Assembly (NCBI GenBank): GCA_021132495.1 | Contig: GCA_021132495.1_4335.1 | DNA: 44,086 nucleotides | Source: a phage | Strand: one strand, 5' to 3' | Part shown: one piece after another, positions 1 to 44,086 of the stretch | Layout: the number at the start of each line of letters is the position of its first letter | Numbering within the stretch: position 1 is the first letter of the stretch | Position numbers and translations under genes: made by a program | The notes under the pieces: generated by a model | What the model was told of the DNA's origin: nothing | Database searches by the model: none | What the model saw: only the letters and a program-made list of their open reading frames with translations

Positions 1-203
1 GTCGTCGGCACGAGCATCATGATTAGATGCCGTTGTGTATATGCCTTAGTTACCGGGATTGTGTATCTTCCTGTCTTAATCCACCAGCCATACTCACAGG
101 AATCCAGTACATTGAAAACATCACCCACATTTACGCCTATTTTCTCGAGAGTATCACCATCTTCTTCGTAGATAACGGTGTTATCTGTAATTATGATTTG
201 CAT
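1..203 (-). CDS. hypothetical protein, partial (ATG at 203..201, runs off the window start)
   Basis: Open minus-strand frame from ATG overlapping the stop of the upstream gene (TGATG) to the window edge; no stop inside the window. Confidence 0.35.
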   Translation of the reverse strand, partial: MQIIITDNTVIYEEDGDTLEKIGVNVGDVFNVLDSCEYGWWIKTGRYTIPVTKAYTQRHLIMMLVPT

Positions 204-397
204 CACTTCACCCCTTTGAATTTAAAATTGTTGCCGATGAGTGTTAAATTATCTCTGAAAGCGTAACCATGTTTCTTTCGTACAAGAACCCATACGTCTA
301 CAGCGGTACTATATTCATCCTCATTCTGGGTAACTATTACGTACTGTCCGCCGCGTTTTGTTTTAACCAACTGACCCTTCTTAAACATAACCATCAC
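203..397 (-). CDS. hypothetical protein (64 aa)
   Basis: ORF track; tightly packed with neighbouring minus-strand genes. Confidence 0.5.
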   Translation of the reverse strand: MMVMFKKGQLVKTKRGGQYVIVTQNEDEYSTAVDVWVLVRKKHGYAFRDNLTLIGNNFKFKGVK

Positions 398-406
398 TCC
401 TCTGTC

Positions 407-625
407 TTATTTAAAGTAGATAGCAAATTTCTTGTAACCCGCTGGCTCGTTACGAAGTCCTTTACCGTTAGCGAAACGTTGTACGTTAACAAAATCATTT
501 TCATCCATTCCGTCGGTGTCGAACGTAAAGAAGTTGCGCTTGTTCCCGATAATTACGCGCTCTGAGATATCGATGCCGTAAACTTCTTTGATTGCGGAAA
601 CTACGCTTGCGGTCGCTTTGTTCAT
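407..625 (-). CDS. hypothetical protein (72 aa)
   Basis: ORF track; first gene downstream of the minus-strand promoter at 660-688. Confidence 0.55.
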   Translation of the reverse strand: MNKATASVVSAIKEVYGIDISERVIIGNKRNFFTFDTDGMDENDFVNVQRFANGKGLRNEPAGYKKFAIYFK

Positions 626-659
626 TTCTAAATTCCTTATGTCTCGTTCCGATAAGTGA

Positions 660-688
660 ATAGTATCCTATTATGTTGGGGTGTGCAA
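660..688 (-). promoter_or_regulatory. sigma70-like promoter TTGCAC-N17-TACTAT carrying the palindrome AATAG-gata-CTATT
   Basis: Reverse complement of 660-688 reads TTGCAC, 17-nt spacer, TACTAT; same motif as at 23616 and 33233. Confidence 0.45.
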
Positions 689-736
689 GATAATAGTTAC
701 GTTGCCGTTGTGATTCTTTTGTTTCTTTAAAGAGTA

Positions 737-756
737 CGCAACGCAGCGGGTGGGCT
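737..756. other. GC-rich hairpin (gggtgggc-taaa-gcccaccc)
   Basis: Perfect 8-bp stem with 4-nt loop in the intergenic region; no clean U-tract. Confidence 0.3.
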
Positions 757-854
757 AAAGCCCACCCCAGCGGAGTGAAGTACTCTCTACCTTGCTTACG
801 GCAACTATAGAAACTTTTAATTATTAGTGACTTGGGTTATTTAGACGGGATTTA

Positions 855-998
855 CAATAGAGTATGGCCCTTCCGAATGCAGGCAGCGACACTACACTCA
901 GTGCTGACGCACCGCTCCGTTTCCTGCCGCACCGCGGTCGCTTGTTCATACTTCACAAGCTCAGGTGGAGCTTAGCACATTTCTTAGTAAAAGTCAAT
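855..998. repeat. copy A of a ~145-bp repeated intergenic element (second copy at 33024-33167)
   Basis: About 85% identical to 33024-33167 by hand alignment; conserved arms, variable centre; contains hairpin aagctc-aggtg-gagctt at 957-973. Confidence 0.8.
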
Positions 999-1044
999 AC
1001 CATTAGCATCTTTTGTATATCAGTAACTTTGTGTGGTGTTTTGG

Positions 1045-1073
1045 TTGCTTTTACATTCACGCTATCCTATACT
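1045..1073 (+). promoter_or_regulatory. candidate sigma70 promoter TTGCTT-N17-TATACT for the plus-strand early operon
   Basis: Hexamers with 17-nt spacing about 30 nt upstream of the RBS/ATG at 1105. Confidence 0.4.
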
Positions 1074-1104
1074 CGTTTTCACCAAACAAACAGGAGATAT
1101 AAAA

Positions 1105-1287
1105 ATGCAGCATTACATGACACAGAATGAAGTGGCTGAACGTATCGGGGTGACACGTCAAACAATTAATAACTGGTTGCGCAGCGGTAAATTCCCTGAT
1201 TGCTGTATTAAGGTTATGGGTCGCCGTTTACCAGGAACATTTGACCGTAATAAAGTTGAAGCATGGATTAAGGAGAACGTGAAATGA
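1105..1287 (+). CDS. small HTH DNA-binding protein (AlpA/MerR-like)
   Basis: RBS caggag before ATG at 1105; motif EVAERIGVTRQTINNWLRSGKFP typical of AlpA/excisionase-type HTH; ORF track start at 1033 judged too far upstream. Confidence 0.6.
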   Translation: MQHYMTQNEVAERIGVTRQTINNWLRSGKFPDCCIKVMGRRLPGTFDRNKVEAWIKENVK

Positions 1288-1496
1288 TTGGGCGTATGGG
1301 TTGTTACTTTGAAAACTGTAAAGTTAAATACCGGTTTAAGTTTGCGCCGGAAATTACTGACAGCGGATTCTATGCGGAAATATGTAAGCCTAATCATTTG
1401 TTGGAACCGACACGCATTATTAAGATGCCAATCGAGGCTTTAAGTAAGTGTCGTTTCTACGCTTCGGAGCGTGCGTGGATTGCGGGCGTTAAGTAA
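1284..1496 (+). CDS. hypothetical protein (70 aa)
   Basis: ORF track; start overlaps the upstream stop. Confidence 0.45.
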   Translation: MIGRMGCYFENCKVKYRFKFAPEITDSGFYAEICKPNHLLEPTRIIKMPIEALSKCRFYASERAWIAGVK

Positions 1497-1564
1497 AAGA
1501 AACCCCAACGCCAGAACGTCGGGGCTAAAGTACAAATCATCAAAGTAAGCATAAGGATTATACA

Positions 1565-1693
1565 ATGACAAAGTTAATAGTTCCACAGCTACGCCGCCAG
1601 AAACACGGCGCTGACTTCTTCGCACCGGTAAAGATGAACCGCGCAATGCGCCGTATGCAGGAAGCCTTAGAACGTGCGGAGAAAAAGAAATGA
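1565..1693 (+). CDS. small basic hypothetical protein (42 aa)
   Basis: Manual ORF with RBS aagga; stop overlaps the ATG of the next gene (ATGA). Confidence 0.3.
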   Translation: MTKLIVPQLRRQKHGADFFAPVKMNRAMRRMQEALERAEKKK

Positions 1694-3942
1694 ATATTGT
1701 TTTTGCAACGCTGCGCAACACATTCGATAAAAACCCTGTAGCGCGTGAGATGCCTCTCGAGCAGTTTGTGGAGTATGTCTGCGATACATCGAAGCGTTTA
1801 TCCGTGGATCCGTCGTGGTCTAAGGAAGAGTACGACGCTGCCAAGATTAAGCAGAAAGCTATTGCGCCTGTTGGGGGTCGCCGTAAAAGCGCTATCCTGG
1901 AAGACAGTGTGGTTAAGTTCGATTTTGACCATCTCAACCGTACTCAGTACCGCGACCTTACCCGCAAATTCAAGAACGCACCGTTCTTCAATATTCTGCA
2001 TACAACGGCATCGCATCAGCATGTGTGTAAAAACGGTGATTACGCCTTCCGCGTTCTGGTTCCGGCTCGCACGCCGTTTAACTCTAACGACGCGTGGATG
2101 GTCCAACGGGCTATTTGTGCAGAGTTAGAAATAGATGAAGCCTTGCGTGACCACTGCACGGAAGACGGCAACCGCCTTATCTATCTACCACATAGAGAGT
2201 CAAAGATAACGGTTACAGAAGGGCGTGTTATCCGTGCCGAGCGGTACATCAAGAAAGCCGAAGAGATGGGGTTGAGTAAACGTGAAGTTAAGACACTTGC
2301 CGCCGATGAGTATGGGCTTAACGCTGATATAGCGCATTTCTGCGAAGCCGAGCTTGGCCTTGACGCTTTATCTTCCGGGCGCGGGTACGAAGTCCCATGC
2401 CCTAACGAACATCTGCATACAGGCAAAGGCTCCACAAGCATCATGCTTGATGGTAAAGAAGTGCGCTTTGTGTGCCAGCATACAAACAACGGCGCTTGCA
2501 CCGAGCTTAACCGCCGACAGCATTTGGCCCTGCGTATGTGCGGCCTGCCAGACGAGCTTAACGTAGACAAGCAACCTATCAGTATTAACAGCATTCGTGC
2601 GGCTCTGCCTGATTTACCGGATGAAGAGATTGAAGAACTGCACCGCACAGAGAACGAGGAGCCTGTAACTTGCACGCTGGAAGACCTTGAAGAAGAGGAC
2701 GAGTTACCAGAACCGGTAAAGGCTGATTTCGTCGTTGAGGGGTACATGCCGTCGGATTGTATCTGGGATATTGTCGGGGAATCCGGCACGTACAAATCAT
2801 TCTATACGCTGGGGATGATGTACCTGAGCGCCGCCGGGTACCGGTTTGCGGGGGCTGACACCCAACGTTGCCACCATTTCTATATTGACGGCGAGGGTGG
2901 TGCAGCTACACGAACACGTATTGATGCACTCGCGGCTAAATATGGCGAGGAAGGTAAAGATTATGTACATGTCATCGATATGGGCGAAATACTCGCTACG
3001 CATGGTGATAAAAAAATTCCAGCTCTAATCCGCAGGATGCGCGAAACCGCAGGGGATGAACCTATTGGCATGGTTGCCTTCGACACCCTTAACCAGACGC
3101 TGGCCCTGACGATTGATAAGTTCGACGAGAACAGTTCATCAACGGCAATCGGTATGGGTAAAGTTATCGCCATCCTGAAAGAAGTGCGCGATGCAACTAA
3201 AGCCGCTGTCGGTGTCGTTCACCATACTCCGAAGGGCGGAAAGAAAGCCCGCGGCAGTGGAGCATTGTATGCGGGTGTCGACGTGGAACTGACAATCGAA
3301 CGCGCTACCGACCGTCAGATAAACGTATACCACTCTAAATTTAAGCACGGTCCTCAACAGAAGACGGTTGGCATGGTACTGGAGTCTGTACAGTTCCGTG
3401 AAGCACCGCCGCCGAAAGAGTACCGCGCGGTTGAGTTCCTCGGTAGCACAGAGGAATACGGCACAATAGTAAACCTCGACCTGCCTGAGCCGCACAAGGC
3501 GCTTGTATTGATGCCGTGGGGCTTCGAGCCATTCAAGACCGACGAGGAGAAAGAGAGGGGAGAAGGGTTAACTAACGAAGGTAAACAAAATGTACGTAAA
3601 ACCATAGAGAACGCCGTCAACAGTTCCGAGGCCACGATACTCGCGGCGTTTGAACTGGCGGAGGGGACCTACAACGGCAACGAGGGCATCACGGTATCCG
3701 CAGCGAATAAGCTCGCGCAGTCTGACCCCAACGCAAAGGCGTTTAACTCCAAAGAAGCCATAGAACGCGGGAAGATTAAGAAAATGGTTGAGGCTGGGTA
3801 TCTTGTTCCGGGTACTGACGAAAACAATCAGATAATCCCAGGCCGTTACAGACTGAACACCATGATAACAGATAACAAGATTCCGAAGACAATATACGAA
3901 CCGAATGAAATGCTGACAGTGACCGAGGAGGATTTGGAATGA
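1690..3942 (+). CDS. replicative primase-helicase-like protein (RecA/DnaB-type P-loop ATPase, Zn-binding region)
   Basis: 750 aa; Walker A GESGTYKS; Cys/His cluster CPNEHLH...CQHTNNGAC; acidic C-terminus TEEDLE. Confidence 0.6.
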   Translation: MNIVFATLRNTFDKNPVAREMPLEQFVEYVCDTSKRLSVDPSWSKEEYDAAKIKQKAIAPVGGRRKSAILEDSVVKFDFDHLNRTQYRDLTRKFKNAPFFNILHTTASHQHVCKNGDYAFRVLVPARTPFNSNDAWMVQRAICAELEIDEALRDHCTEDGNRLIYLPHRESKITVTEGRVIRAERYIKKAEEMGLSKREVKTLAADEYGLNADIAHFCEAELGLDALSSGRGYEVPCPNEHLHTGKGSTSIMLDGKEVRFVCQHTNNGACTELNRRQHLALRMCGLPDELNVDKQPISINSIRAALPDLPDEEIEELHRTENEEPVTCTLEDLEEEDELPEPVKADFVVEGYMPSDCIWDIVGESGTYKSFYTLGMMYLSAAGYRFAGADTQRCHHFYIDGEGGAATRTRIDALAAKYGEEGKDYVHVIDMGEILATHGDKKIPALIRRMRETAGDEPIGMVAFDTLNQTLALTIDKFDENSSSTAIGMGKVIAILKEVRDATKAAVGVVHHTPKGGKKARGSGALYAGVDVELTIERATDRQINVYHSKFKHGPQQKTVGMVLESVQFREAPPPKEYRAVEFLGSTEEYGTIVNLDLPEPHKALVLMPWGFEPFKTDEEKERGEGLTNEGKQNVRKTIENAVNSSEATILAAFELAEGTYNGNEGITVSAANKLAQSDPNAKAFNSKEAIERGKIKKMVEAGYLVPGTDENNQIIPGRYRLNTMITDNKIPKTIYEPNEMLTVTEEDLE

Positions 3943-4253
3943 ATATTTACGATTTTATAGATAACCCGTTTAAAGCAGTGAAGGCAGGATACCGCCCGTC
4001 ATACCTGACATGTGTTTCCGCTGTAAGCAACAACTGGTGGACTTTTTGTGTGTATGCAGCGGGGATTTTTGCGGAGTTTAAAGACATTTTAGACATGACG
4101 CTGGCAGAGATTATAAAGTGCCTTTTCAAATTAATTATATCGATAACTATTGTTATAAGTTTTCCTGTAAGTGCGTGGTTTCTCGCCTGGATTCAGTACC
4201 TGAACGTGCAACACACTATTAAGAATTTGGAAGAACTCGATAAGTTGCTATAA
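3939..4253 (+). CDS. membrane protein (C-terminal hydrophobic segment)
   Basis: ORF track; ATGA overlap with the upstream gene. Confidence 0.5.
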   Translation: MNIYDFIDNPFKAVKAGYRPSYLTCVSAVSNNWWTFCVYAAGIFAEFKDILDMTLAEIIKCLFKLIISITIVISFPVSAWFLAWIQYLNVQHTIKNLEELDKLL

Positions 4254-4257
4254 AAAG

Positions 4258-4277
4258 AAAGGGGCTTTAAGCCCCTT
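4258..4277. terminator. bidirectional intrinsic terminator (aaggggct-tta-agcccctt)
   Basis: Perfect hairpin between convergent genes 3939..4253 (+) and 4267..4482 (-), A/T flanks. Confidence 0.6.
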
Positions 4278-4482
4278 CACCTAACGCCAGCCACTTGGCG
4301 TCTACTTCCAGAACTTCCGCCAGTTTGAACAGCGTTGCCGGGCGGACGTCCTGAGTTACTCCAAGTGCCAGTTGGTTAATCGCGCCCTGGGAAACGCCGG
4401 TCAGGGCCGCCAAACGGCGCTGGGAGATGCCGAGTTCTTTACGGCGTTGTTCTACACGGATACCTAGTTCAGATGGTTGCAT
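4267..4482 (-). CDS. XRE-family HTH transcriptional regulator (Cro/CI-like)
   Basis: 71 aa; motif ISQRRLAALTGVSQGAINQLALG; RBS aaggag; transcribed divergently from the early operon. Confidence 0.8.
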   Translation of the reverse strand: MQPSELGIRVEQRRKELGISQRRLAALTGVSQGAINQLALGVTQDVRPATLFKLAEVLEVDAKWLALGEGA

Positions 4483-4502
4483 GTCAATTACTCCTTAGTC
4501 AG

Positions 4503-4531
4503 TTGATATGTGAATAGTACCATATTAATTA
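4503..4531 (+). promoter_or_regulatory. weaker promoter-like element TTGATA-N17-TAATTA with palindrome half-site variant (AATAG-tacc-ATATT)
   Basis: In the divergent control region between the XRE gene and the gene at 4604. Confidence 0.35.
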
Positions 4532-4546
4532 TTTTAGAAAAGCCCA

Positions 4547-4575
4547 TTGACATGTGAATAGTTCGCTATTATAGT
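4547..4575 (+). promoter_or_regulatory. sigma70 promoter TTGACA-N17-TATAGT with embedded palindrome AATAG-ttcg-CTATT
   Basis: Consensus -35 and near-consensus -10 at 17-nt spacing, about 30 nt upstream of the gene at 4604. Confidence 0.6.
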
Positions 4576-4603
4576 TAGCCCATACCAAACGAGAGGGGCA
4601 GAT

Positions 4604-4831
4604 ATGAACACAATAACGGGAGCCATAGCTAAAGGTTTTCTAGCAATTTTCGGAGAATCGCAGGAAGTGTGCACAAAACATAAATTTGTACTTTCTTGCG
4701 TAGTCGGGGACGAGTTTGATGGGTTCGATAAACTTGTTGTCTGCGACCATTGCGGGCAAGAAGCTATTCAACACCCAAACGGTAAATTTGAATTAATAGA
4801 CGATAGCCTTACAGAAGGCGACGGCGAGTAA
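4604..4831 (+). CDS. hypothetical Cys-containing protein (possible Zn ribbon)
   Basis: ORF track; motif CDHCGQ. Confidence 0.5.
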   Translation: MNTITGAIAKGFLAIFGESQEVCTKHKFVLSCVVGDEFDGFDKLVVCDHCGQEAIQHPNGKFELIDDSLTEGDGE

Positions 4832-4855
4832 CCCAAATAAACAGGAGAATAAATA

Positions 4856-5356
4856 ATGTTAGAGAAATTCTTAGTATTACTGGAACGTTTCGTAGTTGCG
4901 CATGAACTGATTGCTGCGAACAGTGCGAAACAAGTTGTTCAGGTTGCCACGCCGCTGGAAGTAGAGACGGTATCGTACACCAAAGAAGCGGTAGATGAGT
5001 GCGCTGAAGAAGCAACAAAAGAAATCCCGGTCGAGGGTGAAGACGTAGTTGACACTAAACCGGCGGAGGAAGAGAAGCCAAAACGCAAGCCGCGTAAAGC
5101 TAAAGTAGAGGAACCTGCGCCAGAACCGGAAGAAGAGAAAGAAGAAGTCGATTACAAGTCTCTGCGTGACCAGATTCAGGCCATCGACGATGCAATTAAT
5201 GAAGGTCCTAGCGATGCCGCGTGCGATGATTCTGATGAACTGCTGGAAGAGTTCACAGGTAAGAAGATGAAGATTGCCGCGATTAAAGACGAAGACCTGG
5301 TTGAGTACCTGGAACGCCTGACAGCAATCAAGAACAAGTATTTCGAAGAAGAATAA
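4856..5356 (+). CDS. acidic, Lys/Glu-rich hypothetical protein
   Basis: ORF track; low-complexity EEEKPKRKPRKAKVEEP region. Confidence 0.55.
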   Translation: MLEKFLVLLERFVVAHELIAANSAKQVVQVATPLEVETVSYTKEAVDECAEEATKEIPVEGEDVVDTKPAEEEKPKRKPRKAKVEEPAPEPEEEKEEVDYKSLRDQIQAIDDAINEGPSDAACDDSDELLEEFTGKKMKIAAIKDEDLVEYLERLTAIKNKYFEEE

Positions 5357-5363
5357 CTATCTC

Positions 5364-5385
5364 GCGGCCTTCGGGCCGCTTTAAC
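5364..5385 (+). terminator. candidate intrinsic terminator (gcggcc-ttcg-ggccgc + TTT)
   Basis: GC hairpin with short T run directly after the gene ending at 5356. Confidence 0.4.
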
Positions 5386-5399
5386 GGAGGGGCGGAAAT

Positions 5400-5672
5400 A
5401 TGATTTACCAACTCTACCGCGCCGTAGACAGGCGGGATAACACAGAGGCGTTGTGGCTGTTGCGTGCGCCGTCCGGTGCGCACCAGATGGAAGAGATGGC
5501 GTACTTAGGCAAAGTACCGCGTCCTAAAGATATAGGTCGTCACGTGTCGCGGATTAAACGCACGACATTCGCCAAGCCCGACTTTTATGTCTTCGAGTCG
5601 ATGTATGGATGGGCCTTACATTGCGACCACAAGACACGGCATTTAATTGACCAGTGGGAGAACAGAGCATGA
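5400..5672 (+). CDS. hypothetical protein (90 aa)
   Basis: ORF track; stop overlaps the next ATG. Confidence 0.45.
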   Translation: MIYQLYRAVDRRDNTEALWLLRAPSGAHQMEEMAYLGKVPRPKDIGRHVSRIKRTTFAKPDFYVFESMYGWALHCDHKTRHLIDQWENRA

Positions 5673-6910
5673 AACTAAAAGAACGAGGCGGCAATAATGA
5701 TGTACACGCCTTACTGTCACCGTCAGGCGCTAAAAAGTGGCTGTCATGCGCTGCGTCGCTGGCGTGTGAAAAAGATATCCCTAACACGTCGGGTAAAGCC
5801 GCTGTACTAGGAACCGCCATGCACACCATAGCTGAGGTCCATCTCAACGCCTATATACGCGGCACTGCGTTGCCGTTAGAGCGTGAAGTCGGCGCTTACG
5901 TACTGGATGAAGGCAAAGGTCAGATTAAGGCGCTAATCAGCCTGATGAAAGGCGCGGTACTGATTACGGCGGACATGATTGAGCAGGTGCGCAAGTACAC
6001 CGACTACTGCAAAGCGATTATAGACGTAGCGACTTACGCCAAGCTGGAAATGCGTGTCAATCTTACTGAGGTATTGCATCCGGGGTATGAAGGCGTTGAG
6101 ACGTTCGGAACCGCTGACCTCGTTGCTGTCCAGGAACTGGCAAACACCGACGAGCACATGCTCATTATCGGCGACCTGAAAACCGGGCGGCATCGCGTCG
6201 AAGCGAAAGAAAACAAGCAGCTTATGCTTTACGCTCTCGGTGTTTATCGTCGACTCAAGAGACGTTATAACATAACAACCGTTCGTCTGGTCATCTTCCA
6301 GCCTTACGCTGGGGGTGCGACAGAGTGGGACATCTCGGTTGAAGGACTGGAACTGTTCGCTAAGTTCGCACAGAAACGCGCGCTGTTAGCGCTTGATGCG
6401 TATTTCCGTGGCAAGAAGAACCTGAAAGCGTCGGACTTCAAGCCATCGGTAGATGGTTGTCAGTGGTGCCGGTTCTCTGAACAATGCGCTGCGCGTACAA
6501 AGACGGTTAATTCTGTACTGGCGGAAGAACTGGAAGACGACTTTGTGCTGGAACTGACGCCGGAGCAACTCGTAGCTGAGTATGAGAAGTTGCCGCTGTT
6601 GCGCCAGCACATCGACAAGGTTGAGAAAGCTATGGCGGCCGCGTTGCATTCAGGTAAGAAAGTTCCTGGTTACAAGTTGGTTGAAGGCCGCCCGGGCAAT
6701 CGTGCATGGAAAGACGCGGAGAAAGTAACAGAACTCTACGGCGACAAGCTGACTAAAGAAGTGCTCATGTCACCTACCGAAGCTGTTAAAGTCATACCGG
6801 AAGAAGAACTGAAAGACTTCATTACCCGTAAGCCAGGCGCACCATGTGTCGCAACGGCAGACGACAAACGTCCTGAGTGGAATCAGGTAACAGAGGAGGA
6901 TTTGGAATGA
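5669..6910 (+). CDS. PD-(D/E)XK exonuclease, Cas4/RecB-like, with C-terminal Cys cluster
   Basis: Motif GDLKTGRHRVEAKENKQLMLYAL (D..K..Q..Y); CQWCRFSEQC; start moved to ATG 5669 after RBS gggag; acidic C-terminus TEEDLE. Confidence 0.7.
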   Translation: MKLKERGGNNDVHALLSPSGAKKWLSCAASLACEKDIPNTSGKAAVLGTAMHTIAEVHLNAYIRGTALPLEREVGAYVLDEGKGQIKALISLMKGAVLITADMIEQVRKYTDYCKAIIDVATYAKLEMRVNLTEVLHPGYEGVETFGTADLVAVQELANTDEHMLIIGDLKTGRHRVEAKENKQLMLYALGVYRRLKRRYNITTVRLVIFQPYAGGATEWDISVEGLELFAKFAQKRALLALDAYFRGKKNLKASDFKPSVDGCQWCRFSEQCAARTKTVNSVLAEELEDDFVLELTPEQLVAEYEKLPLLRQHIDKVEKAMAAALHSGKKVPGYKLVEGRPGNRAWKDAEKVTELYGDKLTKEVLMSPTEAVKVIPEEELKDFITRKPGAPCVATADDKRPEWNQVTEEDLE

Positions 6911-7110
6911 TTCAAGTAAATGAAATGCCCACAGATAAAGATTTTGTGATGATATGGCGCTGGGGCGGTTATATCCATTCGGAATCGTTTACGTTCCTGA
7001 ACGGCACGATGGTGCGATACAACCATGTGGAGGATGAATTCGAACCCGTTGATATGAATGATTTCGAGAACATAGTCCGTATTGCGAAATTTTATTTGAC
7101 ACCTGAATAG
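6907..7110 (+). CDS. hypothetical protein (67 aa)
   Basis: ATG at 6907 after RBS gaggagga, overlapping the upstream stop. Confidence 0.45.
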   Translation: MIQVNEMPTDKDFVMIWRWGGYIHSESFTFLNGTMVRYNHVEDEFEPVDMNDFENIVRIAKFYLTPE

Positions 7111-7124
7111 TTAGCTATTATAGT
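7096..7124 (+). promoter_or_regulatory. sigma70 promoter TTGACA-N17-TATAGT with embedded palindrome AATAG-ttag-CTATT
   Basis: Same architecture as 4547-4575; upstream of the gene at 7184. Confidence 0.6.
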
Positions 7125-7183
7125 TCTAATCACTGACCGGGCAGCTTCCCGGAGTAAACGAAACTTAAAAGCGAGAAATTAAG

Positions 7184-7810
7184 ATGGGTATTAAACTGAA
7201 TCTGCGTAAAGTAAACACTGCTTGGGTTAACGTATTTGAACGTGAAAAAGACCGTGAAAACGATGATGGCTCAATCACTAAAGGCCAGTACAGCGCGACT
7301 ATCATCCTGCCGTCTGACCATGCTCAAATCGATGCGCTCTACGACACCGTTTACGCTGTAGTTGAAGAAGCGTTAGGCGCAGCCGCTGCCGAGAAATGGA
7401 TGAAGTCCAACTACGGTGAAGGTAAGCACATGGATAAATGCGCGATTAAAGACATTGCCGAGCGCGACAATCCGTTTGAAGACTTCCCGGAAGGCTTCTA
7501 CTTCAAAGCGAAGGCACAGAAACAGCCGCTGATTGTAACCTCTAAAAAAGGTGAGACTCAGGTAGAGCAGGACTTCAACGTAGACGGCGAACAGATTGAA
7601 GGTGAACAGGTTTACAGCGGATGCTTAGCTAACGTAAGCGTTGAAATCTGGTTCAGCCAGAAATACAAAGTCCTCGGCGTTAACCTGCTGGCGATTAAAT
7701 ACGTTGGCGAAGGCAAAGCGTTCGGCGGTTCTAAAGTCGCTGCGAGCGTCAATGACCTGGAAGACGACGAAGAAGATGAAGCACCGCGCCGCGAACGTCG
7801 CCGCCGCTAA
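7184..7810 (+). CDS. putative ssDNA-binding protein with acidic C-terminal tail
   Basis: 208 aa, directly upstream of the DNA polymerase; C-terminal DLEDDEEDE; assignment by position and composition only. Confidence 0.4.
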   Translation: MGIKLNLRKVNTAWVNVFEREKDRENDDGSITKGQYSATIILPSDHAQIDALYDTVYAVVEEALGAAAAEKWMKSNYGEGKHMDKCAIKDIAERDNPFEDFPEGFYFKAKAQKQPLIVTSKKGETQVEQDFNVDGEQIEGEQVYSGCLANVSVEIWFSQKYKVLGVNLLAIKYVGEGKAFGGSKVAASVNDLEDDEEDEAPRRERRRR

Positions 7811-7829
7811 TATCTGAATCAATTTAACT

Positions 7830-7852
7830 AAGGCCCTTCATTGGGCCTTTTT
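7830..7852 (+). terminator. intrinsic terminator (aggccc-ttcatt-gggcct + TTTTT)
   Basis: Hairpin plus T-tract right after the gene ending at 7810. Confidence 0.6.
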
Positions 7853-7869
7853 ACTAGGGGTCAAAAATA

Positions 7870-10041
7870 ATGAGTTACCTGTTCTTAGACTTTGAAACAT
7901 TCTCAGAAGCCGATTTGAAGAAAGTCGGTTCTTACGCTTACGCCGAACACCCGTCAACCGAAGTGCTTATCTGTACATATGCTTTTGACGACGAACCTGT
8001 GCGGGTATGGGATTGCACCGACGGCAGCGACATGCCGGGGGATTTACACCGCGCACTGCGCCGCCTTGTTAAGCCCAACAGCCGCATCAAGATGGTGTGG
8101 CACAACGGTGGACTTTTCGATCGCCTAATCATGAAACACTGCTGGGACTTTGATATTCCGGTAAGTAACACCATTGATACTATGATTTGGGCGTTCCGTC
8201 ACGCGCTGCCGGGTTCTCTTGATGCGCTGTGCGAAGTGCTGGGCGTGTCTGCAGACAACGCGAAAGATAAACGCGGCAAGGCTCTGATTAAGCGTTTCTC
8301 TAAACCGACGCCGAAGAACTACAAAATCCGCCGCTACACCGCAGAAACTCACCCTGACGAGTGGGCGATGTTCATCAGGTACGCCGTGAGCGACATCACT
8401 GCGATGCGTGAAGTCTTCCATAAGCTGCCGCGTTGGGGTAACTCCGAGTTCGAAGACCGTGTACTGGAACTTGACCAGTTAATCAACGACCGCGGATTTA
8501 AGGTTGACGTCGCACTGGCGGAAGCCGCGATTGAAGCCGTAGAGAAGCACAAGGCACAGTTACAGGAAGAAGCTCAACGTAAATACGGCGGCTCGCTTAC
8601 CGGTAAAGACTTCCTTCCGATTCTGCGTGAACTTGCGCCCGCGCACCGCATACACAATGCACAGAAGTCGACGCTTAACGACCTGTTGGCAGATTATGAT
8701 TTACCGGACGACGCCCGGATGATTATCGAAATGCGCCTCGGGGCCGCGTCAACAGCGTCCACGAAATATAACCCGCTGCTGTTAGGCCGCTCGTCGGACG
8801 ACCGACGCCGCGGTTGTATCCAGTACGGTGGGGCAAAGCGTACGTTACGGTTCGCGGGTAAAGGCTTCCAGCCACAGAACCTGGCGCGTGGGTACTATCA
8901 CGATGATGAACTGGATAAAGGCATTTCAGCGTTACTTAAGGGCCGGGCGCACCGCCGATTTGACGTAGCCAAGCTAACGGCATCGACCGTTCGTAGCTGC
9001 ATCATACCGGAAGCAGGGCATAAGTTTGTCGTTGCCGATTACTCTAACGTCGAAGGCCGCGGTCTTGCGTGGCTGGCGGGTGAAGACGATTTAATCGAAG
9101 TATTTGTAAACGGGGTTGATGTGTATAAGAAACTCGCATCAACGGTGTTCAATGTTGCATATGAAGCCGTAACAAAGGACCAAAGACAAATAGCCAAAGC
9201 AATGGTTCTGGGACTCGGCTACGCGGGGGGCGTCGGTGCTTTCGTCACGTTTGCTAAAAACTTAGGTCTTGATTTGAATGACATGACTAACACTTTAGAC
9301 GGTACATTCCCGGACCATATTTGGGCCGCTACCGCACGCGGATACGAATGGGCGCGTATTCAGGAAGCCAAGCGACCACCACGTCCTGGTGAAAAAGATG
9401 ACCGACCCTCATATATCCTTGATAAGAAAGTTTGGCGCACCTGTGACGCTTTAAAGCGCATGTACCGGGAAGCTAATCCTGCAATAGTCCAATTCTGGCG
9501 CGATATTGAAGACGCAGCTATGGCAGCAATCCGTAATCCGGGGAAAGAGTTCACCGCTGGCCCTCGCGGGGTTAAGTTTTCTCGCAACGTAGAAACAGAC
9601 AACAACGGCAACAAAGTCGCGGGTTGGTGGTTGCGCATGACGTTGCCGTCAGGTCGCGTTATGTCATACCCGGGCGTCGGGTTGAGCGTGTCAAAAGAGA
9701 CAGACGAAGACGGAAAAGTTTCTACTAACGTGCGCATCAAGTATCAGGGCGAAAATCAGTTAACCAGGCAGTGGGGCTTCCAGTACACCTACTCCGGTAA
9801 ACTGGTGGAAAACTGCACTCAGGCACTGTGCCGTGATTTGCTGGCTAACGCCCTGCTGAACGTAGAGGCAAACGGCTACCCTATTGTGCTTCATGTACAC
9901 GATGAGATTATCTGCGAGACACCTGATTTACCGGAATACAATGTTGCAGAGCTTGAGCGGTTGATGTGTGAATTACCGGAATGGGCGGAGGGGTTCCCTC
10001 TTGTAGCAGAAGGTAGCGAAATGTACAGATACGCCAAGTAG
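7870..10041 (+). CDS. family A DNA polymerase with 3'-5' exonuclease domain
   Basis: 723 aa; exo motif FLDFETFS; polymerase motifs DYSNVEGR (A), KAMVLGLGYAGG (B), HVHDEI (C). Confidence 0.9.
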   Translation: MSYLFLDFETFSEADLKKVGSYAYAEHPSTEVLICTYAFDDEPVRVWDCTDGSDMPGDLHRALRRLVKPNSRIKMVWHNGGLFDRLIMKHCWDFDIPVSNTIDTMIWAFRHALPGSLDALCEVLGVSADNAKDKRGKALIKRFSKPTPKNYKIRRYTAETHPDEWAMFIRYAVSDITAMREVFHKLPRWGNSEFEDRVLELDQLINDRGFKVDVALAEAAIEAVEKHKAQLQEEAQRKYGGSLTGKDFLPILRELAPAHRIHNAQKSTLNDLLADYDLPDDARMIIEMRLGAASTASTKYNPLLLGRSSDDRRRGCIQYGGAKRTLRFAGKGFQPQNLARGYYHDDELDKGISALLKGRAHRRFDVAKLTASTVRSCIIPEAGHKFVVADYSNVEGRGLAWLAGEDDLIEVFVNGVDVYKKLASTVFNVAYEAVTKDQRQIAKAMVLGLGYAGGVGAFVTFAKNLGLDLNDMTNTLDGTFPDHIWAATARGYEWARIQEAKRPPRPGEKDDRPSYILDKKVWRTCDALKRMYREANPAIVQFWRDIEDAAMAAIRNPGKEFTAGPRGVKFSRNVETDNNGNKVAGWWLRMTLPSGRVMSYPGVGLSVSKETDEDGKVSTNVRIKYQGENQLTRQWGFQYTYSGKLVENCTQALCRDLLANALLNVEANGYPIVLHVHDEIICETPDLPEYNVAELERLMCELPEWAEGFPLVAEGSEMYRYAK

Positions 10042-10073
10042 TAGATTTAGGAAATACGTTGTAGAAAATGTAA

Positions 10074-10109
10074 ATACCGATATAATGGCTATGTCGGTAT
10101 TTTTTTTTT
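10074..10109 (+). terminator. intrinsic terminator (ataccga ... tcggtat + T9)
   Basis: 7-bp stem, 13-nt loop, nine consecutive T after the polymerase gene. Confidence 0.65.
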
Positions 10110-10119
10110 GGAGTTATTA

Positions 10120-10815
10120 ATGAAAAAGTGTTCAAGATGCGGCGAAGATAAACCGGCGACTACAGAGTATTTTTCAAAGTCAACGCGCCTCGGGCTGCAA
10201 CGCTGGTGTAAAGAGTGTGTAAATGCTAACAGGAAGGAAAAGTATGACGAAAAACTTAAATTACAAGGTAAATCCAGACGAGAAAGCCCTTGGTATGTTT
10301 TCACTGGGAAGCCTGTTAAATGCAGAAAGTGTGGGGAGGTAAAACCTTTAACAGAGGAAAACTTCAGGAAAGGAAATAAAAGTAATGGCTCTCATATCAG
10401 GAAAGATTGCCGGGAGTGTCTCAACAAGCAACGCAGGGAACTGGTGAATAAGGACCAAAGGATGCGGGCGTACGCGCTTTTGTTAGGATACAAAAGAGCA
10501 GATTCAGGAAAAGGGCTTATCTGCGATTTAACACTGGAAAGCGTTATTAAACTAATATCACAGCCATGCCATTATTGCGGAAGCACTACAAAAGTCGGGG
10601 TAGACCGCATAGATAATACAAGCGGGCACATAGTATCTAACTGCGTTTCTTGTTGTCAGACATGTAATCTTACCAGAGGACACCGGTTTACATTCATTGA
10701 AATGGTTACGGAGATAGGTCCCGCCATTAAAAGAATAAAAGCGGCGAGAGAAGTTTCACATATACCGTCTTTTCCTAATAGGTGGCCTGAAGGAGAATGT
10801 AGAGATGCCAAGTAA
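10120..10815 (+). CDS. HNH endonuclease with N-terminal Zn-ribbon repeats
   Basis: Motif CHYCGSTTKVGVDRIDNTSGHIVSNCVSCCQTCN; four CxxC pairs; start moved to ATG 10120 after RBS ggag. Confidence 0.75.
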   Translation: MKKCSRCGEDKPATTEYFSKSTRLGLQRWCKECVNANRKEKYDEKLKLQGKSRRESPWYVFTGKPVKCRKCGEVKPLTEENFRKGNKSNGSHIRKDCRECLNKQRRELVNKDQRMRAYALLLGYKRADSGKGLICDLTLESVIKLISQPCHYCGSTTKVGVDRIDNTSGHIVSNCVSCCQTCNLTRGHRFTFIEMVTEIGPAIKRIKAAREVSHIPSFPNRWPEGECRDAK

Positions 10816-10936
10816 ACTGATTATCGCGGTACTGGCGGGATTTGCTGCCGGTGTCTACTGTCACGAGGGTCAATACGGCATGATGGTTGCCATATTGGGC
10901 ATGTTCATCGCAATTTATCTGTGGGTGCTGGAATGA
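10805..10936 (+). CDS. small hydrophobic peptide (43 aa)
   Basis: Manual ORF, single predicted TM segment, coupled to flanking genes; below the ORF-track length cutoff. Confidence 0.25.
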   Translation: MPSKLIIAVLAGFAAGVYCHEGQYGMMVAILGMFIAIYLWVLE

Positions 10937-11022
10937 AAATCTACTGGTTTTATGAAGAAGACTGTCGAATCTGTCCGCGCTGCGGTACTGAACATACGAA
11001 ACGTGAGGGGTGTGTATTATGA
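10933..11022 (+). CDS. small CxxC peptide (29 aa)
   Basis: Manual ORF MKIYWFYEEDCRICPRCG...; ATGA overlaps on both sides. Confidence 0.25.
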   Translation: MKIYWFYEEDCRICPRCGTEHTKREGCVL

Positions 11023-11516
11023 AAGCACCAAGTGACGATATAAAAGATTTTCTGTCATACGACCCGGATACCGGGATATTTAAATGGGTCAAGCACAGAT
11101 GCCAGACCGCGAAACCCGGAGATGTTGTTACATACAAGGACCGTAAAGGGTACATATTGTTAGGATGGAGTAGGGTGTATTACCGCGCACACAGGCTGGC
11201 GTGGTGGTGGGTGTACGGAGAGATGCCAACTAAGCAAATAGACCATATTAACGGCATACGGGACGATAACCGGATTTGTAACCTACGGCTTGCGGATGAA
11301 TTTCAACAGAACCATAACCGCAAGACCCCAGTTACGAACACCAGCGGCGTGAAAGGGGTTAACTGGAGTAAGCCTCATAATGCTTGGTGTGCTCGAGTTG
11401 CTTTTAAAGGTACACGCTATCAGATTGGGTATTTCCAGAACCTAAATGAAGCAGAGGAATCCCTGAGAGAATTTAGGGCAAAACTGCACGGAGAGTTTTG
11501 CAACCATGGCGACTAA
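11019..11516 (+). CDS. HNH endonuclease with AP2 DNA-binding domain
   Basis: HNH motif IDHINGIRDDNRICNLRLADEFQQNHNRK; AP2-like GVKGVNWSKPHNAWCARVAFKGTRYQIGYF; ATG at 11019 after RBS gagggg. Confidence 0.8.
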   Translation: MKAPSDDIKDFLSYDPDTGIFKWVKHRCQTAKPGDVVTYKDRKGYILLGWSRVYYRAHRLAWWWVYGEMPTKQIDHINGIRDDNRICNLRLADEFQQNHNRKTPVTNTSGVKGVNWSKPHNAWCARVAFKGTRYQIGYFQNLNEAEESLREFRAKLHGEFCNHGD

Positions 11517-11793
11517 AGAGGGCCGCGTACAGAAATACGCAAAAGAGCGATTCGAGGCCATCGGGGGCCTCGTCCGTAAACTGTCTTATGAGGGGCGCTC
11601 CGGCGCTCCCGACCTGCTGGTAATTCTCCCGGGCGGCATCGTCTGGTTCGTCGAGGTGAAGAAAGACGAAAGCACGAAGCCTGACCCACACCAGTTACGA
11701 GAGCATGAGCGGATGCGTAAACGTGGTGCGAATGTTTTTGTCGTCGGGTCGTTCAAACAGGTTGACGACCTAATAGCGAACTATTATAGTTAG
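11506..11793 (+). CDS. VRR-NUC domain nuclease
   Basis: 95 aa; PDLLVI...VWFVEVKKDESTKPDPHQ consistent with the VRR-NUC D/E-K core. Confidence 0.6.
   Translation: MATKEGRVQKYAKERFEAIGGLVRKLSYEGRSGAPDLLVILPGGIVWFVEVKKDESTKPDPHQLREHERMRKRGANVFVVGSFKQVDDLIANYYS
11762..11790 (+). promoter_or_regulatory. sigma70 promoter TTGACG-N17-TATAGT with embedded palindrome AATAG-cgaa-CTATT
   Basis: Same architecture as 4547 and 7096; overlaps the 3' end of the VRR-NUC gene. Confidence 0.55.
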
Positions 11794-11823
11794 CCCTACA
11801 CCAACAATATAAGGAATTGATAG

Positions 11824-12015
11824 ATGAAATACGAATATGACCGTAAACCAGCACGTGGCATCGTACCGGGCGACATGATTTTCAACGTTAAGACCCGTCG
11901 GCCTGTTGCCGTGGATACGGTGTTCGTCGAGTCGAACGGTAAACTGGTTATCGAAGACGTAACTGGCAACGTTACCGCGTTCGGGCGTAAAGAGCTTGTT
12001 CTGGTGGCAAAATGA
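11824..12015 (+). CDS. hypothetical protein (63 aa)
   Basis: ORF track; RBS aaggaa. Confidence 0.45.
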   Translation: MKYEYDRKPARGIVPGDMIFNVKTRRPVAVDTVFVESNGKLVIEDVTGNVTAFGRKELVLVAK

Positions 12016-13436
12016 GTAAGTTTCAAAGGCGCGAATATCAGAAGCTCATGACTTCGTTCATGCTACAGCATCCGCGCTGTAATATCTGGTGCGGCATGGG
12101 AGGGGGCAAAACCTCCTCAACTATGTGGGTGCTTAATCGCCTGTTTCGCAACGGGCAGCTTACAGAAGATGACCGCGTGTTAATCCTCGCCCCGTTACGT
12201 GTTGCGTCCGGTACGTGGCCCGCTGAACAAGAGAAATGGCAATTCCCTTGTCTGCGTGTCGTAGATGCAACTGGTTCGGAGAAGCGCCGCATCGCAGCGC
12301 TGGAGTCAGATGCTAACGTGGTGTGCACTAACTACGAAGTTATCGAGTGGCTAATTGACTACTACGGCAAAGACGACTGGCCTTTTACGGTTATCGTTGC
12401 CGATGAAAGCACGAAGCTTAAATCGTTCCGCAGCCGTTCGGGTGGTAGCAAGCGGGCAAAGGCGCTCAGCAAGGTTGCGTTCGGAAAGGTTAAGCGTTTC
12501 ATCAACCTGACAGGCACACCGTCACCAAACGGCCTCAAAGACTTGTGGGGTCAGAACTGGTTTATCGACGCTGGCGAGCGCCTCGGCTCTTCGTACACAG
12601 CATTCACCGACCGCTGGTTTAACTCGGTACAGAAAGGTAAATCGGCTATGGCCCGCGAGTATCATGCACGACCGGGTGCGGATAATGAGATTCATCAGAA
12701 GATGAAAGACATCAGCCTGACCATAGACCCTGCCGAGTGGTTTGGTTGTGAAGCGCCTGTTATCGTACCGGTGGAAATAGACCTGCCGAAGAAAGCGCGT
12801 CAGGCGTACATAGATATGGAGGAGAAGTTATTCGCAGAACTGGAGAGCGGGGAAGTTGAAGCGGCTAACGCTGCGGCGAAGACCTCAAAGTGCTTGCAGA
12901 TTGCATCTGGTGCCGTGTATGTGTCGGGGCCGGATGGCGAAGCGACCAAAGACTGGGAGAAAGTGCACGACACGAAACTGGATGCGCTCGAGTCGATTGT
13001 TGAGGAGTTGCAGGGTGCGCCGTTGCTGGTAGCCTATCAGTTTAAACACGAACTGGAGCGTATCCTTAAGCGATTCCCACAGGCACAGGCGTTCGCCAAA
13101 GGCGCTAGGGGGAACAAGCAGATGGAAGCGTGGAACCGTGGGGAAATCGAGATTTTATGCGTGCATCCTGCGTCAGCCGGGCATGGTTTGAATTTACAGG
13201 ACGGGGGTCATCATCTGGCGTTCATCTCGCAAGGCTGGAACCTTGAGCACTATTTGCAGGTTGTTGAGCGCATAGGCCCAGTCCGCCAGAAACAGGCGGG
13301 TCACGAGCGCCCGGTGTTCCTTTATCACATCGTTGCTAAAGACACTCTGGACGAGGTTGTCGCCGCGCGTACCGACGAGAAGAAATCGGTACAGGAAGAG
13401 TTGCTTAATTACATGAAGAGACGAGGTAAGAAATGA
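12012..13436 (+). CDS. SNF2-family helicase
   Basis: DExx box IVADEST; motif GTPSPNGLKDLW; C-terminal helicase motifs. Confidence 0.8.
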   Translation: MSKFQRREYQKLMTSFMLQHPRCNIWCGMGGGKTSSTMWVLNRLFRNGQLTEDDRVLILAPLRVASGTWPAEQEKWQFPCLRVVDATGSEKRRIAALESDANVVCTNYEVIEWLIDYYGKDDWPFTVIVADESTKLKSFRSRSGGSKRAKALSKVAFGKVKRFINLTGTPSPNGLKDLWGQNWFIDAGERLGSSYTAFTDRWFNSVQKGKSAMAREYHARPGADNEIHQKMKDISLTIDPAEWFGCEAPVIVPVEIDLPKKARQAYIDMEEKLFAELESGEVEAANAAAKTSKCLQIASGAVYVSGPDGEATKDWEKVHDTKLDALESIVEELQGAPLLVAYQFKHELERILKRFPQAQAFAKGARGNKQMEAWNRGEIEILCVHPASAGHGLNLQDGGHHLAFISQGWNLEHYLQVVERIGPVRQKQAGHERPVFLYHIVAKDTLDEVVAARTDEKKSVQEELLNYMKRRGKK

Positions 13437-13948
13437 TGGATTTCGAAGAGTTTCTACTTAAAGCTCATCTGCTGGCGCGTGGGTTTGACGCTGACCGTCT
13501 CCAGGTAGTCTTAGCCCCTGGAGTAGCTACGTTTTACCTGTGGGGGTTTGACGGCAGGCTACGAGGATACCAGCATTACAAGCCGCATGCTGAAAAGAAC
13601 TGTAAAAACCCTAAAGACGCGCGGTACTTTACCCGAACAACAAGGCCGTGTTTATGGGGACTTGAGTATTTGCCAAGTAGCGGGGTGGTATTTGTTACCG
13701 AAAGCATATTTAAAGCTGTTGCTTTGATGAATTGCGGGTTTAATGCAGTTAGCGCATTGGGGTCGAACATACCAGCTGACTTACGGCAGCAAATGTCACT
13801 TTTGCCGTATGACTGGGTGTGCGCTGGCGACAATGATAAAGCTGGATTAAAGTTCAGCAAAACATTCACCAGAGGATTTGTATCTAACGACCTTGATGAA
13901 CTTTGTGAAGAAGAAATAACGTATCTTGCGAGGAAATTTACCAGATGA
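13433..13948 (+). CDS. Toprim-domain protein (primase-like)
   Basis: VFVTESIFKA (Glu) and CAGDNDKAG (DxD) resemble Toprim catalytic motifs. Confidence 0.45.
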   Translation: MMDFEEFLLKAHLLARGFDADRLQVVLAPGVATFYLWGFDGRLRGYQHYKPHAEKNCKNPKDARYFTRTTRPCLWGLEYLPSSGVVFVTESIFKAVALMNCGFNAVSALGSNIPADLRQQMSLLPYDWVCAGDNDKAGLKFSKTFTRGFVSNDLDELCEEEITYLARKFTR

Positions 13949-14082
13949 ACATCATAGCCCCAATTCCGGCATTGCAAAAACGTATCAAGGAACTCGAAGA
14001 AGAGGTTCTGCGGCTACGTCAGCAAAGAGACGCCGCTAATGCGCAACTGGCGTTTGTACTGGAGAAGTTATCAGAAGAGTAG
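13945..14082 (+). CDS. small coiled-coil protein (45 aa)
   Basis: Manual ORF with ATGA overlap; heptad-like KRIKELEEEVLRLRQQ. Confidence 0.3.
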   Translation: MNIIAPIPALQKRIKELEEEVLRLRQQRDAANAQLAFVLEKLSEE

Positions 14083-14086
14083 AGGA

Positions 14087-14108
14087 AAGGCCCCGTTTGG
14101 GGGCCTTG
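14087..14108. terminator. bidirectional terminator (aaggcccc-gttt-gggggcctt)
   Basis: Perfect GC hairpin between convergent plus early genes and the minus tailspike gene. Confidence 0.55.
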
Positions 14109-14113
14109 TTTAT

Positions 14114-16450
14114 TTAACTGTTTGCCAGGGTAGCCACTAATGTCTCAAGCGCTATAATCCTTTTCTCTAACTGAGCTGCTTTACGTCGCTGTAACGCAGC
14201 CTCTAATATCAATACCTCATCATAACGAATACCATACCGCTCCTCTGCCGCCGTAGCTTTTGTTAATACTTCCCCAGATTCCTCATCAATAATTTCCGGA
14301 GACGCTTCCCACTTATCGTAGCACAGGAAACCGTACTTAGTCGCGTCTAACCCGTGCCGGGTAAACGCCTCAATTGCTCGTTGGGCTACTACTCCAAAGT
14401 GCCACCTAGCTGCATCCTCCCCCTTCTCTGCAACCCTATCCAGGTACTTATATTGAACTAAATTAACTTCAGCCCAAGCGTCTAACATAGCGTCAGTTAA
14501 TTCCAGGGGTAGTGTCTTGGCTCTCTCGTCAGACGTAACCGTAAACGCTGTTTGAGTGAATCCGCCGGACAAAGCGCGACTTGCCGACCCGATAGCGACG
14601 GTGTTTGCACTGGATGGTGTAATAGCCGTCGGGGCTATTTGAATATACGCCGATGCGTCAGAGGCTAAGCGTAAATTACCATCAACCAGAGAAATAGTTC
14701 GATAAGTACCATCAGATGAGAGTAATTTTATATGAGAGGTCGTACCTCCACCAATAGCCAAAGATGTAGCCCCATCGGAAATTAGTCTGAATTTATCAGC
14801 TGTCACAAAAGGCAATGCAGAAGTATCTATATACTTAGTGAACCACTCAAACCTACCGGACATGGACCCTATGTATTGTCCTATAGCGGGGGCGTGTACC
14901 ACGTTACTGGTGGTAGTACCATCAATGCTAGAGACACCGGTTATAGTAGATAGTGAACTAAGAAGACTGTTCTTGGGTCCAGGGTGCTTTACTTCCACAA
15001 AGTTACGGGTAGTCCCTGTCGCTAGTGTAACAACCCCGGAAGCACTATACATAGGGAAAACCGATGCGTAGTTATTACTAGCTCCGTCTAAAAACCTAAT
15101 AGAAGTCGCGGTTTGCGTTTGCCCTAAACTATTAGTTCCGCTGCACCCAACCATTAGAATATTATCAGCGGCATTATAGTTGCCCTGTAATGTAACGCCG
15201 TGTGCTTGCGTGGCCTCGGAGGAGGAGTAATCAGCTACAACATTTGTCACCAGATTACCTGAACCCTTGCCGGCGACCACAGCGGCATACTTAGCGTTAT
15301 TAGCAACAACATTACTGATAATATTACTGCTAGGGGCATTGGTCGTCGCGGTGCCATTATAAACAACGTGCTGACAGCTTTGCCCAATGACGCCACTAAC
15401 AACATTACATTTAGCATCTGTTTTCAACTCAACCGCCCCGAATTGGGGGTAGTTTCGGGCGATAACATCGTTGATTATAGTATTACTTGCGGACTCAAAC
15501 AGCACGCACCCCGCTGTTTTATTTGTAGCATACCCGGAGTAGTCGCCCCGTATGCCGCTTACAATGTATCCAGACGGACCCCCATCGCTAGGGTATGCTA
15601 TTAAACTAAATCCAGTTCCCTTTGCATTTTTAAAATCAATACCTTTAATAGTAACGTCCTGCCCACCGGCGAAGGAAACCTGCTGACCCTGTGTGAAGTC
15701 CGTTGCCTTATTTCCTACAATACTCAGGGTGCTAAGTAGCCCTCCTGCAGGTTTATCAAAGATTAAGTGGTTTCCAGAATCGTTTGATTGTTTTAAAACC
15801 CCACCCCCTGTTCCGAATAGAGAGCATGTCGGGTGGGAGAGTAGCGACGTACTATACTCCCCTTGCGGTACAAGCACCCCGTTACTAGCTGTAAGCGCTC
15901 GGTTAAGGGCGTTTGTGTAATCAGGGTCAGTACCTAAATAGAAGTCCAGAACGGAAACTACTTCTCTATTTTTATCGTGTTGCGTCCTGCCGACAGCGTC
16001 GGTAAATGGTTGTCGGACGCCGACCATGGCATCACCTAATGTCGCATTGTCTGTGCTGGATAAATCATTGCGCAAATCCGGGTCAGTCTGCGGCTTCCAG
16101 TTAGCGTTACCAACCGGGTTAAACGATGCGGGGACAACAACCGGCAGAGTCCCGGTATACGAGTACCACGTCTTGCTTACAGGGTCATACACCACTTTGT
16201 CGCGGTCATTAACTGTTAACGTACCGCCGGTGGAAAAGTCCCACGATACGAGAGAAAAACCGGCATCACGCAACACAGCAGGAAGCGTCTTCTGGGTCTG
16301 CCCGGTAACAGGGTTGGTCGCGTAATCAATATCGGCGCCACCAGCAACCCCGCCGGATTTACCGGTGATAACCTCGGCTTCAAAAATTTGGTGTTTCTTG
16401 GCGGTTTGTAAATCCGCCAGGCTTAAAACGTCACCGCATCCGCTTGACAT
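14114..16450 (-). CDS. tailspike/tail fibre with predicted beta-helix depolymerase domain and C-terminal S74-type intramolecular chaperone
   Basis: 778 aa; conserved fibre N-terminus; Gly/Ser/Asn/Val-rich central repeats; C-terminal motif SDERAKT...WHFGVVAQ typical of self-cleaving chaperone domains. Confidence 0.8.
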   Translation of the reverse strand: MSSGCGDVLSLADLQTAKKHQIFEAEVITGKSGGVAGGADIDYATNPVTGQTQKTLPAVLRDAGFSLVSWDFSTGGTLTVNDRDKVVYDPVSKTWYSYTGTLPVVVPASFNPVGNANWKPQTDPDLRNDLSSTDNATLGDAMVGVRQPFTDAVGRTQHDKNREVVSVLDFYLGTDPDYTNALNRALTASNGVLVPQGEYSTSLLSHPTCSLFGTGGGVLKQSNDSGNHLIFDKPAGGLLSTLSIVGNKATDFTQGQQVSFAGGQDVTIKGIDFKNAKGTGFSLIAYPSDGGPSGYIVSGIRGDYSGYATNKTAGCVLFESASNTIINDVIARNYPQFGAVELKTDAKCNVVSGVIGQSCQHVVYNGTATTNAPSSNIISNVVANNAKYAAVVAGKGSGNLVTNVVADYSSSEATQAHGVTLQGNYNAADNILMVGCSGTNSLGQTQTATSIRFLDGASNNYASVFPMYSASGVVTLATGTTRNFVEVKHPGPKNSLLSSLSTITGVSSIDGTTTSNVVHAPAIGQYIGSMSGRFEWFTKYIDTSALPFVTADKFRLISDGATSLAIGGGTTSHIKLLSSDGTYRTISLVDGNLRLASDASAYIQIAPTAITPSSANTVAIGSASRALSGGFTQTAFTVTSDERAKTLPLELTDAMLDAWAEVNLVQYKYLDRVAEKGEDAARWHFGVVAQRAIEAFTRHGLDATKYGFLCYDKWEASPEIIDEESGEVLTKATAAEERYGIRYDEVLILEAALQRRKAAQLEKRIIALETLVATLANS

Positions 16451-16462
16451 ATAGAGTCCTCT

Positions 16463-19030
16463 TTAATTAAAACCATTGCTGAATCCGTCGGAGAAACCGC
16501 TGCCGTATGGCGCGACGCCGTCGTATTTATAGAATCCGTCATCATAGTTGTAGCCCGTAATCTTGACCGTGCGGTCGTCGCCGGGGTCGATTGAAGAAAC
16601 AACTATCTTCTGAGCATTATGCCTTGCTTCGTTGCCGAATGAAAACTCAGTTTTTAGCGCACTATTCCCCGTGTAGATTGCCTCCTCCGGCGCGGAGAGC
16701 ATAATCACTTCGCGGTCGTGGCTTCCTTTGATAACAGAAATACTCTGCACAGAGCCGTCGCGCTTCTTAAGAATGATGGAATGGTCATCACCAGGAGTAA
16801 ACGTAACAGGCTGAGACAGCGTCAGCGTAAGGCCATTGACGGCAACAACATAACCATCCTGCGGCGCGATACGCGAGCCTTTAACCACACTGATTACGCC
16901 GCCGGGAGTAGCGAGAGCGCCTTCTTCGGTAGCTTCGAACTCTACGACAACTTTACTTAACGTGTTGCGCTGGTAGCGACGCCACGCCAGCCAGTACGCT
17001 TGCTGATAGTTACGTACACCCTTCGATTCGTACTCCTCGGTGCTCGCGCCGAGTTCTTCCGGGATATAAATCGTCTCCTGTACGTTTGTATCCGGGTCAA
17101 TGTACGAGAACGACAGGCTATCGTAGGTTGTCGAATCGTTGAACGTGCGCGTCCATTTCTCCGTACCGGTCGTTTTGCTGCGGTGGGTGAAAACCATCTC
17201 AGGCCCCGCAACAGGACGGTCGAATCGCAGCATAATATCAGCCCCTTTACGGTATGCCGTACAAAACACGGCTTCCGCGATGGTCTGAACGATGTCTTGC
17301 ATGGTTGTGTCGTAGTCGTCGAATGTGTAGCAGAACTGCCCGGCTAATTCACTGTCAAAATACGACTCAATTTCTTCCTGCACGGCAAGTAACTTGTCCA
17401 TATTTGCCGTTGTCAGTTCCAGATTGCCCACCACAGGGTCACGCGCCAGCCTGATTAGCGACTGCACGGCCTGAGTGTTCGGTGTCATTACCGTATCGAA
17501 CACGCCGTTACCTAAGTATTTGTAGCACATCTCGGTTGCAATCATGCGCAGTTCCGGTTCGGACACCTCGGCTGCACGTGGGGTTTGTTTACGGGCGCAG
17601 TGTACGGTAGTACGGTTGCCGTAGTGGGGGGTTGTGTCCAGCGACTGCCCATACAGATTAGTGAAAGTAACCTCGTCGCTAACAGTACCTTCAAAATCTT
17701 TATCGGTGTCCGAAACACGACGCATACGGGCGCGGAATCTGGAAGCAGTTGGTAAACTTCCGTAAAGAGTAATCCCTGTGTAATCCGTGTTCCGGCCTGT
17801 TACGGTTCCTCGTACGGTAAATATGTCACCTACAGGCTGTTTCAATTCATCTACCATCTGGTATTGCAGTTCGACTGTCACTGAAGCGCGGTTATAGTCG
17901 CCGTTGTATTTGTACATGCCGTTGCTGGCGGCCACATTGGCTACAACACGGTCGACGGTTCCGCGGGTGATGTACGCCCATCCAGAGAGGGAAGCCGCGT
18001 AAGTATCCGCCGGGCCTATAAGATGGTTGCCCTCTTCACCTATAAACCATACAGATGTTCCTAGCTGGTTCCATATTGATTGATTTGTACTGACGTCCAC
18101 AATAAGGGTCGTTTCACTAACAGAAAGAACCGTGTACCTCCCGTCCAGGTTAACCTCATTACCCAAAGACCCTGGGGTTGTATCTGCATATACGTTATCG
18201 AAGTATGCCAGGTCCCCGACCGCCAAAAACTCATCGAAACCAGCGTCATCGCCTACTACAACGCCGGTTGTTCCCTGCCGCTGGACAGTGTAGTCCTGCA
18301 CGTCTATAGCGATATCATTAGGGGCGGGAAGAACAGCGCCATCGACATCGGCGTTTTTAAATGTAACGTACAATTTCTGGTCTATAGGGTCGCCGATATG
18401 CAATTGTGGTGTGCTGGTGTTATTCGGCGAAGTGTAAGGAGAATACACCGTCACCGACGAGCCAGTTATCTCGCTGATTCGGGTATCTGCCTCAGTTACA
18501 CCGTCTTCCTCAATATGCAGATACCCTCGACCGGCGTCATAGTACGCATATTCAATAAGCGCCCCCGTGGCGTTAAACACCTTATACGTCTGCATCAGGT
18601 CATTGGGTATAGTCTGCACTGTCCCGCAGATGTCATAAGAACGTTCATAAGGACGTGGCTTGTTCGAGCGGTCAGTAAGACTGTTGTTAGGCGACGTAGC
18701 CTGATTGTTGGTAGCGGAATAATTAGCGTTAGCTGCTGTGTTTAGCCCGAACAATTTGGCAATTGGCTTAAGGATGAAACTGAATACACTACCGATAGCG
18801 TCGCCGATACCACCGCCTGCACCCTCGATAATGTGGTACACGGCGTCCTCGTCTTTGAGCGCATTGAAGTCGTCTGTTACATCTGTATCATCGCCAATCT
18901 CACCGAGATAGACGCGCACAGGCACGCCGTAGGGAATACGGTTAACGACAAACTCCATCGGCATCCCGACGTGTTTTGTACGGTCGAAAGCGCCTTCAGC
19001 GTTTCGCGTGTAGTGCAGGATTATCGCCAA
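16463..19030 (-). CDS. tail tip / host-specificity protein (lambda J-like position)
   Basis: 855 aa, between minor tail genes and the tailspike; assigned by size and position. Confidence 0.5.
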   Translation of the reverse strand: MAIILHYTRNAEGAFDRTKHVGMPMEFVVNRIPYGVPVRVYLGEIGDDTDVTDDFNALKDEDAVYHIIEGAGGGIGDAIGSVFSFILKPIAKLFGLNTAANANYSATNNQATSPNNSLTDRSNKPRPYERSYDICGTVQTIPNDLMQTYKVFNATGALIEYAYYDAGRGYLHIEEDGVTEADTRISEITGSSVTVYSPYTSPNNTSTPQLHIGDPIDQKLYVTFKNADVDGAVLPAPNDIAIDVQDYTVQRQGTTGVVVGDDAGFDEFLAVGDLAYFDNVYADTTPGSLGNEVNLDGRYTVLSVSETTLIVDVSTNQSIWNQLGTSVWFIGEEGNHLIGPADTYAASLSGWAYITRGTVDRVVANVAASNGMYKYNGDYNRASVTVELQYQMVDELKQPVGDIFTVRGTVTGRNTDYTGITLYGSLPTASRFRARMRRVSDTDKDFEGTVSDEVTFTNLYGQSLDTTPHYGNRTTVHCARKQTPRAAEVSEPELRMIATEMCYKYLGNGVFDTVMTPNTQAVQSLIRLARDPVVGNLELTTANMDKLLAVQEEIESYFDSELAGQFCYTFDDYDTTMQDIVQTIAEAVFCTAYRKGADIMLRFDRPVAGPEMVFTHRSKTTGTEKWTRTFNDSTTYDSLSFSYIDPDTNVQETIYIPEELGASTEEYESKGVRNYQQAYWLAWRRYQRNTLSKVVVEFEATEEGALATPGGVISVVKGSRIAPQDGYVVAVNGLTLTLSQPVTFTPGDDHSIILKKRDGSVQSISVIKGSHDREVIMLSAPEEAIYTGNSALKTEFSFGNEARHNAQKIVVSSIDPGDDRTVKITGYNYDDGFYKYDGVAPYGSGFSDGFSNGFN

Positions 19031-19386
19031 AATTCAATCTCCGTGTACGTGTCTCTGAGGTCCACCAGCCTGTCAAGCCGTACCTGACGGGATGCAAGCT
19101 CGCAATGACTCACCATCCCGTCGAAGTAAACTCCAGCGTGCCACACGATACGACCCCCGCGGCGATAACCCATAAGCACCGCGCAGAAGTTTTCAGGCTT
19201 ATCAATTTTTGTAAGCCCCTTCGTGTCACGGTGGCCTTCGTCAAACGCTTCGTTAATTGCCGTTGGGCTTGTAACGTCGAACGCAGGGGTTTCTAACCCG
19301 GCATCCGCGCGGACAATGCGCACGTGATGCCAGCAATTGCGCTTGCGAAAGTCGTAAGGTATGCCCGTGTAGTCATTAATATTCAT
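19021..19386 (-). CDS. minor tail assembly protein (lambda K-like position; possible Cys/His peptidase motif)
   Basis: 121 aa; gene order; CWHH and WHAGVY segments. Confidence 0.4.
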   Translation of the reverse strand: MNINDYTGIPYDFRKRNCWHHVRIVRADAGLETPAFDVTSPTAINEAFDEGHRDTKGLTKIDKPENFCAVLMGYRRGGRIVWHAGVYFDGMVSHCELASRQVRLDRLVDLRDTYTEIEFWR

Positions 19387-19913
19387 GTGGTCAACAGGCC
19401 GCGTAATAACGGTATCTCTTTAGGTGTCATAAGTATACCAGTGCTTCGTTGGTTCAGCATAGGTGTACCGACATCTGCAGAGAACTCGCCCTTCTCCTGG
19501 TTGATGGCCTGTAACTCGTACACGACCGGGCCGTCAGCCGGATAAGACAGGTCGGTGCTGACGTAACGGCGAAATACGAACTTCGGCAACTCCGCATTGC
19601 CCATTGGGATTTTATCCATCTCATCATCAAGTTGATTGAGAATATCCGGTAAAGTAAACGTCGTCGTCTGGTCCATATCGCTGTTGTTAGCTGCCCCCGA
19701 CGCCTCCATCGGGGTGGGTTCGAATGTGATAGTTTCGCCGGTTTCCAGTGTCGCCGTAAGTTCCTGTAGCCCACGAACAAGATAGTACGTCTTTGACAAC
19801 AACGGGTGGCTGATTTGCAATGTGATGTAATCCATCTCGCCGTCGGGATTTGAGGCCAGCTTACGGCGATAGGCGGCTTCTACAGATTCCTGGCTCATTG
19901 CATCGGTTCCCAA
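19383..19913 (-). CDS. minor tail protein (lambda L-like position)
   Basis: ORF track (TTG start; a downstream ATG near 19897 is possible); gene order. Confidence 0.4.
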   Translation of the reverse strand: MGTDAMSQESVEAAYRRKLASNPDGEMDYITLQISHPLLSKTYYLVRGLQELTATLETGETITFEPTPMEASGAANNSDMDQTTTFTLPDILNQLDDEMDKIPMGNAELPKFVFRRYVSTDLSYPADGPVVYELQAINQEKGEFSADVGTPMLNQRSTGILMTPKEIPLLRGLLTT

Positions 19914-20395
19914 ATTCGTGGAAACGTTGATTGTGCGGTTCCGTAGGCTTTAAGGAGACACCCCAGCCCGTCACCATAACAACCATACAAATCCGGCAGA
20001 TTGTTAACAAGGCACTGGTTCTCGAGGTCCTGGAACGGTGATTTCTCAGCGGTTGCCGTGAAAGTAATTGTCCAGTTAATCCCGTCTTCAGTGGACTCGG
20101 CGACGGTGGATGTAATGGTGACTTGATAATCCTCAATACCCATGCCGAAGTCGTGCGCCATCCAGAAACTTGACGCACCGCCGTCTACTTTTTCGAGGAA
20201 CGACAGAAACGCCTGCCGTCCCAGTGCCGATGTAACCAGAGTTACGCTTATCGGAAACACGTCGTAATACGTGTCGCGGCCCTGACGCACTCCGCCACCG
20301 GCTAAATCTACACTCCAGACGTTGTTGCGTCTGGTCATTGAGTAGCCTTTCGATACCACCGGCTTAAGGCTACGTGGGAAATATAAGTCGCTCAT
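19895..20395 (-). CDS. minor tail protein (lambda M-like position)
   Basis: Starts at the TMP stop (ATG/stop overlap); gene order. Confidence 0.4.
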   Translation of the reverse strand: MSDLYFPRSLKPVVSKGYSMTRRNNVWSVDLAGGGVRQGRDTYYDVFPISVTLVTSALGRQAFLSFLEKVDGGASSFWMAHDFGMGIEDYQVTITSTVAESTEDGINWTITFTATAEKSPFQDLENQCLVNNLPDLYGCYGDGLGCLLKAYGTAQSTFPRIWEPMQ

Positions 20396-22734
20396 TATTT
20401 AAACCCCGGCGCATTTCTTGTGGCCTTGCGGGCCTTGCTAATCTTACTGTTACTGTTCTGCAAAGAGGCAGCCACTTGCTCCTCGATGATGATACGCAAA
20501 CGGCCTTCATCATCTTGCTCAGTGGATACGTTGCCGATTTGAGAACTCGTGTTGTTTACGATAGTAACATTAGACGGTCCGGAAGAAGACCCGTTTTGCC
20601 CCATAATTTCTTTCATCTGCTGTGCGGTGCGTACACGTGACGCACCAGCGGGCATGATAACTTCTGGTTTACCGCGTTCGGCGATGGTTGAAGCCTGCCC
20701 CGCGGATAACTGTCCGCCCTGTTCACGTGCGGACCTGATAGCGGAAATCTGCGCCATACCCGCCCCAACGGCAGCAGCGGCAGCTACAGGAGCCAGGAAC
20801 GGGCCAACTACAGGGATAGCCGCTGTTGACTTATACGCCTCAATAGCCGCGGTGTACGTGGCTATAGTGGCCTGCACGATAGCGAATGCCTTGTACGCGC
20901 CAGAAGCCTCGCCCAAAGCCGAACCGATGTTTGAGGCCATGTTACCGAAGGCCGTTGCCGTTGCGTCGGCACGCTTCGTGGCGTACTGCTCGTTGATGGC
21001 ATTAAGCGCAGCCTGATACTGCTTCTCACTAATCAAACCCTGCTCGCGGTACTTATCTGCTACCGACAGTTTCTGCTGTTCCTGAATGTTGAGAAGCTCA
21101 AGCTCAGCGGCGTTCTGACCCATAATCTGAGCCATGAAGTCTTCACCTTTCTGGTTCTTTTCCTGCCGTTCTTTCTCTCGTTTAGCGAGTTCCTCCTGGC
21201 GAGCAGTGTCCGCTTCCAGCATAATCTGCGTCTTGGCGTTTTCGTACTGCTGGTCGCTAAGAAGCTGATTGCCGTAAAACTCCTGTAGCTTGGTTAACTG
21301 CTGTTCCTGGTTGGCTTCTATTTTCTGGAATACGTCATCATTGAGATGAATTGACTGATAGTAGAAATCCTCCGCGGCTTTCTTCTGGCGCTCGAACGCA
21401 TCCGCTGCTTTCTTAGCGGCTTTTGCACCCGCGCTATCATCTTCAGATCCGCCGCCGGTACCAGTTACCTTAAATTTACTAAGCCCTTCTTCCTTAGCGG
21501 CTTCTTTGTCGATGTCATACGCTGCGCGTTTAAGCGCGACGATATTTTGCTGAGCCTCCACCTGTTCGCGGAAACTTTTACGTGTCAGGTCCGCAACGTC
21601 GCGCTGAGTATCCAGTGCCATCCCCAGCTGGAAGTTAATATTTTTTGCTACGTCTACGGATTCCCCTGGTGTGAAGGCGGCCTTAACCAGCCGACCGGCA
21701 TCCTGCGCCCCTTTAACCATATCCTCAAAGAAGCGCTCCATCGCGGTAAATTCTTCCGCGATGAAATCGAGCGCATCGGCGGCTGATTCCGCTATGGTTG
21801 TCGCCGTTTGTTCGCCGCTATCCGTGATACTTTTGCTACTAAAATCCCAAAGCTCATTTAGCCCGTTTATCGCATCACCCACGAAACCAAATGCCGCGTC
21901 GAATGACATCTCTATTGCGCTTCCTACTTCCGACGCGATGTCACCCCACATACGCATCTCTGCGGCAAGTTCACCGGATGCAACCTGTGCGTTAAGTTCC
22001 TGGATTAAATCATCGATGTATCGGATAGGTTCGGCGAGCGCACCAACATCAAGACTGGTAGCCAGTGTCATTTTTAACTGCGACCATGAGTCGCTGGCAC
22101 TGGCGATGGCCCCGTTAAGTGTGTTGGCCTGGTCCGCCATAGCCCCCGCGAAGTTTACGTTACCGATGTTGAGCAGGTATTGCTCGATGTCGGCAGCGCT
22201 CTTCTTAACTACCGTAGTAGTACCCTGGAATGTAAATTCAACATCGTTTTTGTTCTGTTTGGCCTTGATACCAAATTCTTTAAGGCGCTCAAATTCAAAA
22301 GTACTAGCGTCTGCAACCGCCTCAATCATCTGATTCAGGTCTTTACCCATAGCAGCGGCGGTGTTTCCGTAGGAACGCAACGCTTCTTCTGACGGTGTAA
22401 GACCAAGCGCCACAAGTTTACGGAATCCCTCTACCGCCTGTTCAAGGCCATACGGAGTGTCGCGCGCGAAGTCTTGCAGGATGCTTAACGCCTGTCTTGC
22501 ACCCTGCGTGCTTCCGGTTAGTGTTTTCAGGCTGGCGGACATCTTGTCCAGTTGCCGTTGGGATTCTACCAGTTCCTGTGCGGCCTTGTAAGCGGTAGCG
22601 GCGACGATGGAAGCGAGGCCCGCTACCGCAGCTCCGGCTACCTTTGCAGACTTGGAAAGGTTATCAAGACGGTCTGATGTAGCTTTCGCGCCTTGCTCTG
22701 ATACTTTTACAACTAAACTAGCTACATCAGCCAT
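20395..22734 (-). CDS. tail tape measure protein
   Basis: 779 aa, Ala/Gln/Glu-rich and largely helical, directly downstream of the chaperone pair. Confidence 0.75.
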   Translation of the reverse strand: MADVASLVVKVSEQGAKATSDRLDNLSKSAKVAGAAVAGLASIVAATAYKAAQELVESQRQLDKMSASLKTLTGSTQGARQALSILQDFARDTPYGLEQAVEGFRKLVALGLTPSEEALRSYGNTAAAMGKDLNQMIEAVADASTFEFERLKEFGIKAKQNKNDVEFTFQGTTTVVKKSAADIEQYLLNIGNVNFAGAMADQANTLNGAIASASDSWSQLKMTLATSLDVGALAEPIRYIDDLIQELNAQVASGELAAEMRMWGDIASEVGSAIEMSFDAAFGFVGDAINGLNELWDFSSKSITDSGEQTATTIAESAADALDFIAEEFTAMERFFEDMVKGAQDAGRLVKAAFTPGESVDVAKNINFQLGMALDTQRDVADLTRKSFREQVEAQQNIVALKRAAYDIDKEAAKEEGLSKFKVTGTGGGSEDDSAGAKAAKKAADAFERQKKAAEDFYYQSIHLNDDVFQKIEANQEQQLTKLQEFYGNQLLSDQQYENAKTQIMLEADTARQEELAKREKERQEKNQKGEDFMAQIMGQNAAELELLNIQEQQKLSVADKYREQGLISEKQYQAALNAINEQYATKRADATATAFGNMASNIGSALGEASGAYKAFAIVQATIATYTAAIEAYKSTAAIPVVGPFLAPVAAAAAVGAGMAQISAIRSAREQGGQLSAGQASTIAERGKPEVIMPAGASRVRTAQQMKEIMGQNGSSSGPSNVTIVNNTSSQIGNVSTEQDDEGRLRIIIEEQVAASLQNSNSKISKARKATRNAPGFK

Positions 22735-23086
22735 CGTTTCTACCCTCGAAAATAGCGTCTAAGCTCATGATGATGTCAGATTCAAACATGCCTATATTCT
22801 GGCCTGAAACGGTGCTGTATGCCACTAAATCCGACCATCTTAACTGTTCGCGCGGGTACATCTTGATGCCATCGTCATCCACTCGGCGGGTAAATTTGAT
22901 TTCCCGGTACTTCTCGAAGGTGGTTAATAGTTCAGGGGGGCATTCCGGCCCGGTGTCCTGCGTTGCTTCCGGCGCATCTTGCATAACCCCCATAGCAATT
23001 AGCGCGGCTTTATGCCCGTCGGCAATACTGTCAAACTCCCGCCGTTTGTGGCGGGCTATGAAGTTCCAACGGGCAAACTGGAGCAA
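22727..23086 (-). CDS. tail assembly chaperone, frameshift-extension ORF (GT-like)
   Basis: No ATG or RBS (track start is TTG); in -1 frame relative to the upstream chaperone; GGAAAAG at the junction. Confidence 0.45.
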   Translation of the reverse strand: MLQFARWNFIARHKRREFDSIADGHKAALIAMGVMQDAPEATQDTGPECPPELLTTFEKYREIKFTRRVDDDGIKMYPREQLRWSDLVAYSTVSGQNIGMFESDIIMSLDAIFEGRNDG

Positions 23087-23091
23087 CGCGT

Positions 23092-23508
23092 CTACTTTTC
23101 CTGCAATTGGTGAAGCTGTTCGTTGTGGAAAACAACAACGTGTTCAGCGAGGCGTTTATATTGTGAAAAAAGAGTATTCAGGTTCTCTTTATTAAATTCA
23201 TCGTCGAGACTCCAACCGTTAACCAGTTCAAGTGCTAACTGGCGGTTAAGGTCCGTCGCGGCGTCTTCCATCTTAATGTTATATTCCGAGAAATCTTTCA
23301 GTTCCTCGCATTTATCACGAAGCGGCTTCAGTTTACCTAACGACGCGCGGTACGCCAGGGTAAATGCACGCATGGCTTTAACCGCAACGTCTGCCTCCGG
23401 TGAAACAACGTTCAGCCACTCCCCTGAATCGGTGCCGTCTTTCAGTGGGATCGGCATACGGGCGCCTTTTTCTGCCTCAGCTTCGTAATAAAAATCAGAA
23501 AGTTTCAT
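23092..23508 (-). CDS. tail assembly chaperone (G-like)
   Basis: 138 aa acidic protein immediately upstream of the TMP. Confidence 0.5.
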   Translation of the reverse strand: MKLSDFYYEAEAEKGARMPIPLKDGTDSGEWLNVVSPEADVAVKAMRAFTLAYRASLGKLKPLRDKCEELKDFSEYNIKMEDAATDLNRQLALELVNGWSLDDEFNKENLNTLFSQYKRLAEHVVVFHNEQLHQLQEK

Positions 23509-23615
23509 TCTTTAATCCTTTGGTTAAGAGGTTACGGGTTAAGGTTAATGCGCCAGACGGGAACCACCCGCTTTTCGTGTGCGACACTAGGCGCAAAATT
23601 ATTCTATCACATTAC

Positions 23616-23644
23616 TTGCACACCCCAATATAATAGTGTACTAT
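23616..23644 (+). promoter_or_regulatory. sigma70-like promoter TTGCAC-N17-TACTAT with palindrome AATAG-tgta-CTATT
   Basis: Near-identical to motifs at 660-688 (minus) and 33233-33261; about 40 nt upstream of the cassette. Confidence 0.5.
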
Positions 23645-23685
23645 TCACTTACACCAACGATGTTATCCCAAACAGGAGCTACACC

Positions 23686-23877
23686 ATGACGGGTATTACT
23701 ATGTTCTTCTTAATCATTATCGTTTTAGTTTATTTTATTCCATTTCTCGTGGCGCATATGCGCGACCATAAAGCGAAATTAGCGATATTCATGGCTAATC
23801 TGTTTCTTGGATGGGTTCTGCTGCCGTGGGTATTTATTTTAATCTGGGCTTGCAACTCGAATGTCAAAGAGAAGTGA
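23686..23877 (+). CDS. superinfection-immunity-like small membrane protein
   Basis: Two TM segments; motif ANLFLGWVLLPWVFILIWA recalls the Imm_superinfect signature; RBS caggag before ATG 23686. Confidence 0.65.
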   Translation: MTGITMFFLIIIVLVYFIPFLVAHMRDHKAKLAIFMANLFLGWVLLPWVFILIWACNSNVKEK

Positions 23878-23914
23878 GCTAGTATAGGACAAATCCTAAG
23901 CACGAGGAATAAAC

Positions 23915-25045
23915 ATGGCCCGGAAGAAAATAACCGACGAACAGTTGCAGGAAGAATTGAACGCCGGTATGAAGAATGTAGATATCGCCCGTAAATACGG
24001 CATCTCAGACCGCGTAATTCGTATCCGTAAAGCGAAGCTGGCTAAGAAAGGCGTGGGCCACGGGCGCGACGTTAGCCACCTTGTGCCAGACGGCTACAAG
24101 ATTAAAGGAACGTCGTCACTTGTGGACGAGTTCGGCAACACTAAGTTGCAATGGATTAAGACTGATACCGACGCCGAACGTCAGGTTGAATTGATGAAAG
24201 CCGTAATAGAGGGCATGAAGTCAGAGATTACGCCCGTTGCGCCTGTTAAAGCGGCGCGCGCCAAACGTGACGACAAGCTACTCAATCTTTACACTGTATC
24301 TGATTTCCATCTCGGTATGCTGGCATGGGCCGATGAGAGCGGCGACGACTGGGACATGAAGATTGCAGAAGACCTGTTCTCTCGGTGGTTCGACGCGGCG
24401 TTTCAGAAAGCACCGGATGCAGGAACAGGAGTTATTAACCTGCTTGGGGACTTCGCACACTTCGATAGTCTTGATGCCGTTACCCCCGAGTCGCGCCATG
24501 TATTAAATGCGGATACTCGCTATCAGAAACTGGTACGTTACATGATTCGTATGGTCCGCCGTGTTGTTGATATGGCGCTGGTTAAGCATCACACAGTAAA
24601 ACTTTTAATCGTTCAAGGTAACCACGACCCTGTTGGCTCCGTATGGCTTGCCGAAATGTTCACGGTTTTATACTCAAACGACAGCCGAGTGATTGTTGAT
24701 ACGTCGCCGGATGTTTACAAGATGGTGCAACACGGCAAAACGACGCTGTTCTTCCATCACGGGCATAAAGCACGATTCGACGCTATCGAACCGGTTATGA
24801 TTGCCAAGTTCCGTAAAGCGTTCGGCGAGAGTGTTTACAGCTACGCCCACGTAGGCCATCTGCACCACCAGAAGATTGTAGAAAGCCGTAACATGATTGT
24901 TGAGCAACACCGCACCTTAGCGGCTAAAGACGCCTACGCCTCTCGCGGCGGATGGATGTCGGGCCGCAGTGCAAATGTAATTACTTATAGCGCCGAATAT
25001 GGCGAGGTCGCACGTTTAACTATTTCACCGGAGATGCTGGGATGA
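23915..25045 (+). CDS. calcineurin-like metallophosphoesterase with N-terminal HTH domain
   Basis: Motifs DFHLG, GDFAHFD, GNHD, HHGH, GHLHH in canonical order; N-terminal VDIARKYGISDRVIRIRKAKL. Confidence 0.7.
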   Translation: MARKKITDEQLQEELNAGMKNVDIARKYGISDRVIRIRKAKLAKKGVGHGRDVSHLVPDGYKIKGTSSLVDEFGNTKLQWIKTDTDAERQVELMKAVIEGMKSEITPVAPVKAARAKRDDKLLNLYTVSDFHLGMLAWADESGDDWDMKIAEDLFSRWFDAAFQKAPDAGTGVINLLGDFAHFDSLDAVTPESRHVLNADTRYQKLVRYMIRMVRRVVDMALVKHHTVKLLIVQGNHDPVGSVWLAEMFTVLYSNDSRVIVDTSPDVYKMVQHGKTTLFFHHGHKARFDAIEPVMIAKFRKAFGESVYSYAHVGHLHHQKIVESRNMIVEQHRTLAAKDAYASRGGWMSGRSANVITYSAEYGEVARLTISPEMLG

Positions 25046-25530
25046 AAGATATTGTAATTTTCGATTTAGACGGGACATTGGCCGACGGTACCCATCGCTT
25101 ACACCTGTTACCAAAAGATAACTACGGAGAAACGTGGGCGTGGAAGCCATTTAACATGGCCTGCAAAGATGACACTCCGATATACGACAATATCCATTTG
25201 TGTAGCGTACTGTGGCATTCCGGACTTACTATAATTATCCTTACCGGGCGAAGTGATGACGCTGAGGAGGAGACTCGCGAATGGTTACGAGAGAATAACG
25301 TTAGGTTTGACACGCTAATCATGCGCAGCAAACACGACAACAGAAAAGACATCGTAATTAAAGAAGAGGTGTTGCGTGCTTTCGGACTGGAAAGAATCTT
25401 GTGTGCGTTCGACGACTCTCCAGCGGTAATAAAGCATTTCCGTGACCTCGGCATAACCGCACACGCAGTTACCGAATACGACTGTAACGGGAACTCTACA
25501 CACTTAAAACCACACGGGAGCGATAAATAA
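25042..25530 (+). CDS. HAD-superfamily phosphatase resembling the T4 Pnk 3'-phosphatase domain
   Basis: Motif I FDLDGTL, motif II ILTGRS, RKDIVIKEEV and AFDDSP; recalled similarity to the T4 polynucleotide kinase phosphatase half. Confidence 0.7.
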   Translation: MKDIVIFDLDGTLADGTHRLHLLPKDNYGETWAWKPFNMACKDDTPIYDNIHLCSVLWHSGLTIIILTGRSDDAEEETREWLRENNVRFDTLIMRSKHDNRKDIVIKEEVLRAFGLERILCAFDDSPAVIKHFRDLGITAHAVTEYDCNGNSTHLKPHGSDK

Positions 25531-26084
25531 TGGCTAAGGTAATTATTCTTAATGGCCCTGCGGGTTGCGGGAAAGACACGCTTGCTATGGCGCTGGTAGA
25601 AATGGGCTTTGCGAAAGGAACTACCAGTTTCAAGAATCCAATGTTCAATATTGCTTTGGCAGCGTTAGGCCAGGATGCTTACCACGAATTTCTCGACGGC
25701 TACGACGACCGGGCGCGGAAAGAAAAACCCGAGGGTTTTCTTAATGGGTTGTCCCGCCGCCGGTTAATGATTGCCATTTCTGAGCAATTCATTAAACCGG
25801 TATTCGGCGATGATTATTTCGGTAAGTATCTTGCTGAAAACTTGCCTGACGGCGACGAAGTTTTTGTAGTGTCCGATGGTGGATTCGCCAGTGAAGTTGC
25901 CCCTATCGTCGCCGCGGGGCATGACGTGCGAATCGTCCGCCTCCATCGTGACGGCTATACGTTCATCGGCGATAGCCGTGGCTATCTGTACGATGTTAGT
26001 GGTGTAAAAGATTACGACACCTACATCATACCGGGTGACGTTAAATCGAACGTTATAGACATTGCTTTAAAATTAGGTTTGTAA
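25530..26084 (+). CDS. P-loop nucleotide/polynucleotide kinase (T4 dNMP-kinase-like GKDT Walker A)
   Basis: N-terminal ILNGPAGCGKDT; 184 aa; coupled to the HAD gene (TAATG overlap). Confidence 0.6.
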   Translation: MAKVIILNGPAGCGKDTLAMALVEMGFAKGTTSFKNPMFNIALAALGQDAYHEFLDGYDDRARKEKPEGFLNGLSRRRLMIAISEQFIKPVFGDDYFGKYLAENLPDGDEVFVVSDGGFASEVAPIVAAGHDVRIVRLHRDGYTFIGDSRGYLYDVSGVKDYDTYIIPGDVKSNVIDIALKLGL

Positions 26085-26086
26085 GA

Positions 26087-26109
26087 AAAAGGCCCCGAAA
26101 GGGGCCTTA
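26087..26109. terminator. bidirectional terminator (aaggcccc-gaaa-ggggcctt)
   Basis: Perfect hairpin between the cassette end and the convergent tail gene. Confidence 0.6.
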
Positions 26110-26112
26110 GTT

Positions 26113-27285
26113 TTATGCGTAGGTGATACGTTGAATTACGATAGACGACTGGTACTGATTGCCGGTAGCCTGGCCTTCAATGGACTGAGTGATTGACTCA
26201 GGCCCACCAATCTCAGGTGTAACCGCCGTAAGCTCTGCACGTTTCAAACTGAAAGACATAGCCCCGTTTACCCCTGCCAGAATAGAGTTAATCTCTACCT
26301 GCTGCTCGTTGATAAACTTCTGAATCATCGCCATGTCATACAGCTTACCGGAGATGGAGAAGGTGTTAGCTGCACGGCTACGCTCCACAAACGCTACGTT
26401 AGTGTTACCAAGTTCGAACTGCGCGGACGCGCTGTTATCGTTGGTGATGGTGAGAGTATCGCAACGCAACGGCGTGGAGCCATCGAACACCGACACATCT
26501 ACCGACGAGAACGGCTCATCGGTGAACGTAACCTGAGAGAAATCAGAGCCAGACGGCGGCGCGGTAAGAATCTCCTGACTCAGGCCGATGAACGGGAAGC
26601 TGCCGGTGACCATGGCGTTAACCGCCTGCTCTACGGTAAAGCCAGAGATTTCCACACCTTTGGTCAGCATGTACGCGTCCGGGTTACCACACTGGCCCTT
26701 GAACCACGTCAGGATGGAGAACGTCTTACACGCGTTACCGGTTTCCAGCTTGTCGCCAGTTTTTGCGTCAGTGGTTACTGTCTCTGCCGTTAGTGTGTGT
26801 TGAATGCCTGCACCCGTAACTACAAGAGCAGAAACCTCGGTCACGATAAACGGTTTTGCGTTGTCGCCGGTTAAGTCGGTGAACGCAATCAGGTCGCCAA
26901 CTTCTACACCGTCAGTAATGAAGCTACCGGCAGCGCGGGTGAATGTTTTACCTGCTGGGGCGACCGTAATTTCGGCGCCAGTAATCTCTACCCCAGCTTT
27001 CCACGTAGAAGTCATCGCTCCCGCAAGGAAATCATCCTGGCTACGAGAGCTAAGTTCGATGGCATACTCCCCGCTAACCTGCTTGTTACCGGTTCGGATG
27101 GATGTAGTTTCACGGCTGCCGTCCAGTTCGTTGGAAGTCAGTGCATCGCGGGTTACAGCGGGAACGCCACCCGTGTTACGCAACGGCGACCATACCGGGT
27201 TAGCCGGTGTTACGCCAGGGGTAGTTTCCGCCACATAGAATTGCGCGGTATTCGCGCCCTTAAAAGGAGTTGTAGCCATATTCAC
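26113..27285 (-). CDS. major tail protein (by position)
   Basis: 390 aa, Thr/Gly/Val-rich, last large gene before the chaperone pair. Confidence 0.5.
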   Translation of the reverse strand: MNMATTPFKGANTAQFYVAETTPGVTPANPVWSPLRNTGGVPAVTRDALTSNELDGSRETTSIRTGNKQVSGEYAIELSSRSQDDFLAGAMTSTWKAGVEITGAEITVAPAGKTFTRAAGSFITDGVEVGDLIAFTDLTGDNAKPFIVTEVSALVVTGAGIQHTLTAETVTTDAKTGDKLETGNACKTFSILTWFKGQCGNPDAYMLTKGVEISGFTVEQAVNAMVTGSFPFIGLSQEILTAPPSGSDFSQVTFTDEPFSSVDVSVFDGSTPLRCDTLTITNDNSASAQFELGNTNVAFVERSRAANTFSISGKLYDMAMIQKFINEQQVEINSILAGVNGAMSFSLKRAELTAVTPEIGGPESITQSIEGQATGNQYQSSIVIQRITYA

Positions 27286-27698
27286 AGCCTCTTGGTGAAT
27301 GCAATAAAGTTAATTGACAATGGTCGTTTGGCCCATCCGTTTTCTACAATCAGCGGCCCCAGGCTAACCGATTGAACCTCGGCGCAGATGTCGTTACGCG
27401 AAAATGCCTTACCTGATTTAAACGCCGTGTTAAGTAAGTCTGCCATTTTATTGATTGGCGCGCTACCTTTCACCGATGCGTAGTTAATGTCTATCTGATA
27501 GACACCGGCGCGTTGTTCCGTGAAGAATAAGTCAGCCTGCTCGGTATCCGCCAGCAACATGTAACTTGCCAGATACGGCGTATCTGTTGACGTCGGCGCG
27601 TCGATGTTTTCAAGCGCTACCTTGATGCCGTTGGTGGTTCCGAAGGCTACCAGCGGCACATCAAACGCTTTTGTTAAGTCCTCAAAGTAGCCCATCAT
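27282..27698 (-). CDS. tail completion / neck protein (by position)
   Basis: ORF track; coupled series between head genes and the major tail gene. Confidence 0.4.
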   Translation of the reverse strand: MMGYFEDLTKAFDVPLVAFGTTNGIKVALENIDAPTSTDTPYLASYMLLADTEQADLFFTEQRAGVYQIDINYASVKGSAPINKMADLLNTAFKSGKAFSRNDICAEVQSVSLGPLIVENGWAKRPLSINFIAFTKRL

Positions 27699-28090
27699 CT
27701 CACCTTGCTAGCTTCTTCGTTAATGAGTTGCTGGAAGCGGGACACGTTAGTCCTGACGAATCCTTGCGGGGCCTGTTGCGACCAGCCATACTCCAGCCGT
27801 TGTGAATACGGCAGGTTATTTGTCAGCGTGAACTCATGCCAGTCGGTGGCTTTCAGCACGAAACTTGTAGCGTTTCCGGTTGCTGTGTTTCCTGATTTAT
27901 CCGTAGCATCCGTAATCCCGGAAGCAGGAGTACCGCCAGATGCCATCCAGTTCATGCGAAACCGACCAGTATCTACCGGACTCGCCTTTATAATAGCGGA
28001 AAACAGCTTGATAGACACCTGACGCATCACCTTCTCAGGGTTCTTCTTCGCCTTTTCCACGAACTTAGAGACGTCCAGCGCGAAACTCAT
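27695..28090 (-). CDS. head-tail joining protein (by position)
   Basis: ORF track; ATGA overlaps. Confidence 0.4.
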   Translation of the reverse strand: MSFALDVSKFVEKAKKNPEKVMRQVSIKLFSAIIKASPVDTGRFRMNWMASGGTPASGITDATDKSGNTATGNATSFVLKATDWHEFTLTNNLPYSQRLEYGWSQQAPQGFVRTNVSRFQQLINEEASKVR

Positions 28091-28446
28091 TTTCTCACCT
28101 GAATAAAGTAGGCCACAACATCATCGTTAACCACCTTCTTCTCAATGGCTACGACGGACCATTGCTCGCCGCCGAATTGCACTTTGTCTTCCATCTTAGG
28201 AACGACGCTGTAATCGGCTTTAACAATCATGTCACCAGCCTGAATCGTCGTACCGTTCACCAGACCCGCATTAACAGGAACCGGAACGGCCTTCAACGGC
28301 AACACTTCGTCCGCAGACCAGACGTACTCACCGAGAACTTCATCCCACACTTTCGAGCCAGCGCGAATCAGAGATACCGTGCTACCGAATTTGGTTAGCA
28401 GGCGTGTACCCACGCCTTGCATACGTTTACTGAAAGCAGTGCTCAT
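28087..28446 (-). CDS. head-tail joining protein (by position)
   Basis: Start moved to ATG at 28446 (TGATG overlap with the upstream stop). Confidence 0.4.
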   Translation of the reverse strand: MSTAFSKRMQGVGTRLLTKFGSTVSLIRAGSKVWDEVLGEYVWSADEVLPLKAVPVPVNAGLVNGTTIQAGDMIVKADYSVVPKMEDKVQFGGEQWSVVAIEKKVVNDDVVAYFIQVRK

Positions 28447-29060
28447 CAGGCAGCCTCCAGTCTCGAAATAACCAGTAGCGCGGACGGTGCCGTGCCCCAT
28501 GCAGTTACAGTAGCCACCTGCGGGTATACGCCTCCGAAGTTAGTCCCGGCGCTATCTCGCATAATCTGAACGGCGAATGTTTGCCCGGCGGTTGGGTTAA
28601 TCACTACACGGGATTCAATAGGGATGGTGGTTTCCGAGCTAACAAGTTTCGTAGCTGCTGGTGAGCCGTACTGAGCGCCGTTAATGAGGATACGCGACAA
28701 CAGGATAGACGTTCCGCTAGCGCCGGAGCGACCGGCCTGTAACTTGATGCGAACGGCATAGTTACCCGCGGTGTTGAATGTAACCAGCCCCGCAGCATTA
28801 ATCATTACCGGGTCAGATGCACTACCCTGAGCAGAGCCGAACGATACCTGCAACGCCGTATCTACTGCGGTAGGCGCTTGCGCTACTGTCGACGCAGCGC
28901 GGAGAACTTCAACCTCTTTAACACCCGGAGTGGCGTAAATAGGTGAGTCAGCCGTCTGGGTTAATACCCCGCGCAACTTCGCAGGCGTAATAAGTCCGGT
29001 CGTGTTGTCCGGTAGCTCGGAACCGATTAGCGTGAATATCTCTGATTTAGTCTTCGCCAT
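28446..29060 (-). CDS. virion structural protein (by position)
   Basis: ORF track, 204 aa. Confidence 0.4.
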   Translation of the reverse strand: MAKTKSEIFTLIGSELPDNTTGLITPAKLRGVLTQTADSPIYATPGVKEVEVLRAASTVAQAPTAVDTALQVSFGSAQGSASDPVMINAAGLVTFNTAGNYAVRIKLQAGRSGASGTSILLSRILINGAQYGSPAATKLVSSETTIPIESRVVINPTAGQTFAVQIMRDSAGTNFGGVYPQVATVTAWGTAPSALLVISRLEAA

Positions 29061-29062
29061 TT

Positions 29063-29575
29063 TTAACCCCGGTACACGTTAAACGAGAAACCATTGTTAA
29101 GACCGCCACACAATAACGGGCGTAAAGCGTCGTCAGCAGCGGTAATCGCGGTCGTAGCGCCACTGTTGCCATTGTTGAAGTAGGTCACTGTTACCGCACC
29201 CTCGACACGCTCAGTCTGCACGGCGCGACCGTCTGAGTTAGCCCGGACTTCGGTGCCCTCGCCATATGTAGCGGCAGCGATTACCTGCGCAAGAATCACC
29301 TGTTTCGGAATGGCGTTGTTGACCACCGGGAACCCATTTAACGTAACGCCGGTGCGGGGGTATGCAAGAGACTGTTCGGCGGATACTCGACGACCGCACA
29401 TCTGCGGTTCTGCAAGCCCTACATAAGTAGCACCGTTGCGTAAGGCCACCTCTGCTGCGGTATCGTCTTCCGGCAGCTCAAGGCCATAATTAGCCGCTAA
29501 CGCGCGGGCGTCAGCCAGACTAATGTAACTGTCGGCATTTGGGACGATCACCCCAGTTTCCACGATTAGCGGCAT
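29063..29575 (-). CDS. head-tail adaptor/connector protein (by position)
   Basis: ORF track, 170 aa. Confidence 0.4.
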   Translation of the reverse strand: MPLIVETGVIVPNADSYISLADARALAANYGLELPEDDTAAEVALRNGATYVGLAEPQMCGRRVSAEQSLAYPRTGVTLNGFPVVNNAIPKQVILAQVIAAATYGEGTEVRANSDGRAVQTERVEGAVTVTYFNNGNSGATTAITAADDALRPLLCGGLNNGFSFNVYRG

Positions 29576-29578
29576 AAA

Positions 29579-29758
29579 TTATTCCTCTGACTTACGGCGA
29601 CGACGCTTAGTACCACCGCCGTTGTTGTGCGCTTCTTCATTGTCTGGTTGGGTTGCAACCAGTTCATCCGCTTCTACCACACCGCGAACAGGCATCACCT
29701 GTCCGTCAACAATATCAACGTGGGTGTACTTTTCGCGGATTACGTAATTATCTGCCAT
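29579..29758 (-). CDS. small protein with basic C-terminus (59 aa)
   Basis: Manual ORF just under the 60-aa cutoff; RBS aggaaagg; fills a gap in the coupled gene series. Confidence 0.35.
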   Translation of the reverse strand: MADNYVIREKYTHVDIVDGQVMPVRGVVEADELVATQPDNEEAHNNGGGTKRRRRKSEE

Positions 29759-29770
29759 GACCTTTCCTTA

Positions 29771-30139
29771 TTACGGCCCCGAAGGGCCGTTGTGTTGAGA
29801 CACAGTTGCTACGGTGCTACCGGAGATAATATTACCATATACATCGTGAACAACCACTTTATACGTGCCGGAGTCGGCAGAAGCGACAGTGGTGGCTTTG
29901 GTGTAGGTGGCTGCGGTAGCGCCTGGGATAGCGTTGTTATTCTTATACCACTGGTAAGTGTACGGAGCCAGACCGCCAGTAGCCTCAACGGTAAGCGTCA
30001 ATGCGGAGGGCGCACTAACAGTGGTGGTAGCATTGAGTGGGGTAGAGAAAGATGCAGGGGCGATATTTGCCATATCGATTTTAGCGCCTACGGTATCGGC
30101 CGACACACCGGTAATACGACGTTTGATTACATCAACCAT
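29771..30139 (-). CDS. Ig-like domain virion decoration protein
   Basis: PYTYQWYKNNNAIPGATAATY...SGTYKVVVHD typical of Ig-like strands. Confidence 0.5.
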   Translation of the reverse strand: MVDVIKRRITGVSADTVGAKIDMANIAPASFSTPLNATTTVSAPSALTLTVEATGGLAPYTYQWYKNNNAIPGATAATYTKATTVASADSGTYKVVVHDVYGNIISGSTVATVSQHNGPSGP

Positions 30140-30150
30140 TTTTAAGCTCC

Positions 30151-30522
30151 TCAGGATGCGATGATTTTAGCGACACGAAGTTGTGCCAGTAAGGCGTTAA
30201 GTTGAGTGCCTACGGCATTAACCGCAGTCTGTGCGGACGCAGCAACCGCGGTGGCGTCATCGCCAGTTACAGCCTGCGTGCCGACGTCTGTAACCGCAGC
30301 GCCCTGAACGAACTTATTCCCAGCCATCGCGGTAGTCGAAGTTGTTCCGATAGTAAGGTTTGACGTACCTGCGCCAATAGCGGTACGCGCTGCCTCTTGG
30401 GTCGCCCCCGCGGCGATTACCGCCGGTTTGCCGGTTACTTCTTCCCAGCCTACACTGATGTCCAGGTCGCTAAAGTCAACGTTCTTAAGGCTGCGCGGCA
30501 AGCCTTTTCCGGTCTTAGCCAT
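30151..30522 (-). CDS. Ala/Thr-rich capsid-associated protein (possible decoration protein)
   Basis: ORF track; directly after the capsid gene and its attenuator. Confidence 0.4.
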   Translation of the reverse strand: MAKTGKGLPRSLKNVDFSDLDISVGWEEVTGKPAVIAAGATQEAARTAIGAGTSNLTIGTTSTTAMAGNKFVQGAAVTDVGTQAVTGDDATAVAASAQTAVNAVGTQLNALLAQLRVAKIIAS

Positions 30523-30537
30523 AATTTACCTCTTAGT

Positions 30538-30562
30538 AAATGAAAAGAGGGACCGAAGTCCC
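30538..30562 (-). terminator. terminator/attenuator after the major capsid gene (gggac-ttcg-gtccc + TCTTTTCATTT on minus)
   Basis: Hairpin then T-rich tract about 20 nt after the capsid stop. Confidence 0.5.
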
Positions 30563-30581
30563 ACTCGATTATAGCTTAACC

Positions 30582-31631
30582 TTAAGCACCGGCACCAGTT
30601 ACCAGGAAGGCAATCGGTACGTGCTTGCGGTCAACCACACGGTTCCAGTTGGAGGCGTTCGCCAGGTCCTGCCAGGAAGCAGAGCGCGGGGTAGTCTCGG
30701 TGCCGTTGCCAGTGATCACTGCACTGGTGAAGCTGTAACCAAACGGATGCAGCAACCAGGTCTTACGGGTCCACAGGGTTTCTACGCCACCACCGTTACC
30801 GCGAGACGCTTCGCGCTCGTATTCCAGCGGGTTGGACGGATTACCTTCACCGTAACCGATAGCGCCGTTGCCGAAGATGATGGAGATGAACTTATGGGTC
30901 GAGCCAGTGCTGACTACGGTCATGCTGTCGTCAACAATCACGCGGTAGCCCTGGTAGGTGGCGAACATGGTGTTGTTGTCCGCGTCACGGATGAAGTCGA
31001 TAAGCTGCTGCTTACGTGCCTGCGCATAAACGAAGCTATGCATCGCGATAGCCCCCAGCACTTCACCGCCGTTGGCCATCAGAGCATCGCCCATAGTCTG
31101 GGTAGCGTCGATGAACGCGCCCGCATCGAAGCCCAGAGTAGCAGACACGTCGATTACCATGTCATTCTTCTCGTGGTATGCGTCGGTAGCGGCTACGTTG
31201 TCATTGTACAGCCCGAGCGCGGTAGCAATCAGACGGCGTTGTGCCTGGCGCTGCCAGAAGTTATCCAGACGGGACGCTACGGATTGCAGCGGGTTCTGGC
31301 TGGTCAGTTCGACAGTCAAATCCGCCTGACCGAAACCTTCGTTCAGGTATGCAACGCGGGCCATCATCTCACCGGTCTGCACGTTACGCGGGGTGGCGAT
31401 GTCCTGGTATACATCGTTCGAGTAGTTAGGCTCGATAGAGGTATCAATCGCTTTCCAGAACGGAATATTAGCGACGTTGGACGGGCCGCGGGCAATCTCG
31501 GCAGCGTACGGGGTCGGGGTCAGAATACCAGACTGGAAGAACGCGGTTTTTTCTACCGGGTCCTCGGTCATATAAGACGCCAGGACCGGGATGTTGCCAG
31601 TTACGATATCGCCGATAGTGGTAATTGCCAT
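30582..31631 (-). CDS. major capsid protein
   Basis: 349 aa, directly after the scaffold-like gene and followed by an attenuator; assigned by position and size. Confidence 0.7.
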   Translation of the reverse strand: MAITTIGDIVTGNIPVLASYMTEDPVEKTAFFQSGILTPTPYAAEIARGPSNVANIPFWKAIDTSIEPNYSNDVYQDIATPRNVQTGEMMARVAYLNEGFGQADLTVELTSQNPLQSVASRLDNFWQRQAQRRLIATALGLYNDNVAATDAYHEKNDMVIDVSATLGFDAGAFIDATQTMGDALMANGGEVLGAIAMHSFVYAQARKQQLIDFIRDADNNTMFATYQGYRVIVDDSMTVVSTGSTHKFISIIFGNGAIGYGEGNPSNPLEYEREASRGNGGGVETLWTRKTWLLHPFGYSFTSAVITGNGTETTPRSASWQDLANASNWNRVVDRKHVPIAFLVTGAGA

Positions 31632-31633
31632 TA

Positions 31634-32335
31634 TTATTTCCTCAGGGCTTTAAGTTGCCGTTCAAATTCGGCAGGGTTCGATTTATACAGGGCTAAACGC
31701 TCTGCTTCACTCATGTCTTTAAACGCTGGTGCGGCCCCGCCGCCTTTGCTACCGGAAGCCCCGCCGCCGGAAGCTGCATTTGCTTTGATCAAATGCGAAA
31801 ACGCCTTGTGTTCGCGCAGGTATTTGCGGAACTGTTCCGGGTCAGTCGTGATTACGTTACCGTCTGCACCAACAAACTTAGTAACCACATCATCGCCTTC
31901 GAACTCAGTCTTAACGAACGGCGCAAGAATGTCCACTGCTTCTGGGGTAATAAAGTCACCCGCGAAAGAGCCTAGCACCGCTTTACGTTCGCTGCCGAGG
32001 ATACGCTCTGCCATTCTGGAGATGCGACCGTCTTTCTCGGCTAACACCGGGTCATACTGGCTACGAATCGTCTTTTCGAACTCATCCATCTTACCAGCGG
32101 CTTTTAACGCCTCCTGGTGCGCGCGCTGCCGTTCTTCTTCGGCCTCTTTTGCTTTGCGAGCGGCTTCTTTCTTCTCCGCCAACAATGCTTCCTGATTAGC
32201 CTTAAGCCCGGCAACTTCTTTCTCAATCAGCGCCTGAACTTCTTCAGCGGTGAACATTTTCGGCGCGTCACCGCCACCAGCTTTATCTTCTGCCCCAGCT
32301 TCTTCCTGGAACGGATAACGTAAAAAACGATTCAT
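31634..32335 (-). CDS. scaffolding protein
   Basis: Helical, charged KEAEEERQRAHQEALKAAGK; start taken as ATG 32335 rather than the TTG at 32389. Confidence 0.55.
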   Translation of the reverse strand: MNRFLRYPFQEEAGAEDKAGGGDAPKMFTAEEVQALIEKEVAGLKANQEALLAEKKEAARKAKEAEEERQRAHQEALKAAGKMDEFEKTIRSQYDPVLAEKDGRISRMAERILGSERKAVLGSFAGDFITPEAVDILAPFVKTEFEGDDVVTKFVGADGNVITTDPEQFRKYLREHKAFSHLIKANAASGGGASGSKGGGAAPAFKDMSEAERLALYKSNPAEFERQLKALRK

Positions 32336-32417
32336 AGTCAGTATGTCCCCTGGACGTTGGAACCCGGGCCACCCGGATTTACATGTCAAGAATAAATTAT
32401 TCCAACATGCAAGGCAA

Positions 32418-32681
32418 CTATTCCAGAATATTCCTCACGTAATCCTGCAACATGAACACTTTCAGCCGCAGCTGCCGTACGCATTCAGCGTTCTGAACGT
32501 CGATAGCTAAATCCTCGTCAGCGTCGCTACTTGGCGCTGCCAGTTTGCACGGAGGCTGCATCATCGTCGTATCCGGTAATGGAATTAGCGTTTGCGACGG
32601 CGTGGGACTTGAGCAGGACGCGAGCATCGTCGAAAGTGCACACGCTGCGACCTGGCGTTTTAATGTATTTAACGACTTCAC
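32418..32681 (-). CDS. o-spanin (Rz1-like outer-membrane lipoprotein)
   Basis: Signal peptide with lipobox LASC, Pro-rich mature region; overlaps the i-spanin gene out of frame. Confidence 0.55.
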   Translation of the reverse strand: MKSLNTLKRQVAACALSTMLASCSSPTPSQTLIPLPDTTMMQPPCKLAAPSSDADEDLAIDVQNAECVRQLRLKVFMLQDYVRNILE

Positions 32682-32913
32682 GGGTAATCACATCTGATTT
32701 CGTCTTGCCTTCGTTGTCGGCGGCGGCGGCCTTTGATTCGTCCTGCTGCTGCCGTTGTGTTTTCTTAGCTAACTCAGCCTGTGCTTTTTGCTGTTGCTGC
32801 GAAACGAGATTAGCGCGGCCTTCGTGCCAGCCGCTGCGGTACTGATAAATGCCGTGTGTGTAAGCCAGGATGATGAAACATGCTCCTGCTACGACGGTTG
32901 CTTTAAGATTCAT
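32527..32913 (-). CDS. i-spanin (Rz-like)
   Basis: N-terminal TM segment, Gln/Ala-rich helical periplasmic domain, o-spanin ORF overlapping its 3' part. Confidence 0.6.
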   Translation of the reverse strand: MNLKATVVAGACFIILAYTHGIYQYRSGWHEGRANLVSQQQQKAQAELAKKTQRQQQDESKAAAADNEGKTKSDVITREVVKYIKTPGRSVCTFDDARVLLKSHAVANANSITGYDDDAASVQTGSAK

Positions 32914-33023
32914 GTTTCCCCTTTCTCGATAAGTAAAGCCCTGCCTTAAAGCAGGGCGCTAGTCCTTATCATTTAAACATAGAAACGGCGTAATCTCAGT
33001 AAACCAGTTACTTTTTACACAAG

Positions 33024-33167
33024 CAATAGAGTATGGCCCTTCCGAACGCGTCAGCGTAACTACACTCAGGACTTACGTCCCGCTCCGTTACCTGCCCGCG
33101 CCGCGGTCGCTTGTTCATACTTCACAAGCTCAGGTGGAGCTTATCACATTTTTAGTGAAAAGTCAAC
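33024..33167. repeat. copy B of the ~145-bp repeated intergenic element
   Basis: Aligned by hand to 855-998; same hairpin aagctc-aggtg-gagctt at 33126-33142. Confidence 0.8.
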
Positions 33168-33232
33168 TATTCGAATAGTTTATTCCAACATTTACAATTC
33201 GGTGGAATAACTGGAATACGTAAATAAATAGT

Positions 33233-33261
33233 TTGCGCACCCCAATATAATAGGGTACTAT
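33233..33261 (+). promoter_or_regulatory. sigma70-like promoter TTGCGC-N17-TACTAT with palindrome AATAG-ggta-CTATT
   Basis: Same motif family as 23616-23644; upstream of the lipoprotein gene. Confidence 0.5.
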
Positions 33262-33386
33262 TCATTCTATCGAACCGGGGAGGCCGTCACGTTAGTCGTT
33301 ATTTCAGTAGTAATTGCAGTTGATGCGGTGATGTTTCTTTGGGCTTGTAGTGGTATTGGTGACATTGACACGGGTAATGGTGAACT

Positions 33387-33731
33387 ATGAAATATATTAA
33401 ATTAGCAGTAGCAGGTGTTGTAGCCGTTTGTTTGAGTGGTTGCGTAAGGTCGTTGCCAGACCCAGCTTTACAGGTTTATCAGGCGGGGGATACAACGGCA
33501 ACATGTAATCAGTTACTATCGAGAATCGCCACGACAAAACAAGCTCAAGCCAACGCTACGCACCGTGTTAATAAGCAAATAGGTACTAACGTTGTACTCG
33601 GTGTTACAGGCGCATTCCTGATTGTTCCGCTGTTCTTTATGGACACGGGCGCCGGGCCTTCTATGGACGAGATGACAGCCGGTAATCGTCTGTCGCAGTT
33701 ACAACAAACATACGACGAGAAATGCAAATGA
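33387..33731 (+). CDS. lipoprotein with additional C-proximal hydrophobic segment (accessory gene)
   Basis: Signal peptide plus lipobox LSGC; opposite strand to the surrounding structural genes, with its own promoter and terminator. Confidence 0.7.
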   Translation: MKYIKLAVAGVVAVCLSGCVRSLPDPALQVYQAGDTTATCNQLLSRIATTKQAQANATHRVNKQIGTNVVLGVTGAFLIVPLFFMDTGAGPSMDEMTAGNRLSQLQQTYDEKCK

Positions 33732-33803
33732 CAAATAGTGTGATGTTTTATTTTGTTTTGTGGGTATCGGCTGCGGCTATCACCGCGATGTTCATATAAA
33801 AAT

Positions 33804-33826
33804 AAAGCCCCATAGCGGGGCTTTTT
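33804..33826. terminator. bidirectional terminator (aaagcccc-atagc-ggggcttt + T-tracts both sides)
   Basis: Between the plus lipoprotein gene and the convergent minus gene ending at 33828. Confidence 0.55.
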
Positions 33827-33827
33827 A

Positions 33828-34289
33828 TCATTCCGGCTTAGTAACCTTCGCCGCTTTACTGACGGCCTCTACCCCATCGGCATCAGTAACTTTAACGAAG
33901 TATTCGCCGACCGCATTAACCGTCAGAGACAGAGCCTCCTCAGGCGCATTCACCACTTCCTTACCGTCTTTGTACCAGGTCAGAGAATACGGCGCTTTGC
34001 CTACCTTAACCTCGACAGTGATGGTTGCGCTGCCGCCCGCCAGTTCAGCGTCCTGCGGTTGCGCAGAGAAATACACGTCGCCAGCGTCCGCCAGATACGG
34101 AATTTCATAAAGCATACCGGCGGCGGGCAACGCAATACCGGTTTTATCTGCAAACGGCATATCATCTACCGGTGTACCGAGTACACTTTCGTCCTCAATA
34201 AATACCACGTTCTCGCCAGAGCCAGACACGCGGGCGTACTGGACTACGCGACGAGACGGTACGTCAGTTACTTTGAAAAAGCCCATCAT
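33828..34289 (-). CDS. virion protein with C-terminal Ig-like domain
   Basis: TITVEVKVGKAPYSLTWYKDGKEV...GEYFVKVTDADG Ig-like strands. Confidence 0.45.
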   Translation of the reverse strand: MMGFFKVTDVPSRRVVQYARVSGSGENVVFIEDESVLGTPVDDMPFADKTGIALPAAGMLYEIPYLADAGDVYFSAQPQDAELAGGSATITVEVKVGKAPYSLTWYKDGKEVVNAPEEALSLTVNAVGEYFVKVTDADGVEAVSKAAKVTKPE

Positions 34290-35365
34290 TATTCCCCTTT
34301 CAGATAATCAGCAACACGTTTATCGAGTTCCGCCATCTGCTTAAGCGTGAGCGGATTCCCGAAACCATCTACAGATATTACGCGAAACTCTTCCGGCGAT
34401 ATACCGCTGTTACGGAAAATCTTACCTCGCACCGGGCCGAGCGCCTGGTCCTGAAACCACGCCGGTTGTTGTTTAAGGAACTCGTAGTAAGTGGTGTCTG
34501 CGCTTACCTGAGTGCCACCTTCCGCGCCTTTAGCCGCGCGTTTTGCGCCTTTATCGAGGAAGTCGAACTCTGAACTGATTACCGGGGCCGTGGTGCTTCG
34601 ACAATTCGGATGGGCTGGCGGCATCGGACCTTTACCGATTTCCCACGTCATTCCGTCTCTGGCCCTGCAAATCGTGCTGGTACGGCTGTCCAAAGTTGAC
34701 ACCCACTCATATTTCTCGATGATGTCGTCGTTCTGGCGGTACGTCTCGTTACGGGCCTCGTTGGATACGTGGGACAGCGCGGTGCGGATTACCGTAGTCG
34801 CGTTACGTTCTGAGATGTCGGCTAGTCCACCAGCGCCAACAACATTCTTAACAATCTGCCGTGTGGTTTGACCTTGCACAAAGCCCATCTTAACTCCAGT
34901 TACAAGACGTGCTACTTCCGTTTCACCCCATCCAGACATCAGCTTGGTGAAATCAACGGGCTTGTCGCTCAATGATAATGGTTGAAACTCGGCAGCGGCC
35001 CATACCTGCTCAGCGGTAGGCGTAACAAATTCCGCGTCTACGTTGGCGGTCAGTGTCTTTACGTTCCACTCAGCCTCATACGCCGCCAGTTCCTTAAGGT
35101 CTTCTGTCAGCTTTGTCTGCCAGTCGCCCGTAAGCCCCACCAGTGCTTCTTCAAGGTCGCGTAACAATTTATTCAGTCGGGCAGTGCTTCGCCCGTCGTC
35201 ACCGAATAACAGCACCTGCCGTTTGATTTCATCCCTTATCTCCTGAATGAACGGCGTGAGGTCTTTCACTTCACCGGATGCGGTGCGTTGCAGCCATATC
35301 TGGTGGCTGATTAGAGATGTAAGTAAGCTCATAGATAAACCCTGTGGCGCTAAAGTTAATAGCAT
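34289..35365 (-). CDS. head morphogenesis protein (Mu F / SPP1 gp7-like)
   Basis: 358 aa after the portal; conserved-looking segment PAHPNCRST. Confidence 0.65.
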   Translation of the reverse strand: MLLTLAPQGLSMSLLTSLISHQIWLQRTASGEVKDLTPFIQEIRDEIKRQVLLFGDDGRSTARLNKLLRDLEEALVGLTGDWQTKLTEDLKELAAYEAEWNVKTLTANVDAEFVTPTAEQVWAAAEFQPLSLSDKPVDFTKLMSGWGETEVARLVTGVKMGFVQGQTTRQIVKNVVGAGGLADISERNATTVIRTALSHVSNEARNETYRQNDDIIEKYEWVSTLDSRTSTICRARDGMTWEIGKGPMPPAHPNCRSTTAPVISSEFDFLDKGAKRAAKGAEGGTQVSADTTYYEFLKQQPAWFQDQALGPVRGKIFRNSGISPEEFRVISVDGFGNPLTLKQMAELDKRVADYLKGE

Positions 35366-35375
35366 ACTATATGAA

Positions 35376-35391
35376 AGCCCCTTTCGGGGCT
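35376..35391 (-). terminator. possible attenuator hairpin (agcccc-tttc-ggggct) between portal and head morphogenesis genes
   Basis: Perfect 6-bp GC stem; weak U-tract. Confidence 0.3.
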
Positions 35392-35401
35392 ATAGGCGAA
35401 C

Positions 35402-36883
35402 TTACCGCTGAGCAGTGTCCTGTTGCTGCGCCGACTGCGGAATCTCTCCCTCTACCGGAGTAGCCCCGCCAATCGGCAGCGGCGCATCCTCGATAGCGTT
35501 CTGAATGTCCTCGTCCGTCCAGTCGGTTACACCAGCCTTACGCAATGCCGCGTAGTAAGCAGTAGCTGGTAACAGGCCCGCGTTAATGTCCGCCATCCAC
35601 TGAGAGCGGTCCTGAGCGGTCATCGGTTGCAGGAAGAACTCCATATTCAGTTTGAACTCAATCTCGGTGTCTTCACGCAATCCAAGCATCGCAGCAACCC
35701 AGCGCAACGCATCGGTGTACGCCATGCTTACATTACGCGCAATTGTCGCCATGACTGACGTATCTGCACCACGTTGCAGGCGGGCCGATTCTGCGGTGAT
35801 TTGCTGCGTCGGAGTGATAAGCTGCGCCCCAATCTGGATGGCCTGATTCTCTTTATCCAGCATGTTCTGCTTGGCGAGGTTGTTCTCTCCCGCCTGAACC
35901 AGAAACGCATTTCCGCCGTGACCGATGTTATGGCCAGAACGCGACCCCATGCGCACGCCGTGAGGGTTGGCTTCTTTCCATTGTTCCATGCTCATGTTCT
36001 CGCCTGGGGCGATGAACAACGTGGGCTGCCCTACAACGAAGCTGGATTCCTCATTGTCTGCGCTGTTGCGGAAATGTCCAATATTAAGCTCGGCTAACGG
36101 CAGCAAAGGCGCATCGTCAATGGTTGCATCATTGTTGCCCGCCCCAATGAACGTGAACGGGATTTTGCCGCGCAACTGTTCGCCAAGTTCCGGGAATATC
36201 TCTATTACTTCATCCTGTGCGCCACCTTCGGCGTCGAAGCGGTAAATGCGCTGGCGGTAGCGCCCGTCAATCAAATCGAGAACGCGATACTGCTCACCGA
36301 ACTTTGTTTCGAACTCTGAACCCGGTTCTGAGTATTCCCACACCTCGCGCAGCACGACCATCGTCACGCGGTTAACGGAACCAACGCGAGTTAGTCGCCA
36401 GTTGATGATGTTCTCTGCGGTATAGAAAGCGATGACCGGGTTTAATAATCCCGCGTTCTGTTCTGCCGCCGTTGCCGCGGCTGTCTCCGGGGCGTCCACC
36501 AGCAACCCGCCACGGCCCATCGAGTCAATCTCCATTAGCGTATCCTGCGCGTGCTGCCACAGGCCGACACCGGAACCATCAGCATTGCGCAACAGGTACT
36601 CAAGTTCAGGCGGGATAATTTGCTCAGGGTCTTTGCGCATGACGCTACCGACCATCCCTACCAGTGTACGTTTAGTGAAGTTGTAGCAGATAGCGCCGTT
36701 CTCGTATTCTTCCTGGCGCTGTGTAGCGTAGGTCGGGTCAGGTTCGTTCTTACCCACATTGCGCAGATAGCGAATAAGGTCGCCTTCCATAGCGTGGCGC
36801 ACCTTCTGCCATTTATCGAAGTGATGCAGCCATTCCCGGTGTTTTGTCTTAACACCCTGATTCTGACCGTTCATAGTTAACAT
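35402..36883 (-). CDS. portal protein
   Basis: 493 aa, directly downstream of the large terminase subunit. Confidence 0.75.
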   Translation of the reverse strand: MLTMNGQNQGVKTKHREWLHHFDKWQKVRHAMEGDLIRYLRNVGKNEPDPTYATQRQEEYENGAICYNFTKRTLVGMVGSVMRKDPEQIIPPELEYLLRNADGSGVGLWQHAQDTLMEIDSMGRGGLLVDAPETAAATAAEQNAGLLNPVIAFYTAENIINWRLTRVGSVNRVTMVVLREVWEYSEPGSEFETKFGEQYRVLDLIDGRYRQRIYRFDAEGGAQDEVIEIFPELGEQLRGKIPFTFIGAGNNDATIDDAPLLPLAELNIGHFRNSADNEESSFVVGQPTLFIAPGENMSMEQWKEANPHGVRMGSRSGHNIGHGGNAFLVQAGENNLAKQNMLDKENQAIQIGAQLITPTQQITAESARLQRGADTSVMATIARNVSMAYTDALRWVAAMLGLREDTEIEFKLNMEFFLQPMTAQDRSQWMADINAGLLPATAYYAALRKAGVTDWTDEDIQNAIEDAPLPIGGATPVEGEIPQSAQQQDTAQR

Positions 36884-36895
36884 TGAATAATCCTC

Positions 36896-38167
36896 TTAAA
36901 GTGCGAAAGTCACCGGGACGTTAATAACTGGTTTGCGAATCGGCATTTCATACGCGATAGGGTATGTGGTTCCATCATTCTGGTGGTCCACACCGCCTGA
37001 TTTATCCGGTTCGCCGTTCTTGTCGTAAGCCTGTTGCTCCAGGCATCGTGCGGTAACAGGGCAAGCCTGTTCATTAATCATGACCATACCAGATTCAAGC
37101 GCCTTATTCATCGCCGCTACGCGGTCTTTAACCGGTGGGTTTGTCGATTTAGCGCGCACTTCGAAGCCGGCCTGCTGTAACTGGGCAATATCAGATGTGC
37201 TGGCGTTGTTACTTTTACGGTTTTTACCGCTTGCGTCGGGGTACATAACGATATAGTGGCCCTTACTTTTCCAGCGCTCTGTTACGGCTCTCACCACATC
37301 GGGCGTATCGAACATATCCACCAACTCGGCGACTGCATGCCAGACTTTGCCACGTTGCACGTAAACTGTACTAGCCATGTGGCCTACGTTAAAGTCCTGC
37401 CCGATATACAGAGTCTCGCCTGGTTTTATTGTTTCGCGGCTGCTGTTTTTCCTGCGGTCATAGGCGTAATAGACAGTCCCCGCCGTCAGGTTGACGAACT
37501 CGCCGTTGATGTAGGCGTCAATCAACTGACCTGGGTATGTGTCGCGTAACGACTGCACATAATCTTCTGGCAGGAACGGGTTAGACAGGGTGGACGCCTG
37601 AATCATCTCGTAGCCTGGATTCTTTTTGACTACCCAGCGGTCATGTACGAAACGGAATCCTTCCGGGGTAGTGAACACGGAAACGGTATTAGCAGGTTTC
37701 GGTGTAATAGGTTTATATGTCCGCGGCAACTGGCGGTTACGGGCGATGACTTTGTTCCACGCGTGCTCGGCGTGCTCCATGTTAAGGGTGTCCAACTCGT
37801 CGATTTTCGCACGAAACGATTCGTAGCCAACGATTCGTGCTGGATTATCAAGTGTACGCAGAACAAAATCCCCAAATTGTCCGGAAGACGTATAGATTAT
37901 GTTGTCAGACTTGTTGTATTTGTACCGGATACCCCAGTCGGTGAGCTTTTCTTCCATACGCGGTGCAAGGATGAGGCGCACCAGGTCATAAGTCGGCTCA
38001 TACATGGCGATGATAGAATCGCTACCACCTTCCATGCTGTCGAGTAGTGCAGAGTTGCACATAACTTCGGATTTACCCGTACCGAAGCCAGCTACGAATG
38101 CCGGAAACTTGCAATGCATACCGAGAAACGCGCCTTGCGGCTCCGTTGCCGTGATATTAACGTTCAC
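36896..38167 (-). CDS. terL: terminase large subunit
   Basis: 423 aa; N-terminal P-loop AGFGTGKS; canonical position upstream of the portal. Confidence 0.85.
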   Translation of the reverse strand: MNVNITATEPQGAFLGMHCKFPAFVAGFGTGKSEVMCNSALLDSMEGGSDSIIAMYEPTYDLVRLILAPRMEEKLTDWGIRYKYNKSDNIIYTSSGQFGDFVLRTLDNPARIVGYESFRAKIDELDTLNMEHAEHAWNKVIARNRQLPRTYKPITPKPANTVSVFTTPEGFRFVHDRWVVKKNPGYEMIQASTLSNPFLPEDYVQSLRDTYPGQLIDAYINGEFVNLTAGTVYYAYDRRKNSSRETIKPGETLYIGQDFNVGHMASTVYVQRGKVWHAVAELVDMFDTPDVVRAVTERWKSKGHYIVMYPDASGKNRKSNNASTSDIAQLQQAGFEVRAKSTNPPVKDRVAAMNKALESGMVMINEQACPVTARCLEQQAYDKNGEPDKSGGVDHQNDGTTYPIAYEMPIRKPVINVPVTFAL

Positions 38168-38666
38168 CGGACACCACCTTAATTGTTACTTCGCTGATTG
38201 GCTCGTCGCGTACTTCTTCGGCGACAACTGTTTTATTCAGGCCCAGTTTAGCCGCGGCAAACGTAGCCGAGATGCCCGCAGCCCCTGTCTCAGTGAAGTA
38301 TGCCTCTTCCAGCGCCTGTGCTGTCTCCCAGGCTTCTGCAAATGCGGGAATCTCACGCAGCCAAAGCTTAATAATCGGGATAGTGACTCCGATGTGTAAG
38401 GCGAAGCGGGCCAGTGACGGTGGTTTATCCTGAATCAGCGGGCGTTCGTCACCCTTAGACGTAGGCACAAGCTCCCACGACGTGCGGTCGAAGAACTCGA
38501 TTAGTGCATCGCAATAGCCCGGGTCCCACAACGCGGCGGAATTACGGGATGATTGATAAAGGCTCTGTTTACCGCGCGGTCGTTTACGGCGACGGTTTGC
38601 GCTAACAGCTTCTTCATGTGCAGCTTGTACCACCTCTGGCGATGGCTGCTTAAGTTTCAGCTTCAT
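38157..38666 (-). CDS. terminase small subunit (putative)
   Basis: Basic N-terminal region, directly upstream of and overlapping terL; start chosen at ATG 38666 after RBS aagggga (track start 38705). Confidence 0.45.
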   Translation of the reverse strand: MKLKLKQPSPEVVQAAHEEAVSANRRRKRPRGKQSLYQSSRNSAALWDPGYCDALIEFFDRTSWELVPTSKGDERPLIQDKPPSLARFALHIGVTIPIIKLWLREIPAFAEAWETAQALEEAYFTETGAAGISATFAAAKLGLNKTVVAEEVRDEPISEVTIKVVSGER

Positions 38667-38760
38667 AGAATCCCCTTGCATATGCGTCTGACCATCAGAG
38701 CGCACCAGACGCGCCCTACGCGTCTAAAGGGATTATATAAGGGGATTGGGCGGGATGTAC

Positions 38761-38784
38761 AGAAAAGCCCTCCGTAGAGGGCTT
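38761..38784 (-). terminator. intrinsic terminator on the minus strand (agccctc-tacg-gagggct + TTTTCT)
   Basis: Hairpin plus T-tract separating the small-gene block from the packaging genes. Confidence 0.45.
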
Positions 38785-38888
38785 GTATCAGTTATATAGG
38801 CCGTGGCGTGGCGCTCGTTTACCGTCGCCGCCGTAATGGTCGTTAGCTACCGCTATAACCCAGGCATTAGGGAGGATTAGCAGTCTCA

Positions 38889-39089
38889 TCAGCAAATATC
38901 TTCCAGTACGTCGTAATTATCACTTAGATACTGGAACGCATCACCTCTTTCTACGAACTCGTCGCCAATAGCAAATGTTCCATCAGAGACGTCTATTAGG
39001 GGGTCATCGCGCCCGATAAACTGGAATACCACCTGACCTCCATCATCAAGAAGCGTATGCAGCATAAGTAACAATAGTTTTTTGCTCAT
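38889..39089 (-). CDS. hypothetical protein (66 aa)
   Basis: ORF track; coupled chain of small genes. Confidence 0.4.
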   Translation of the reverse strand: MSKKLLLLMLHTLLDDGGQVVFQFIGRDDPLIDVSDGTFAIGDEFVERGDAFQYLSDNYDVLEDIC

Positions 39090-39322
39090 TTCCCGCTCTC
39101 CTCTTTAGCAATGCGTTGCTCTGTTTTAGTGATACCCCGGCGCGTGAATAACACAGGGCTTGTCTTAACGTGCGTCATGAGACGATTGTTATAAATTACG
39201 TGGCGCTCGCAATCAACGTCTTTGCTGTACTTCGCAATCGTCATTTCGTTGAGGCCAGTTTGTCGGCATGTCTCCGCCATCGTGCCGAATTCTTTAATCA
39301 GGTTAGGAATGCTGGTAATCAA
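39086..39322 (-). CDS. hypothetical protein (78 aa)
   Basis: ORF track. Confidence 0.4.
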   Translation of the reverse strand: MITSIPNLIKEFGTMAETCRQTGLNEMTIAKYSKDVDCERHVIYNNRLMTHVKTSPVLFTRRGITKTEQRIAKEESGK

Positions 39323-39600
39323 TTTGCCTCTCCTTTAGTGACAGTAATGTCTTTCTTGTCCAGGTCTACAAAAATCGTATGTGCACCGCTTGTGTAAATG
39401 TGGCACCGCGGGACTAGGCTTTCTGTGGTCCATAAAAACTCGTGCGGACGACCGGCACGCACTCTCCTGATTTCAAACTTGCCGCATTTAATAATAACTC
39501 CGTAGTTATGGGTCGCAGAGGGGTTACAGAATTTACTATAAACGGCTTCTTCTATCGCGGATTCAATATCAGTGAATCTCGATGCAACAGTGCGTGCCAT
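39319..39600 (-). CDS. hypothetical protein (93 aa)
   Basis: ORF track. Confidence 0.45.
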   Translation of the reverse strand: MARTVASRFTDIESAIEEAVYSKFCNPSATHNYGVIIKCGKFEIRRVRAGRPHEFLWTTESLVPRCHIYTSGAHTIFVDLDKKDITVTKGEAN

Positions 39601-39687
39601 TAGTATCTACCCCACAGGAACCCAACCAACAGCCCAATGAAGTAACTAAGACCCACCAGACCGATAACCACCTCTAGACTCATACTC

Positions 39688-39879
39688 TCACCCCACTATC
39701 TCATCACCAAGCCACGCCGTTTCCCGTATATAGTCAACCACACAGGCGGCGTGCTCGCAGCTAATTGCAAAAATGTAGAAGCTAAACTTCTTCCCGTCGG
39801 CGTCGATGTGGTTAACCGAGTAAGGTTTCCACATGACCACATCGATAACTACTGGCTCAGGCGCTTTCATGCCCGTCAC
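39688..39879 (-). CDS. hypothetical protein (63 aa)
   Basis: ORF track. Confidence 0.4.
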   Translation of the reverse strand: MTGMKAPEPVVIDVVMWKPYSVNHIDADGKKFSFYIFAISCEHAACVVDYIRETAWLGDEIVG

Positions 39880-40057
39880 CAGGGGCTTTGTTCAGGTTGA
39901 AGCGGTTGATCAGTTCGCGGCGACGCTCCATAAGGATATCCACCCATTGTGCGTGATGTTTAATCCTGGCATCTAGGACCGCTATTTCGCTTCTGACTTC
40001 GTTTGTTTTGCCCTTTGCGGCCTCTACCATCATCTTTTCGTAGTCACGGTCAGTCAT
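39857..40057 (-). CDS. hypothetical protein (66 aa)
   Basis: ORF track. Confidence 0.4.
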   Translation of the reverse strand: MTDRDYEKMMVEAAKGKTNEVRSEIAVLDARIKHHAQWVDILMERRRELINRFNLNKAPGDGHESA

Positions 40058-40214
40058 TCTTTACGCCCCCCCCCCACATGCGATTGAGATACTTGTTCTT
40101 GTCCGGCCCCGGGAAACTGTTACGTTTCATTAGTTCCTCACGTGTCGGGAACGGGGTGTGGCTGACTTTACGGCCTACTCGTAATGGTTGGCTTACTTGA
40201 CCTTGTTCGCTCAT
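40050..40214 (-). CDS. small hypothetical protein (54 aa) containing a G10 homopolymer in its coding sequence
   Basis: Manual ORF with RBS aggaga; C-terminus WGGGVKND encoded across the homopolymer at 40066-40075. Confidence 0.35.
   Translation of the reverse strand: MSEQGQVSQPLRVGRKVSHTPFPTREELMKRNSFPGPDKNKYLNRMWGGGVKND
40066..40075. repeat. C10/G10 homopolymer tract
   Basis: Ten consecutive C on the plus strand inside a coding region. Confidence 0.9.
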
Positions 40215-40359
40215 TTCTTCTCTCCTGCATAAGCTGCTTTCAGTGCCTGCATCGCGGCGGCCCAGAACGCGTCGGCCGGGATATTACCGCTAAGGTTACC
40301 AACGGCGATGCGTGCCATCAGTTGCGCGTCTTCGAATGCTTCGGTATCTGTGATTTTCA
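40211..40359 (-). CDS. small hypothetical protein (49 aa)
   Basis: Manual ORF; stop overlaps the next ATG. Confidence 0.3.
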
Positions 40360-40518
40360 TTTCCCAAAAACCCCTTTAGTTTTCAGATTATTGCGATAGA
40401 ACTGCATCACATGTTCATTATGGAAGTTACTCATCTTCTCTACTCCGTTCTCGTTGTCGATGAGGTAAATATAATAGGGTCGTAGATAATAGTCAACTAG
40501 TCATTACAGAAAATAGAT

Positions 40519-40550
40519 AAAAAAAAATCCCGGCTGGGTCAGGGCCGGGA
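40519..40550 (-). terminator. intrinsic terminator downstream of the lysis genes (tcccggc ... gccggga + T9 on minus)
   Basis: 7-bp GC stem followed by nine T on the minus strand, about 65 nt after the endolysin stop. Confidence 0.65.
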
Positions 40551-40615
40551 TAAAACTGGAGAGCAGAGGGATGGAGCAGGAGGTGATTTAAGTATCGTCG
40601 GATTAGTCTTATGTG

Positions 40616-41155
40616 TCAACCTTTCACCGCGCGCCCGATAGCCTCAGCCTCCTGCCACGGTTTACCGTCGAACAGCGCCAGACGACCGGCGGTACGGCGA
40701 CGCAGGCCTAGTAACGGTTTGCCGTTCTGGTTGATGAACAGCGCCAGCTTAGCCCGCAGCGTTGCAATATCACCAGAACGCAGTGCCTTACCTGTGCCAG
40801 TAGTAGCCGCAATCACACCGGCACCCGCGTTATACACCAGGTCGCACACTGCGTCGAACTGTGCCTGTGTCAATGAATGGTGCGCTGCAGCATCAACCGC
40901 CGCTACTGCCTTGGCCATATCACGATTCAGTAACAGGAGGCCTTGTCCCGGGGTGATGGTCTTGCCTGGCGTTACGTCTGGCCCATAATGACCGTACCCA
41001 ATAGTCAGGTACTTCTCATTTGGCGTAGCACGATACGCAGTTCCGCGGAACCCCTCGAACGCGGCGGTGAATTTGATGCCATTGTTGCTAATGTTTCGAG
41101 ACACGCTTATGTCCTCCGTACGACAGCCACGCCTGACGAATCTGACGCAGCGCAA
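40616..41155 (-). CDS. endolysin, phage lysozyme family (GH24-like)
   Basis: Motif FEGFRGTAYRATPNEKYLTIGYGHYG matches the lysozyme catalytic region; start uncertain. Confidence 0.8.
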   Translation of the reverse strand: MRCVRFVRRGCRTEDISVSRNISNNGIKFTAAFEGFRGTAYRATPNEKYLTIGYGHYGPDVTPGKTITPGQGLLLLNRDMAKAVAAVDAAAHHSLTQAQFDAVCDLVYNAGAGVIAATTGTGKALRSGDIATLRAKLALFINQNGKPLLGLRRRTAGRLALFDGKPWQEAEAIGRAVKG

Positions 41156-41354
41156 CTAATGTGATTAATGTCTCAGGCAGCGTCGGTGACATGCTGCCCT
41201 GTAACAGGTGGATACATCCGGCGGCGCAGACAATAGCAGTCAGAATATAAAGCACACGCCCGAACAGCCCGTCGTCCACGTGTTCGTTATACACGTTGAA
41301 CAGGGACGAAGCGCCCATTGAAAGCATACCACCAAACCAGAATAACTCATTCAT
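41088..41354 (-). CDS. small membrane protein (second holin component or antiholin)
   Basis: Two predicted TM segments; ATG at 41354 overlaps the holin stop; track start at 41447 judged too far upstream. Confidence 0.45.
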   Translation of the reverse strand: MNELFWFGGMLSMGASSLFNVYNEHVDDGLFGRVLYILTAIVCAAGCIHLLQGSMSPTLPETLITLVALRQIRQAWLSYGGHKRVSKH

Positions 41355-41655
41355 TACCACCTCCGCGACGTGCGATGTATTCTCCGGCGACAATGCCAGA
41401 GAGACGGGAATAAATTGGCATCCAGAGAATAGCAATGATGAATCCAAGGCCCGCTATTTCGCGTTCACCTGCGATACCGAACCATTGAGCGGCGAGAGGC
41501 GCACCGAATACGGCGCACGCAAAGCCAGTGGCGAGAAAACAGAGAGCATCGACAGGGCCGGTAATAGTGACTTTGTGTTGCCGTAAGCCTATTACCCCAC
41601 CAGCTAATGCGGCAGCGAGAAGCCACCCCGTCACTGTTTCAGTAAATTTATCCAA
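41347..41655 (-). CDS. holin
   Basis: 102 aa with multiple TM segments and charged C-terminus, directly upstream of the endolysin. Confidence 0.6.
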   Translation of the reverse strand: MDKFTETVTGWLLAAALAGGVIGLRQHKVTITGPVDALCFLATGFACAVFGAPLAAQWFGIAGEREIAGLGFIIAILWMPIYSRLSGIVAGEYIARRGGGNE

Positions 41656-41730
41656 GATGAATCCTCCAGGTGCGTATTAAGTATGCAGTAACTGGAGGAT
41701 AGCACGGTTAGGAATTATCTTAATAACGGT

Positions 41731-42024
41731 TTATTTATGACGCCAGATGTATTGTCGTCTCTGCGGTTTCGATGGAATATCATCGTATCCCAGCGATTTC
41801 CAGTAATTAAATAACCGATTAGCGATTGCCGCGCGTTCCTGTGTTTTAAACTCTCCTAGATTCACGGCCTTTCCGTTCTGGAATCCACAGGCGCGGATAG
41901 CTTTACGCCGTTCTTGTATCTCTGGGTACAGCACGTTACGGCGACGCTTGTGTATACGTGTCTTCGCTCTCGGTGACAGCGGCGCAAGGCCGCTTCGTTT
42001 CAGGATGTCAGTTGCTAACGACAT
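41731..42024 (-). CDS. basic hypothetical protein (97 aa)
   Basis: Start moved to ATG at 42024 (TGATG overlap with the upstream gene). Confidence 0.4.
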   Translation of the reverse strand: MSLATDILKRSGLAPLSPRAKTRIHKRRRNVLYPEIQERRKAIRACGFQNGKAVNLGEFKTQERAAIANRLFNYWKSLGYDDIPSKPQRRQYIWRHK

Positions 42025-42212
42025 CACGCCACCCCCTCCACATGTGTAACCGACCCACAGTTCGCGCACTCGACATAATCAGGGTACTGGTCTTTGTATT
42101 TCTGTAACTCAGCTTCAAGTTTCGCGTAATCTTCGTAAAGCACTAACACGCCCTCAACATCAGGAGTAAACCCGAATATCTGGTCGTAGGTATATCTCTG
42201 CACCATAATCAC
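42024..42212 (-). CDS. hypothetical protein (62 aa)
   Basis: ORF track. Confidence 0.4.
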   Translation of the reverse strand: MIMVQRYTYDQIFGFTPDVEGVLVLYEDYAKLEAELQKYKDQYPDYVECANCGSVTHVEGVA

Positions 42213-42412
42213 TTCTCCTGTTTACCAAGTCGCTTAGGTGAGCAGATAGCGCGTACCTCTGAATCGATGGGCTTGTCACCCTGAAACAGAAAGTGCGCGT
42301 TCTCTGCAGCGCGGGCAGCCGACTGGCACGCCTCCATTGAGTAAAACGTTTCTGATGCCGCGAGGTGCATCTGGCCCGCGGACAGTACCCAGATGAATAA
42401 GATGCTGGTCAT
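42209..42412 (-). CDS. small secreted protein with N-terminal signal peptide
   Basis: Start taken at ATG 42412 (ATGA overlap); MTSILFIWVLSAGQMHLAASE resembles a cleavable signal peptide. Confidence 0.4.
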   Translation of the reverse strand: MTSILFIWVLSAGQMHLAASETFYSMEACQSAARAAENAHFLFQGDKPIDSEVRAICSPKRLGKQEK

Positions 42413-42957
42413 AAGTTTATCACCCCGCATTTGGTACAACGCCTCCCGTTGGGGTAATAATATTCCCAATCGTGCTCACACTCGCTGGATTTAGTCACGC
42501 CGCAATTAACACATACGGCAGGAGCCTTACCATTAACGAATTGCCAGTTATGGTAGCATTCCCGCGCGTCTTCCTTACGGCAGCCAGATTGCTCCTGCTC
42601 ACGGATAAGTTTGTACGCCTCCACGTCACCAGTAGCTTGGGCCAACGCCTTAATCTGCGCCGACGCATCACGTAACTGATTCTTGAGTGACTGTATCTCC
42701 GCATCTTGTTCCTGAACACATTCCCTAAGAATATCCGCGCGATGTTTGCCCCATTTCTTAAGGAATCTGCTATCCCCTTGCACCCAATCAGTCTTTTTAA
42801 CATAAGCGATATATGGCTTTTTATATCTTGCTAACTCGCTTTTAAGTGACAGCACCTCATGCGCCAGGTCTTCGCACTGTTGCTTATATGGGTTGTTACT
42901 TACATGCTGCCGTAGCTGGTCAATCAGGTATTCGAATACTTGGTTTTTAGTGTTCAT
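42409..42957 (-). CDS. coiled-coil protein with C-terminal Cys-rich (Zn-ribbon-like) domain
   Basis: CVNCG...CEHD...CTKCG; start moved to ATG 42957 (track shows GTG at 42966). Confidence 0.45.
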   Translation of the reverse strand: MNTKNQVFEYLIDQLRQHVSNNPYKQQCEDLAHEVLSLKSELARYKKPYIAYVKKTDWVQGDSRFLKKWGKHRADILRECVQEQDAEIQSLKNQLRDASAQIKALAQATGDVEAYKLIREQEQSGCRKEDARECYHNWQFVNGKAPAVCVNCGVTKSSECEHDWEYYYPNGRRCTKCGVINL

Positions 42958-43075
42958 ATTCTTCACTCACTCCGTTATAGACGCCGTTGTAATCTCCGTC
43001 GCAGATGAACGGGTAGAGCGTATCTTCATACTCGTCCTGCAACTCGCCTAAAGTCACTTCGCTATAATCTTTCAT
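42947..43075 (-). CDS. small acidic protein (42 aa)
   Basis: Manual ORF; first gene downstream of the minus promoter at 43097-43125. Confidence 0.3.
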   Translation of the reverse strand: MKDYSEVTLGELQDEYEDTLYPFICDGDYNGVYNGVSEEYEH

Positions 43076-43096
43076 CCTCTGTCTCTCCTCTAGTTT

Positions 43097-43125
43097 GTGT
43101 AAATGAATAGTAGCCTATTCTATCT
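43097..43125 (-). promoter_or_regulatory. sigma70-like promoter TTGCAC-N17-TACTAT with palindrome AATAG-gcta-CTATT
   Basis: Reverse complement matches the 660-688 motif including the adjacent gtgtgcaag. Confidence 0.45.
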
Positions 43126-43229
43126 TAGTGTGCAAGTAAATTTTATTGGTGTTTGTATTGTTGCATCTCCTGCAATAGTCGCTTCGATTGTTGCGTTTGG
43201 TGAAATAGAACAAAAATGAGAAAAATGAT

Positions 43230-43249
43230 ACGCTGCTGTGTAGCAGCGT
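43230..43249. other. perfect hairpin acgctgct-gtgt-agcagcgt
   Basis: 8-bp inverted repeat in the AT-rich intergenic region next to the tandem repeats. Confidence 0.4.
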
Positions 43250-43278
43250 AAGTCACAAAGCCAAATAGCAACCTATTG

Positions 43279-43374
43279 ACCTGTTACACCACCTGTTACA
43301 CCACCTGTTACACCACCTGTTACACCACCTGTTACACCACCTGTTACACCACCTGTTACACCACCTGTTACACC
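43279..43374. repeat. tandem array of 8 perfect 12-bp direct repeats (ACCTGTTACACC), with a degenerate partial unit at 43271-43278
   Basis: Counted unit by unit; the array starts at the stop codon of gene 43368..43571 and fills the intergenic region. Confidence 0.95.
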
Positions 43375-43571
43375 GGCGATGGTGGCTCAGGTAACGGCAT
43401 CCAGTGCGTCACGTACTTACCGTAGTGATTCCAAAATGGCTTTCTCTCGTCATCAGGAACTATGTAATAATCGTGCTGCACTGCGTTATTCAACGTTTCA
43501 TACACCAGGAATTCTTTATCAGTACTGCCGTTACCCGGTAACATTTCACTACACTTAATCCACTCGCCCAT
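43368..43571 (-). CDS. DUF551-like small protein, paralogue 1
   Basis: N-terminus MGEWIKCSE and internal THWMPLPEP shared with the adjacent gene. Confidence 0.6.
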   Translation of the reverse strand: MGEWIKCSEMLPGNGSTDKEFLVYETLNNAVQHDYYIVPDDERKPFWNHYGKYVTHWMPLPEPPSPV

Positions 43572-43767
43572 ATCTCACCTCTGATTCATCACACTTCAGA
43601 GACTCAGGTAACGGCATCCAGTGTGTTACGCCAACACACTTAACGTATCCATCACAAACAAAGTCACCGATGTATCTTGCTATAAAGCCATACCCGGCGC
43701 GGGCATAAACAATTACGTCCTCACCCTCTTCCGGCATCCGCTCACTACACTTAATCCACTCACCCAT
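43555..43767 (-). CDS. DUF551-like small protein, paralogue 2
   Basis: N-terminus MGEWIKCSE and internal THWMPLPE; tandem paralogue. Confidence 0.6.
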   Translation of the reverse strand: MGEWIKCSERMPEEGEDVIVYARAGYGFIARYIGDFVCDGYVKCVGVTHWMPLPESLKCDESEVRYGRVD

Positions 43768-43770
43768 AAA

Positions 43771-43914
43771 TCACCTCTGATTCGCGATAAACAACACACC
43801 AGCTTTCCACGCCCGCCACGCGAGACGCGTCTTAACGTTCAGGTACTCTTTCTTCGAACCCTTATTAACCGGCAGACCCTCGACGATGGCCCACCGTTCG
43901 AATGCTTCTCTCAT
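43771..43914 (-). CDS. small hypothetical protein (47 aa)
   Basis: Manual ORF with ATGA overlaps on both sides. Confidence 0.3.
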   Translation of the reverse strand: MREAFERWAIVEGLPVNKGSKKEYLNVKTRLAWRAWKAGVLFIANQR

Positions 43915-44066
43915 ACCAGAACCTCGCATTCATCCCGATACACGAACAATAATGACCCTTTGTACTCAATCATAAAACCATAATGGTTGCTGCTGAACGC
44001 CAGAAAAACATCACCTACCGAGATACCGAAATCTATAAGCCTGCGGTCAGTTATTCGAATTTTCAT
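43911..44066 (-). CDS. small hypothetical protein (51 aa)
   Basis: Manual ORF; RBS gggaggt 8 nt upstream of ATG 44066. Confidence 0.3.
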   Translation of the reverse strand: MKIRITDRRLIDFGISVGDVFLAFSSNHYGFMIEYKGSLLFVYRDECEVLV

Positions 44067-44086
44067 TAACGGCAACCTCCCTCAGA

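What the first reader, a model, noticed from the sequence alone, without database searches (positions are those of the whole stretch)
855..998. A ~145-bp element present twice (855-998 and 33024-33167) at divergent module boundaries
The two copies are about 85% identical, with near-perfectly conserved arms (caatagagtatggcccttccgaa ... ccgcggtcgcttgttcatacttcacaagctcaggtggagctta) around a divergent centre. Each contains the hairpin aagctc-aggtg-gagctt and each lies in a long intergenic region between divergently transcribed modules. On the minus strand both copies carry a putative promoter (TTGACT-N17-TAAGCT) and a short frame-preserving ORF (MNKRPR...AFGRAILYC, 41 and 36 aa) followed by a GC hairpin (737-756 and 32938-32957). 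The plus-strand ORF 864..1130 is not conserved in copy B. Candidates: a paralogous small RNA or small-protein gene, or a cis-acting boundary element.
Basis: seen in the sequence. Interest (0 to 1): 0.6.

Follow-up and report, generated by a model that had tools for sequence, protein, structure and literature searches.

The report
Duplicated structured phage leader RNA
The repeat is a bacterial-type promoter followed by a folded non-coding RNA of about 110 nt that heads the late operon of Kaguna/Jersey-type phages (and, in this phage, a second operon); it occurs in about 450 sequenced phages, matches no catalogued RNA family, is sometimes mis-annotated as a tiny protein, and its function is untested.

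Summary
The repeat is real: 855-998 and 33024-33166 are 89% identical. The window is a nearly complete Kagunavirus genome. Each copy is a cassette read on the minus strand: a sigma-70 promoter (TTGACT-N14-TGn-TAAGCT), then an RNA of about 110 nt with a short 5' hairpin (P1) and a long irregular hairpin (P2).

The fold is supported by covariation in 38 distinct sequences. 90.5% of cells pair, against 30-40% in shifted controls. 16 of 30 pairs change on both sides, against 1-4. G·U pairs fix the sense strand as minus.

The 36/41-aa ORF is not conserved: relatives show premature stops, frameshifts or no ATG.

Copy B heads the spanin-scaffold-capsid-tail late operon. It has counterparts in 181 Kaguna-type and 269 Jersey-type GenBank phage records. 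Copy A, present in a minority, heads the leftward early/lysis/terminase unit.

There is no Rfam match, no E. coli chromosomal homologue, no significant similarity to HK022 putL, and no literature.

The function is inferred only. My best guess is a cis-acting leader that controls read-through of the downstream hairpin and terminators, like put or nut. A free-standing small RNA is nearly as likely.

The parts
992..997 (-). Copy A promoter, -35 hexamer TTGACT
   Evidence: Sequence; same hexamer at the same spacing in all Kaguna-type copies
969..977 (-). Copy A extended -10 (TGcTAAGCT); predicted start about 961-962
   Evidence: Sequence. TGnTA(A/C)(G/C)CT is kept in Kaguna (TAAGCT), Jersey (TACGCT) and L108-type (TAACCT) loci. 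The start site is inferred, not mapped.
853..963 (-). Copy A structured RNA domain: P1 hairpin 940-960 (GCUUGU/ACAAGC), junction GA, long hairpin P2 873-937, conserved tail AAGGGCCAUACUCUAUUG 855-872
   Evidence: CM hit of 117.4 bits; covariation; coordinates
804..831 (-). Copy A second promoter-like motif GTCACT-N16-TATAGT, shared with copy B
   Evidence: Alignment of the A and B spacers; coordinates. The equivalent in Jersey has a 12-nt spacer, so the motif is not universal.
731..786 (-). Copy A downstream stem-loop (outer stem 780-786/731-737; GC hairpin 748-767), without a U tract
   Evidence: Sequence; the terminator scan finds nothing here
656..688 (-). Context: separate phage-type promoter (TTGCAC-N17-TACTAT) for the leftward genes starting at 625
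   Evidence: Repeat family I1/D7; coordinates
33180..33210 (-). Copy B only: inverted repeat TTATTCC-N17-GGAATAA upstream of the -35, a probable regulator site
   Evidence: conserved upstream of the homologous promoter in Jersey and L108-type loci
33161..33166 (-). Copy B promoter, -35 hexamer TTGACT
   Evidence: annotated as 'host promoter1' in fBC-Eco01
33138..33146 (-). Copy B extended -10 (TGaTAAGCT); predicted start about 33130-33131
33022..33132 (-). Copy B structured RNA domain: P1 33109-33129, P2 33042-33106, tail 33024-33041
   Evidence: CM hit of 128.2 bits; covariation; MFE -48 kcal/mol on the minus strand against -35.5 on the plus strand
32976..33003 (-). Copy B second promoter-like motif TTTACT-N16-TATGTT
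   Evidence: 'host promoter2' in fBC-Eco01
32929..32957 (-). Copy B GC hairpin GCCCUGC-UUUAAG-GCAGGGC plus UUUACUUAU, immediately before the spanin ribosome-binding site
   Evidence: Terminator-like hit; ARNold terminator in fBC-Eco01; U:A to C:G and C:G to G:C compensatory changes
32527..32913 (-). Context: Rz-like i-spanin, first gene of the late operon headed by copy B
   Evidence: Annotations under the matches

Best explanation
Each copy is a promoter-plus-leader cassette. Host sigma-70 RNA polymerase starts at TTGACT-N14-TGn-TAAGCT on the minus strand. The first 110 nt or so of the transcript fold into a 5' hairpin (P1) and a long irregular hairpin (P2), whose base, junction and internal loop are conserved. 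This much is shown or strongly supported (about 0.9).

The inferred mechanism is that the folded leader acts in cis on its own transcription unit. It would let polymerase, or the transcript, pass the GC hairpin/terminator that sits between the leader and the first gene, and pass later terminators. It could do this by binding the elongation complex directly, like HK022 put RNA, or by recruiting a factor, like lambda nut.

On this view copy B governs expression of the spanin-scaffold-capsid-tail late operon. Copy A, a duplicate of the cassette without the upstream regulator sites, does the same for the leftward early/lysis/terminase unit.

The confidence given is for this cis-acting read-through mechanism, not for the RNA itself.
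For: Structure:
- 90.5% of 1111 pair cells are standard pairs, against 30-40% in shifted controls.
- 16 of 30 pairs change on both sides, against 1-4 in shifted controls.
- The covariation score is 0.32 against 0.02-0.05, and 0 of 500 shuffles reach it (similar on the MAFFT alignment).
- The same helices read on the plus strand pair in only 80.1% of cells, because of 113 G·U cells.

Selection: the element is 87% identical between this phage and Salmonella phage S103, whose spanin protein is only 75% identical.

Position:
- The element always starts right after a conserved promoter and is always co-oriented with the downstream genes.
- In Jerseyvirus a strong upstream terminator and the absence of a usable second promoter make this the 5' leader of the capsid mRNA.
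- A hairpin predicted as a terminator lies between the leader and the spanin ribosome-binding site.
- Further minus-strand terminators follow after the capsid gene (30562-30549) and at the end of the operon (26108-26089).
- Both units are long, about 11 and 19 kb by the Bas73 map.

The layout of two hairpins with a conserved junction at the very 5' end resembles the layout described for putL (PMC9378689).
Against: - There are no transcript data.
- There is no significant sequence similarity to putL (p 0.08-0.5 against shuffles).
- The hairpin after the leader has a poor U tract in Jersey and St162, and none in copy A. Terminator read-through is therefore not an obviously conserved need.
- In St162/TS6-type phages a possibly related leader precedes only the two spanin genes, followed by a convergent gene.
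- RNAalifold finds no conserved alternative pairing between the leader and the hairpin.
- Internal terminators after capsid genes are common in phages without any antiterminator.
Confidence: 0.38

Rival explanations
1. A free-standing small RNA gene. The promoter drives an RNA of about 200 nt that ends at the downstream hairpin, or is cut out of the leader. It acts in trans, by binding or sequestering a host or phage protein, or by pairing with an mRNA.
For: The element has its own promoter and, in copy B, a terminator-like hairpin about 195 nt downstream. An AU-rich stretch between the fold and the hairpin could be an RNase E site. The two paralogues have swappable distal hairpins (types A, B, 3 and the L163 type). 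In St162/TS6 the leader sits on a very short operon.
Against: Copy A and Jersey lack a convincing terminator. The most variable part is the distal hairpin, and no conserved single-stranded seed with an identifiable target was found; an RNAduplex scan of the genome showed only self-antisense among the top-ranked hits inspected and was uninformative. The element is always co-oriented with, and directly upstream of, genes.
Confidence: 0.3
2. An RNA processing or stability element. P2 would be a double-strand nuclease (RNase III-type) site, or P1/P2 would protect the 5' end. The GC hairpin before the ribosome-binding site would stabilise the processed mRNA.
For: P2 is an irregular duplex of about 24 bp with an internal loop, broadly like the T7 and lambda N-leader RNase III sites (my own knowledge). 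A hairpin sits at the extreme 5' end. A structure-conserved GC hairpin lies 10-20 nt before the Shine-Dalgarno sequence in all lineages, whether or not it has a U tract.
Against: Simple stabilisers do not need an invariant junction and loop sequences (ACCGCG, CGGAAGG, AG(U/C)GUA). There are no cleavage data.
Confidence: 0.12
3. A ligand- or protein-sensing attenuator (riboswitch-like). The fold would bind a metabolite or a phage protein and so set termination at the downstream hairpin.
For: The conservation pattern is aptamer-like, with conserved junction and internal loop and covarying stems. A terminator-like hairpin lies before the first gene in copy B.
Against: No conserved alternative pairing links the fold to the hairpin, and about 70 nt separate them. 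There is no Rfam match even at E<=10. Copy A has no terminator.
Confidence: 0.08
4. A DNA-level element: an operator, a recombination or module-boundary site, or a transcription-primed replication origin.
For: The palindrome AAGCTC-N5-GAGCTT overlaps the -10 and the start site. The cumulative GC-skew minimum lies near copy A. Centre types are exchanged between the two loci in different phages.
Against: Compensatory changes and strand-specific G·U pairs point to single-stranded RNA. GC skew follows gene orientation and shows no inflection at copy B.
Confidence: 0.05
5. A gene for a small protein of 36-41 aa (MNKRPR...AFGRAILYC).
For: Both copies in this window have an ATG-initiated ORF in the same position. 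Several GenBank records annotate a CDS here.
Against: There are premature stops after 9 codons in L002, L009 and L048, and frameshifts in L004, L006 and L018. There is no ATG in type 3, L055, L085 or any Jersey-type copy. The ATG lies in the P1 loop. The middle 45 nt are read in different frames in A and B although 82% identical at the DNA level.
Confidence: 0.02

Closest known systems
HK022 put RNAs (putL/putR), factor-independent antiterminator RNAs
   Same: Two paralogous copies per genome. Each lies downstream of a sigma-70 promoter at the head of a long operon. Each has two stem-loops with a conserved junction at or near the 5' end of the transcript. Terminators lie downstream. (PMC9378689; layout here.)
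   Different: There is no significant sequence similarity. This element is about 110 nt, against about 74 nt for put. P2 is one long irregular hairpin and P1 is short. The host phage is a virulent siphovirus, not a lambdoid phage. Both copies are on the same strand. Antitermination is untested.
Lambda nutL/nutR (boxA-boxB) with N protein
   Same: Duplicated leader RNA signals at the heads of operons, acting in cis on the polymerase.
   Different: There is no conserved boxA. A CUCUUUAA stretch after the copy-A hairpin is not kept in other copy-A loci (boxA consensus recalled from memory). There is no boxB-type 5-bp/5-nt hairpin, and no N-like protein has been identified.
Lambda PR'-6S RNA-tR' late leader controlled by Q
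   Same: A promoter, an untranslated leader of about 200 nt, a terminator, then lysis genes (here Rz/Rz1) followed by head genes.
   Different: As far as I know, the lambda leader is not known to need a conserved fold, and Q binds DNA. Here the RNA fold is what is conserved, and no Q homologue is known in this group.
Phage RNase III processing hairpins (T7 R sites, lambda N leader)
   Same: A long irregular hairpin with an internal loop in an untranslated region (my own knowledge).
   Different: Sequence motifs conserved across genera, and a fixed position at the transcript start. Cleavage is not shown.
Catalogued RNA families (Rfam 15)
   Same: None.
   Different: There is no hit at gathering thresholds in the whole window. 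Searches at E<=10 over both copies, and at E<=1 over five relatives' loci, gave only weak hits far below each family's gathering score.

Membership tests
HK022 put antiterminator RNA | Lies in the nascent transcript just downstream of a sigma-70 promoter, co-oriented with a long operon | tested here: met
   The promoter and fold are contiguous in both copies and in all relatives; operon maps
HK022 put antiterminator RNA | Sequence and structure homology to putL/putR (about 70 nt, two stems in a V shape, triple helix in stem I) | tested here: not met
   Local alignment to putL is no better than shuffles (p 0.08-0.5). The architecture differs: a short P1 plus a 65-nt P2.
HK022 put antiterminator RNA | Suppresses terminators without protein factors; depends on the beta' zinc-binding domain | not testable with these tools
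   Needs in vitro transcription or rpoC mutants
Lambda-type nut site | boxA (CGCUCUUA-like) plus a boxB hairpin | tested here: not met
   By eye on the alignments, with the consensus recalled from memory. The only boxA-like stretch is in copy A and is not conserved.
Any Rfam family | Covariance-model score at or above the gathering threshold | tested here: not met
Small protein gene | Start codon and reading frame conserved among homologues | tested here: not met
Independent sRNA gene | Own promoter and own intrinsic terminator in all copies | tested here: inconclusive
   The promoter is present in all copies. A terminator-like hairpin with a U tract is found only in Kaguna copy B. It is absent or poor in copy A, Jersey and St162.
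Riboswitch with transcription-termination platform | A conserved aptamer whose 3' part can pair alternatively with the terminator | tested here: not met
   The fold is conserved, but no conserved alternative pairing was found and a spacer of about 70 nt intervenes
Structured non-coding RNA (generic) | Covariation supporting a common fold, specific to one strand | tested here: met

The most novel reading that the evidence does not exclude
The element would be a second, unrelated class of self-sufficient RNA that reprogrammes host RNA polymerase (put-like processive antitermination). It would be used by virulent Guernseyvirinae to drive their late operon, with the cassette able to duplicate and confer the property on another operon.
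Probability: 0.18. Interest if true: 0.8.

Novelty: new variant of a known kind. Interest (0 to 1): 0.55.

Why it matters
Guernseyvirinae (Kagunavirus, Jerseyvirus) are among the most frequently isolated E. coli and Salmonella phages. They are used in therapy and biocontrol, yet how they switch on late genes is undescribed.

A covarying RNA fold at the start of the capsid/tail operon was found in 181 + 269 of 507 GenBank records that hold a homologue of the adjacent spanin. It is a concrete handle on that regulation.

If the RNA acts on RNA polymerase by itself, it would be only the second such RNA class after put, as far as I know, and a compact part for synthetic biology.

At the least, the result corrects a recurrent mis-annotation (hypothetical proteins fBCEco01_09, Bas73_0007, Jersey_08) and defines a candidate new RNA family with a ready seed alignment.

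Tried and rejected
- **Rfam and tRNA scans.** Rfam at gathering thresholds, at E<=10 on both copies and at E<=1 on five relatives' loci, gave nothing meaningful. ARAGORN found no tRNA or tmRNA.
- **Small protein.** Rejected by comparison.
- **putL homology.** The HK022 PL-putL sequence was extracted using the primers given in PMC9378689. The alignment is not significant.
- **Host or prophage origin.** There was no blastn hit in 5,426 complete E. coli genomes.
- **Scan of 185,579 species genomes for the P2-base pattern.** It gave 83 matches, nearly all chance hits in GC-rich genomes. The model confirmed only two, and both are phage contigs sitting in bacterial assemblies.
- **Scan for GACCGCGCGGAAGGG in viral contigs.** It gave mostly chance hits, and seven distinct sequences from relatives of the L108 type.
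- **RNAduplex scan of the genome for antisense targets.** Only self-antisense appeared among the 14 top-ranked hits inspected for each copy, so it was uninformative.
- **Alternative pairing between the leader and the hairpin.** None is conserved.
- **Replication origin.** GC skew follows transcription and shows no signal at copy B.
- **By-eye comparisons, with consensus sequences recalled from memory and not formally tested.** I looked at the RfaH ops element, boxA, the sarcin-ricin and kink-turn motifs, the E. coli CRISPR repeat, and a start-stop mini-ORF after the GGAAGGG motif. None fits, or none is conserved.
- **Literature.** Searches for RNA-seq or small RNAs in Kagunavirus, Jerseyvirus and Guernseyvirinae found one gene-level transcriptome (PMC12645636) with no non-coding analysis.

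Full report
**What the window is.** The region 600-1300 is 99% identical to Escherichia phage vB_EcoM_SHAK7858. It is 80-93% identical to many Kagunavirus genomes, with weaker matches to Salmonella Jersey-type phages. At 44,086 bases the window is almost a whole genome of this group (family-level group Guernseyvirinae).

**The observation.** The repeat is real and far beyond chance.
- 855-998 matches 33024-33166 at 89% identity over 145 columns, E 4e-46.
- The repeat finder shows three in-register blocks separated by a compensating pair of 1-nt indels.
- A covariance model of the family finds exactly two copies in the window, 853-963 and 33022-33132, both on the minus strand.
- The copy-A GC hairpin is at 748-767 rather than 737-756.

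**Anatomy on the minus strand** (coordinates).
- *Promoter.* TTGACT, a 17-nt spacer ending in TGn, then TAAGCT. The -10 hexamer matches only 3 of 6 consensus positions, so the simple scan misses it. However, it has the TG of an extended -10. Its position and form (TGnTA(A/C)(G/C)CT) are kept in three diverged lineages. The fBC-Eco01 record annotates it as a host promoter.
- *RNA.* The predicted RNA starts about 7 nt further on (inferred, not mapped). It has the following parts:
  - P1: GCUUGU, a 9-nt loop, ACAAGC.
  - A GA junction.
  - P2, a 65-nt irregular hairpin: a CCG/CGG closing stem, a bulged C, a tandem G·U, three short helices, an internal loop (GGAG opposite AGUGUA) and a 6-bp terminal hairpin.
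  - A conserved tail, AAGGGCCAUACUCUAUUG.
- *Downstream.* Next comes a second promoter-like motif shared by A and B. It is not functional-looking in Jersey, where the spacer is 12 nt. After that comes a GC-rich stem-loop.
  - In copy B the stem-loop is followed by UUUACUUAU and then directly by the ribosome-binding site of the Rz-like spanin.
  - In copy A it has no U tract. It is followed by a separate promoter of the phage's common type and then by the leftward genes.

**It is a structured RNA read from the minus strand.** Copies A and B differ in P2 mostly by compensatory pairs, which can be read directly:

| Helix | Copy A | Copy B |
|---|---|---|
| Lower | GGUGC:GCAUU | GGCGC:GCGUU |
| Middle | GAAAC:GUGUC | GUAAC:GUUAC |
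| Terminal hairpin | GUGC-GUCA-GCAC | GGAC-GUAA-GUCC |

- Other phages supply further versions:
  - 'type 3', with GGAGC:GCUUU, GGAAC:GUUCC and GUGCC-AUUA-GGCAC;
  - the L085 type;
  - a fourth centre in L163;
  - the Jersey types, including GGGCGU/ACGCCC against GGGCGC/GCGCCC.
- On a MAFFT alignment of 35 distinct sequences, 89.8% of pair cells are standard pairs, against 30-41% when partners are slid. 12 pairs change on both sides, against 2-4.
- On a model-based alignment of 38 distinct sequences, the figures are 90.5% against 30-40%, 16 of 30 pairs against 1-4, a covariation score of 0.32 against 0.02-0.05, and 0 of 500 shuffles reaching it. That alignment is fitted to the model and so leans towards the structure. 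The MAFFT result does not have this bias.
- RNAalifold, run independently on whole leaders, recovers the P2 base, the terminal hairpin and the hairpin before the ribosome-binding site.
- 113 cells are G·U. The same helices read on the plus strand pair in only 80.1% of cells. Minus-strand folds are also 9-12 kcal/mol more stable than plus-strand folds.

**It is not a protein gene.**
- The ATG lies in the P1 loop.
- The ORF stops after 9 codons in L002, L009 and L048, and is frameshifted in L004, L006 and L018.
- There is no ATG in type 3, L055, L085 or any Jersey-type copy.
- Between A and B the central 45 nt are 82% identical but read in different frames.
- GenBank CDSs over the element are therefore most likely spurious.

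**Distribution and selection.**
- Kaguna-type copies occur in 181 GenBank phage records at 224 places. Most genomes have one copy, at locus B, and some have two.
- Jersey-type copies occur in 269 records, one each.
- For comparison, 507 records have a homologue of the adjacent spanin.
- The element is 87% identical to that of Salmonella phage S103, whose spanin is only 75% identical in protein.
- There is no hit in 5,426 complete E. coli genomes.
- The only two model-confirmed hits among 185,579 species genomes are phage contigs mis-binned in bacterial assemblies.
- More diverged members of the subfamily (St162/TS6; the L108-L110 type) have the same promoter position. They share motifs (GACCGCG, CGGAAGGG, GUAA-capped hairpins) but a rearranged hairpin order, and the model does not recognise them. 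Their homology is probable, not shown.
- Klebsiella members have an unrelated upstream region rich in TTGCGAG repeats.

**Context.** Using the well-annotated Bas73 map together:
- *Copy B* heads the spanin-scaffold-major capsid-connector-tail unit, about 19 kb.
  - In Jersey and SE2 it lies after a strong terminator that ends the portal/head-morphogenesis genes, so the element is the 5' leader of the capsid mRNA.
  - Only copy B carries the inverted repeat TTATTCC-N17-GGAATAA upstream of the -35. This repeat is conserved in Jersey and in L108-type loci, and is a likely regulator site.
- *Copy A* is a duplicate of the core promoter, the fold and the second promoter-like motif.
  - It sits between the replication module and the leftward unit, which runs through small early genes, holin/endolysin, terminase and portal.
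  - Centre types are exchanged between loci in different phages: L006 has a type-A centre at locus B.

**Function: inference only.** I favour a cis-acting leader that controls elongation or read-through (0.38). The reasons are listed below.
- The position at the transcript start is invariant, and the element is co-oriented with long operons.
- A predicted terminator lies between the leader and the first gene in Kagunaviruses, with further terminators downstream.
- The conservation is concentrated at the junction, the base and the internal loop, as expected for a binding platform.
- The general layout resembles that described for putL.

Against this reading:
- There is no similarity to putL.
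- U tracts are poor in Jersey, St162 and copy A.
- The St162/TS6 operon is tiny.
- No alternative pairing with the hairpin is conserved.

A free-standing or processed small RNA is nearly as likely (0.30). The remaining rivals are a processing/stability element (0.12), a sensing attenuator (0.08), a DNA-level site (0.05) and a protein gene (0.02).

**Novelty.** There is no Rfam family and no paper on non-coding RNA in this phage group. The kind of element, a structured phage leader or small RNA, is known, but this family and its architecture are not catalogued. It is a good candidate for a new RNA family and for a direct test of factor-independent antitermination. That reading remains a minority probability.

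Noticed in passing
window 43255-43398: A 12-nt unit, ACCTGTTACACC, is repeated about nine times head to tail. It lies next to a minus-strand terminator-like hairpin at 43250-43229. It could be iterons or a short coding repeat.
   Followed up: no
window 33180-33210 (and L056 about 925-960; L108-type loci): The inverted repeat TTATTCC-N17-GGAATAA, with an extra half-site, lies just upstream of the -35 of copy B only. It is conserved in Jerseyvirus and L108-type phages and is a probable binding site for a regulator of the late promoter.
   Followed up: partly
window 644-689(-), 23615-23660(+), 33233-33266(+), 43093-43139(-); and 4503, 4547, 7096, 11762 (+): Two further families of repeated promoter-like sequences contain the palindromic spacer AATAGT..CTATT. 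The fBC-Eco01 paper calls this motif 'phage promoters' although no phage RNA polymerase is evident (PMC9825357).
   Followed up: no
OR594183.1 (locus L037): The closest GenBank record is labelled Autographiviridae/Kayfunavirus and 'vB_EcoM', but its sequence and gene order are those of a Kagunavirus siphovirus.
   Followed up: no
L038 3109-3225; L126 5304-5414; L056 965-1156; L037 2985-3221: Public records annotate hypothetical-protein CDSs across the RNA element (fBCEco01_09, Bas73_0007, Jersey_08, SHAK7858_0054/0055). Comparison shows these ORFs are not conserved.
   Followed up: yes
L163 2100-2250; L206 401-507: A contig binned as a Bacillota MAG and a 738-nt contig in a Taishania assembly are Kaguna/Jersey phage DNA. 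L163 carries a fourth variant of the P2 centre at the copy-A locus.
   Followed up: partly
L108-L110, L121, L122 about 1010-1075: In one diverged lineage the two conserved flanks of P2 are contiguous (GACCGCGCGGAAGGG) and the hairpins lie upstream of them. This looks like a rearranged version of the leader. The model does not detect it.
   Followed up: partly
window 33290-33731 (+): A small rightward module, including a 114-aa protein with a lipoprotein-like signal sequence (MKYIKLAVAGVVAVCLSGC...), is inserted between the Hoc-like/tail gene and copy B. Jersey and SE2 lack it and have all these genes on one strand.
   Followed up: no
window 26089-26108 and 33804-33824: Two perfect bidirectional terminator hairpins mark the ends of convergent units.
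   Followed up: no

Follow-up and report, generated by a model that had tools for sequence, protein, structure and literature searches.

A conserved acidic motif on the helicase-primase, exonuclease and SSB of a Kagunavirus-like phage and its possible role in replisome docking

Related systems and the replication module of the window

The acidic tails of the phage T7 replication proteins require an aromatic residue (Phe) at the C-terminus. In T7, the tails of gp4 and gp2.5 bind the front basic patch and the TBD patch of gp5, and they compete for this binding (PMC12339929; bioRxiv 10.64898/2026.05.20.726333). In the λ Exo-Redβ and RecE-RecT pairs, the genes for an exonuclease and an annealing protein are neighbors, and a physical interaction of the two proteins is expected (PMC6393309, PMC11611040). 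A duf2800-gp2.5-polA module of phages and prophages has been named (PMC8093625); no statement was found there or in PMC5686142 on a lineage-specific tail that is common to the exonuclease and the SSB, or on such a tail in the helicase-primase.

Cellular hub-and-client docking (the SSB tip, the beta-clamp, PCNA) resembles the situation described here in that many DNA enzymes carry a short peptide on their disordered ends, which would let them reach a single site, and a methyltransferase is among the clients. The beta-clamp-binding consensus is a QL[SD]LF-like pentapeptide, and the end of E. coli SSB is MDFDDDIPF. The sequences found here are, however, unrelated to these and contain neither QL[SD]LF nor DDDIPF. 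A beta-clamp motif was rejected as a candidate, because [ST]x[DE]DL[EDS] lacks both Gln and an aromatic residue at its end; a mimic of the SSB tip was rejected because no tail has a Pro-Phe end ((I/L)-P-F-COOH), and a degron because the tail sequences do not fit. The phages with the motif encode no recognisable clamp. A single tail serves many receptors in the SSB-tip system; here, one receptor appears to be common to many tails.

The window, a stretch of 44,086 nucleotides, is from a Kagunavirus-like siphophage of E. coli. The features discussed below are listed in Table 1. As in T7, a gp2.5-type SSB, a family A DNA polymerase and a helicase-primase are all encoded, and the helicase-primase and the SSB bear acidic tails that resemble each other and include a key hydrophobic residue. 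The differences from T7 are several. The motif here ends in ..DLE, with Leu at position -2 as the hydrophobic residue and no terminal Phe; internal copies are present in the linker of the helicase and, ahead of the basic RRERRRR, in the SSB; and Pfam classes the helicase as RepA-like (AAA_25) and gives no match to DnaB_C. Further bearers of the motif are small proteins, a PD-(D/E)XK exonuclease and (elsewhere) a methyltransferase; neither a thioredoxin-binding domain nor a basic patch was found. Compared with the duf2800-gp2.5-polA module, the gene triad and its order are the same, and the SSB has an acidic flexible tail (cf. PMC5686142). The three genes are adjacent and co-oriented on the + strand, and the same triad was found in 74 and 80 related loci.

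Table 1. Positions of the genes, motif copies and repeat copies in the window.
Feature	Position	Strand	Remarks
Replicative helicase-primase	1690..3942	+	750 aa; Pfam AAA_25 2e-20; phrog_3228 full length
Internal motif copy CTLEDLEEEDE	2671..2703	+	residues 328-338 of the helicase-primase, linker directly before the helicase domain
Helicase-primase C-terminal tail, VTEEDLE codons	3919..3939	+	residues 744-750
18-mer copy 1	3925..3942	+	EEDLE and TGA; Shine-Dalgarno GAGGAGG 3925-3931; ATG 3939-3941; ATGA overlap
Downstream 104-aa gene	3939..4253	+	hydrophobic; phrog_2638 7e-33; coupled to helicase-primase
DUF2800 / PD-(D/E)XK exonuclease	5669..6910	+	413 aa from ATG; Pfam DUF2800 5e-68; phrog_69
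Exonuclease C-terminal tail, VTEEDLE codons	6887..6907	+	
18-mer copy 2	6893..6910	+	EEDLE and TGA; Shine-Dalgarno GAGGAGG 6893-6899; downstream ATG 6907-6909
Downstream 67-aa gene	6907..7110	+	phrog_6314 2e-23; coupled to exonuclease
gp2.5-type SSB/annealing protein (DUF2815, Enc34 type)	7184..7810	+	Pfam PF10991 4e-16; phrog_112
SSB motif copy ASVNDLEDDEEDE	7742..7780	+	residues 187-199, directly after the OB fold
SSB basic end APRRERRRR	7781..7807	+	outside the shared motif
Family A DNA polymerase	7870..10041	+	Pfam DNA_pol_A 7e-22 and 3'-5' exonuclease domain; phrog_17

The 18-bp repeat and the two gene junctions

A search of the window found GAGGAGGATTTGGAATGA as an exact 18-mer in two copies only, both on the + strand and both at the sites where the original prediction had placed them. 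No further match was present in the window even when two mismatches were allowed, and two matches occurred in none of 100 dinucleotide shuffles. Each copy encodes E-E-D-L-E-stop and closes a replication gene. Both junctions read GAGGAGG-ATTTGGA-ATGA, i.e., a Shine-Dalgarno sequence, 7 nt, and then an ATG that overlaps the TGA stop; the claim that the repeat comprises the C-terminal EEDLE, the RBS and the overlapping ATG of a small gene was correct for both sites. The peptide common to the helicase-primase and the exonuclease comprises seven residues, VTEEDLE. The V and T codons, which lie 5' of the 18-mer, are GTG ACC versus GTA ACA, and these differences are synonymous and confined to the third position. 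The DNA identity between the two sites ends exactly at the borders of the 18-mer on both sides.

Both junctions match exactly an ATGA stop/start translational coupling with the Shine-Dalgarno sequence inside the preceding gene. This design is ordinary; it accounts for the nucleotide identity, but not for the conservation of the peptide. The counterpart of the 104-aa gene in OR594183 is an annotated CDS with a 4-nt overlap, and the 67-aa gene is annotated in relatives (e.g., Bas70_0044). Among relatives, the site 3' of the helicase-primase gene is variable and harbors another gene or none.

The copies are identical at the DNA level because the same peptide and the same GAGGAGG/ATGA coupling are present at both gene ends; given the peptide, GAGGAGG and the ATGA overlap, the codons for Asp and Leu are the only ones that can still vary. 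In the 45 genomes that contain both genes (44 related loci and the window), the 18-mers at the two sites were identical in three and 1-13 bases apart in the remaining 42. Exonuclease genes that end in EEDLE with the ATGA overlap all use GAG GAG (20/20) and those that end in EEDLE and TAA without overlap all use GAA GAA (17/17), a split that coincides with two haplotypes (VT.. vs VS..) and may partly be explained by descent.

The repeat could alternatively be a DNA or RNA element, that is, a recombination substrate, a boundary of module exchange, or a convergent SD/ATGA cassette without meaning for the proteins. We consider this highly improbable and largely refuted. The copies are exact and placed at boundaries where the downstream genes of relatives vary, and GAGGAGG followed by 7 nt and ATG is a textbook RBS. 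However, the peptide is kept even at gene ends (GAA GAA ... TAA) that lack both a following gene and a Shine-Dalgarno sequence, and the 18-mers are unlike in all but the three genomes mentioned above. BLAST between the genes that follow the two sites gave 0 hits and no trace of an exchange, and the predicted deletion junction between the copies, used as a synthetic query, was absent from 50,697 phage records. Two copies were present in only one other viral contig. These results speak against the suggestion that the two sites recombine. As far as can be judged from sequence comparison, the 18-bp repeat is not a DNA element; selection acts on the protein rather than on the DNA, and the nucleotide identity is a by-product. 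The nucleotide repeat that drew attention to the locus has no importance of its own.

The motif in related phages and in distant modules

What the repeat encodes is, from the alignments, a conserved short linear motif, [VAC]-[ST]-x-[DE]-D-L-[EDSNK], on flexible ends and linkers of replication and recombination proteins. In the window, the motif is carried by the helicase-primase (in the linker and at the C-terminus), the exonuclease (at the C-terminus) and the SSB (after the OB fold), a wider distribution than originally claimed. Candidate docking peptides of this phage are DDKRPEWNQVTEEDLE, EPNEMLTVTEEDLE and AASVNDLEDDEEDE. D-L is invariant with a preceding S/T, and the acidic tail that the helicase-primase and the exonuclease were predicted to share is identical over seven residues between unrelated folds. 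Among the 74 related loci, [VA][TS][ED][ED]DL[ES] was found in both proteins down to 44% identity. An alignment of homologues had been proposed as a check, with absence of the tail counting against the prediction; the tail was kept at 44% identity and beyond. It outlasts synonymous changes (GAA/GAG, TTA/TTG, GTN, ACN), with or without a gene that overlaps the stop.

The motif is restricted to few reading frames. In the window, two of the 511 ORFs of at least 40 aa end in the motif, and these are exactly the helicase-primase and the exonuclease. In the 74 loci, the motif matched 142 of 6,807 ORFs; 135 of the matches are exonucleases or helicase-primases, and the other seven are proteins of 63-68 aa encoded between the SSB and the polymerase, such as those of VLCpiS11a-like phages. 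Elsewhere, a methyltransferase also bears the motif.

The 750-aa protein carries the label 'replicative helicase-primase' in phrog_3228. Pfam gives AAA_25 alone (a RepA-like ATPase, residues 328-517), and the N-terminal half has no Pfam match. Homologues with 44-100% identity keep the C-terminal tail, ..YEPN[ED]xxx[VT]TE[EG]DLE. The gene is on the other strand in Dhillonvirus and VLCpiS11a-like phages, and the tail there takes the form [AV][ST]D[ED]DL[NKA][SD]. The linker motif, C[TSD]x[DE]DL[EDA][DEN], is kept in all Guernseyvirinae and Dhillonvirus helicase-primases, even between those with unrelated N-terminal halves, and it is duplicated in the protein from locus L038.

For the exonuclease, an alternative start at GTG 5654 gives a protein of 418 aa; a record (P0001) exists for the 413-aa form. 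The DUF2800 model stops at residue 407 of 418, and the tail therefore lies outside the domain. The tail, ..RPEW..[VA][TS][ED][ED]DL[ES], was kept in 68 of 73 homologues from the 74 loci, and an acidic tail was present on 122 of 146 full-length representatives of the family. The exonuclease of phage Gluttony contains an additional internal copy of the motif. DUF2800 homologues number more than 11,000 at E<=1e-3; the homologue search with the exonuclease gave only relatives of at least 95% identity, and the diversity reported here comes from the search of representatives and the scans of loci.

The SSB has sequence matches to 4jg2 and 5odj in the PDB. Its AF2 model (pLDDT 84) had Foldseek matches to the DUF2815 structures 4klk, 5odj and 4jg2 (E<=5e-8) and to T7 gp2.5 (1je5, E=6e-5). 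The analogy with T7 is therefore stronger than originally claimed: by model and sequence the SSB is a homologue of gp2.5 and has the same DL motif, not mere acidity. The acidic end attributed to the SSB did not hold up, since its sequence runs ..AASVNDLEDDEEDE and then into the basic APRRERRRR; the acidic stretch corresponds to residues 191-199. The region of the motif is modelled at pLDDT 63-68, with a one-turn helix at 189-191. The position of the motif matches that of 'CSDEDLGDDDEDE' in Dhillonvirus and of 'SEDEFDDI' in distant SSBs. The SSB motif SVNDLEDDEEDE and the VTEEDLE$ of the helicase-primase are both conserved across Guernseyvirinae and Dhillonvirus.

In 80 distant modules, the exonuclease and the gp2.5-like SSB both end in [DE][DE]F[DE][DN][VIL]...[DE][LFM][VIA]$. 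Such an end was found on 117 of 10,975 ORFs, 112 of which are exonucleases or SSBs. In the module L111, the candidate peptide is ..NDFENVDETESAESLI. The tail ends pair within genomes (DLV/DLV, SLI/SLI, DMI/DMI, EFI/EFV, DLS/DFS), and the matching between exonuclease and SSB tails beat all 10,000 permuted pairings in a permutation that ignores kinship; with about 58 distinct lineages, phylogeny would confound a column-wise co-variation between tail type and residues of the polymerase or the SSB. The motif of Guernseyvirinae and Dhillonvirus consists of a single D-L core, in contrast to the bipartite F...L[VIA]$ of the distant modules, and the SSB of the former gained a basic extension. In the SSB of P0276, motif A was modelled at a pLDDT of about 71, with short helices. 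The primase-helicase of the distant modules is without the tail, which suggests that a coupling of the helicase through the motif would be lineage-specific. Two loci, L103 and L107, were considered as tail-bearing lineages without PolA, which would have spoken against the polymerase as receptor, and rejected, because the 600-aa ORF found there codes for a DNA polymerase from a different PHROG family.

In every module the polymerase gene adjoins that of the SSB, and no polymerase bears the tail. Its C-terminus reads ..EGFPL.AEG.E..RY.K, and the motif was present in none of the 69 and 72 homologues. The PDB matches of the polymerase are Pol I family polymerases, of which only the motif-A region aligns. 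T7 gp5 was absent from the sequence matches, and the front basic patch of T7 could not be mapped onto the polymerase.

Candidate receptors and the meaning of the motif

By analogy with T7, we favor with moderate confidence the reading that the motif is a docking peptide for a common replisome receptor, most likely the adjacent family A polymerase; both the binding by the motif and the identity of the receptor are what we infer from this analogy. The helicase-primase, the exonuclease and the SSB would take turns on the receptor through the motif, and the polymerase would play the part that gp5 has for the tails of gp4 and gp2.5. Through this shared docking, unwinding, the removal of SSB, and the resection or annealing of ends would be tied to DNA synthesis. 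As docking peptides of these three proteins, the tails would extend the known T7-type principle to other carriers. A point against docking is that the tails here end in DLE and that some copies of the motif are internal. A point against the polymerase as receptor is that crystals of DUF2815 SSBs and gp2.5 place the acidic tail in the DNA groove of a neighbor. Because the tails in these crystals lie in the groove of the neighboring SSB, the SSB is an equally concrete candidate (PMC5686142). In the λ pair, a folded C-terminal domain of the annealase binds the exonuclease, whereas here the two partners have one peptide in common, and this points to a third-party receptor or to a site in the groove of the SSB.

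If the receptor of the same motif were the ssDNA groove of the gp2.5-type SSB and not the polymerase, which we regard as doubtful, free SSB would travel on the helicase-primase and the exonuclease and pass from them to the ssDNA that these enzymes make, and the SSB's own copy would be an auto-inhibitory or cooperativity element. The acidic C-terminus occupies the groove of a neighbor, with 842 A2 buried, in crystals of Enc34 ORF6, other DUF2815 proteins and gp2.5 (PMC5686142), and in an AF2 model gp2.5 has its own tail placed in the groove (PMC12339929). The SSB tails of the window and of P0276 are not modelled as fully disordered, given the pLDDT values and short helices described above, and exonuclease-annealase pairs such as λ Exo/Redβ generally interact (PMC6393309, PMC11611040). 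However, docking in cis, judged here from pLDDT values, is putative, the T7 gp4 and gp2.5 tails are both documented as binders of the polymerase, and a receptor that itself bears the motif would always compete with its own copy. Both the polymerase and the SSB may be receptors, as the one does not preclude the other.

It is unlikely that there is no common receptor and that each tail acts in cis as a DNA mimic or electrostatic shield, the likeness between tails then reflecting a shared need for acidic and hydrophobic residues. All carriers are DNA-binding enzymes, removal of the Enc34 ORF6 tail alters the discrimination between ss and dsDNA (PMC5686142), and the gp2.5 tail, as related in that paper, competes with ssDNA for its own cleft. 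Generic acidity would not, however, yield a motif with an invariant D-L, a preceding S/T and seven residues identical across unrelated folds, nor its presence on the 63-68-aa proteins and the methyltransferase; the exonuclease and SSB tails also co-vary within genomes. Less probable still is a host protein as the docking partner, with tails that mimic, for instance, the bacterial SSB tip and thereby recruit replication or repair factors of the host. In the distant modules, motif A (D-[DE]-F-D-D-[IL]) resembles the end of E. coli SSB. Phage annealases do read host SSB tails (PMC6393309), but the Kagunavirus TEEDLE has no Pro-Phe end and tail variation follows the phage module. Polymerase, helicase-primase and SSB are also all encoded by the phage itself, which makes a phage-internal receptor the simpler choice.

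Docking of the three proteins to a common replisome receptor could be part of a more general arrangement, which we put forward tentatively. DUF2800 modules may run a clamp-less 'hub and client' system, with one pocket on the polymerase or the SSB and a lineage-specific acidic-hydrophobic peptide. Its bearers may be the exonuclease and the SSB and, depending on the lineage, the helicase-primase (with two copies per subunit), small proteins that act as adaptors or competitors, and a DNA methyltransferase. The receptor and the tails may co-evolve as a private address code that insulates the replisome from co-infecting relatives and from the host.

The module ranges over Guernseyvirinae, Dhillonvirus and thousands of prophage-like elements. 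If docking through the motif is true, it would provide a testable wiring diagram for a phage replication and recombination module that is very common and biochemically unstudied. The T7 principle of tail competition would reach a PD-(D/E)XK exonuclease and other clients. The tail would offer a way to spot new replisome components, for example the 63-68-aa proteins and the methyltransferase, and peptides or tail swaps could become tools to block or rewire phage replication.

Gene content and the two identical junctions

NCBI files the window, a 44,086-bp contig, as an E. coli 'plasmid', but it is the complete genome of a Kagunavirus-like siphophage (Guernseyvirinae). The replication region matches 475 phage records, the closest being Escherichia phage vB_EcoM_SHAK7858 at 96% identity. 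This phage (OR594183) is filed under Autographiviridae/Kayfunavirus, which its gene content does not fit. The exonuclease-SSB-polymerase triad has been named the 'duf2800-gp2.5-polA module' (PMC8093625). In a Foldseek search, the AF2 model of the SSB (pLDDT 84) matched DUF2815 structures and T7 gp2.5 (1je5, E=6e-5). The exonuclease tail lies outside the DUF2800 domain, because the Pfam model ends at residue 407 of 418. Directly 3' of the polymerase are two Cys-rich HNH-like ORFs (10108-10815 and 11010-11516), possibly homing endonucleases.

Features of the replication region
Feature	Coordinates	Strand	Remarks
Replicative helicase-primase, annotated	1690-3942	+	750 aa; AAA_25 (RepA-like) residues 328-517; phrog_3228 full length
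Linker copy of the motif, CTLEDLEEEDE	2671-2703	+	within the helicase-primase
Copy 1 of the 18-mer	3925-3942	+	end of 750-aa ORF 1690-3942
ORF starting at copy-1 ATG	3939-4253	+	104 aa
DUF2800/PD-(D/E)XK exonuclease	5669-6910	+	413 aa (418 aa from 5654); Pfam
Copy 2 of the 18-mer	6893-6910	+	end of 413/418-aa ORF (5669 or 5654-6910)
ORF starting at copy-2 ATG	6907-7110	+	67 aa
SSB, DUF2815 (Enc34-type)	7184-7810	+	Pfam, PHROG
Family A DNA polymerase	7870-10041	+	Pfam, PHROG

The original prediction that an identical 18-bp sequence closes two genes is correct: GAGGAGGATTTGGAATGA occurs exactly twice, both times on the + strand, and no near match with up to 2 mismatches was found in the window, none being expected by chance. 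Each junction was also rightly described as a C-terminal EEDLE, a ribosome binding site and an overlapping ATG; in both copies GAGGAGG precedes the ATG by 7 nt, and the ATG shares bases with the TGA stop. The proteins encoded upstream have seven terminal residues in common, VTEEDLE. The codons just 5' of the 18-mer are synonymous between the copies (GTG ACC versus GTA ACA), and the nucleotide likeness of the two sites ends sharply on either flank of the 18-mer.

Conservation of peptide and DNA

Both gene ends were inspected in 74 related loci, whose exonucleases are 44-97% identical. The exonuclease end, ..RPEW..[VA][TS][ED][ED]DL[ES], is kept throughout, and the helicase-primase end, ..YEPN[ED]xxx[VT]TE[EG]DLE, is kept even at 44% identity; the alignment of homologues proposed as a check thus finds the tail retained on both proteins. 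Synonymous sites under the tail vary freely, and in many of these genomes the tail codons run into TAA or TAG, beyond which the DNA is non-coding and no gene overlaps. Both genes are present in 45 genomes (44 loci and the window). Their two 18-mers match exactly in just 3 of these; a single-base difference (TTG/TTA) is seen in 6, and differences of 2-13 bases in the remainder. Since the tail is kept while the underlying DNA varies, the peptide is the conserved entity.

GAG GAG, the codon pair that forms the Shine-Dalgarno sequence, occurs in all 20 exonuclease genes with EEDLE and an ATGA overlap, and GAA GAA in all 17 with EEDLE and TAA but no overlap; these two codon classes coincide with two haplotypes. 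The Shine-Dalgarno and ATGA constraints leave only the Asp and Leu codons free, so that exact identity over 18 bases is unremarkable. Judged from these comparisons, the 18-bp identity is an incidental result of a common peptide and a common translational-coupling design. The suggestion that the repeat serves as a recombination substrate found no support: the predicted deletion junction is present in 0 of 50,697 phage records, and the small genes 3' of the two sites were never seen to have swapped places. Two exact copies of the 18-mer were found in only one other viral contig.

Further copies in related and distant phages

The motif ends only 2/511 ORFs in the window and 142/6,807 in the 74 loci; 135 of the latter are exonucleases or helicase-primases, and it is never present on the polymerase of the related loci. 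In Dhillonvirus (e.g., Gluttony) and Guernseyvirinae like Klebsiella phage VLCpiS11a, the helicase-primase gene runs divergently on the other strand, yet its product still ends [AV][ST]D[ED]DL[NKA][SD]. Every helicase-primase of the Guernseyvirinae/Dhillonvirus groups, including those whose N-terminal halves are unrelated, has another copy, C[TSD]x[DE]DL[EDA][DEN], within the linker immediately before the helicase domain; it is doubled in one genome. The SSB carries a copy directly after the OB fold (AASVNDLEDDEEDE in the window, SSCSDEDLGDDDEDE in Dhillonvirus), followed by a basic ..PRRERRRR end. Sequence comparison thus identifies the peptide as a real, conserved and specific motif on helicase-primase, exonuclease and SSB. 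The other 7 motif-ending ORFs encode proteins of 63-68 aa, located between SSB and polymerase in VLCpiS11a-like phages (L050-L057; L076:12263-12454, Klebsiella phage VLCpiS11a itself). These end TATDEDLE and match no Pfam or PHROG family; the one in locus L057 has an unrelated body and the same end.

The helicase-primase is mosaic (window 1690-2700 versus related loci L003, L015 and others): two unrelated N-terminal halves, ISINSIRAALPDLPDEE.. and MSPKEVWKYACDATGLPF.., are fused to one shared helicase domain, the joint falling exactly on the internal linker motif C[TS]L[ED]DLED, and the segment 3' of the linker likewise has two forms. The strongly basic SSB end in the window (APRRERRRR, 7781-7807) is unusual as an SSB tail; in Dhillonvirus and VLCpiS11a-like phages (L050, L058, L072) the tail consists of 2-3 tandem modules of an acidic run plus PR(K/R)RRR. 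The polymerase ORF, usually ~725 aa, measures ~1,030-1,070 aa in L012 (9037-12147), L038, L039, L043, L047, L061 and L062. The extra length is an in-frame insertion of ~310 aa that starts at a Cys (..RQIGKA/CLHRHTQ..) and ends ..LVAHN/CELGLGY, residues that are an intein signature. The polymerase in the window is without it; the equivalent site is at PolA residue ~446, about 9205.

A search of 1.84 billion representatives gave 11,643 DUF2800 homologues at E<=1e-3. Among the full-length proteins from the best 150 of these, 122/146 have at least 5 acidic residues within the last 25. The distant tails typically read D[DE]F[ED][DN][LVI] (motif A, the first half of the tail), often plus a terminal [DE]L[VIA]. 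In a sample of 80 distant loci with such modules, this bipartite tail ends both the exonuclease and the gp2.5-like SSB in 80/80, and never the adjoining polymerase, which was found in 72/80 loci (most other contigs end early); the primase-helicase is usually without it. An acidic plus hydrophobic end occurs in 117/10,975 ORFs of these loci, 112 of them exonuclease or SSB; the 5 others include a DNA methyltransferase whose end reads AAEDEFDGAADLV. This methyltransferase (DPPY motif, phrog_67; L089:6192-7310, - strand; also L090) has the same bipartite tail as the exonuclease and SSB of its own genome. An additional 120 SSBs have the same tail, with motif A in 92, and in the SSB alignment the Kagunavirus D-L motif falls at the position of motif A.

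The terminal residues of exonuclease and SSB agree within genomes (DLV/DLV, SLI/SLI, DMI/DMI, EFI/EFV, DLA/DLA, DLS/DFS); the match beats all 10,000 permuted pairings, a test inflated by genome relatedness. In L103 and L107 (12314-14113), the polymerase beside the SSB is from another family (phrog_1252, no Pfam match); in this lineage the exonuclease retains only the first half of the tail (..EDDFADIAG), and the SSB both.

A putative docking motif and its probable receptor

The peptide is specific, lies at flexible ends of unrelated enzymes, co-varies between partners and is lacking on one member that the module always includes; this combination is the hallmark of docking motifs that share a receptor. 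In the literature searched, coverage of which was incomplete, we found no description of a tail shared between a PD-(D/E)XK exonuclease and a gp2.5-type SSB. The tails of exonuclease, SSB and helicase-primase would dock to one receptor, and the 63-68-aa proteins may be adaptors or competitors for it.

The main alternative places the receptor in the ssDNA groove of the SSB, which is occupied by a neighboring molecule's tail in crystals of Enc34, DUF2815 and gp2.5 (PMC5686142); AF2 models of the SSB tails are of intermediate confidence (pLDDT 56-71), a range compatible with docked and undocked tails alike. We favor the adjoining family A DNA polymerase as the probable receptor, because the SSB is a true gp2.5 homolog and the polymerase belongs to family A. 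The closest precedent is the T7 replisome, which the original prediction had invoked and which resembles this module in those same two components. In T7, gp4 and gp2.5 attach by their acidic tails to two sites on gp5, its front basic patch and the patch in its thioredoxin-binding domain, and compete with each other (PMC12339929; bioRxiv 10.64898/2026.05.20.726333). Homology and broad conservation back the T7 analogy, which at present explains the tails best; under it the polymerase would be the member of the module to which the others dock.

Follow-up and report, generated by a model that had tools for sequence, protein, structure and literature searches.

The phage regulator examined here is a Cro-like, single-domain XRE protein that, in the reading we favour with moderate confidence, acts as a dimer to repress its own promoter and phage promoters across the genome, and would thus serve as a brake during lytic growth rather than maintain lysogeny. 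Its candidate operator, the dyad AATAG-N4-CTATT, lies on about 9-12 promoter regions in all gene modules, including nearly all strong sigma70-like promoters. Because the dyad is spread over the promoters of all modules, it does not form a private two-operator switch of the lambda type, and, with integrase and partition genes absent, the system probably serves as a brake on transcription throughout the genome and not as a switch for lysogeny.

The window, i.e., the whole stretch of 44,086 nucleotides that was analysed, is a Kagunavirus (Guernseyvirinae) genome from a group of E. coli phages reported as virulent. Nucleotide searches with a 6-kb query matched 475 phage records, 68 of them over at least 80% of the query, and the best match has 96% identity. 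The 44.5-kb phage SHAK7858 is collinear with the window over 84% of the window length at 92-99.6% identity; its taxonomy line reads Kayfunavirus, which looks like a mislabel. An Rfam search of the window gave no match.

A Cro-like regulator and its control region

The earlier note had described the regulator as being of the XRE/Cro-C1 type, and the profiles agree. The protein matches Pfam HTH_3 (PF01381) over residues 11-65 with an E value of 3.9e-13 (49.7 bits, cut-off 23), the HTH_19 and HTH_31 profiles likewise score above their own cut-offs, and its PHROG class is transcriptional repressor or regulator. Among PDB sequences it is most similar to 434 Cro and 434 repressor, with E values of 5e-6 to 1e-5. 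In the AF2 model (pLDDT 77.6), helices at residues 5-17, 21-28, 32-39, 48-57 and 62-66 make up the five-helix fold of HTH_3/XRE proteins, with helices 2-3 as the helix-turn-helix. Foldseek returned SinR-N, C.AhdI, 434 Cro, 434 repressor and P22 c2 at TM 0.7-0.8; in the structural alignment 434 Cro is 39-40% identical to the regulator, with TM 0.72-0.81. The helix-turn-helix segment ELGxSQRRLA...GVSQGAINQLALGV shows no or almost no variation among Kagunavirus XRE variants down to 77% identity. The nearest phage homologue outside the Guernseyvirinae (44% identity) comes from the Hafnia phage Meifeng, which bears an integrase and in which this homologue forms the Cro half of a CI/Cro pair. The regulator is an XRE/Cro-type element of a known kind.

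Like 434 Cro, it belongs to the HTH_3 family, has 71 residues in a five-helix fold, and is a small single domain with neither an oligomerisation nor a cleavage domain. Unlike 434 Cro, the first gene of an early operon with replication genes and opposite cI, the regulator gene stands alone, in the opposite orientation to the replication operon. In Cornellvirus VSiA and SE1, by comparison, the XRE gene does have this Cro-like place, at the head of the helicase-primase operon. The features of a CI-type maintenance repressor are absent: the single HTH domain leaves no C-terminal oligomerisation/S24 domain, no Cro-type antagonist is encoded divergently across common operators, and there is neither an integration or partition function among the 40 ORFs scanned nor any prophage occurrence in the genomes searched. 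The first product after P2 is not an HTH protein, so the regulator has no Cro partner there; among relatives, unrelated genes occupy this position behind the conserved leader. Downstream, the regulator gene ends in an intrinsic terminator whose hairpin, a perfect 9-bp inverted repeat (I6), folds at -22.2 kcal/mol (z -2.1), and which also divides it from the convergent helicase-primase operon.

The gap between the regulator and the next plus-strand gene (4483-4603) measures 121 bp, in line with the earlier estimate of about 120 bp for the region from which the regulator and the rightward replication operon diverge. It contains a 25-nt direct repeat (4503-4527 and 4547-4571, 84% identical, 44 bp apart), and inside each copy lies one dyad AATAG-N4-CTATT, in fuller form TGAATAG-N4-CTATTCA. 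These two dyads, O1 and O2, bear out the claim that the region carries two promoter-embedded palindromes, although the conserved element is not the one proposed. The palindrome ATTGACATGTGAAT over the P2 -35 (12/14) was rejected as an operator, since its centre, 4553-4556, is the most variable part of the region and carries an indel. Also rejected was the inverted repeat CATGTCAAT/ATTGACATG (4480-4488 and 4546-4554), which is neither conserved nor enriched.

O2 lies in the spacer of P2, abutting and overlapping its -10. P2 has a predicted start near 4582, followed by a ribosome-binding site, GAGAGGGG, at 4591-4598; in relatives its -35 is invariant and its -10 nearly so, and P2-like paralogous promoters of the same architecture occur at 7096 and 11762. 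The idea that both copies sit in rightward promoters therefore stands for O2. It does not stand for the first copy, where 'P1' (TTGATA-18-AATTAT) matches the plus-strand consensus at only 9/12 positions and has a -35 that varies (TCGATA, CCGATA, TTTATA); we gave it less weight as a further early promoter. The most probable assignment of O1 is to a leftward extended -10 promoter of the regulator itself, here called P_reg and proposed on the model of the class B promoters (TTGCAC-17-TACTAT) found at 659, 23632, 33249 and 43106. The TG and TACTAT of P_reg are invariant across the 36 relatives compared, and the TG exists because of the single O1 mismatch. The predicted start near 4507 would give a leader of about 25 nt. 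A promoter scan also returned an alternative or additional leftward promoter, whose -35 falls within the hypervariable 4553-4556. With O1 on a minus-strand promoter, the layout would be one operator for each of two back-to-back promoters rather than tandem early promoters.

Conservation of the control region was assessed in the intergenic regions of 36 distinct relatives. All 20 half-site positions of O1 and O2 are invariant, as is the TG preceding O2. The O2 centre, by comparison, reads TTCG, TTCA, TTAG, CTAG or TTTG, the O1 centre varies at one position only, and the linker of 2-3 nt between the -35 and O2 varies and carries an indel. The dyad centre is variable also at orthologous sites in other Kagunavirus genomes. 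Invariant half-sites with a drifting centre and linker are the signature of a dimer site. The operators of 434 and P22 are 14-bp dyads in which two 5-bp half-sites flank a 4-bp centre that is not contacted, and the candidate operator resembles them in its 14-bp dyad, its non-conserved 4-bp centre and its position over promoter elements. The half-sites themselves differ (candidate TGAATAG here, ACAA in 434, TTAAG in P22).

Table 1. Genes, promoters and dyad copies of the window
Feature	Position	Strand	Basis or remarks
HTH_17 gene, 60 aa, excisionase/MerR/Cox-like	1105..1287	+	Pfam HTH_17 E 1.6e-8; phrog_66
Regulator gene, 71-aa single-domain HTH_3/XRE, 434-Cro-like	4267..4482	-	ATG-started ORF
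Intrinsic terminator of regulator gene	4250..4278	-	Terminator scan; hairpin 4258-4278 over stop codon, then U-tract
Regulator ribosome-binding site AAGGAG	4491..4496	-	Read from sequence; 8 nt before ATG at 4482; conserved in relatives
O1, dyad AATAG-TACC-ATATT	4513..4526 (18-bp form 4511-4528)		One mismatch; reads AATAGTACCATATT
P_reg, proposed regulator promoter, extended -10 TGgTACTAT	4514..4522	-	Inference from sequence
Alternative/additional leftward promoter TTCACA-16-TAAAAT	4558-4553 / 4536-4531	-	Scan, 10/12
P2, TTGACA-17-TATAGT, predicted promoter of replication/recombination operon	4547..4575	+	11/12 consensus match
O2, dyad AATAG-TTCG-CTATT	4557..4570 (18-bp form 4555-4572)		Perfect; reads AATAGTTCGCTATT
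First gene after P2, Cys-rich 75-aa protein	4604..4831	+	ORF; no Pfam match; phrog_32657, unknown function
Dyad copy over -10 of leftward class B promoter TTGCAC-17-TACTAT	659..672		Drives 625..407 operon
Dyad copy in spacer of TTGACA-17-TATAGT	7106..7119		Upstream of SSB and DNA polymerase genes
Dyad copy in spacer of TTGACG-17-TATAGT	11772..11785		Upstream of SNF2 helicase and primase genes
Dyad copy overlapping -10 TACTAT	23632..23645		Divergent region, tail-chaperone operon (-) / exonuclease/PNK/kinase operon (+)
One-mismatch dyad copy	33158-33171		Close to 33249 copy
Dyad copy at TTGCGC-17-TACTAT	33249..33262		0.9-kb gap within head-gene block
One-mismatch dyad copy overlapping -35 of leftward TTGACT-17-TATATT	40488..40501		Mismatch conserved in Jerseyvirus SE2
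Dyad copy over -10 of leftward TTGCAC-17-TACTAT promoter	43106..43119		
Perfect dyad copy	43264-43277		No recognisable promoter beside it

A dyad on promoters of all gene modules

The dyad is the most enriched palindrome of the genome. With at most one mismatch, 12 copies occur in the window against 1.26 expected, a number reached in 0 of 100 shuffles; eight of these are perfect, where 0.04 would be expected, and four have one mismatch. Besides the control region, the dyad overlaps a -35, a spacer or a -10 in no fewer than seven other sigma70-type promoters (Table 1), which fall into two classes with this one dyad in common; the class A promoters also have leader sequences in common. The dyad takes up three registers with respect to the promoter hexamers (spacer, -10 and -35), which suits a repressor that occludes the promoter but not an activator that depends on geometry. 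The lambda-like switch layout described in the earlier note is thus right as far as divergent, operator-bearing promoters go, and fails in that the dyad is not private to them. An array of eight tandem 12-bp units (43279-43374), considered as a conserved iteron for HTH_17, was rejected because it is absent from 5 of 5 relatives checked.

In the proposed mechanism, an XRE dimer would bind TGAATAG-N4-CTATTCA through its core. Occupancy of O2 would cover the spacer and the -10 edge of the strong rightward P2, which serves replication and recombination genes, and the weaker O1 would cover the -10 of the regulator's leftward promoter. A rising regulator level would then turn off P2 first and the regulator's own synthesis afterwards, which would amount to negative autoregulation. 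Through the dyads on other promoters, the same protein could exert a dose-dependent, genome-wide brake on host-RNA-polymerase transcription in lytic growth, and would do Cro's job without a CI partner. A dyad in the regulator's own promoter region is as expected for an autoregulated XRE protein. We infer that XRE rather than HTH_17 binds the dyad, and likewise infer the transcription starts, repression as the direction of the effect, and its timing. One point against the brake model is that late-gene expression is hard to explain if every strong promoter is repressed.

Alternative readings of the dyad and the regulator

The window encodes a second small HTH protein, HTH_17, whose family phrog_66 is described as excisionase and transcriptional regulator. 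It could itself bind the dyad as a genome-wide regulator, with XRE having some other, probably local, target or being regulated via O1; we consider this, the main rival reading, unlikely, though not far-fetched. The phyletic distribution is consistent with it. Both HTH_17 and the dyad are present in Kagunavirus and Jerseyvirus (HTH_17 is 82% identical in Jerseyvirus SE2). Cornellvirus VSiA and SE1 have neither HTH_17 nor an enriched dyad, despite an XRE homologue (40-43% identity) at the same divergent position and despite homologous promoters, those orthologous to the 7106 site having no left half-site. In these sequences, dyad presence follows HTH_17 at least as closely as it follows XRE. 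The XRE recognition helices add to this: they read SQGAINQL in Kagunavirus, SQSLITHL in Jerseyvirus and TQSAISHL in Cornellvirus, so that the two genera with the dyad differ at 4 of 8 positions, and the Jerseyvirus helix is nearer to that of Cornellvirus than to that of Kagunavirus, yet the AATAG core is common to Jerseyvirus and Kagunavirus. In Jerseyvirus, degeneracy is greater at the two sites adjoining XRE, which read AATAG-N4-CGATT and AATAG-N4-GTAAT. No full dyad lies on the candidate HTH_17 promoter, and the protein could therefore come first and then act on all the other promoters; MerR-type proteins, which bind dyads in promoter spacers, offer a precedent.

Against this, four Kagunavirus genomes in which the HTH_17 helix reads SPMTLNRW or STMTLNRW instead of TRQTINNW retain the same TGAATAG operators down to the TG flank. 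That flank changes in step with the XRE type, from TG-AATAG in Kagunavirus to T-AATAG in 6/6 half-sites of SE2. The 5-4-5 format of the dyad matches 434/P22-type HTH_3 dimers, its three registers speak against MerR-like remodelling of the spacer, and small excisionase/Cox-like HTH_17 proteins are typically direct-repeat binders or monomers. AlpA, for instance, is a much larger protein that, as a monomer, recognises a non-palindromic element of 6 bp and contacts DNA through residues 128-142 (PMC9371919). The same comparison led us to reject AlpA/Q-like antitermination by HTH_17: at 60 residues it is too small, and the element is a dyad in three registers, as opposed to AlpA, a larger protein with a segment that binds the RNA exit channel, which acts as a monomer on a short non-palindromic element at fixed geometry (PMC9371919). 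Searches for independent XRE/HTH_17 contexts in IMG/VR, a 5.8-billion-protein database and GTDB returned only Kagunavirus/Jerseyvirus-type contigs or homologues of at most 51% identity. In RNA-seq of the Kagunavirus K1B4, gene 008 ('Helix-turn-helix domain') is early and gene 004 ('specific DNA binding') is middle; neither can be assigned to XRE or HTH_17.

It is improbable, in our view, that the regulator is instead a true immunity repressor able to silence the whole genome, with the phage kept in some cells in a non-integrated carrier or pseudolysogenic state, as an episome that has no partition system of its own. One protein could in principle silence the genome, since operators lie on nearly all strong promoters. 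The position of the gene is CI-like (divergent, alone, with its own terminator), and a superinfection-immunity gene is annotated in relatives. For Jerseyvirus SGP-C, one paper reports turbid bull's-eye plaques, immune clones that release phage and possibly episomal DNA, and designates its XRE and HTH_17 genes the lysogeny module (PMC8790156). This published claim of lysogens in the sister genus, an outcome that the earlier note would count against its own view, is a weak one. The phage-gene PCR on surviving colonies and the read coverage on which it is based do not separate lysogeny from a carrier culture.

For Kagunavirus itself, the absence of recombinase and partition genes and of prophage copies speaks against classical lysogeny. 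The earlier note had found no integrase, recombinase or partition gene and had proposed a profile search as a check. Pfam scans of 40 ORFs of the window, including every plausible ORF of at least 120 aa, returned no integrase, recombinase, resolvase or ParAB, and no Peptidase_S24 or CI-type cleavage domain; the annotation of relatives, which lists no integration or partition genes, agrees. The 13-kb module has no megablast match in 5,426 complete E. coli genomes or in the 72,556 plasmids of PLSDB, and the regulator has no close homologue in 185,579 species-representative genomes (GTDB). Together with the lack of an oligomerisation or RecA-cleavable domain in the regulator and of a Cro-type antagonist, these results argue against an immunity repressor, as do the virulence and rapid lysis reported for Kagunavirus isolates (PMC9787291, PMC12919940). 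The preference of the earlier note for a role in the lytic cycle over one in lysogeny is upheld on the same grounds: no recombinase or ParAB, no prophage or plasmid copies, and a group described as virulent. There is an outside chance that a whole-genome off-switch lets this virulent siphovirus, with neither integrase nor partition, fall silent in some of the cells it infects and persist there in a reversible carrier state; if true, it would account for the lysogen-like clones of SGP-C.

That the dyad has no dedicated binder, being a signature of promoter duplication or of overlapping divergent -10s while XRE has its target elsewhere (e.g., host genes), is very improbable: the right half CTATT does overlap -10-like hexamers (CTATTATAGT on one strand, TACTATT on the other) and is kept even in Cornellvirus promoters without the dyad, and the common leaders of class A promoters do indicate duplication, but the left half-site has no promoter role in class A and is nevertheless invariant while its spacer neighbours and the centre drift, the dyad occurs in three registers and once, at 43264, without a recognisable promoter, and the enrichment of perfect copies is specific to the dyad spacing.

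Relation to known systems and implications

The brake reading finds partial counterparts in several known systems. As in the OR region of lambdoid CI/Cro switches, back-to-back promoters lie under operators and the regulator diverges from replication genes, and the weaker operator on the regulator's own promoter recalls OR3 at PRM. Unlike in OR, there are two operators only, with centres separated by 44-45 bp, and the regulator lacks a cooperativity domain; in addition, there is no second regulator, no integrase/excisionase pair and no prophage copy, and the operator is found genome-wide. From 434 and P22 the system differs in having single operators over about 9-12 promoter regions instead of threes at two sites. 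The closest precedent for a role in timing, as opposed to maintenance, is given by the C proteins (C.AhdI, C.BclI), XRE dimers of this fold, 70-80 aa in length, that rank among the top structural matches and use dyads in their own promoter region for autoregulated timing. Unlike C proteins, however, the regulator has no adjoining restriction-modification genes, and C-boxes (GACT...AGTC) come in neighbouring pairs directly ahead of the C gene, in contrast to the dyads of the window, which lie 44 bp apart and on many other promoters as well.

Jerseyvirus SE2, a relative of SGP-C, has the same gene order and dyad core as the window, with XRE about 48% and HTH_17 about 82% identical. In the SGP-C paper, the CI/Cro roles come from HHpred matches and the behaviour is taken to be temperate, and the parts consulted make no mention of operators or of their genome-wide spread (PMC8790156).

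These distinctions have practical consequences, because phages of Kagunavirus and Jerseyvirus are widely proposed for therapy and biocontrol. Genome records name the regulator gene variously as 'repressor', 'DicA', 'cro' or 'hypothetical'. In some papers a repressor is said to be absent, and one paper calls a relative temperate from the regulator gene. A Cro-like single domain, a candidate operator on most promoters, and the absence of any recombinase, partition gene or prophage copy put the safety classification of these phages on better ground. The map of promoters and operators also provides a model, open to experiment, of how gene expression may be timed in a small phage that relies on the RNA polymerase of its host and is in use as a synthetic-biology chassis.

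Layout of the control region

Because the rightward neighbour gene (+) begins at 4604, the control region comprises 121 bp (4483-4603). It holds a 25-nt direct repeat with copies 44 bp apart, the second of which forms P2, the rightward promoter of the replication operon. The corresponding stretch was extracted from 37 related IMG/VR contigs, yielding 36 distinct sequences, the window's own included. The P2 -35 element and both copies of a dyad, O1 and O2, are invariant in this set, and only one sequence has a substitution in the P2 -10, at one position. All 20 half-site positions of O1 and O2 are fixed, whereas O2 has a variable 4-nt centre (TTCG, TTCA, TTAG, CTAG, TTTG) and the linker of 2-3 bases between the P2 -35 and O2 is hypervariable, with an indel. 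Fixed half-sites around a drifting centre are the classic signature of a site bound by a dimeric protein. The TG preceding the left half-site is also invariant, suggesting an 18-bp site, TGAATAG-N4-CTATTCA. The same pattern rules out the palindrome over the P2 -35 (ATTGACATGTGAAT) as the operator; the conserved element is the AATAG-N4-CTATT dyad.

Read on the minus strand, O1 is AATA-TG-G-TACTAT-T and contains a candidate extended -10 element for P_reg, the proposed leftward promoter of the regulator, approximately 25 nt upstream of a good RBS (AAGGAG, 4496-4491) and the regulator ATG. Its TG originates exactly from the single mismatch that weakens the O1 dyad. Both the TG and TACTAT are invariant (36/36 sequences), and the two centre variants seen alter only the intervening base. 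The plus-strand reading at this copy, P1 (TTGATA-18-AATTAT), matches at only 9 of 12 positions, and its -35 varies among relatives. An invariant minus-strand element set against a weak, variable P1 points to P_reg/O1 (leftward) and P2/O2 (rightward) back to back, and two such putative promoters with one operator each would be the most economical layout. Thus, of the two promoter-embedded copies previously described, the second stands as P2, but the first most probably belongs to a minus-strand extended -10 rather than to a rightward promoter. A second leftward promoter, TTCACA-16-TAAAAT, is possible from the promoter scan.

The first gene past the conserved P2 leader (window 4604-4831) is a mosaic hot spot. 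It encodes a 75-aa Cys-rich protein here; in the relatives L002-L038 there are several unrelated small ORFs, or the 166-aa gene follows directly.

Positions of the regulator gene, its control elements and the dyad-bearing promoters in the window
Feature	Position	Strand	Description
Regulator ORF	4267-4482	-	71 aa
Intrinsic terminator of regulator, canonical	4258-4278 (hairpin)		stop codon inside hairpin
O1	4513-4526		AATAG-N4-ATATT
P_reg (candidate)	4522 to 4514	-	extended -10, TGnTACTAT
O2	4557-4570		AATAG-N4-CTATT
P2	second repeat copy	+	TTGACA-17-TATAGT; near-consensus sigma70, 11/12
Class A promoters	4557, 7106, 11772	rightward	TTGACA-N2-3-TG-AATAGnnnnCTATT-ATAGT; dyad in spacer; into replication genes
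Class B promoters	659, 23632, 33249, 43106		TTGCAC-17-TACTAT; dyad over -10
Third register	40488		dyad over -35 of TTGACT-17-TATATT

Distribution of the dyad across the genome

With at most one mismatch, the dyad is present in 12 copies in the window (1.26 expected), a count reached in 0 of 100 shuffles; eight copies are perfect (0.04 expected), and no other palindrome of its class comes close to this enrichment. The copies sit in three kinds of promoter context (see table), and P_reg at O1 would count as class B. The earlier picture of a lambda-like, two-operator switch confined to one region therefore does not hold. Ten sigma70-like matches of at least 10/12 were identified in the genome, and the non-coding ones all bear the dyad except one at 38761, upstream of the small terminase gene. 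This promoter, TGTACA-18-TATAAT (38732-38761 (-)), is a candidate regulator-insensitive late promoter. Because the dyad takes three registers relative to the hexamers, promoter occlusion by a repressor fits better than an activator or antiterminator that needs a set geometry. The literature searched yielded no account of this operator network.

Other repeated elements were also observed. At 43279-43374, a 12-bp unit (ACCTGTTACACC) is repeated eight times in perfect tandem; this array begins at the stop codon of an ORF (43368..43571 (-)) and adjoins a perfect dyad (43264-43277). It is absent from SHAK7858 (the closest relative), LM02P1, SE2 (Jerseyvirus), SE1 and VSiA (Cornellvirus) and, given its absence from these five relatives, is strain-specific. 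A 23-nt element, CTCAGGTGGAGCTTA(G/T)CACATTT, lies at 960-982 and 33129-33151 (both +), where chance would give none: the first lies in the long leader of HTH_17, a second small HTH gene (1105-1287 (+)), and the other is beside dyads in a 0.9-kb gap inside the head-gene block. Predicted 5' leaders past class A and B promoters carry the motif (C/T)ACCAA(A)C (4576-4596, 11791-11810, 23650-23665, and orthologues in L043, L044 (SE1) and L045 (VSiA)), which is also present in the dyad-less Cornellvirus and SE1 and could be an RNA-level or a second DNA-level signal.

The regulator and candidate dyad-binding proteins

The regulator matches Pfam HTH_3 (E = 3.9e-13, well over the curated cut-off) and PHROG transcriptional repressor/regulator families. 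The Cro/CI-type regulator beside a repeated promoter-embedded element reported earlier is real, and the observation is statistically solid. The protein's length equals that of phage 434 Cro, and its best sequence matches among solved structures are dh434 (a variant of the 434 repressor DNA-binding domain), 434 Cro and the 434 repressor DNA-binding domain, then P22 c2. An AlphaFold model (pLDDT 77.6) has a five-helix XRE fold and superposes on SinR-N, C.AhdI, 434 Cro (39-40% identity), 434 repressor and P22 c2 with TM of about 0.7-0.8. Beyond the subfamily, the closest homologue (44% identity) comes from a Hafnia phage that carries an integrase, where it is the Cro partner of a CI/Cro pair. Many GenBank relatives already annotate the gene as repressor, DicA or cro. 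Across databases the naming is inconsistent, extending to hypothetical or none; the record of the closest relative (OR594183.1) contains an identical regulator at 32743-32955 but annotates a 96-bp opposite-strand ORF instead, and its taxonomy line reads Autographiviridae/Kayfunavirus, though the genome is Kagunavirus-like.

The weak link of this account is the XRE protein as dyad binder, which, on the evidence for and against it, we consider somewhat better than an even bet. Several observations argue for it: (i) The 434 Cro, 434 repressor and P22 c2 family binds 14-18-bp dyads with an uncontacted centre, exactly the kind of dyad seen here. (ii) Two dyads flank the gene's own promoter region, as expected under autoregulation. 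(iii) The helix-turn-helix segment stays essentially invariant in every Kagunavirus variant, even where overall identity falls to 77%. (iv) The operator flank changes in step with XRE type, from TG-AATAG in Kagunavirus to T-AATAG in Jerseyvirus SE2. (v) Four Kagunavirus genomes with a clearly different HTH_17 recognition helix (SPMTLNRW or STMTLNRW rather than TRQTINNW) keep identical operators, TG flank included. However, VSiA and SE1 retain an XRE homologue (40-43% identity) in the same divergent position with homologous promoters, and neither genome has an enriched dyad; their orthologous SSB promoter is ATTAT-TAAA-CTATT, so only the -10-linked right half-site is ancestral. The Jerseyvirus XRE recognition helix is also nearer that of Cornellvirus than that of Kagunavirus, yet the AATAG core is common to Jerseyvirus and Kagunavirus.

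VSiA and SE1 also lack the HTH_17 protein (60 aa, 82% identical between Kagunavirus and Jerseyvirus), and this joint absence of protein and dyad, despite the retained XRE homologue, is what commends HTH_17 as the binder instead; the unchanged operators in (v) count against it, and we judge it an unlikely candidate. AlpA/Q-like antitermination by HTH_17 is unlikely as well, since AlpA has more than twice the size and, as described in PMC9371919, acts as a monomer on a non-palindromic 6-bp element in fixed geometry.

Between the leftward operon (625..407) and HTH_17 lies a 480-bp gene-free stretch (626-1104) with a long GC-rich hairpin (approximately 727-790); an Rfam search of this stretch gave no match. 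A candidate HTH_17 promoter without a dyad, TTGCTT-17-TATACT, is located directly upstream of 1105. In SE1 (6781-7002) and VSiA (34354-34569) the XRE gene heads a co-oriented operon running into the helicase-primase gene; Kagunavirus and Jerseyvirus have the helicase-primase block in inverted orientation, with HTH_17 at its head, converging on a solitary XRE gene at a shared hairpin (window 1105-4482). The dyad at about eight promoters arises in the same lineage as the inverted block; either the regulon may have expanded in this lineage or a new regulator may have come with the rearrangement.

Lifestyle and a proposed timing circuit

A 6-kb query around the regulatory region matched 475 phage records (top match 96% identical), nearly all Escherichia Kagunavirus or Salmonella Jerseyvirus (Guernseyvirinae). 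The complete SHAK7858 genome (44.5 kb) is collinear with 84% of the window at 92-99.6% identity; given this collinearity and the relatives' matches, the window is an essentially complete Kagunavirus genome. Kagunavirus phages are described as virulent (PMC9787291, PMC12919940) siphoviruses of 41-45 kb.

Pfam scans of 40 ORFs, with all plausible ones of 120 aa or more among them, identified replication, recombination-nuclease, nucleotide-kinase, lysis, packaging, head and tail domains but no Phage_integrase, resolvase/recombinase, ParA/ParB or Peptidase_S24 domain, bearing out the earlier statement that integrase, recombinase and partition genes are absent. This fits the PHROG-based annotation of the closest relative, in which only the HTH_17 protein is labelled 'integration and excision'. 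When the 13-kb regulatory and replication module was used as a megablast query, neither the chromosomes and plasmids of 5,426 complete E. coli genomes nor 72,556 PLSDB plasmids gave a match. No regulator homologue above 51% identity was found in 185,579 species (one genome each), and in a large protein database copies occur solely on phage-like contigs of about 30-45 kb or short fragments. Lytic timing rather than lysogeny, as first proposed, is broadly right, although the operator is genome-wide and the XRE protein is its inferred ligand. Pseudolysogeny, to which we assign a low probability, is kept alive by a paper on Jerseyvirus SGP-C whose authors claim that plaques are turbid, that there are immune clones which release phage and that the genome may be episomal, and who regard XRE plus HTH_17 as a lysogeny module (PMC8790156); as presented there, the data fit lysogeny and carrier culture alike.

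In the circuit we propose, a weak extended -10 promoter would drive regulator synthesis, and a regulator dimer would bind the perfect dyad O2 and block P2; at higher concentration the imperfect O1 would be occupied, limiting the regulator's own synthesis. At the other dyads it would lower transcription by the host polymerase from further operons, among them the early-left, replication and nucleotide-metabolism ones, and differences between operators in their centres and flanks could set graded affinities and, with them, the timing, as in phage 434. Late genes might escape by way of the dyad-less promoter that precedes the small terminase gene, by read-through, or from weak opposite-strand promoters at class B sites. 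The closest functional analogies are lambda or 434 Cro acting alone, or the C-proteins of restriction-modification systems, which run autoregulatory timing circuits and are also among the best structural matches. With no lysogeny domains, no prophage or plasmid copies and a Cro as its closest outside homologue, the regulator gene has the look of a Cro-type domain kept in a phage with neither CI nor integrase nor a prophage state.

Follow-up and report, generated by a model that had tools for sequence, protein, structure and literature searches.

The DNA analysed here is a phage stretch of 44,086 nucleotides, referred to as the window. Megablast of its bases 1-20000 matched 511 phage records, the best being Escherichia phage vB_EcoM_SHAK7858 (96% identity, 81% query coverage), and the further top matches were Kagunavirus/K1G-like siphophages as well as Salmonella Jerseyviruses at 80-90%. 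These matches indicate that the window is a circularly permuted Kagunavirus (Guernseyvirinae) genome. The phage is a lytic phage of E. coli and, like other Kagunaviruses, virulent; no integrase, cI-type repressor or RNA polymerase is listed for its annotated relatives. Ten genomes, phylogenetically related to one another, were compared: four Kagunaviruses (the window, SHAK7858, RP180 whose host is Raoultella, and LM02P1), two Jerseyviruses (Jersey and Kenya-K14) and the more distant phages St162, SE1, Otaku and Dhillonvirus jat.

The region of interest adjoins a gene at 4267..4482 (minus strand) which encodes a 71-aa XRE/434-Cro-like HTH_3 protein and is followed by a terminator hairpin (4258-4278). 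Facing away from this gene, a promoter TTGACA-N17-TATAGT (4547-4575, plus strand) is predicted to drive 4604..7110. The predicted promoter of the XRE gene itself, TTCACA-N16-TAAAAT (4531-4558, minus strand), scored 10/12 in a promoter scan and is flanked and overlapped by two copies of the inverted repeat AATAG-N4-CTATT. The copy designated O1 (4557-4570) is the perfect palindrome AATAGTTCGCTATT, which occupies the spacer of the rightward promoter from -25 to -12 and also lies over the -35 element of the leftward XRE promoter. The other copy, O2 (4513-4526), is located in the start/-10 region of the XRE promoter. The original prediction had placed two copies of the repeat in the divergent control region beside the XRE gene, and O1 and O2 do cover the XRE promoter. 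It had also read 4503-4531 as a promoter directed rightward, but the copy at 4513-4526 suits the leftward XRE promoter better. The mismatch in O2 is retained in all four Kagunaviruses, O2 reads on the minus strand like the promoter elements of class B described below (AATATGGTACTATTCACATATCAAC), and the Jersey orthologue of this region has a clean TTGCGT-N17-TACTAT on the XRE-gene strand. The copy at 4513-4526 is accordingly read as a putative operator of the XRE gene's own promoter rather than as part of a second rightward promoter.

In the record of the closest relative (OR594183.1) the XRE gene, which is 100% identical to that of the window and lies at 32743-32958, is unannotated, and a 96-nt ORF is annotated on the opposite strand where the XRE gene sits. 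The taxonomy line of the same record reads Autographiviridae/Kayfunavirus, although the phage is a Kagunavirus. The genetic neighborhood of the gene differs between groups. The XRE gene heads an operon containing helicase-primase in SE1 (4112-7002) and St162 (9779-12685), while in the Kagunaviruses and Jerseyviruses (window 1105-4253) the helicase-primase module is inverted, has an HTH_17 gene as its first gene and converges on the XRE gene.

Over-representation of the palindrome, as claimed initially, is confirmed. The exact sequence AATAGNNNNCTATT occurs eight times in the window compared with 0.03 +/- 0.17 expected from 100 dinucleotide-preserving shuffles, the copies starting at 659, 4557, 7106, 11772, 23632, 33249, 43106 and 43264. 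Allowing up to one mismatch gives 12 matches (1.26 expected), the additions being at 4513, 33158, 35358 and 40488. In an unbiased enumeration of all 5-N(0-10)-5 palindromes in the window this one ranks first with eight copies, the runner-up having three, and it is the top palindrome in each of the four Kagunaviruses and two Jerseyviruses. All eight sites listed originally are present, though the copy at 4513-4526 is imperfect, having one mismatch (AATAGTACCATATT; CATATT). The list was also incomplete, as it overlooked the perfect copy at 43264-43277 and the conserved one-mismatch copies at 33158-33171 and 40488-40501.

The palindromes are embedded in predicted sigma-70-type promoters that have spacers inside the 16-18 nt range and point to the downstream genes. 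Two promoter classes had been described, TTGAC(A/G)-N17-TATAGT and TTGC(A/G)C-N17-TACTAT, and both are as stated; they are designated here classes A and B. Besides the promoter at 4547-4575, class A includes TTGACA-N17-TATAGT at 7096-7124 (plus strand; palindrome 7106-7119), which is upstream of an SSB-like gene (7184..7810) and the DNA polymerase gene, and TTGACG-N17-TATAGT at 11762-11790 (plus strand; palindrome 11772-11785), which is upstream of 11824..13948 (helicase module). Class B consists of TTGCAC-N17-TACTAT at 660-688 (minus strand), whose -10 is overlapped by the palindrome at 659-672 and which is predicted to drive 625..407 and the leftward small genes; a promoter at 23616-23644 (plus strand; palindrome 23632-23645) predicted to drive a superinfection-immunity-like gene and the genes for an exonuclease, PNK and dNMP kinase; TTGCGC-N17-TACTAT at 33233-33261 (plus strand; palindrome 33249-33262) upstream of 33387..33731; and TTGCAC-N17-TACTAT at 43107-43135 (minus strand; palindrome 43106-43119), predicted to drive a leftward accessory/lysis cluster. 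The span given previously for this last promoter, 43097-43125, was off by 10 nt. On the strand opposite the class B promoter at 23616-23644, a TTGGTG-N16-TATTAT element (23630-23660, minus strand) overlaps the same palindrome and could supply the promoter that the tail operon (23508 down to 14114) otherwise lacks.

A third class, C, comprises two late promoters on the minus strand in which a one-mismatch palindrome lies over the -35 element. The promoter TTGACT-N17-TAAGCT (33166..33138), with its palindrome AATAGTTGACTTTT at 33158-33171, precedes the spanin/scaffold/capsid/tail-tube operon, and the feature as a whole spans 33138-33171. The promoter TTGACT-N17-TATATT (40496..40468), with ACTAGTTGACTATT at 40488-40501 (whole feature 40468-40501), precedes the NinH/terminase/portal operon. 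In the Jerseyviruses the second class C site is AATAGTTGACTAGT, in which the single mismatch is shifted to the other half-site and there is still exactly one. Two further copies fall outside these classes. The perfect palindrome at 43264-43277 is outside any recognizable promoter, being situated between a tandem repeat of eight 12-bp units and an intrinsic terminator (43229-43250), and each of the four Kagunaviruses retains it with differing central bases. The one-mismatch copy TATAGTATGCTATT (minus strand, 35358-35371) comes shortly after the GC hairpin located behind the portal gene and overlaps the annotated ATG of a head-morphogenesis gene. This copy, conserved across the four Kagunaviruses, is a doubtful member of the set and possibly the one match that chance alone would give.

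Relative to the predicted start site, the palindrome occupies -25 to -12 in class A (within the spacer), -19 to -6 in class B (over the -10) and approximately -40 to -27 in class C (over the -35). The class A promoters score 10-11/12 against the sigma-70 consensus and are the three best matches in bases 1-20000, and the class C promoter at 40496..40468 scores 10/12. Class B promoters score just 7/12 (TTGCAC/TACTAT), yet are conserved in all copies. Spacer length is 17 nt throughout classes A and B. The sole reasonably good promoter that lacks the palindrome is the putative promoter of the HTH_17/helicase-primase operon, TTGCTT-N17-TATACT at 1045-1073.

The repeat had been proposed to be a genome-wide operator, and a motif scan of related phages was suggested as a check. 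The scan supports the proposal, as orthologous sites were found in the four Kagunaviruses and two Jerseyviruses. SHAK7858, RP180 and LM02P1 each have eight exact copies at orthologous positions; Jersey has four exact and three near copies, and Kenya-K14 has five exact copies, also at orthologous positions. Alignment of 38 sites from these six genomes in two genera (16 class A and 22 class B) shows that the ten half-site columns are essentially invariant (1.95-2.0 bits), while values are lower for the -35 hexamers (1.2-1.35 bits), the central N4 (0.7-1.0 bits), the four bases separating the palindrome from the -35 (0.8 bits) and the downstream flank (about 0.8 bits). These counts are not independent events because the genomes are related; still, seven paralogous sites in two genera behave alike. 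The half-sites are thus more conserved than the -35 hexamer and equal the best-conserved -10 positions, and in class A the left half-site falls within the spacer, at positions not read by sigma-70. The palindrome is also the only element common to classes A, B and C, and its distance from the -35 differs among them: class C shows an overlap (-5 nt), class A a gap of 4 nt and class B one of 10-11 nt, except for a single class B orthologue from Jersey with 7 nt. These differing registers relative to the -35 and -10 elements imply that the palindrome is a module separate from RNA polymerase recognition. What is seen is a two-fold symmetric site with conserved half-sites, an unconstrained center and the marks of purifying selection. 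Conservation above that of the -35, sharing by three promoter classes and a sliding register are together best explained by a separate protein-binding site, and the palindrome is very probably the operator of a DNA-binding protein.

This motif has been reported before under another interpretation. For the Kagunavirus fBC-Eco01, PHIRE predicted seven "phage RNAP promoters" whose consensus is tgAATAGTa-ccTATTat-T (PMC9825357), and seven PHIRE promoters were also reported for phage Golestan (PMC7203180). The fBC-Eco01 element is AATAG-N4-CTATT at the same orthologous positions. The two articles do not remark on the dyad symmetry or on the embedding in -35/-10 pairs, and a search of the Guernseyvirinae, Jerseyvirus and Kagunavirus literature on promoters, transcriptomes and binding found only PHIRE listings and no experimental data. 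The raw motif is therefore already in print, and what appears to be new is the reading of it as an operator, its three registers and the candidate binders proposed from the sequence. There is next to no chance that the PHIRE prediction for fBC-Eco01 is right in treating the motif as a promoter used by a phage-encoded RNA polymerase. An RNA polymerase gene is not annotated in SHAK7858, Jersey, RP180, SE1 or St162, and the long ORFs of the window are all accounted for by replication or virion genes, none being an RNA polymerase. With no such enzyme encoded that interpretation is untenable, and the motif is moreover two-fold symmetric and located inside canonical -35/-10 pairs.

It is also conceivable that the palindrome has no dedicated binder, and either belongs to a promoter cassette duplicated at several places in the genome or is recognized directly by the host RNA polymerase holoenzyme. 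Sequence similarity within the classes does reach beyond the palindrome, to about 32 nt in class B and about 30 nt in class A, and the right half-site overlaps the -10 in both of these classes. The palindrome, however, is all that the three classes share, and it is found at four registers relative to the -35. Its left half-site lies in a spacer region with no known sigma-70 contact and is nevertheless better conserved than the -35 hexamer, and the perfect copy at 43264 is conserved outside any promoter. In St162 and SE1, furthermore, both half-sites have changed symmetrically, which is a prediction of a dimeric reader. An explanation that dispenses with a binder is on these grounds quite improbable. 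Two other ideas were rejected. One is an RNA hairpin, since the arms of the palindrome are just 5 bp long and the sites are upstream of the predicted starts; the other is activation from the spacer in the manner of MerR, which requires a palindrome centered in a spacer of 19-20 bp where those of classes A and B are all 17 nt.

The AATAG-N4-CTATT palindrome is absent from St162, SE1, Otaku (all Guernseyvirinae) and Dhillonvirus jat. St162 and SE1 possess instead a 16-bp palindrome, TAWTAS-N4-STAWTA, with the geometry of the AATAG form and both half-sites altered symmetrically, such that TAATAG-N4-CTATTA in Jersey corresponds to TATTAG-N4-CTAATA in St162 and SE1. TATTA-N6-TAATA has three copies in St162 (0.02 expected), and TAWTAS-N4-STAWTA has five in St162 (0.03 expected) and three in SE1 (0.04 expected); the significance of the latter pattern is overstated because it was defined after viewing St162 and SE1, although the enrichment is nevertheless large. 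All five St162 copies of TAWTAS-N4-STAWTA are in gaps between annotated genes. Related palindromes occur at intergenic or promoter positions 13003, 13664, 24246, 25359, 26798 and 33415 in St162 and 3080, 3781, 25391 and 33575 in SE1, and some of them are at promoters orthologous to those of classes B and C. The form of the motif tracks phage lineage and not host, given that the Jerseyviruses of Salmonella have the AATAG form while St162 and SE1, also Salmonella phages, have TAWTAS-N4-STAWTA. A search of SE1 for direct repeats gave nothing informative. Phage jat has three copies of TTGGT-N5-ACCAA (10009, 13093 and 43550), all of them intergenic and one in the divergent early region, and by analogy this repeat may be the corresponding operator of Dhillonvirus.

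The best candidate for the binder of the palindrome is the XRE protein, which the original prediction had also put first and for which the odds, judged from sequence and predicted structure, seem somewhat better than even. The protein matches PF01381 (HTH_3) at 49.7 bits (cutoff 23, E = 3.9e-13) as well as PHROG transcriptional repressor families, and its closest solved relatives are 434 Cro (phmmer E = 8.5e-6) and the 434 repressor. Its AF2 model (pLDDT 78.5) has five helices and aligns in Foldseek with 434 repressor and Cro structures (1pra, 2cro and 3cro) at TM 0.74-0.79 and 36-40% identity; it also matches C.AhdI, C.BclI and SinR. Homologues of the XRE protein are at least 90% identical within Kagunavirus, 48-49% identical in Jerseyvirus and about 41% identical in St162, SE1 and Otaku. 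The XRE protein and the late-operon protein NinH are the only detected HTH proteins shared with St162 and SE1, the phages with the related palindrome. The XRE protein is favored because of its 434-Cro-like fold and length, the two sites over its own promoter and its presence in St162 and SE1. Across lineages, co-variation of operator and protein gives a mixed picture: St162 and SE1, with XRE proteins of 41% identity, have the symmetric change from TAATAG to TATTAG, and the cases of Kagunavirus, Jerseyvirus and Otaku described next run the other way.

Several observations count against the XRE protein. Its recognition helix is SQGAINQL in Kagunavirus and SQSLITHL in Jerseyvirus although the operator is identical, and the Jersey helix seems nearer to TQSAISHL of SE1, whose sites differ. 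The phage 434 Cro and repressor share one operator set and are only 53% identical over the aligned domain, which makes the divergence between the Kagunavirus and Jerseyvirus helices less damaging. Serratia phage Otaku has an XRE homologue and lacks the AATAG palindrome. Wider searches did not separate the XRE protein from the HTH_17 protein. The XRE homologues in a database of 5.8 billion proteins all have one recognition helix and the single contig inspected carries HTH_17, hence these matches do not distinguish between the two proteins. Scanning IMG/VR for TGAATAG-N4-CTATTAT returned 120 stretches. Those loci with at least two palindromes and a tblastn match to XRE, HTH_17 or NinH were of the Kagunavirus type (69-100% identity); several multi-site loci had no tblastn match to any of the three, and no new lineage separating XRE from HTH_17 was recognized among the IMG/VR loci.

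Alternatively, the binder could be the 60-aa HTH_17 (excisionase/MerR-like) protein encoded at 1105..1287 (plus strand) by the first gene of the helicase-primase operon, in which case it would be made constitutively early in infection and go on to shut down every other promoter, the one of the XRE gene among them. The 443 records of HTH_17 homologues, with at least 69% identity, all come from Kagunavirus or Jerseyvirus, together the exact clade having AATAG-N4-CTATT, and the protein is absent from St162, SE1, Otaku and jat, all of which lack the AATAG motif. It is also better conserved between the two genera, at 81-82% identity versus 48-49% for the XRE protein. LM02P1, however, retains eight perfect AATAG sites even though the recognition helix of its HTH_17 protein has changed strongly from TRQTINNW to SPMTLNRW (69% identity overall), while St162 and SE1 have no HTH_17 gene and yet have a related palindrome at orthologous promoters. 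The absence of the palindrome from the putative HTH_17 promoter at 1045-1073 likewise weighs against this alternative. For small winged-helix proteins of the excisionase type, monomeric action or binding to direct repeats is more usual than recognition of compact 14-bp two-fold sites, and a sequence search of the PDB with HTH_17 gave no significant relative. HTH_17 is consequently a doubtful candidate, though one to be taken seriously.

Less probable still is that the site is read by some other factor, such as the late protein NinH (Fis-like HTH, 39086..39322), a small uncharacterized phage protein (for example one of the ribbon-helix-helix type) or a host transcription factor. All Guernseyvirinae in the comparison, St162 and SE1 included, have NinH, and most of the small ORFs have no Pfam match. 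Among approximately 30 small proteins scanned, however, no further DNA-binding domain was detected, and the lambda NinH protein binds DNA with little sequence specificity. A host factor is judged unlikely since phages of the single host genus Salmonella carry either form of the motif according to their lineage. The original prediction had also named an HTH protein at 23915..25045, but that gene encodes a metallophosphoesterase/exonuclease instead.

With the XRE protein as the preferred binder, the palindrome that recurs inside nearly every promoter most likely serves as the binding site of a small repressor made by the phage. A phage-encoded helix-turn-helix dimer would bind AATAG-N4-CTATT as a two-fold symmetric site and, being bound within the core of a sigma-70 promoter, would exclude RNA polymerase. 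All of the registers fall within the RNA polymerase footprint and the spacers are 17 nt, so occupancy of the sites should repress transcription. Perfect sites belong to the promoters that serve the replication module (4604-13948), the cassette of immunity, exonuclease and kinase genes (23686-26084), the gene at 33387 and the two leftward accessory/lysis clusters, while one-mismatch sites are found at the XRE gene's own promoter and at both late promoters. As the XRE protein accumulated it would shut off early and middle transcription in the manner of Cro, and it would regulate its own synthesis negatively, with an affinity that is graded and weaker at the XRE promoter and the late genes. One regulator could in this way coordinate early, accessory and lipoprotein transcription, as had been supposed at the outset. 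We infer the binding, the identity of the binder, the repression and its timing; for the explanation as a whole, a selected operator bound by a phage HTH dimer (most probably the XRE protein) that represses by promoter occlusion, we estimate a probability of roughly 50%.

Phage 434 offers the closest parallel to the proposed system. Operators of 434 are 14 bp long and have conserved outer bases and a variable center that is not contacted. The OR and OL sites of 434 Cro and repressor have the form ACAA-N6-TTGT. The XRE protein is a single-domain HTH_3 protein of 71 aa, the length of 434 Cro, and its presumed operator, also 14 bp and two-fold symmetric, is conserved in its outer bases and free in its center. 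The gene is likewise divergent from the main early rightward promoter, there are two unequal sites in the intergenic region, and repression would work through promoter occlusion in both cases. Unlike 434, the window phage is virulent and no cI, integrase or immunity region was seen in it; the half-site sequence differs, the sites are spread over at least ten promoters rather than clustered at OL and OR, and binding is here a prediction. In its logic only, the arrangement resembles the LexA/SOS-box regulon, where one dimeric repressor acts with graded affinity on a short palindrome found at variable registers (over the -35, spacer or -10) in many promoters, including that of the regulator itself, and where perfect and imperfect copies coexist. 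It differs from that regulon in the protein family, in being a phage system rather than a cellular one and in having no known inducing signal. The C proteins of restriction-modification systems and SinR are similar in having a small XRE fold, short inverted repeats that overlap promoters and autoregulation. C proteins, however, are confined to one or two promoters within their own operon, where they serve as activators as well as repressors; in the window, by contrast, the sites are distributed over the whole genome and each register points to repression.

Phages of the genera Kagunavirus and Jerseyvirus are widely isolated for use against E. coli and Salmonella in therapy and biocontrol, and hardly any work has addressed how their genes are regulated. 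The sole published reading of the motif, that of a phage RNA polymerase promoter, is wrong, and reading the motif as an operator would correct promoter annotation in hundreds of deposited genomes. A defined operator together with two or three named candidate repressors amounts to a testable model of early shut-off, and might supply a compact orthogonal set of repressor, operator and promoters for phage engineering. Conceptually, the proposal extends the familiar Cro-type mechanism and is not a new mechanism.

The late region has a further conserved element. Directly downstream of the class C promoter at 33166..33138 is a leader of approximately 117 nt (33024-33140, minus-strand sense), which precedes a terminator hairpin (32938-32957) that is itself upstream of the structural operon. 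SHAK7858, RP180 and LM02P1 all have this leader at 100% identity and Kenya-K14 has it at 97%, which is far above the genome average. A second copy of the leader (855-971) has diverged (76-89%), partly by compensatory base pairs such as the change from GGGAC..GUCC to GGUGC..GCAC. Rfam gave no match for the whole window or for the late leader, and a tRNA search found nothing. The leader is a candidate cis-acting late-leader or antitermination RNA. A more speculative extension, which we consider rather unlikely, is that this virulent phage family times its whole transcription program through one Cro-like repressor acting on a 14-bp operator in nearly every promoter, set at three registers and either perfect or deliberately mismatched at one position, in partnership with an ultra-conserved structured late-leader RNA and a terminator that would gate the structural operon by antitermination.

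Adjacent to the perfect palindrome at 43264-43277 that is outside any promoter, the 12-bp unit ACCTGTTACACC is repeated perfectly eight times in tandem at positions 43279-43374. The array starts in the stop codon of a DUF551 gene (43368..43571, minus strand). Relatives have only one or two copies of the unit, which makes the array a variable-number repeat abutting this orphan palindrome.

Follow-up and report, generated by a model that had tools for sequence, protein, structure and literature searches.

We consider it quite probable that the nuclease- and helicase-rich segment described here is part of a Kagunavirus-type phage's operon for replication and recombination, in which a conserved core is joined by cassettes lodged in fixed inter-gene slots, and that its genes function as proposed below. 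Slotted into the core block are two apparently selfish nuclease genes and a gene for a "Toprim" protein that is likely an anti-retron factor. The window, by which we mean the whole 44,086-nt stretch of DNA analyzed, is recognizable as a complete Kagunavirus-like (Guernseyvirinae) siphophage genome, and positions 10120-13948 as part of its DNA replication/recombination module, a known E. coli phage type. Database comparison matched 455 records of Guernseyvirinae relatives. The closest overall are SHAK7858 (94% identity) and 22664BS2 (96%), and core gene order is the same in Bas72, SHAK7858, Golestan, EM1, KMB35, SETP3 and Kenya-K22. The six genes that a preliminary description had listed (two HNH endonucleases, a VRR-NUC nuclease, an SNF2-family helicase, a stand-alone Toprim protein and, further upstream, a Cas4-like Fe-S exonuclease) were all found where it placed them on the + strand, which also carries every other feature given coordinates here. 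Domain searches supported all of its nuclease and helicase assignments except the AP2 label on the second HNH gene.

The conserved core of the module

The core consists of a family-A DNA polymerase (7870..10041; Pfam DNA_pol_A E 7e-22, PHROG 17), a VRR-NUC nuclease, a conserved 63-aa ORF (11824..12015; PHROG 4879) and an SNF2-family helicase/translocase. Upstream of the polymerase lie a 750-aa primase-helicase, a DUF2800/PD-(D/E)XK exonuclease (5669..6910; Pfam DUF2800 E 5e-68, PDDEXK_1 E 1e-9; PHROG 69 'exonuclease') and a gp2.5-like/Enc34-type ssDNA-binding and annealing protein (7184..7810; Pfam Enc34_ssDNA-bd E 4e-16; PHROG 112). The translated exonuclease carries the Cas4-like four-cysteine set C...CxxCx5C, with the motif CQWCRFSEQC. 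The SNF2 gene (12012..13436) matches Pfam SNF2-rel_dom (E 6e-13) and PHROG 62 (E 7e-167), while Helicase_C falls below its cut-off (E 0.0012); here the gene has no intein. The VRR-NUC protein (11506..11793), a Holliday-junction-resolvase-type nuclease, reached a Pfam score of 19 bits, under the 23.8 cut-off, but phmmer matched it to PDB 4QBN (E 3.9e-54; ~90% identity over 93 residues). This entry is saNUC (Pennell et al. 2014), a VRR-NUC protein from the Salmonella phage SETP3. The saNUC protein is a dimer with weak Holliday-junction cleavage activity in vitro (PMC4103454). The window protein retains its E-PD-ExK active site with no notable difference, and is identifiable as the saNUC orthologue in a sister genus. 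By homology, PolA copies DNA, ends are processed and annealed by the gp2.5-like protein and the exonuclease, branched intermediates are resolved by the VRR-NUC dimer, and the SNF2 ATPase remodels DNA or translocates on it.

Comparison with relatives also identified three further conserved small ORFs. A hydrophobic 43-aa ORF (10805..10936) overlaps the polymerase stop codon in phages without the first HNH gene, and a 29-aa ORF with a CxxC..C motif (10933..11022) has a stop codon that overlaps the start codon of the second (ATGA). The last gene in the operon is a coiled-coil-like 45-aa ORF (13945..14082), followed by a terminator-like GC-rich hairpin with a T-rich tail (14087..14107) that separates the operon from a convergent tailspike gene. 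In relatives, the junction between the 63-aa ORF and the SNF2 gene (12010-12015) is a slot for a C5-methyltransferase or another HNH gene.

Two HNH cassettes beside the polymerase

The two HNH genes, hereafter HNH1 and HNH2, are accessory cassettes with exact boundaries. They had been described as flanking replication genes; instead they are neighbors between the polymerase and VRR-NUC, two tiny ORFs apart. HNH1 (10120..10815) encodes an endonuclease VII/PacI-like HNH nuclease that matches PHROG 1035 'endonuclease VII' (E 9e-30). Its N-terminus has two CxxC...CxxC zinc-ribbon repeats and its C-terminus a CxxC...DRID...N...CxxC motif, in which the catalytic portion (VDRID) has an arginine at the canonical first histidine position. 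These matches and motifs uphold the Zn-ribbon HNH assignment, although PDB matches were weak (an HNH nuclease, E 0.07, and PacI, E 0.14) and no Pfam model, HNH models included, exceeded threshold. The HNH1 cassette is a 764-bp segment (10041..10804), delimited by comparison with SHAK7858, Golestan and EM1, whose bounds are marked by ~10 nt repeated from the polymerase 3' end. It is missing from most relatives: HNH1 was found in 4 of some 447 related phage records, at 98.7-99.8% identity. It lies in a tract of ~100% identity with Bas72 and KMB35 (9990-11016), with the polymerase upstream at ~90%. HNH1 ends on the ancestral 3' end of the polymerase, which supplies its last codons and includes the ATG of the following ORF, and the last ~27 nt of the polymerase are recoded, such that about 12 of the 27 differ between HNH1-carrying and HNH1-less alleles. 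Within the cassette, a terminator-like element, made of a 13-bp hairpin and a run of T after it (10072..10109; centroid structure -14.1 kcal/mol, z -3.1), and a GGAG ribosome-binding site at 10110 precede HNH1.

HNH2 (11019..11516) encodes a free-standing HNH_3-type endonuclease of 165 aa (UGI01122.1). The HNH half of its earlier "HNH-AP2" designation stands (Pfam HNH_3 46.6 bits, cut-off 24.8; PHROG 99 E 3e-65). The AP2 half was not confirmed: Pfam and PDB sequence searches found no such domain, a BLASTP comparison with an AP2 domain reached only E 0.098, and no tool bore out the AP2-like pattern at the C-terminus. The cassette spans 11017-11517, and HNH2 was present in 55 of some 445 related records. 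Its identity is 94.6% to SETP3 and 98.4% to EM1, with flanks at 85-91%.

Fixed exact junctions, patchy distribution and identity above that of the flanks lend good support to the earlier proposal of homing-endonuclease acquisition, and to HNH1 and HNH2 as putative free-standing homing-type endonuclease genes. The higher identity of the cassettes relative to the flanks fits homing-type mobility, but mosaic recombination of the ordinary kind could also account for it without any endonuclease-driven homing. We envision a scenario in which, during co-infection, each HNH protein would cut or nick the allele that lacks its cassette, close to the site of insertion, at the junction of the polymerase 3' end and ORF43 for HNH1 and of ORF29 and VRR-NUC for HNH2. 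Recombinational repair would then copy the cassette and some flank into the recipient, and the recoded polymerase 3' end beside HNH1 would shield the carrier allele. Alternatively, the HNH proteins could be domesticated and serve the phage life cycle, in branch resolution like T4 endonuclease VII, in degradation of host or competitor DNA, or in packaging. The endonuclease VII annotation of PHROG 1035 is in keeping with such a role, as are the translational coupling of both genes into the replication operon and the presence in Dhillonviruses of ~49%-identical HNH1 relatives that also adjoin a VRR-NUC gene. We nonetheless regard domestication as quite unlikely: both genes are missing in most relatives, all of which already have a dedicated resolvase in VRR-NUC, the cassettes exceed their flanks in conservation, and neighboring slots of the same module hold further selfish, homing-type elements, namely, in SETP3, an intein within the helicase and, in EM1, additional HNH genes.

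The Toprim protein and the question of priming

The stand-alone Toprim gene (13433..13948) encodes a Rad-type protein of 171 aa. The earlier Toprim assignment stands: the Pfam Toprim_2 score of 22.1 bits equals the cut-off, and PHROG 849 is matched with E 1.7e-48. Structural matches extend over its full length and identify the fold as that of a DnaG-type RNA-polymerase domain in minimal form, made up of an N-terminal subdomain and Toprim rather than of Toprim alone; the protein superimposes on the RNA-polymerase domains of DnaG, T7 gp4 and Twinkle. Neither a zinc-binding nor a helicase-binding domain was found along the protein, which is recognizable as the core of a DnaG-type primase minus the zinc finger. 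Across the family E90, D133/D135 and D153/D155/E156 are invariant, as is an N-terminal (K/R)-Y-F-T motif. The gene is a variable cassette (13437-13944), present at an identity of at least 80% in only about 64 records and missing from most relatives; unrelated small ORFs occupy the slot in other phages.

The protein is 47% identical over its full length to ORF75/Rad of phage SP15 (E 6e-38). ORF75 was genetically identified in this T5-like phage as a retron-evasion determinant (PMC11555353; Azam et al., bioRxiv 10.1101/2023.03.15.532788), and is reported to lower retron ncRNA and msDNA. Degradation of the ncRNA is claimed in the preprint only (bioRxiv 10.1101/2023.03.15.532788), and the peer-reviewed paper assigns ORF75 no mechanism (Nat Commun 2024, PMC11555353). 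The mutated Rad residues R13, P33, I88, D135 and E156 map to gp064 of the T5-like phage Th1 with a constant offset of 17. In the window protein three of these five are unchanged (Arg, Asp and Glu), a fourth is a conservative substitution (Ile to Val), and the fifth, Pro33, is Tyr. We favor a model in which the Rad-like protein most likely blocks retron defense rather than primes phage replication, and would do so by lowering retron ncRNA and msDNA, as reported for ORF75.

The preliminary description had asked which of two proteins primes, this one or the primase-helicase; the accessory status of the Toprim gene, its missing zinc-binding domain and its similarity to ORF75 undercut that premise. 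Priming most likely falls to the 750-aa protein (1690..3942; PHROG 3228 'replicative helicase-primase'), in which an AEP-like (BT4734-like) N-terminal domain, a zinc motif (C237..H243..C262-x-H264..C270) and a RepA/AAA_25 helicase (residues 328-517; Pfam AAA_25 E 2e-20) follow one another. The family alignment shows no variation at D78, D80, H111, D154 or the Cys/His set. The N-terminal domain itself had no Pfam or PDB match, and an AlphaFold2 model of the protein reached a pLDDT of 38.6; a 28%-identical relative matches PF08800 above cut-off. AEP motifs and a RepA-type helicase fused in one conserved protein point to a likely replicative primase, which would both unwind and prime.

Could the 171-aa protein still be a working DNA primase, lagging-strand or auxiliary, partnered in trans by the SNF2 helicase or by the zinc motif that the 750-aa protein carries? 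Its superposition on primase domains and its invariant motif and metal-binding acidic residues would suit such an enzyme, its gene overlaps the SNF2 stop codon, some family members have an N-terminal zinc-finger domain (DUF3268), and automated annotation calls it 'DNA primase'. We judge this unlikely, since the gene is missing from most relatives whose polymerase, helicase and primase-helicase are the same and so is not essential for replication. The lack of zinc-binding and helicase-binding domains and the anti-retron genetics of the T5-like homologue, encoded outside the replication module, point the same way. It is very unlikely, in our view, that the protein is a Toprim nuclease acting on host or competitor nucleic acid or in tRNA processing, with no retron link in this phage. 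Family members fused to or beside CCA-adding enzyme, Mom-family and nucleotidyltransferase domains hint at such targets, but some of these fusions may be gene-calling run-throughs in metagenomic contigs, primase domains match the structure best across the full protein, and retron evasion is the only genetic result for the family.

Relation to known systems

Other Guernseyvirinae modules (Kagunavirus K1G, Golestan and Bas70-76; Jerseyvirus SETP3), at 85-96% DNA identity, share the order exonuclease, SSB, PolA, small ORFs, VRR-NUC, 63-aa ORF, SNF2, small ORF and convergent tailspike. KMB35 and Bas72-74 carry HNH1 without HNH2 and Rad, SHAK7858 Rad only and EM1 HNH2 only. Unlike them, the present genome has HNH1, HNH2 and the Rad-like gene together, along with an empty methyltransferase slot, an arrangement seen in none of the related records inspected. 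HNH1 resembles endonuclease VII/PacI-like ββα-metal nucleases in its CxxC-flanked ββα-type motif, but differs in the arginine for the first histidine and in its two extra zinc-ribbon repeats. With free-standing phage HNH homing endonucleases both cassettes share intergenic insertion beside essential replication genes and sporadic distribution, and HNH2 the HNH_3 motif of the HNH_3/I-HmuI-like type. The 750-aa protein has motifs I (hhhDhD), II (..H) and III (hD) of the AEP-RepA primase-helicase fusions of phages and plasmids (BT4734-like AEP; Kazlauskas et al. 2018) and likewise continues with a zinc motif and a RepA/AAA_25 helicase, the membership of its N-terminal domain being transitive through the 28%-identical relative. 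The Rad-like protein is 16-23% identical to DnaG-type primases (E. coli and B. subtilis DnaG, T7 gp4, the Twinkle N-terminal domain), from which it differs in having no zinc-binding domain, helicase or helicase-binding domain. It is of a size class with SP15 ORF75/Rad (171 and 189 aa) and, like it, is the product of an accessory gene, but the SP15 gene lies in a tRNA-rich accessory island whereas the gene described here ends a replication operon.

A Kagunavirus-like genome with a slotted replication operon

Sequence comparison indicates that the window is the complete genome, about 44 kb long, of a member of a known siphophage group, because 455 phage records match its 7800-14100 region by megablast, nearly all of them Guernseyvirinae (Escherichia Kagunavirus and Salmonella Jerseyvirus), and its first 25 kb are 94-96% identical over 79-85% of their length to Escherichia phages SHAK7858 and 22664BS2. 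The collection searched held no record identical to the window, the RefSeq complete E. coli genomes and PLSDB gave no match, and an Rfam scan of the whole window matched no family. GenBank/NCBI lists the sequence under E. coli, as a "plasmid" contig 44,086 bp in length (proteins UGI01112.1, UGI01122.1 and UGI01126.1). Despite this label, its gene content is that of a complete Kagunavirus-like phage genome of the virulent type, and the phage may have been carried in, or have contaminated, the isolate that was sequenced. Two small ORFs were noted from their translations only: a Cro/CI-type, helix-turn-helix-like ORF of 71 aa at 4267-4482 (-), amid an otherwise plus-strand early region, and a helix-turn-helix-like ORF of 84 aa with an AlpA/excisionase-like motif at 1033-1287 (+).

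Alignment of the replication module against seven annotated relatives separated an invariant backbone from variable content that is confined to five slots. The backbone comprises the exonuclease gene, a small ORF, the SSB gene, the family-A DNA polymerase gene (PolA, pol; 7870..10041), ORF43 (10805..10936), ORF29 (10933..11022), the VRR-NUC gene (11506..11793), ORF63 (11824..12015), the SNF2 gene (12012..13436), ORF45 (13945..14082), a terminator and a convergent tailspike gene. The slot upstream of pol holds an HNH gene in EM1 and small ORFs in Bas72 and Golestan, and is empty in the window. Between the pol stop and the ORF43 start lies the first HNH gene, HNH1, in the window, KMB35 and Bas72-74. 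The second, HNH2, lies between ORF29 and VRR-NUC in the window, EM1, KMB36, SETP3, SETP7 and many Kenyan Jerseyviruses, where SHAK7858 has a 50-aa ORF. The slot between ORF63 and SNF2 (12010-12015) carries a C5 cytosine methyltransferase gene in Golestan, Bas72 and KMB35 and a second HNH gene in EM1; it is empty in the window, and this phage therefore lacks the presumed anti-restriction methylase. Downstream of SNF2, the window, SHAK7858, Golestan and Kenya-K22 encode a small Toprim protein, Bas72, KMB35 and EM1 have unrelated ORFs of 61-64 aa, and SETP3 has nothing.

All the genes named in the preliminary description are present on the plus strand and, apart from one half of the HNH2 assignment and a more tentative HNH1, their domain calls hold in Pfam, PHROG and PDB searches. 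The VRR-NUC protein is about 90% identical to PDB entry 4QBN (phmmer E 3.9e-54), though it scores 19 bits on Pfam VRR_NUC, under the cut-off of 23.8. Entry 4QBN is the saNUC protein of Salmonella phage SETP3, which forms a dimer and cleaves Holliday junctions weakly (PMC4103454). The window protein is a stand-alone domain with an E-PD-ExK active site (PD...EVK in its sequence) and is a homologue of this characterised dimeric Holliday-junction resolvase. The SNF2 helicase matches Pfam SNF2-rel_dom (E 6e-13) and PHROG 62 (E 7e-167) and carries GMGGGKT and ADEST motifs; its Helicase_C lobe scores 19.5 bits, under the 23.5 cut-off. The gene at 5669-6910 matches DUF2800 (E 5e-68) and PDDEXK_1 (E 1e-9) in Pfam, and its translation contains a Cas4-like C...CxxCx5C cysteine set, which makes it a Cas4-like PD-(D/E)XK exonuclease with a predicted Fe-S cluster. 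We also considered whether the cluster could be a defence or DISARM-like system and rejected this idea: the SNF2 protein does match DrmD and ZorD, with scores far under their cut-offs.

A small Toprim protein of the Rad family

The Toprim protein is encoded at 13433-13948 (+) and is 171 aa long. Toprim_2 is its only Pfam match, with a score at the cut-off, and sequence searches of the PDB returned only non-significant alignments to DnaG; the fold search decided the assignment. The protein combines the fold of the DnaG-type RNA-polymerase domain with the Toprim acidic residues, and in an alignment of its family E90, D133-x-D135 and D153-x-D155-E156 are invariant and the N-terminal half is conserved. 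A stand-alone nuclease domain of the RNase M5/OLD type was weighed as an alternative and set aside, as such domains align over only about 88 residues. We found no zinc-binding domain, the protein starting some 25 residues ahead of the first strand of the RNA-polymerase domain and having no Cys/His cluster, and no helicase or helicase-interaction domain, the chain ending right behind the Toprim fold. The Toprim protein is a minimal primase catalytic core, without zinc-binding or helicase-binding domain.

The retron anti-defence protein Rad is ORF75 of the T5-like phage SP15. It was described as a protein of 189 aa with "primase/helicase and TOPRIM/RNase" matches that protects phages against several retrons and reduces the levels of retron ncRNA and msDNA, and it is weakened by mutations at R13, P33, I88, D135 and E156 (Azam et al., bioRxiv 10.1101/2023.03.15.532788). 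The peer-reviewed version of this work retains ORF75 as the factor that lets the phage evade retron-Eco2 and Eco7 and leaves its mechanism open (PMC11555353). We located ORF75 as E0157_075 of SP15 (AP019559), 189 aa, at the edge of a tRNA-rich region. The window protein is 47% identical to it over the full length (BLASTP, E 6e-38). At the positions of the Rad mutations it has R16, Y35, V88, D135 and E156, so that three residues are identical, one is conservatively replaced and one is changed; in the T5-like homologue Th1 gp064 all five lie at a constant offset of 17. From the full-length identity, the window protein is assigned to the Rad family, and by homology it would have an anti-retron function. 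Three T5-like phages in the island figure of the SP15 Rad paper, AKFV33, KPP2018 and VSe12, are also among the tblastn matches of the Toprim protein.

An exhaustive profile search gave 617 cluster representatives of the family, most of them free-standing, with lengths of 165-190 aa. Fusions are few (P0070, P0072, P0082, P0109, P0110 and P0128), with partners that include a DUF3268 zinc-finger domain, a CCA-adding enzyme with HD domain and a Mom-family domain; further partners are GNAT plus Arr, a cytidylyltransferase and a HAD hydrolase. Errors of gene calling may account for some of them. Erwinia phage Simmy50 has its homologue divided between two ORFs (L007 2399-3011).

By tblastn only about 64 phage records encode the Toprim protein with an identity of at least 80%, against about 450 relatives with the same flanking genes, and 422 more distant copies lie mostly in T5-like and Erwinia jumbo phages. 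The gene is 95.5% identical to one Jerseyvirus copy whose flanks are 74-91% identical, and only 95.1% identical to that of SHAK7858, whose flanks are 99-100% identical. These opposite patterns argue that the gene has been exchanged independently of its flanks.

Databases annotate this small protein as a "DNA primase" in Kagunavirus and Jerseyvirus phages. It is more likely a Rad-family anti-retron accessory gene, a reassignment that alters how such therapeutic-candidate phages should be read. It also offers a lead on Rad, since the family possesses a whole primase catalytic core, beyond a Toprim nuclease domain. A bolder proposal, which we consider improbable, is that Rad-type proteins are zinc-finger-less DnaG cores that act through primase chemistry or ssDNA binding rather than as simple RNases, with the Kagunavirus copy serving in addition as an auxiliary, SNF2-coupled primase. 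Binding to retron msDNA or ncRNA, or RNA synthesis on such a template, would be examples of how these proteins might act.

Which protein primes

The presence of a separate Toprim protein alongside a primase-helicase had raised the question of which one primes. The Toprim protein is absent from most relatives and has no zinc-binding domain. The 750-aa protein (1690-3942, +), in contrast, holds a position that is conserved across the subfamily, with a RepA/AAA_25 helicase at residues 328-517. Its N-terminal 335 residues had no direct match in Pfam or the PDB by sequence and profile searches, a homologue search with this domain gave only 2 matches, and AlphaFold2, run on these residues with an alignment of near-identical sequences only, reached a pLDDT of 38.6, too low for use. 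In an alignment of six sequences, with homologues from Dhillonvirus Envy, eiAU, Tsm2, SenTO17 and VLCpiS11a at 28-38% identity, D78-x-D80 (VVKFDFD), H111 and D154 are invariant and correspond to motifs I (hhhDhD), II (sxH) and III (hD) of the archaeo-eukaryotic primases (AEPs), with a zinc motif, C-P-N..H...C-x-H...C, downstream. The relative VLCpiS11a matches Pfam PF08800 (BT4734-like_N) with 28.4 bits, above the cut-off of 22.4. The source of these motif definitions also places the BT4734-like family among the AEPs and describes fusions of the AEP-zinc-RepA type as common in both phages and plasmids (PMC5862659). Our best inference is that the 750-aa AEP-RepA fusion serves as primase-helicase in replication and that the Toprim/Rad gene, being missing from most relatives, is not required for it.

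Only 43 phage records share, with at least 95% identity, the version of the primase-helicase N-terminal domain found in the window (1690-2694), and the next-closest versions are those of Dhillonviruses (37-39%), followed by other Guernseyvirinae (about 28%). This distribution shows that the primase domain was swapped within the subfamily. HNH1 likewise has its nearest relatives in Dhillonviruses.

Two HNH cassettes and the homing question

It had been suggested that the two HNH genes flank replication genes and were acquired by homing. Their arrangement is different, as they neighbour each other between pol and VRR-NUC; their distribution agrees with the suggestion. HNH1 (10120-10815, +) matches PHROG 1035, "endonuclease VII" (E 9e-30),; CxxC...CxxC occurs twice in it, and a nuclease motif flanked by CxxC has Arg in place of the first His (VDRID). 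Pfam HNH models gave no match, and PDB matches are weak (the HNH domain of 9k32, E 0.07; PacI, E 0.14). HNH2 (11019-11516, +) scores 46.6 bits on Pfam HNH_3 (PF13392; cut-off 24.8), and the ββα-metal motif (DH..N..N) is present as QIDHINGIRDDNRICNLR. Its true start is the ATG at 11019, giving 165 aa, the same as UGI01122.1. The HNH half of the earlier "HNH-AP2" label is well founded. The AP2 half is unconfirmed: Pfam gave no AP2 match at E<=10 and the PDB no sequence match, and BLASTP against an AtERF1 AP2 domain aligned in register at a marginal E 0.098.

A repeat of the pol 3' end delimits the HNH1 cassette, which is 764 bp long (10041-10804) and includes a 13-bp hairpin followed by a run of T (z -3.1), together with a ribosome-binding site, GGAG. 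In phages without HNH1, pol ends in a stop codon that shares bases with the ORF43 start codon, ATG. In the window the ancestral pol 3' end (…GATGCCAAGTAA) now closes the HNH1 ORF, and pol itself has a second, recoded 3' end that departs from it at about 12 of its last 27 nt (…EGSEMYRYAK versus …EGAEMKRYAK). Of 447 matching records only 4 contain the cassette, with identities of 98.7-99.8%, and a tract from about 9990 to 11016 is about 100% identical to Bas72 and KMB35, compared with about 90% farther upstream in pol. Beyond these four Kagunaviruses the nearest relatives are genes of about 49% identity in some Dhillonviruses, likewise beside a VRR-NUC gene. Rare, precisely bounded and set in an identity tract above its flanks, HNH1 behaves as a mobile cassette. 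A σ70-like sequence upstream of it, read by eye (TTGTAG-16-TATAAT), is not claimed as a promoter, being unlisted by the promoter scan and overlapping the hairpin.

The HNH2 cassette (11017-11517) has exact boundaries and is found in 55 of 445 records, across both genera. It is 94.6% identical to that of SETP3 and 98.4% to that of EM1, with flanks at 85-91%. The fixed sites, patchy distribution, conservation of cassettes above that of flanks, divergent junction patch and neighbouring inteins and HNH genes together make the pattern that homing-type endonuclease genes produce, and HNH1 and HNH2 would accordingly be predicted to encode active nucleases that home.

The SETP3 SNF2 helicase (L014 4561-7026; 821 aa) has an annotated Hint/intein domain, an insertion of about 1.07 kb at the site equivalent to window 12089/12116, and the SETP3 polymerase, at 1032 aa versus 723 aa in the window, may contain an extra insert. 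Within pol, identity to Bas72 and KMB35 falls to 43-68% in the patch 9050-9300, against 85-100% around it; the patch is a mosaic segment inside an essential gene. ORF29 (10933-11022) encodes a conserved 29-aa peptide with a CxxC...C motif, and an ATGA combines its stop with the start of HNH2; in KMB35 ORF29 is labelled "HNH endonuclease", though far below the length of one.

At least five fixed slots of the replication operon in these phages gain and lose genes: homing endonucleases, inteins, a methyltransferase and anti-defence functions. Natural isolates that differ in whether they carry each cassette, the BASEL phages Bas70-76 among them, allow direct tests of homing and co-conversion. The main yield of this analysis is the re-reading of the "DNA primase"/Toprim gene as a Rad-family anti-retron candidate, the recognition that this family is a whole primase core without zinc finger, the exact cassette boundaries and a five-slot map for such natural-isolate tests. 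Nothing in the module is categorically new: the finding is real but ordinary, a phage replication module of a known type whose mobile and accessory genes are likewise of known kinds.
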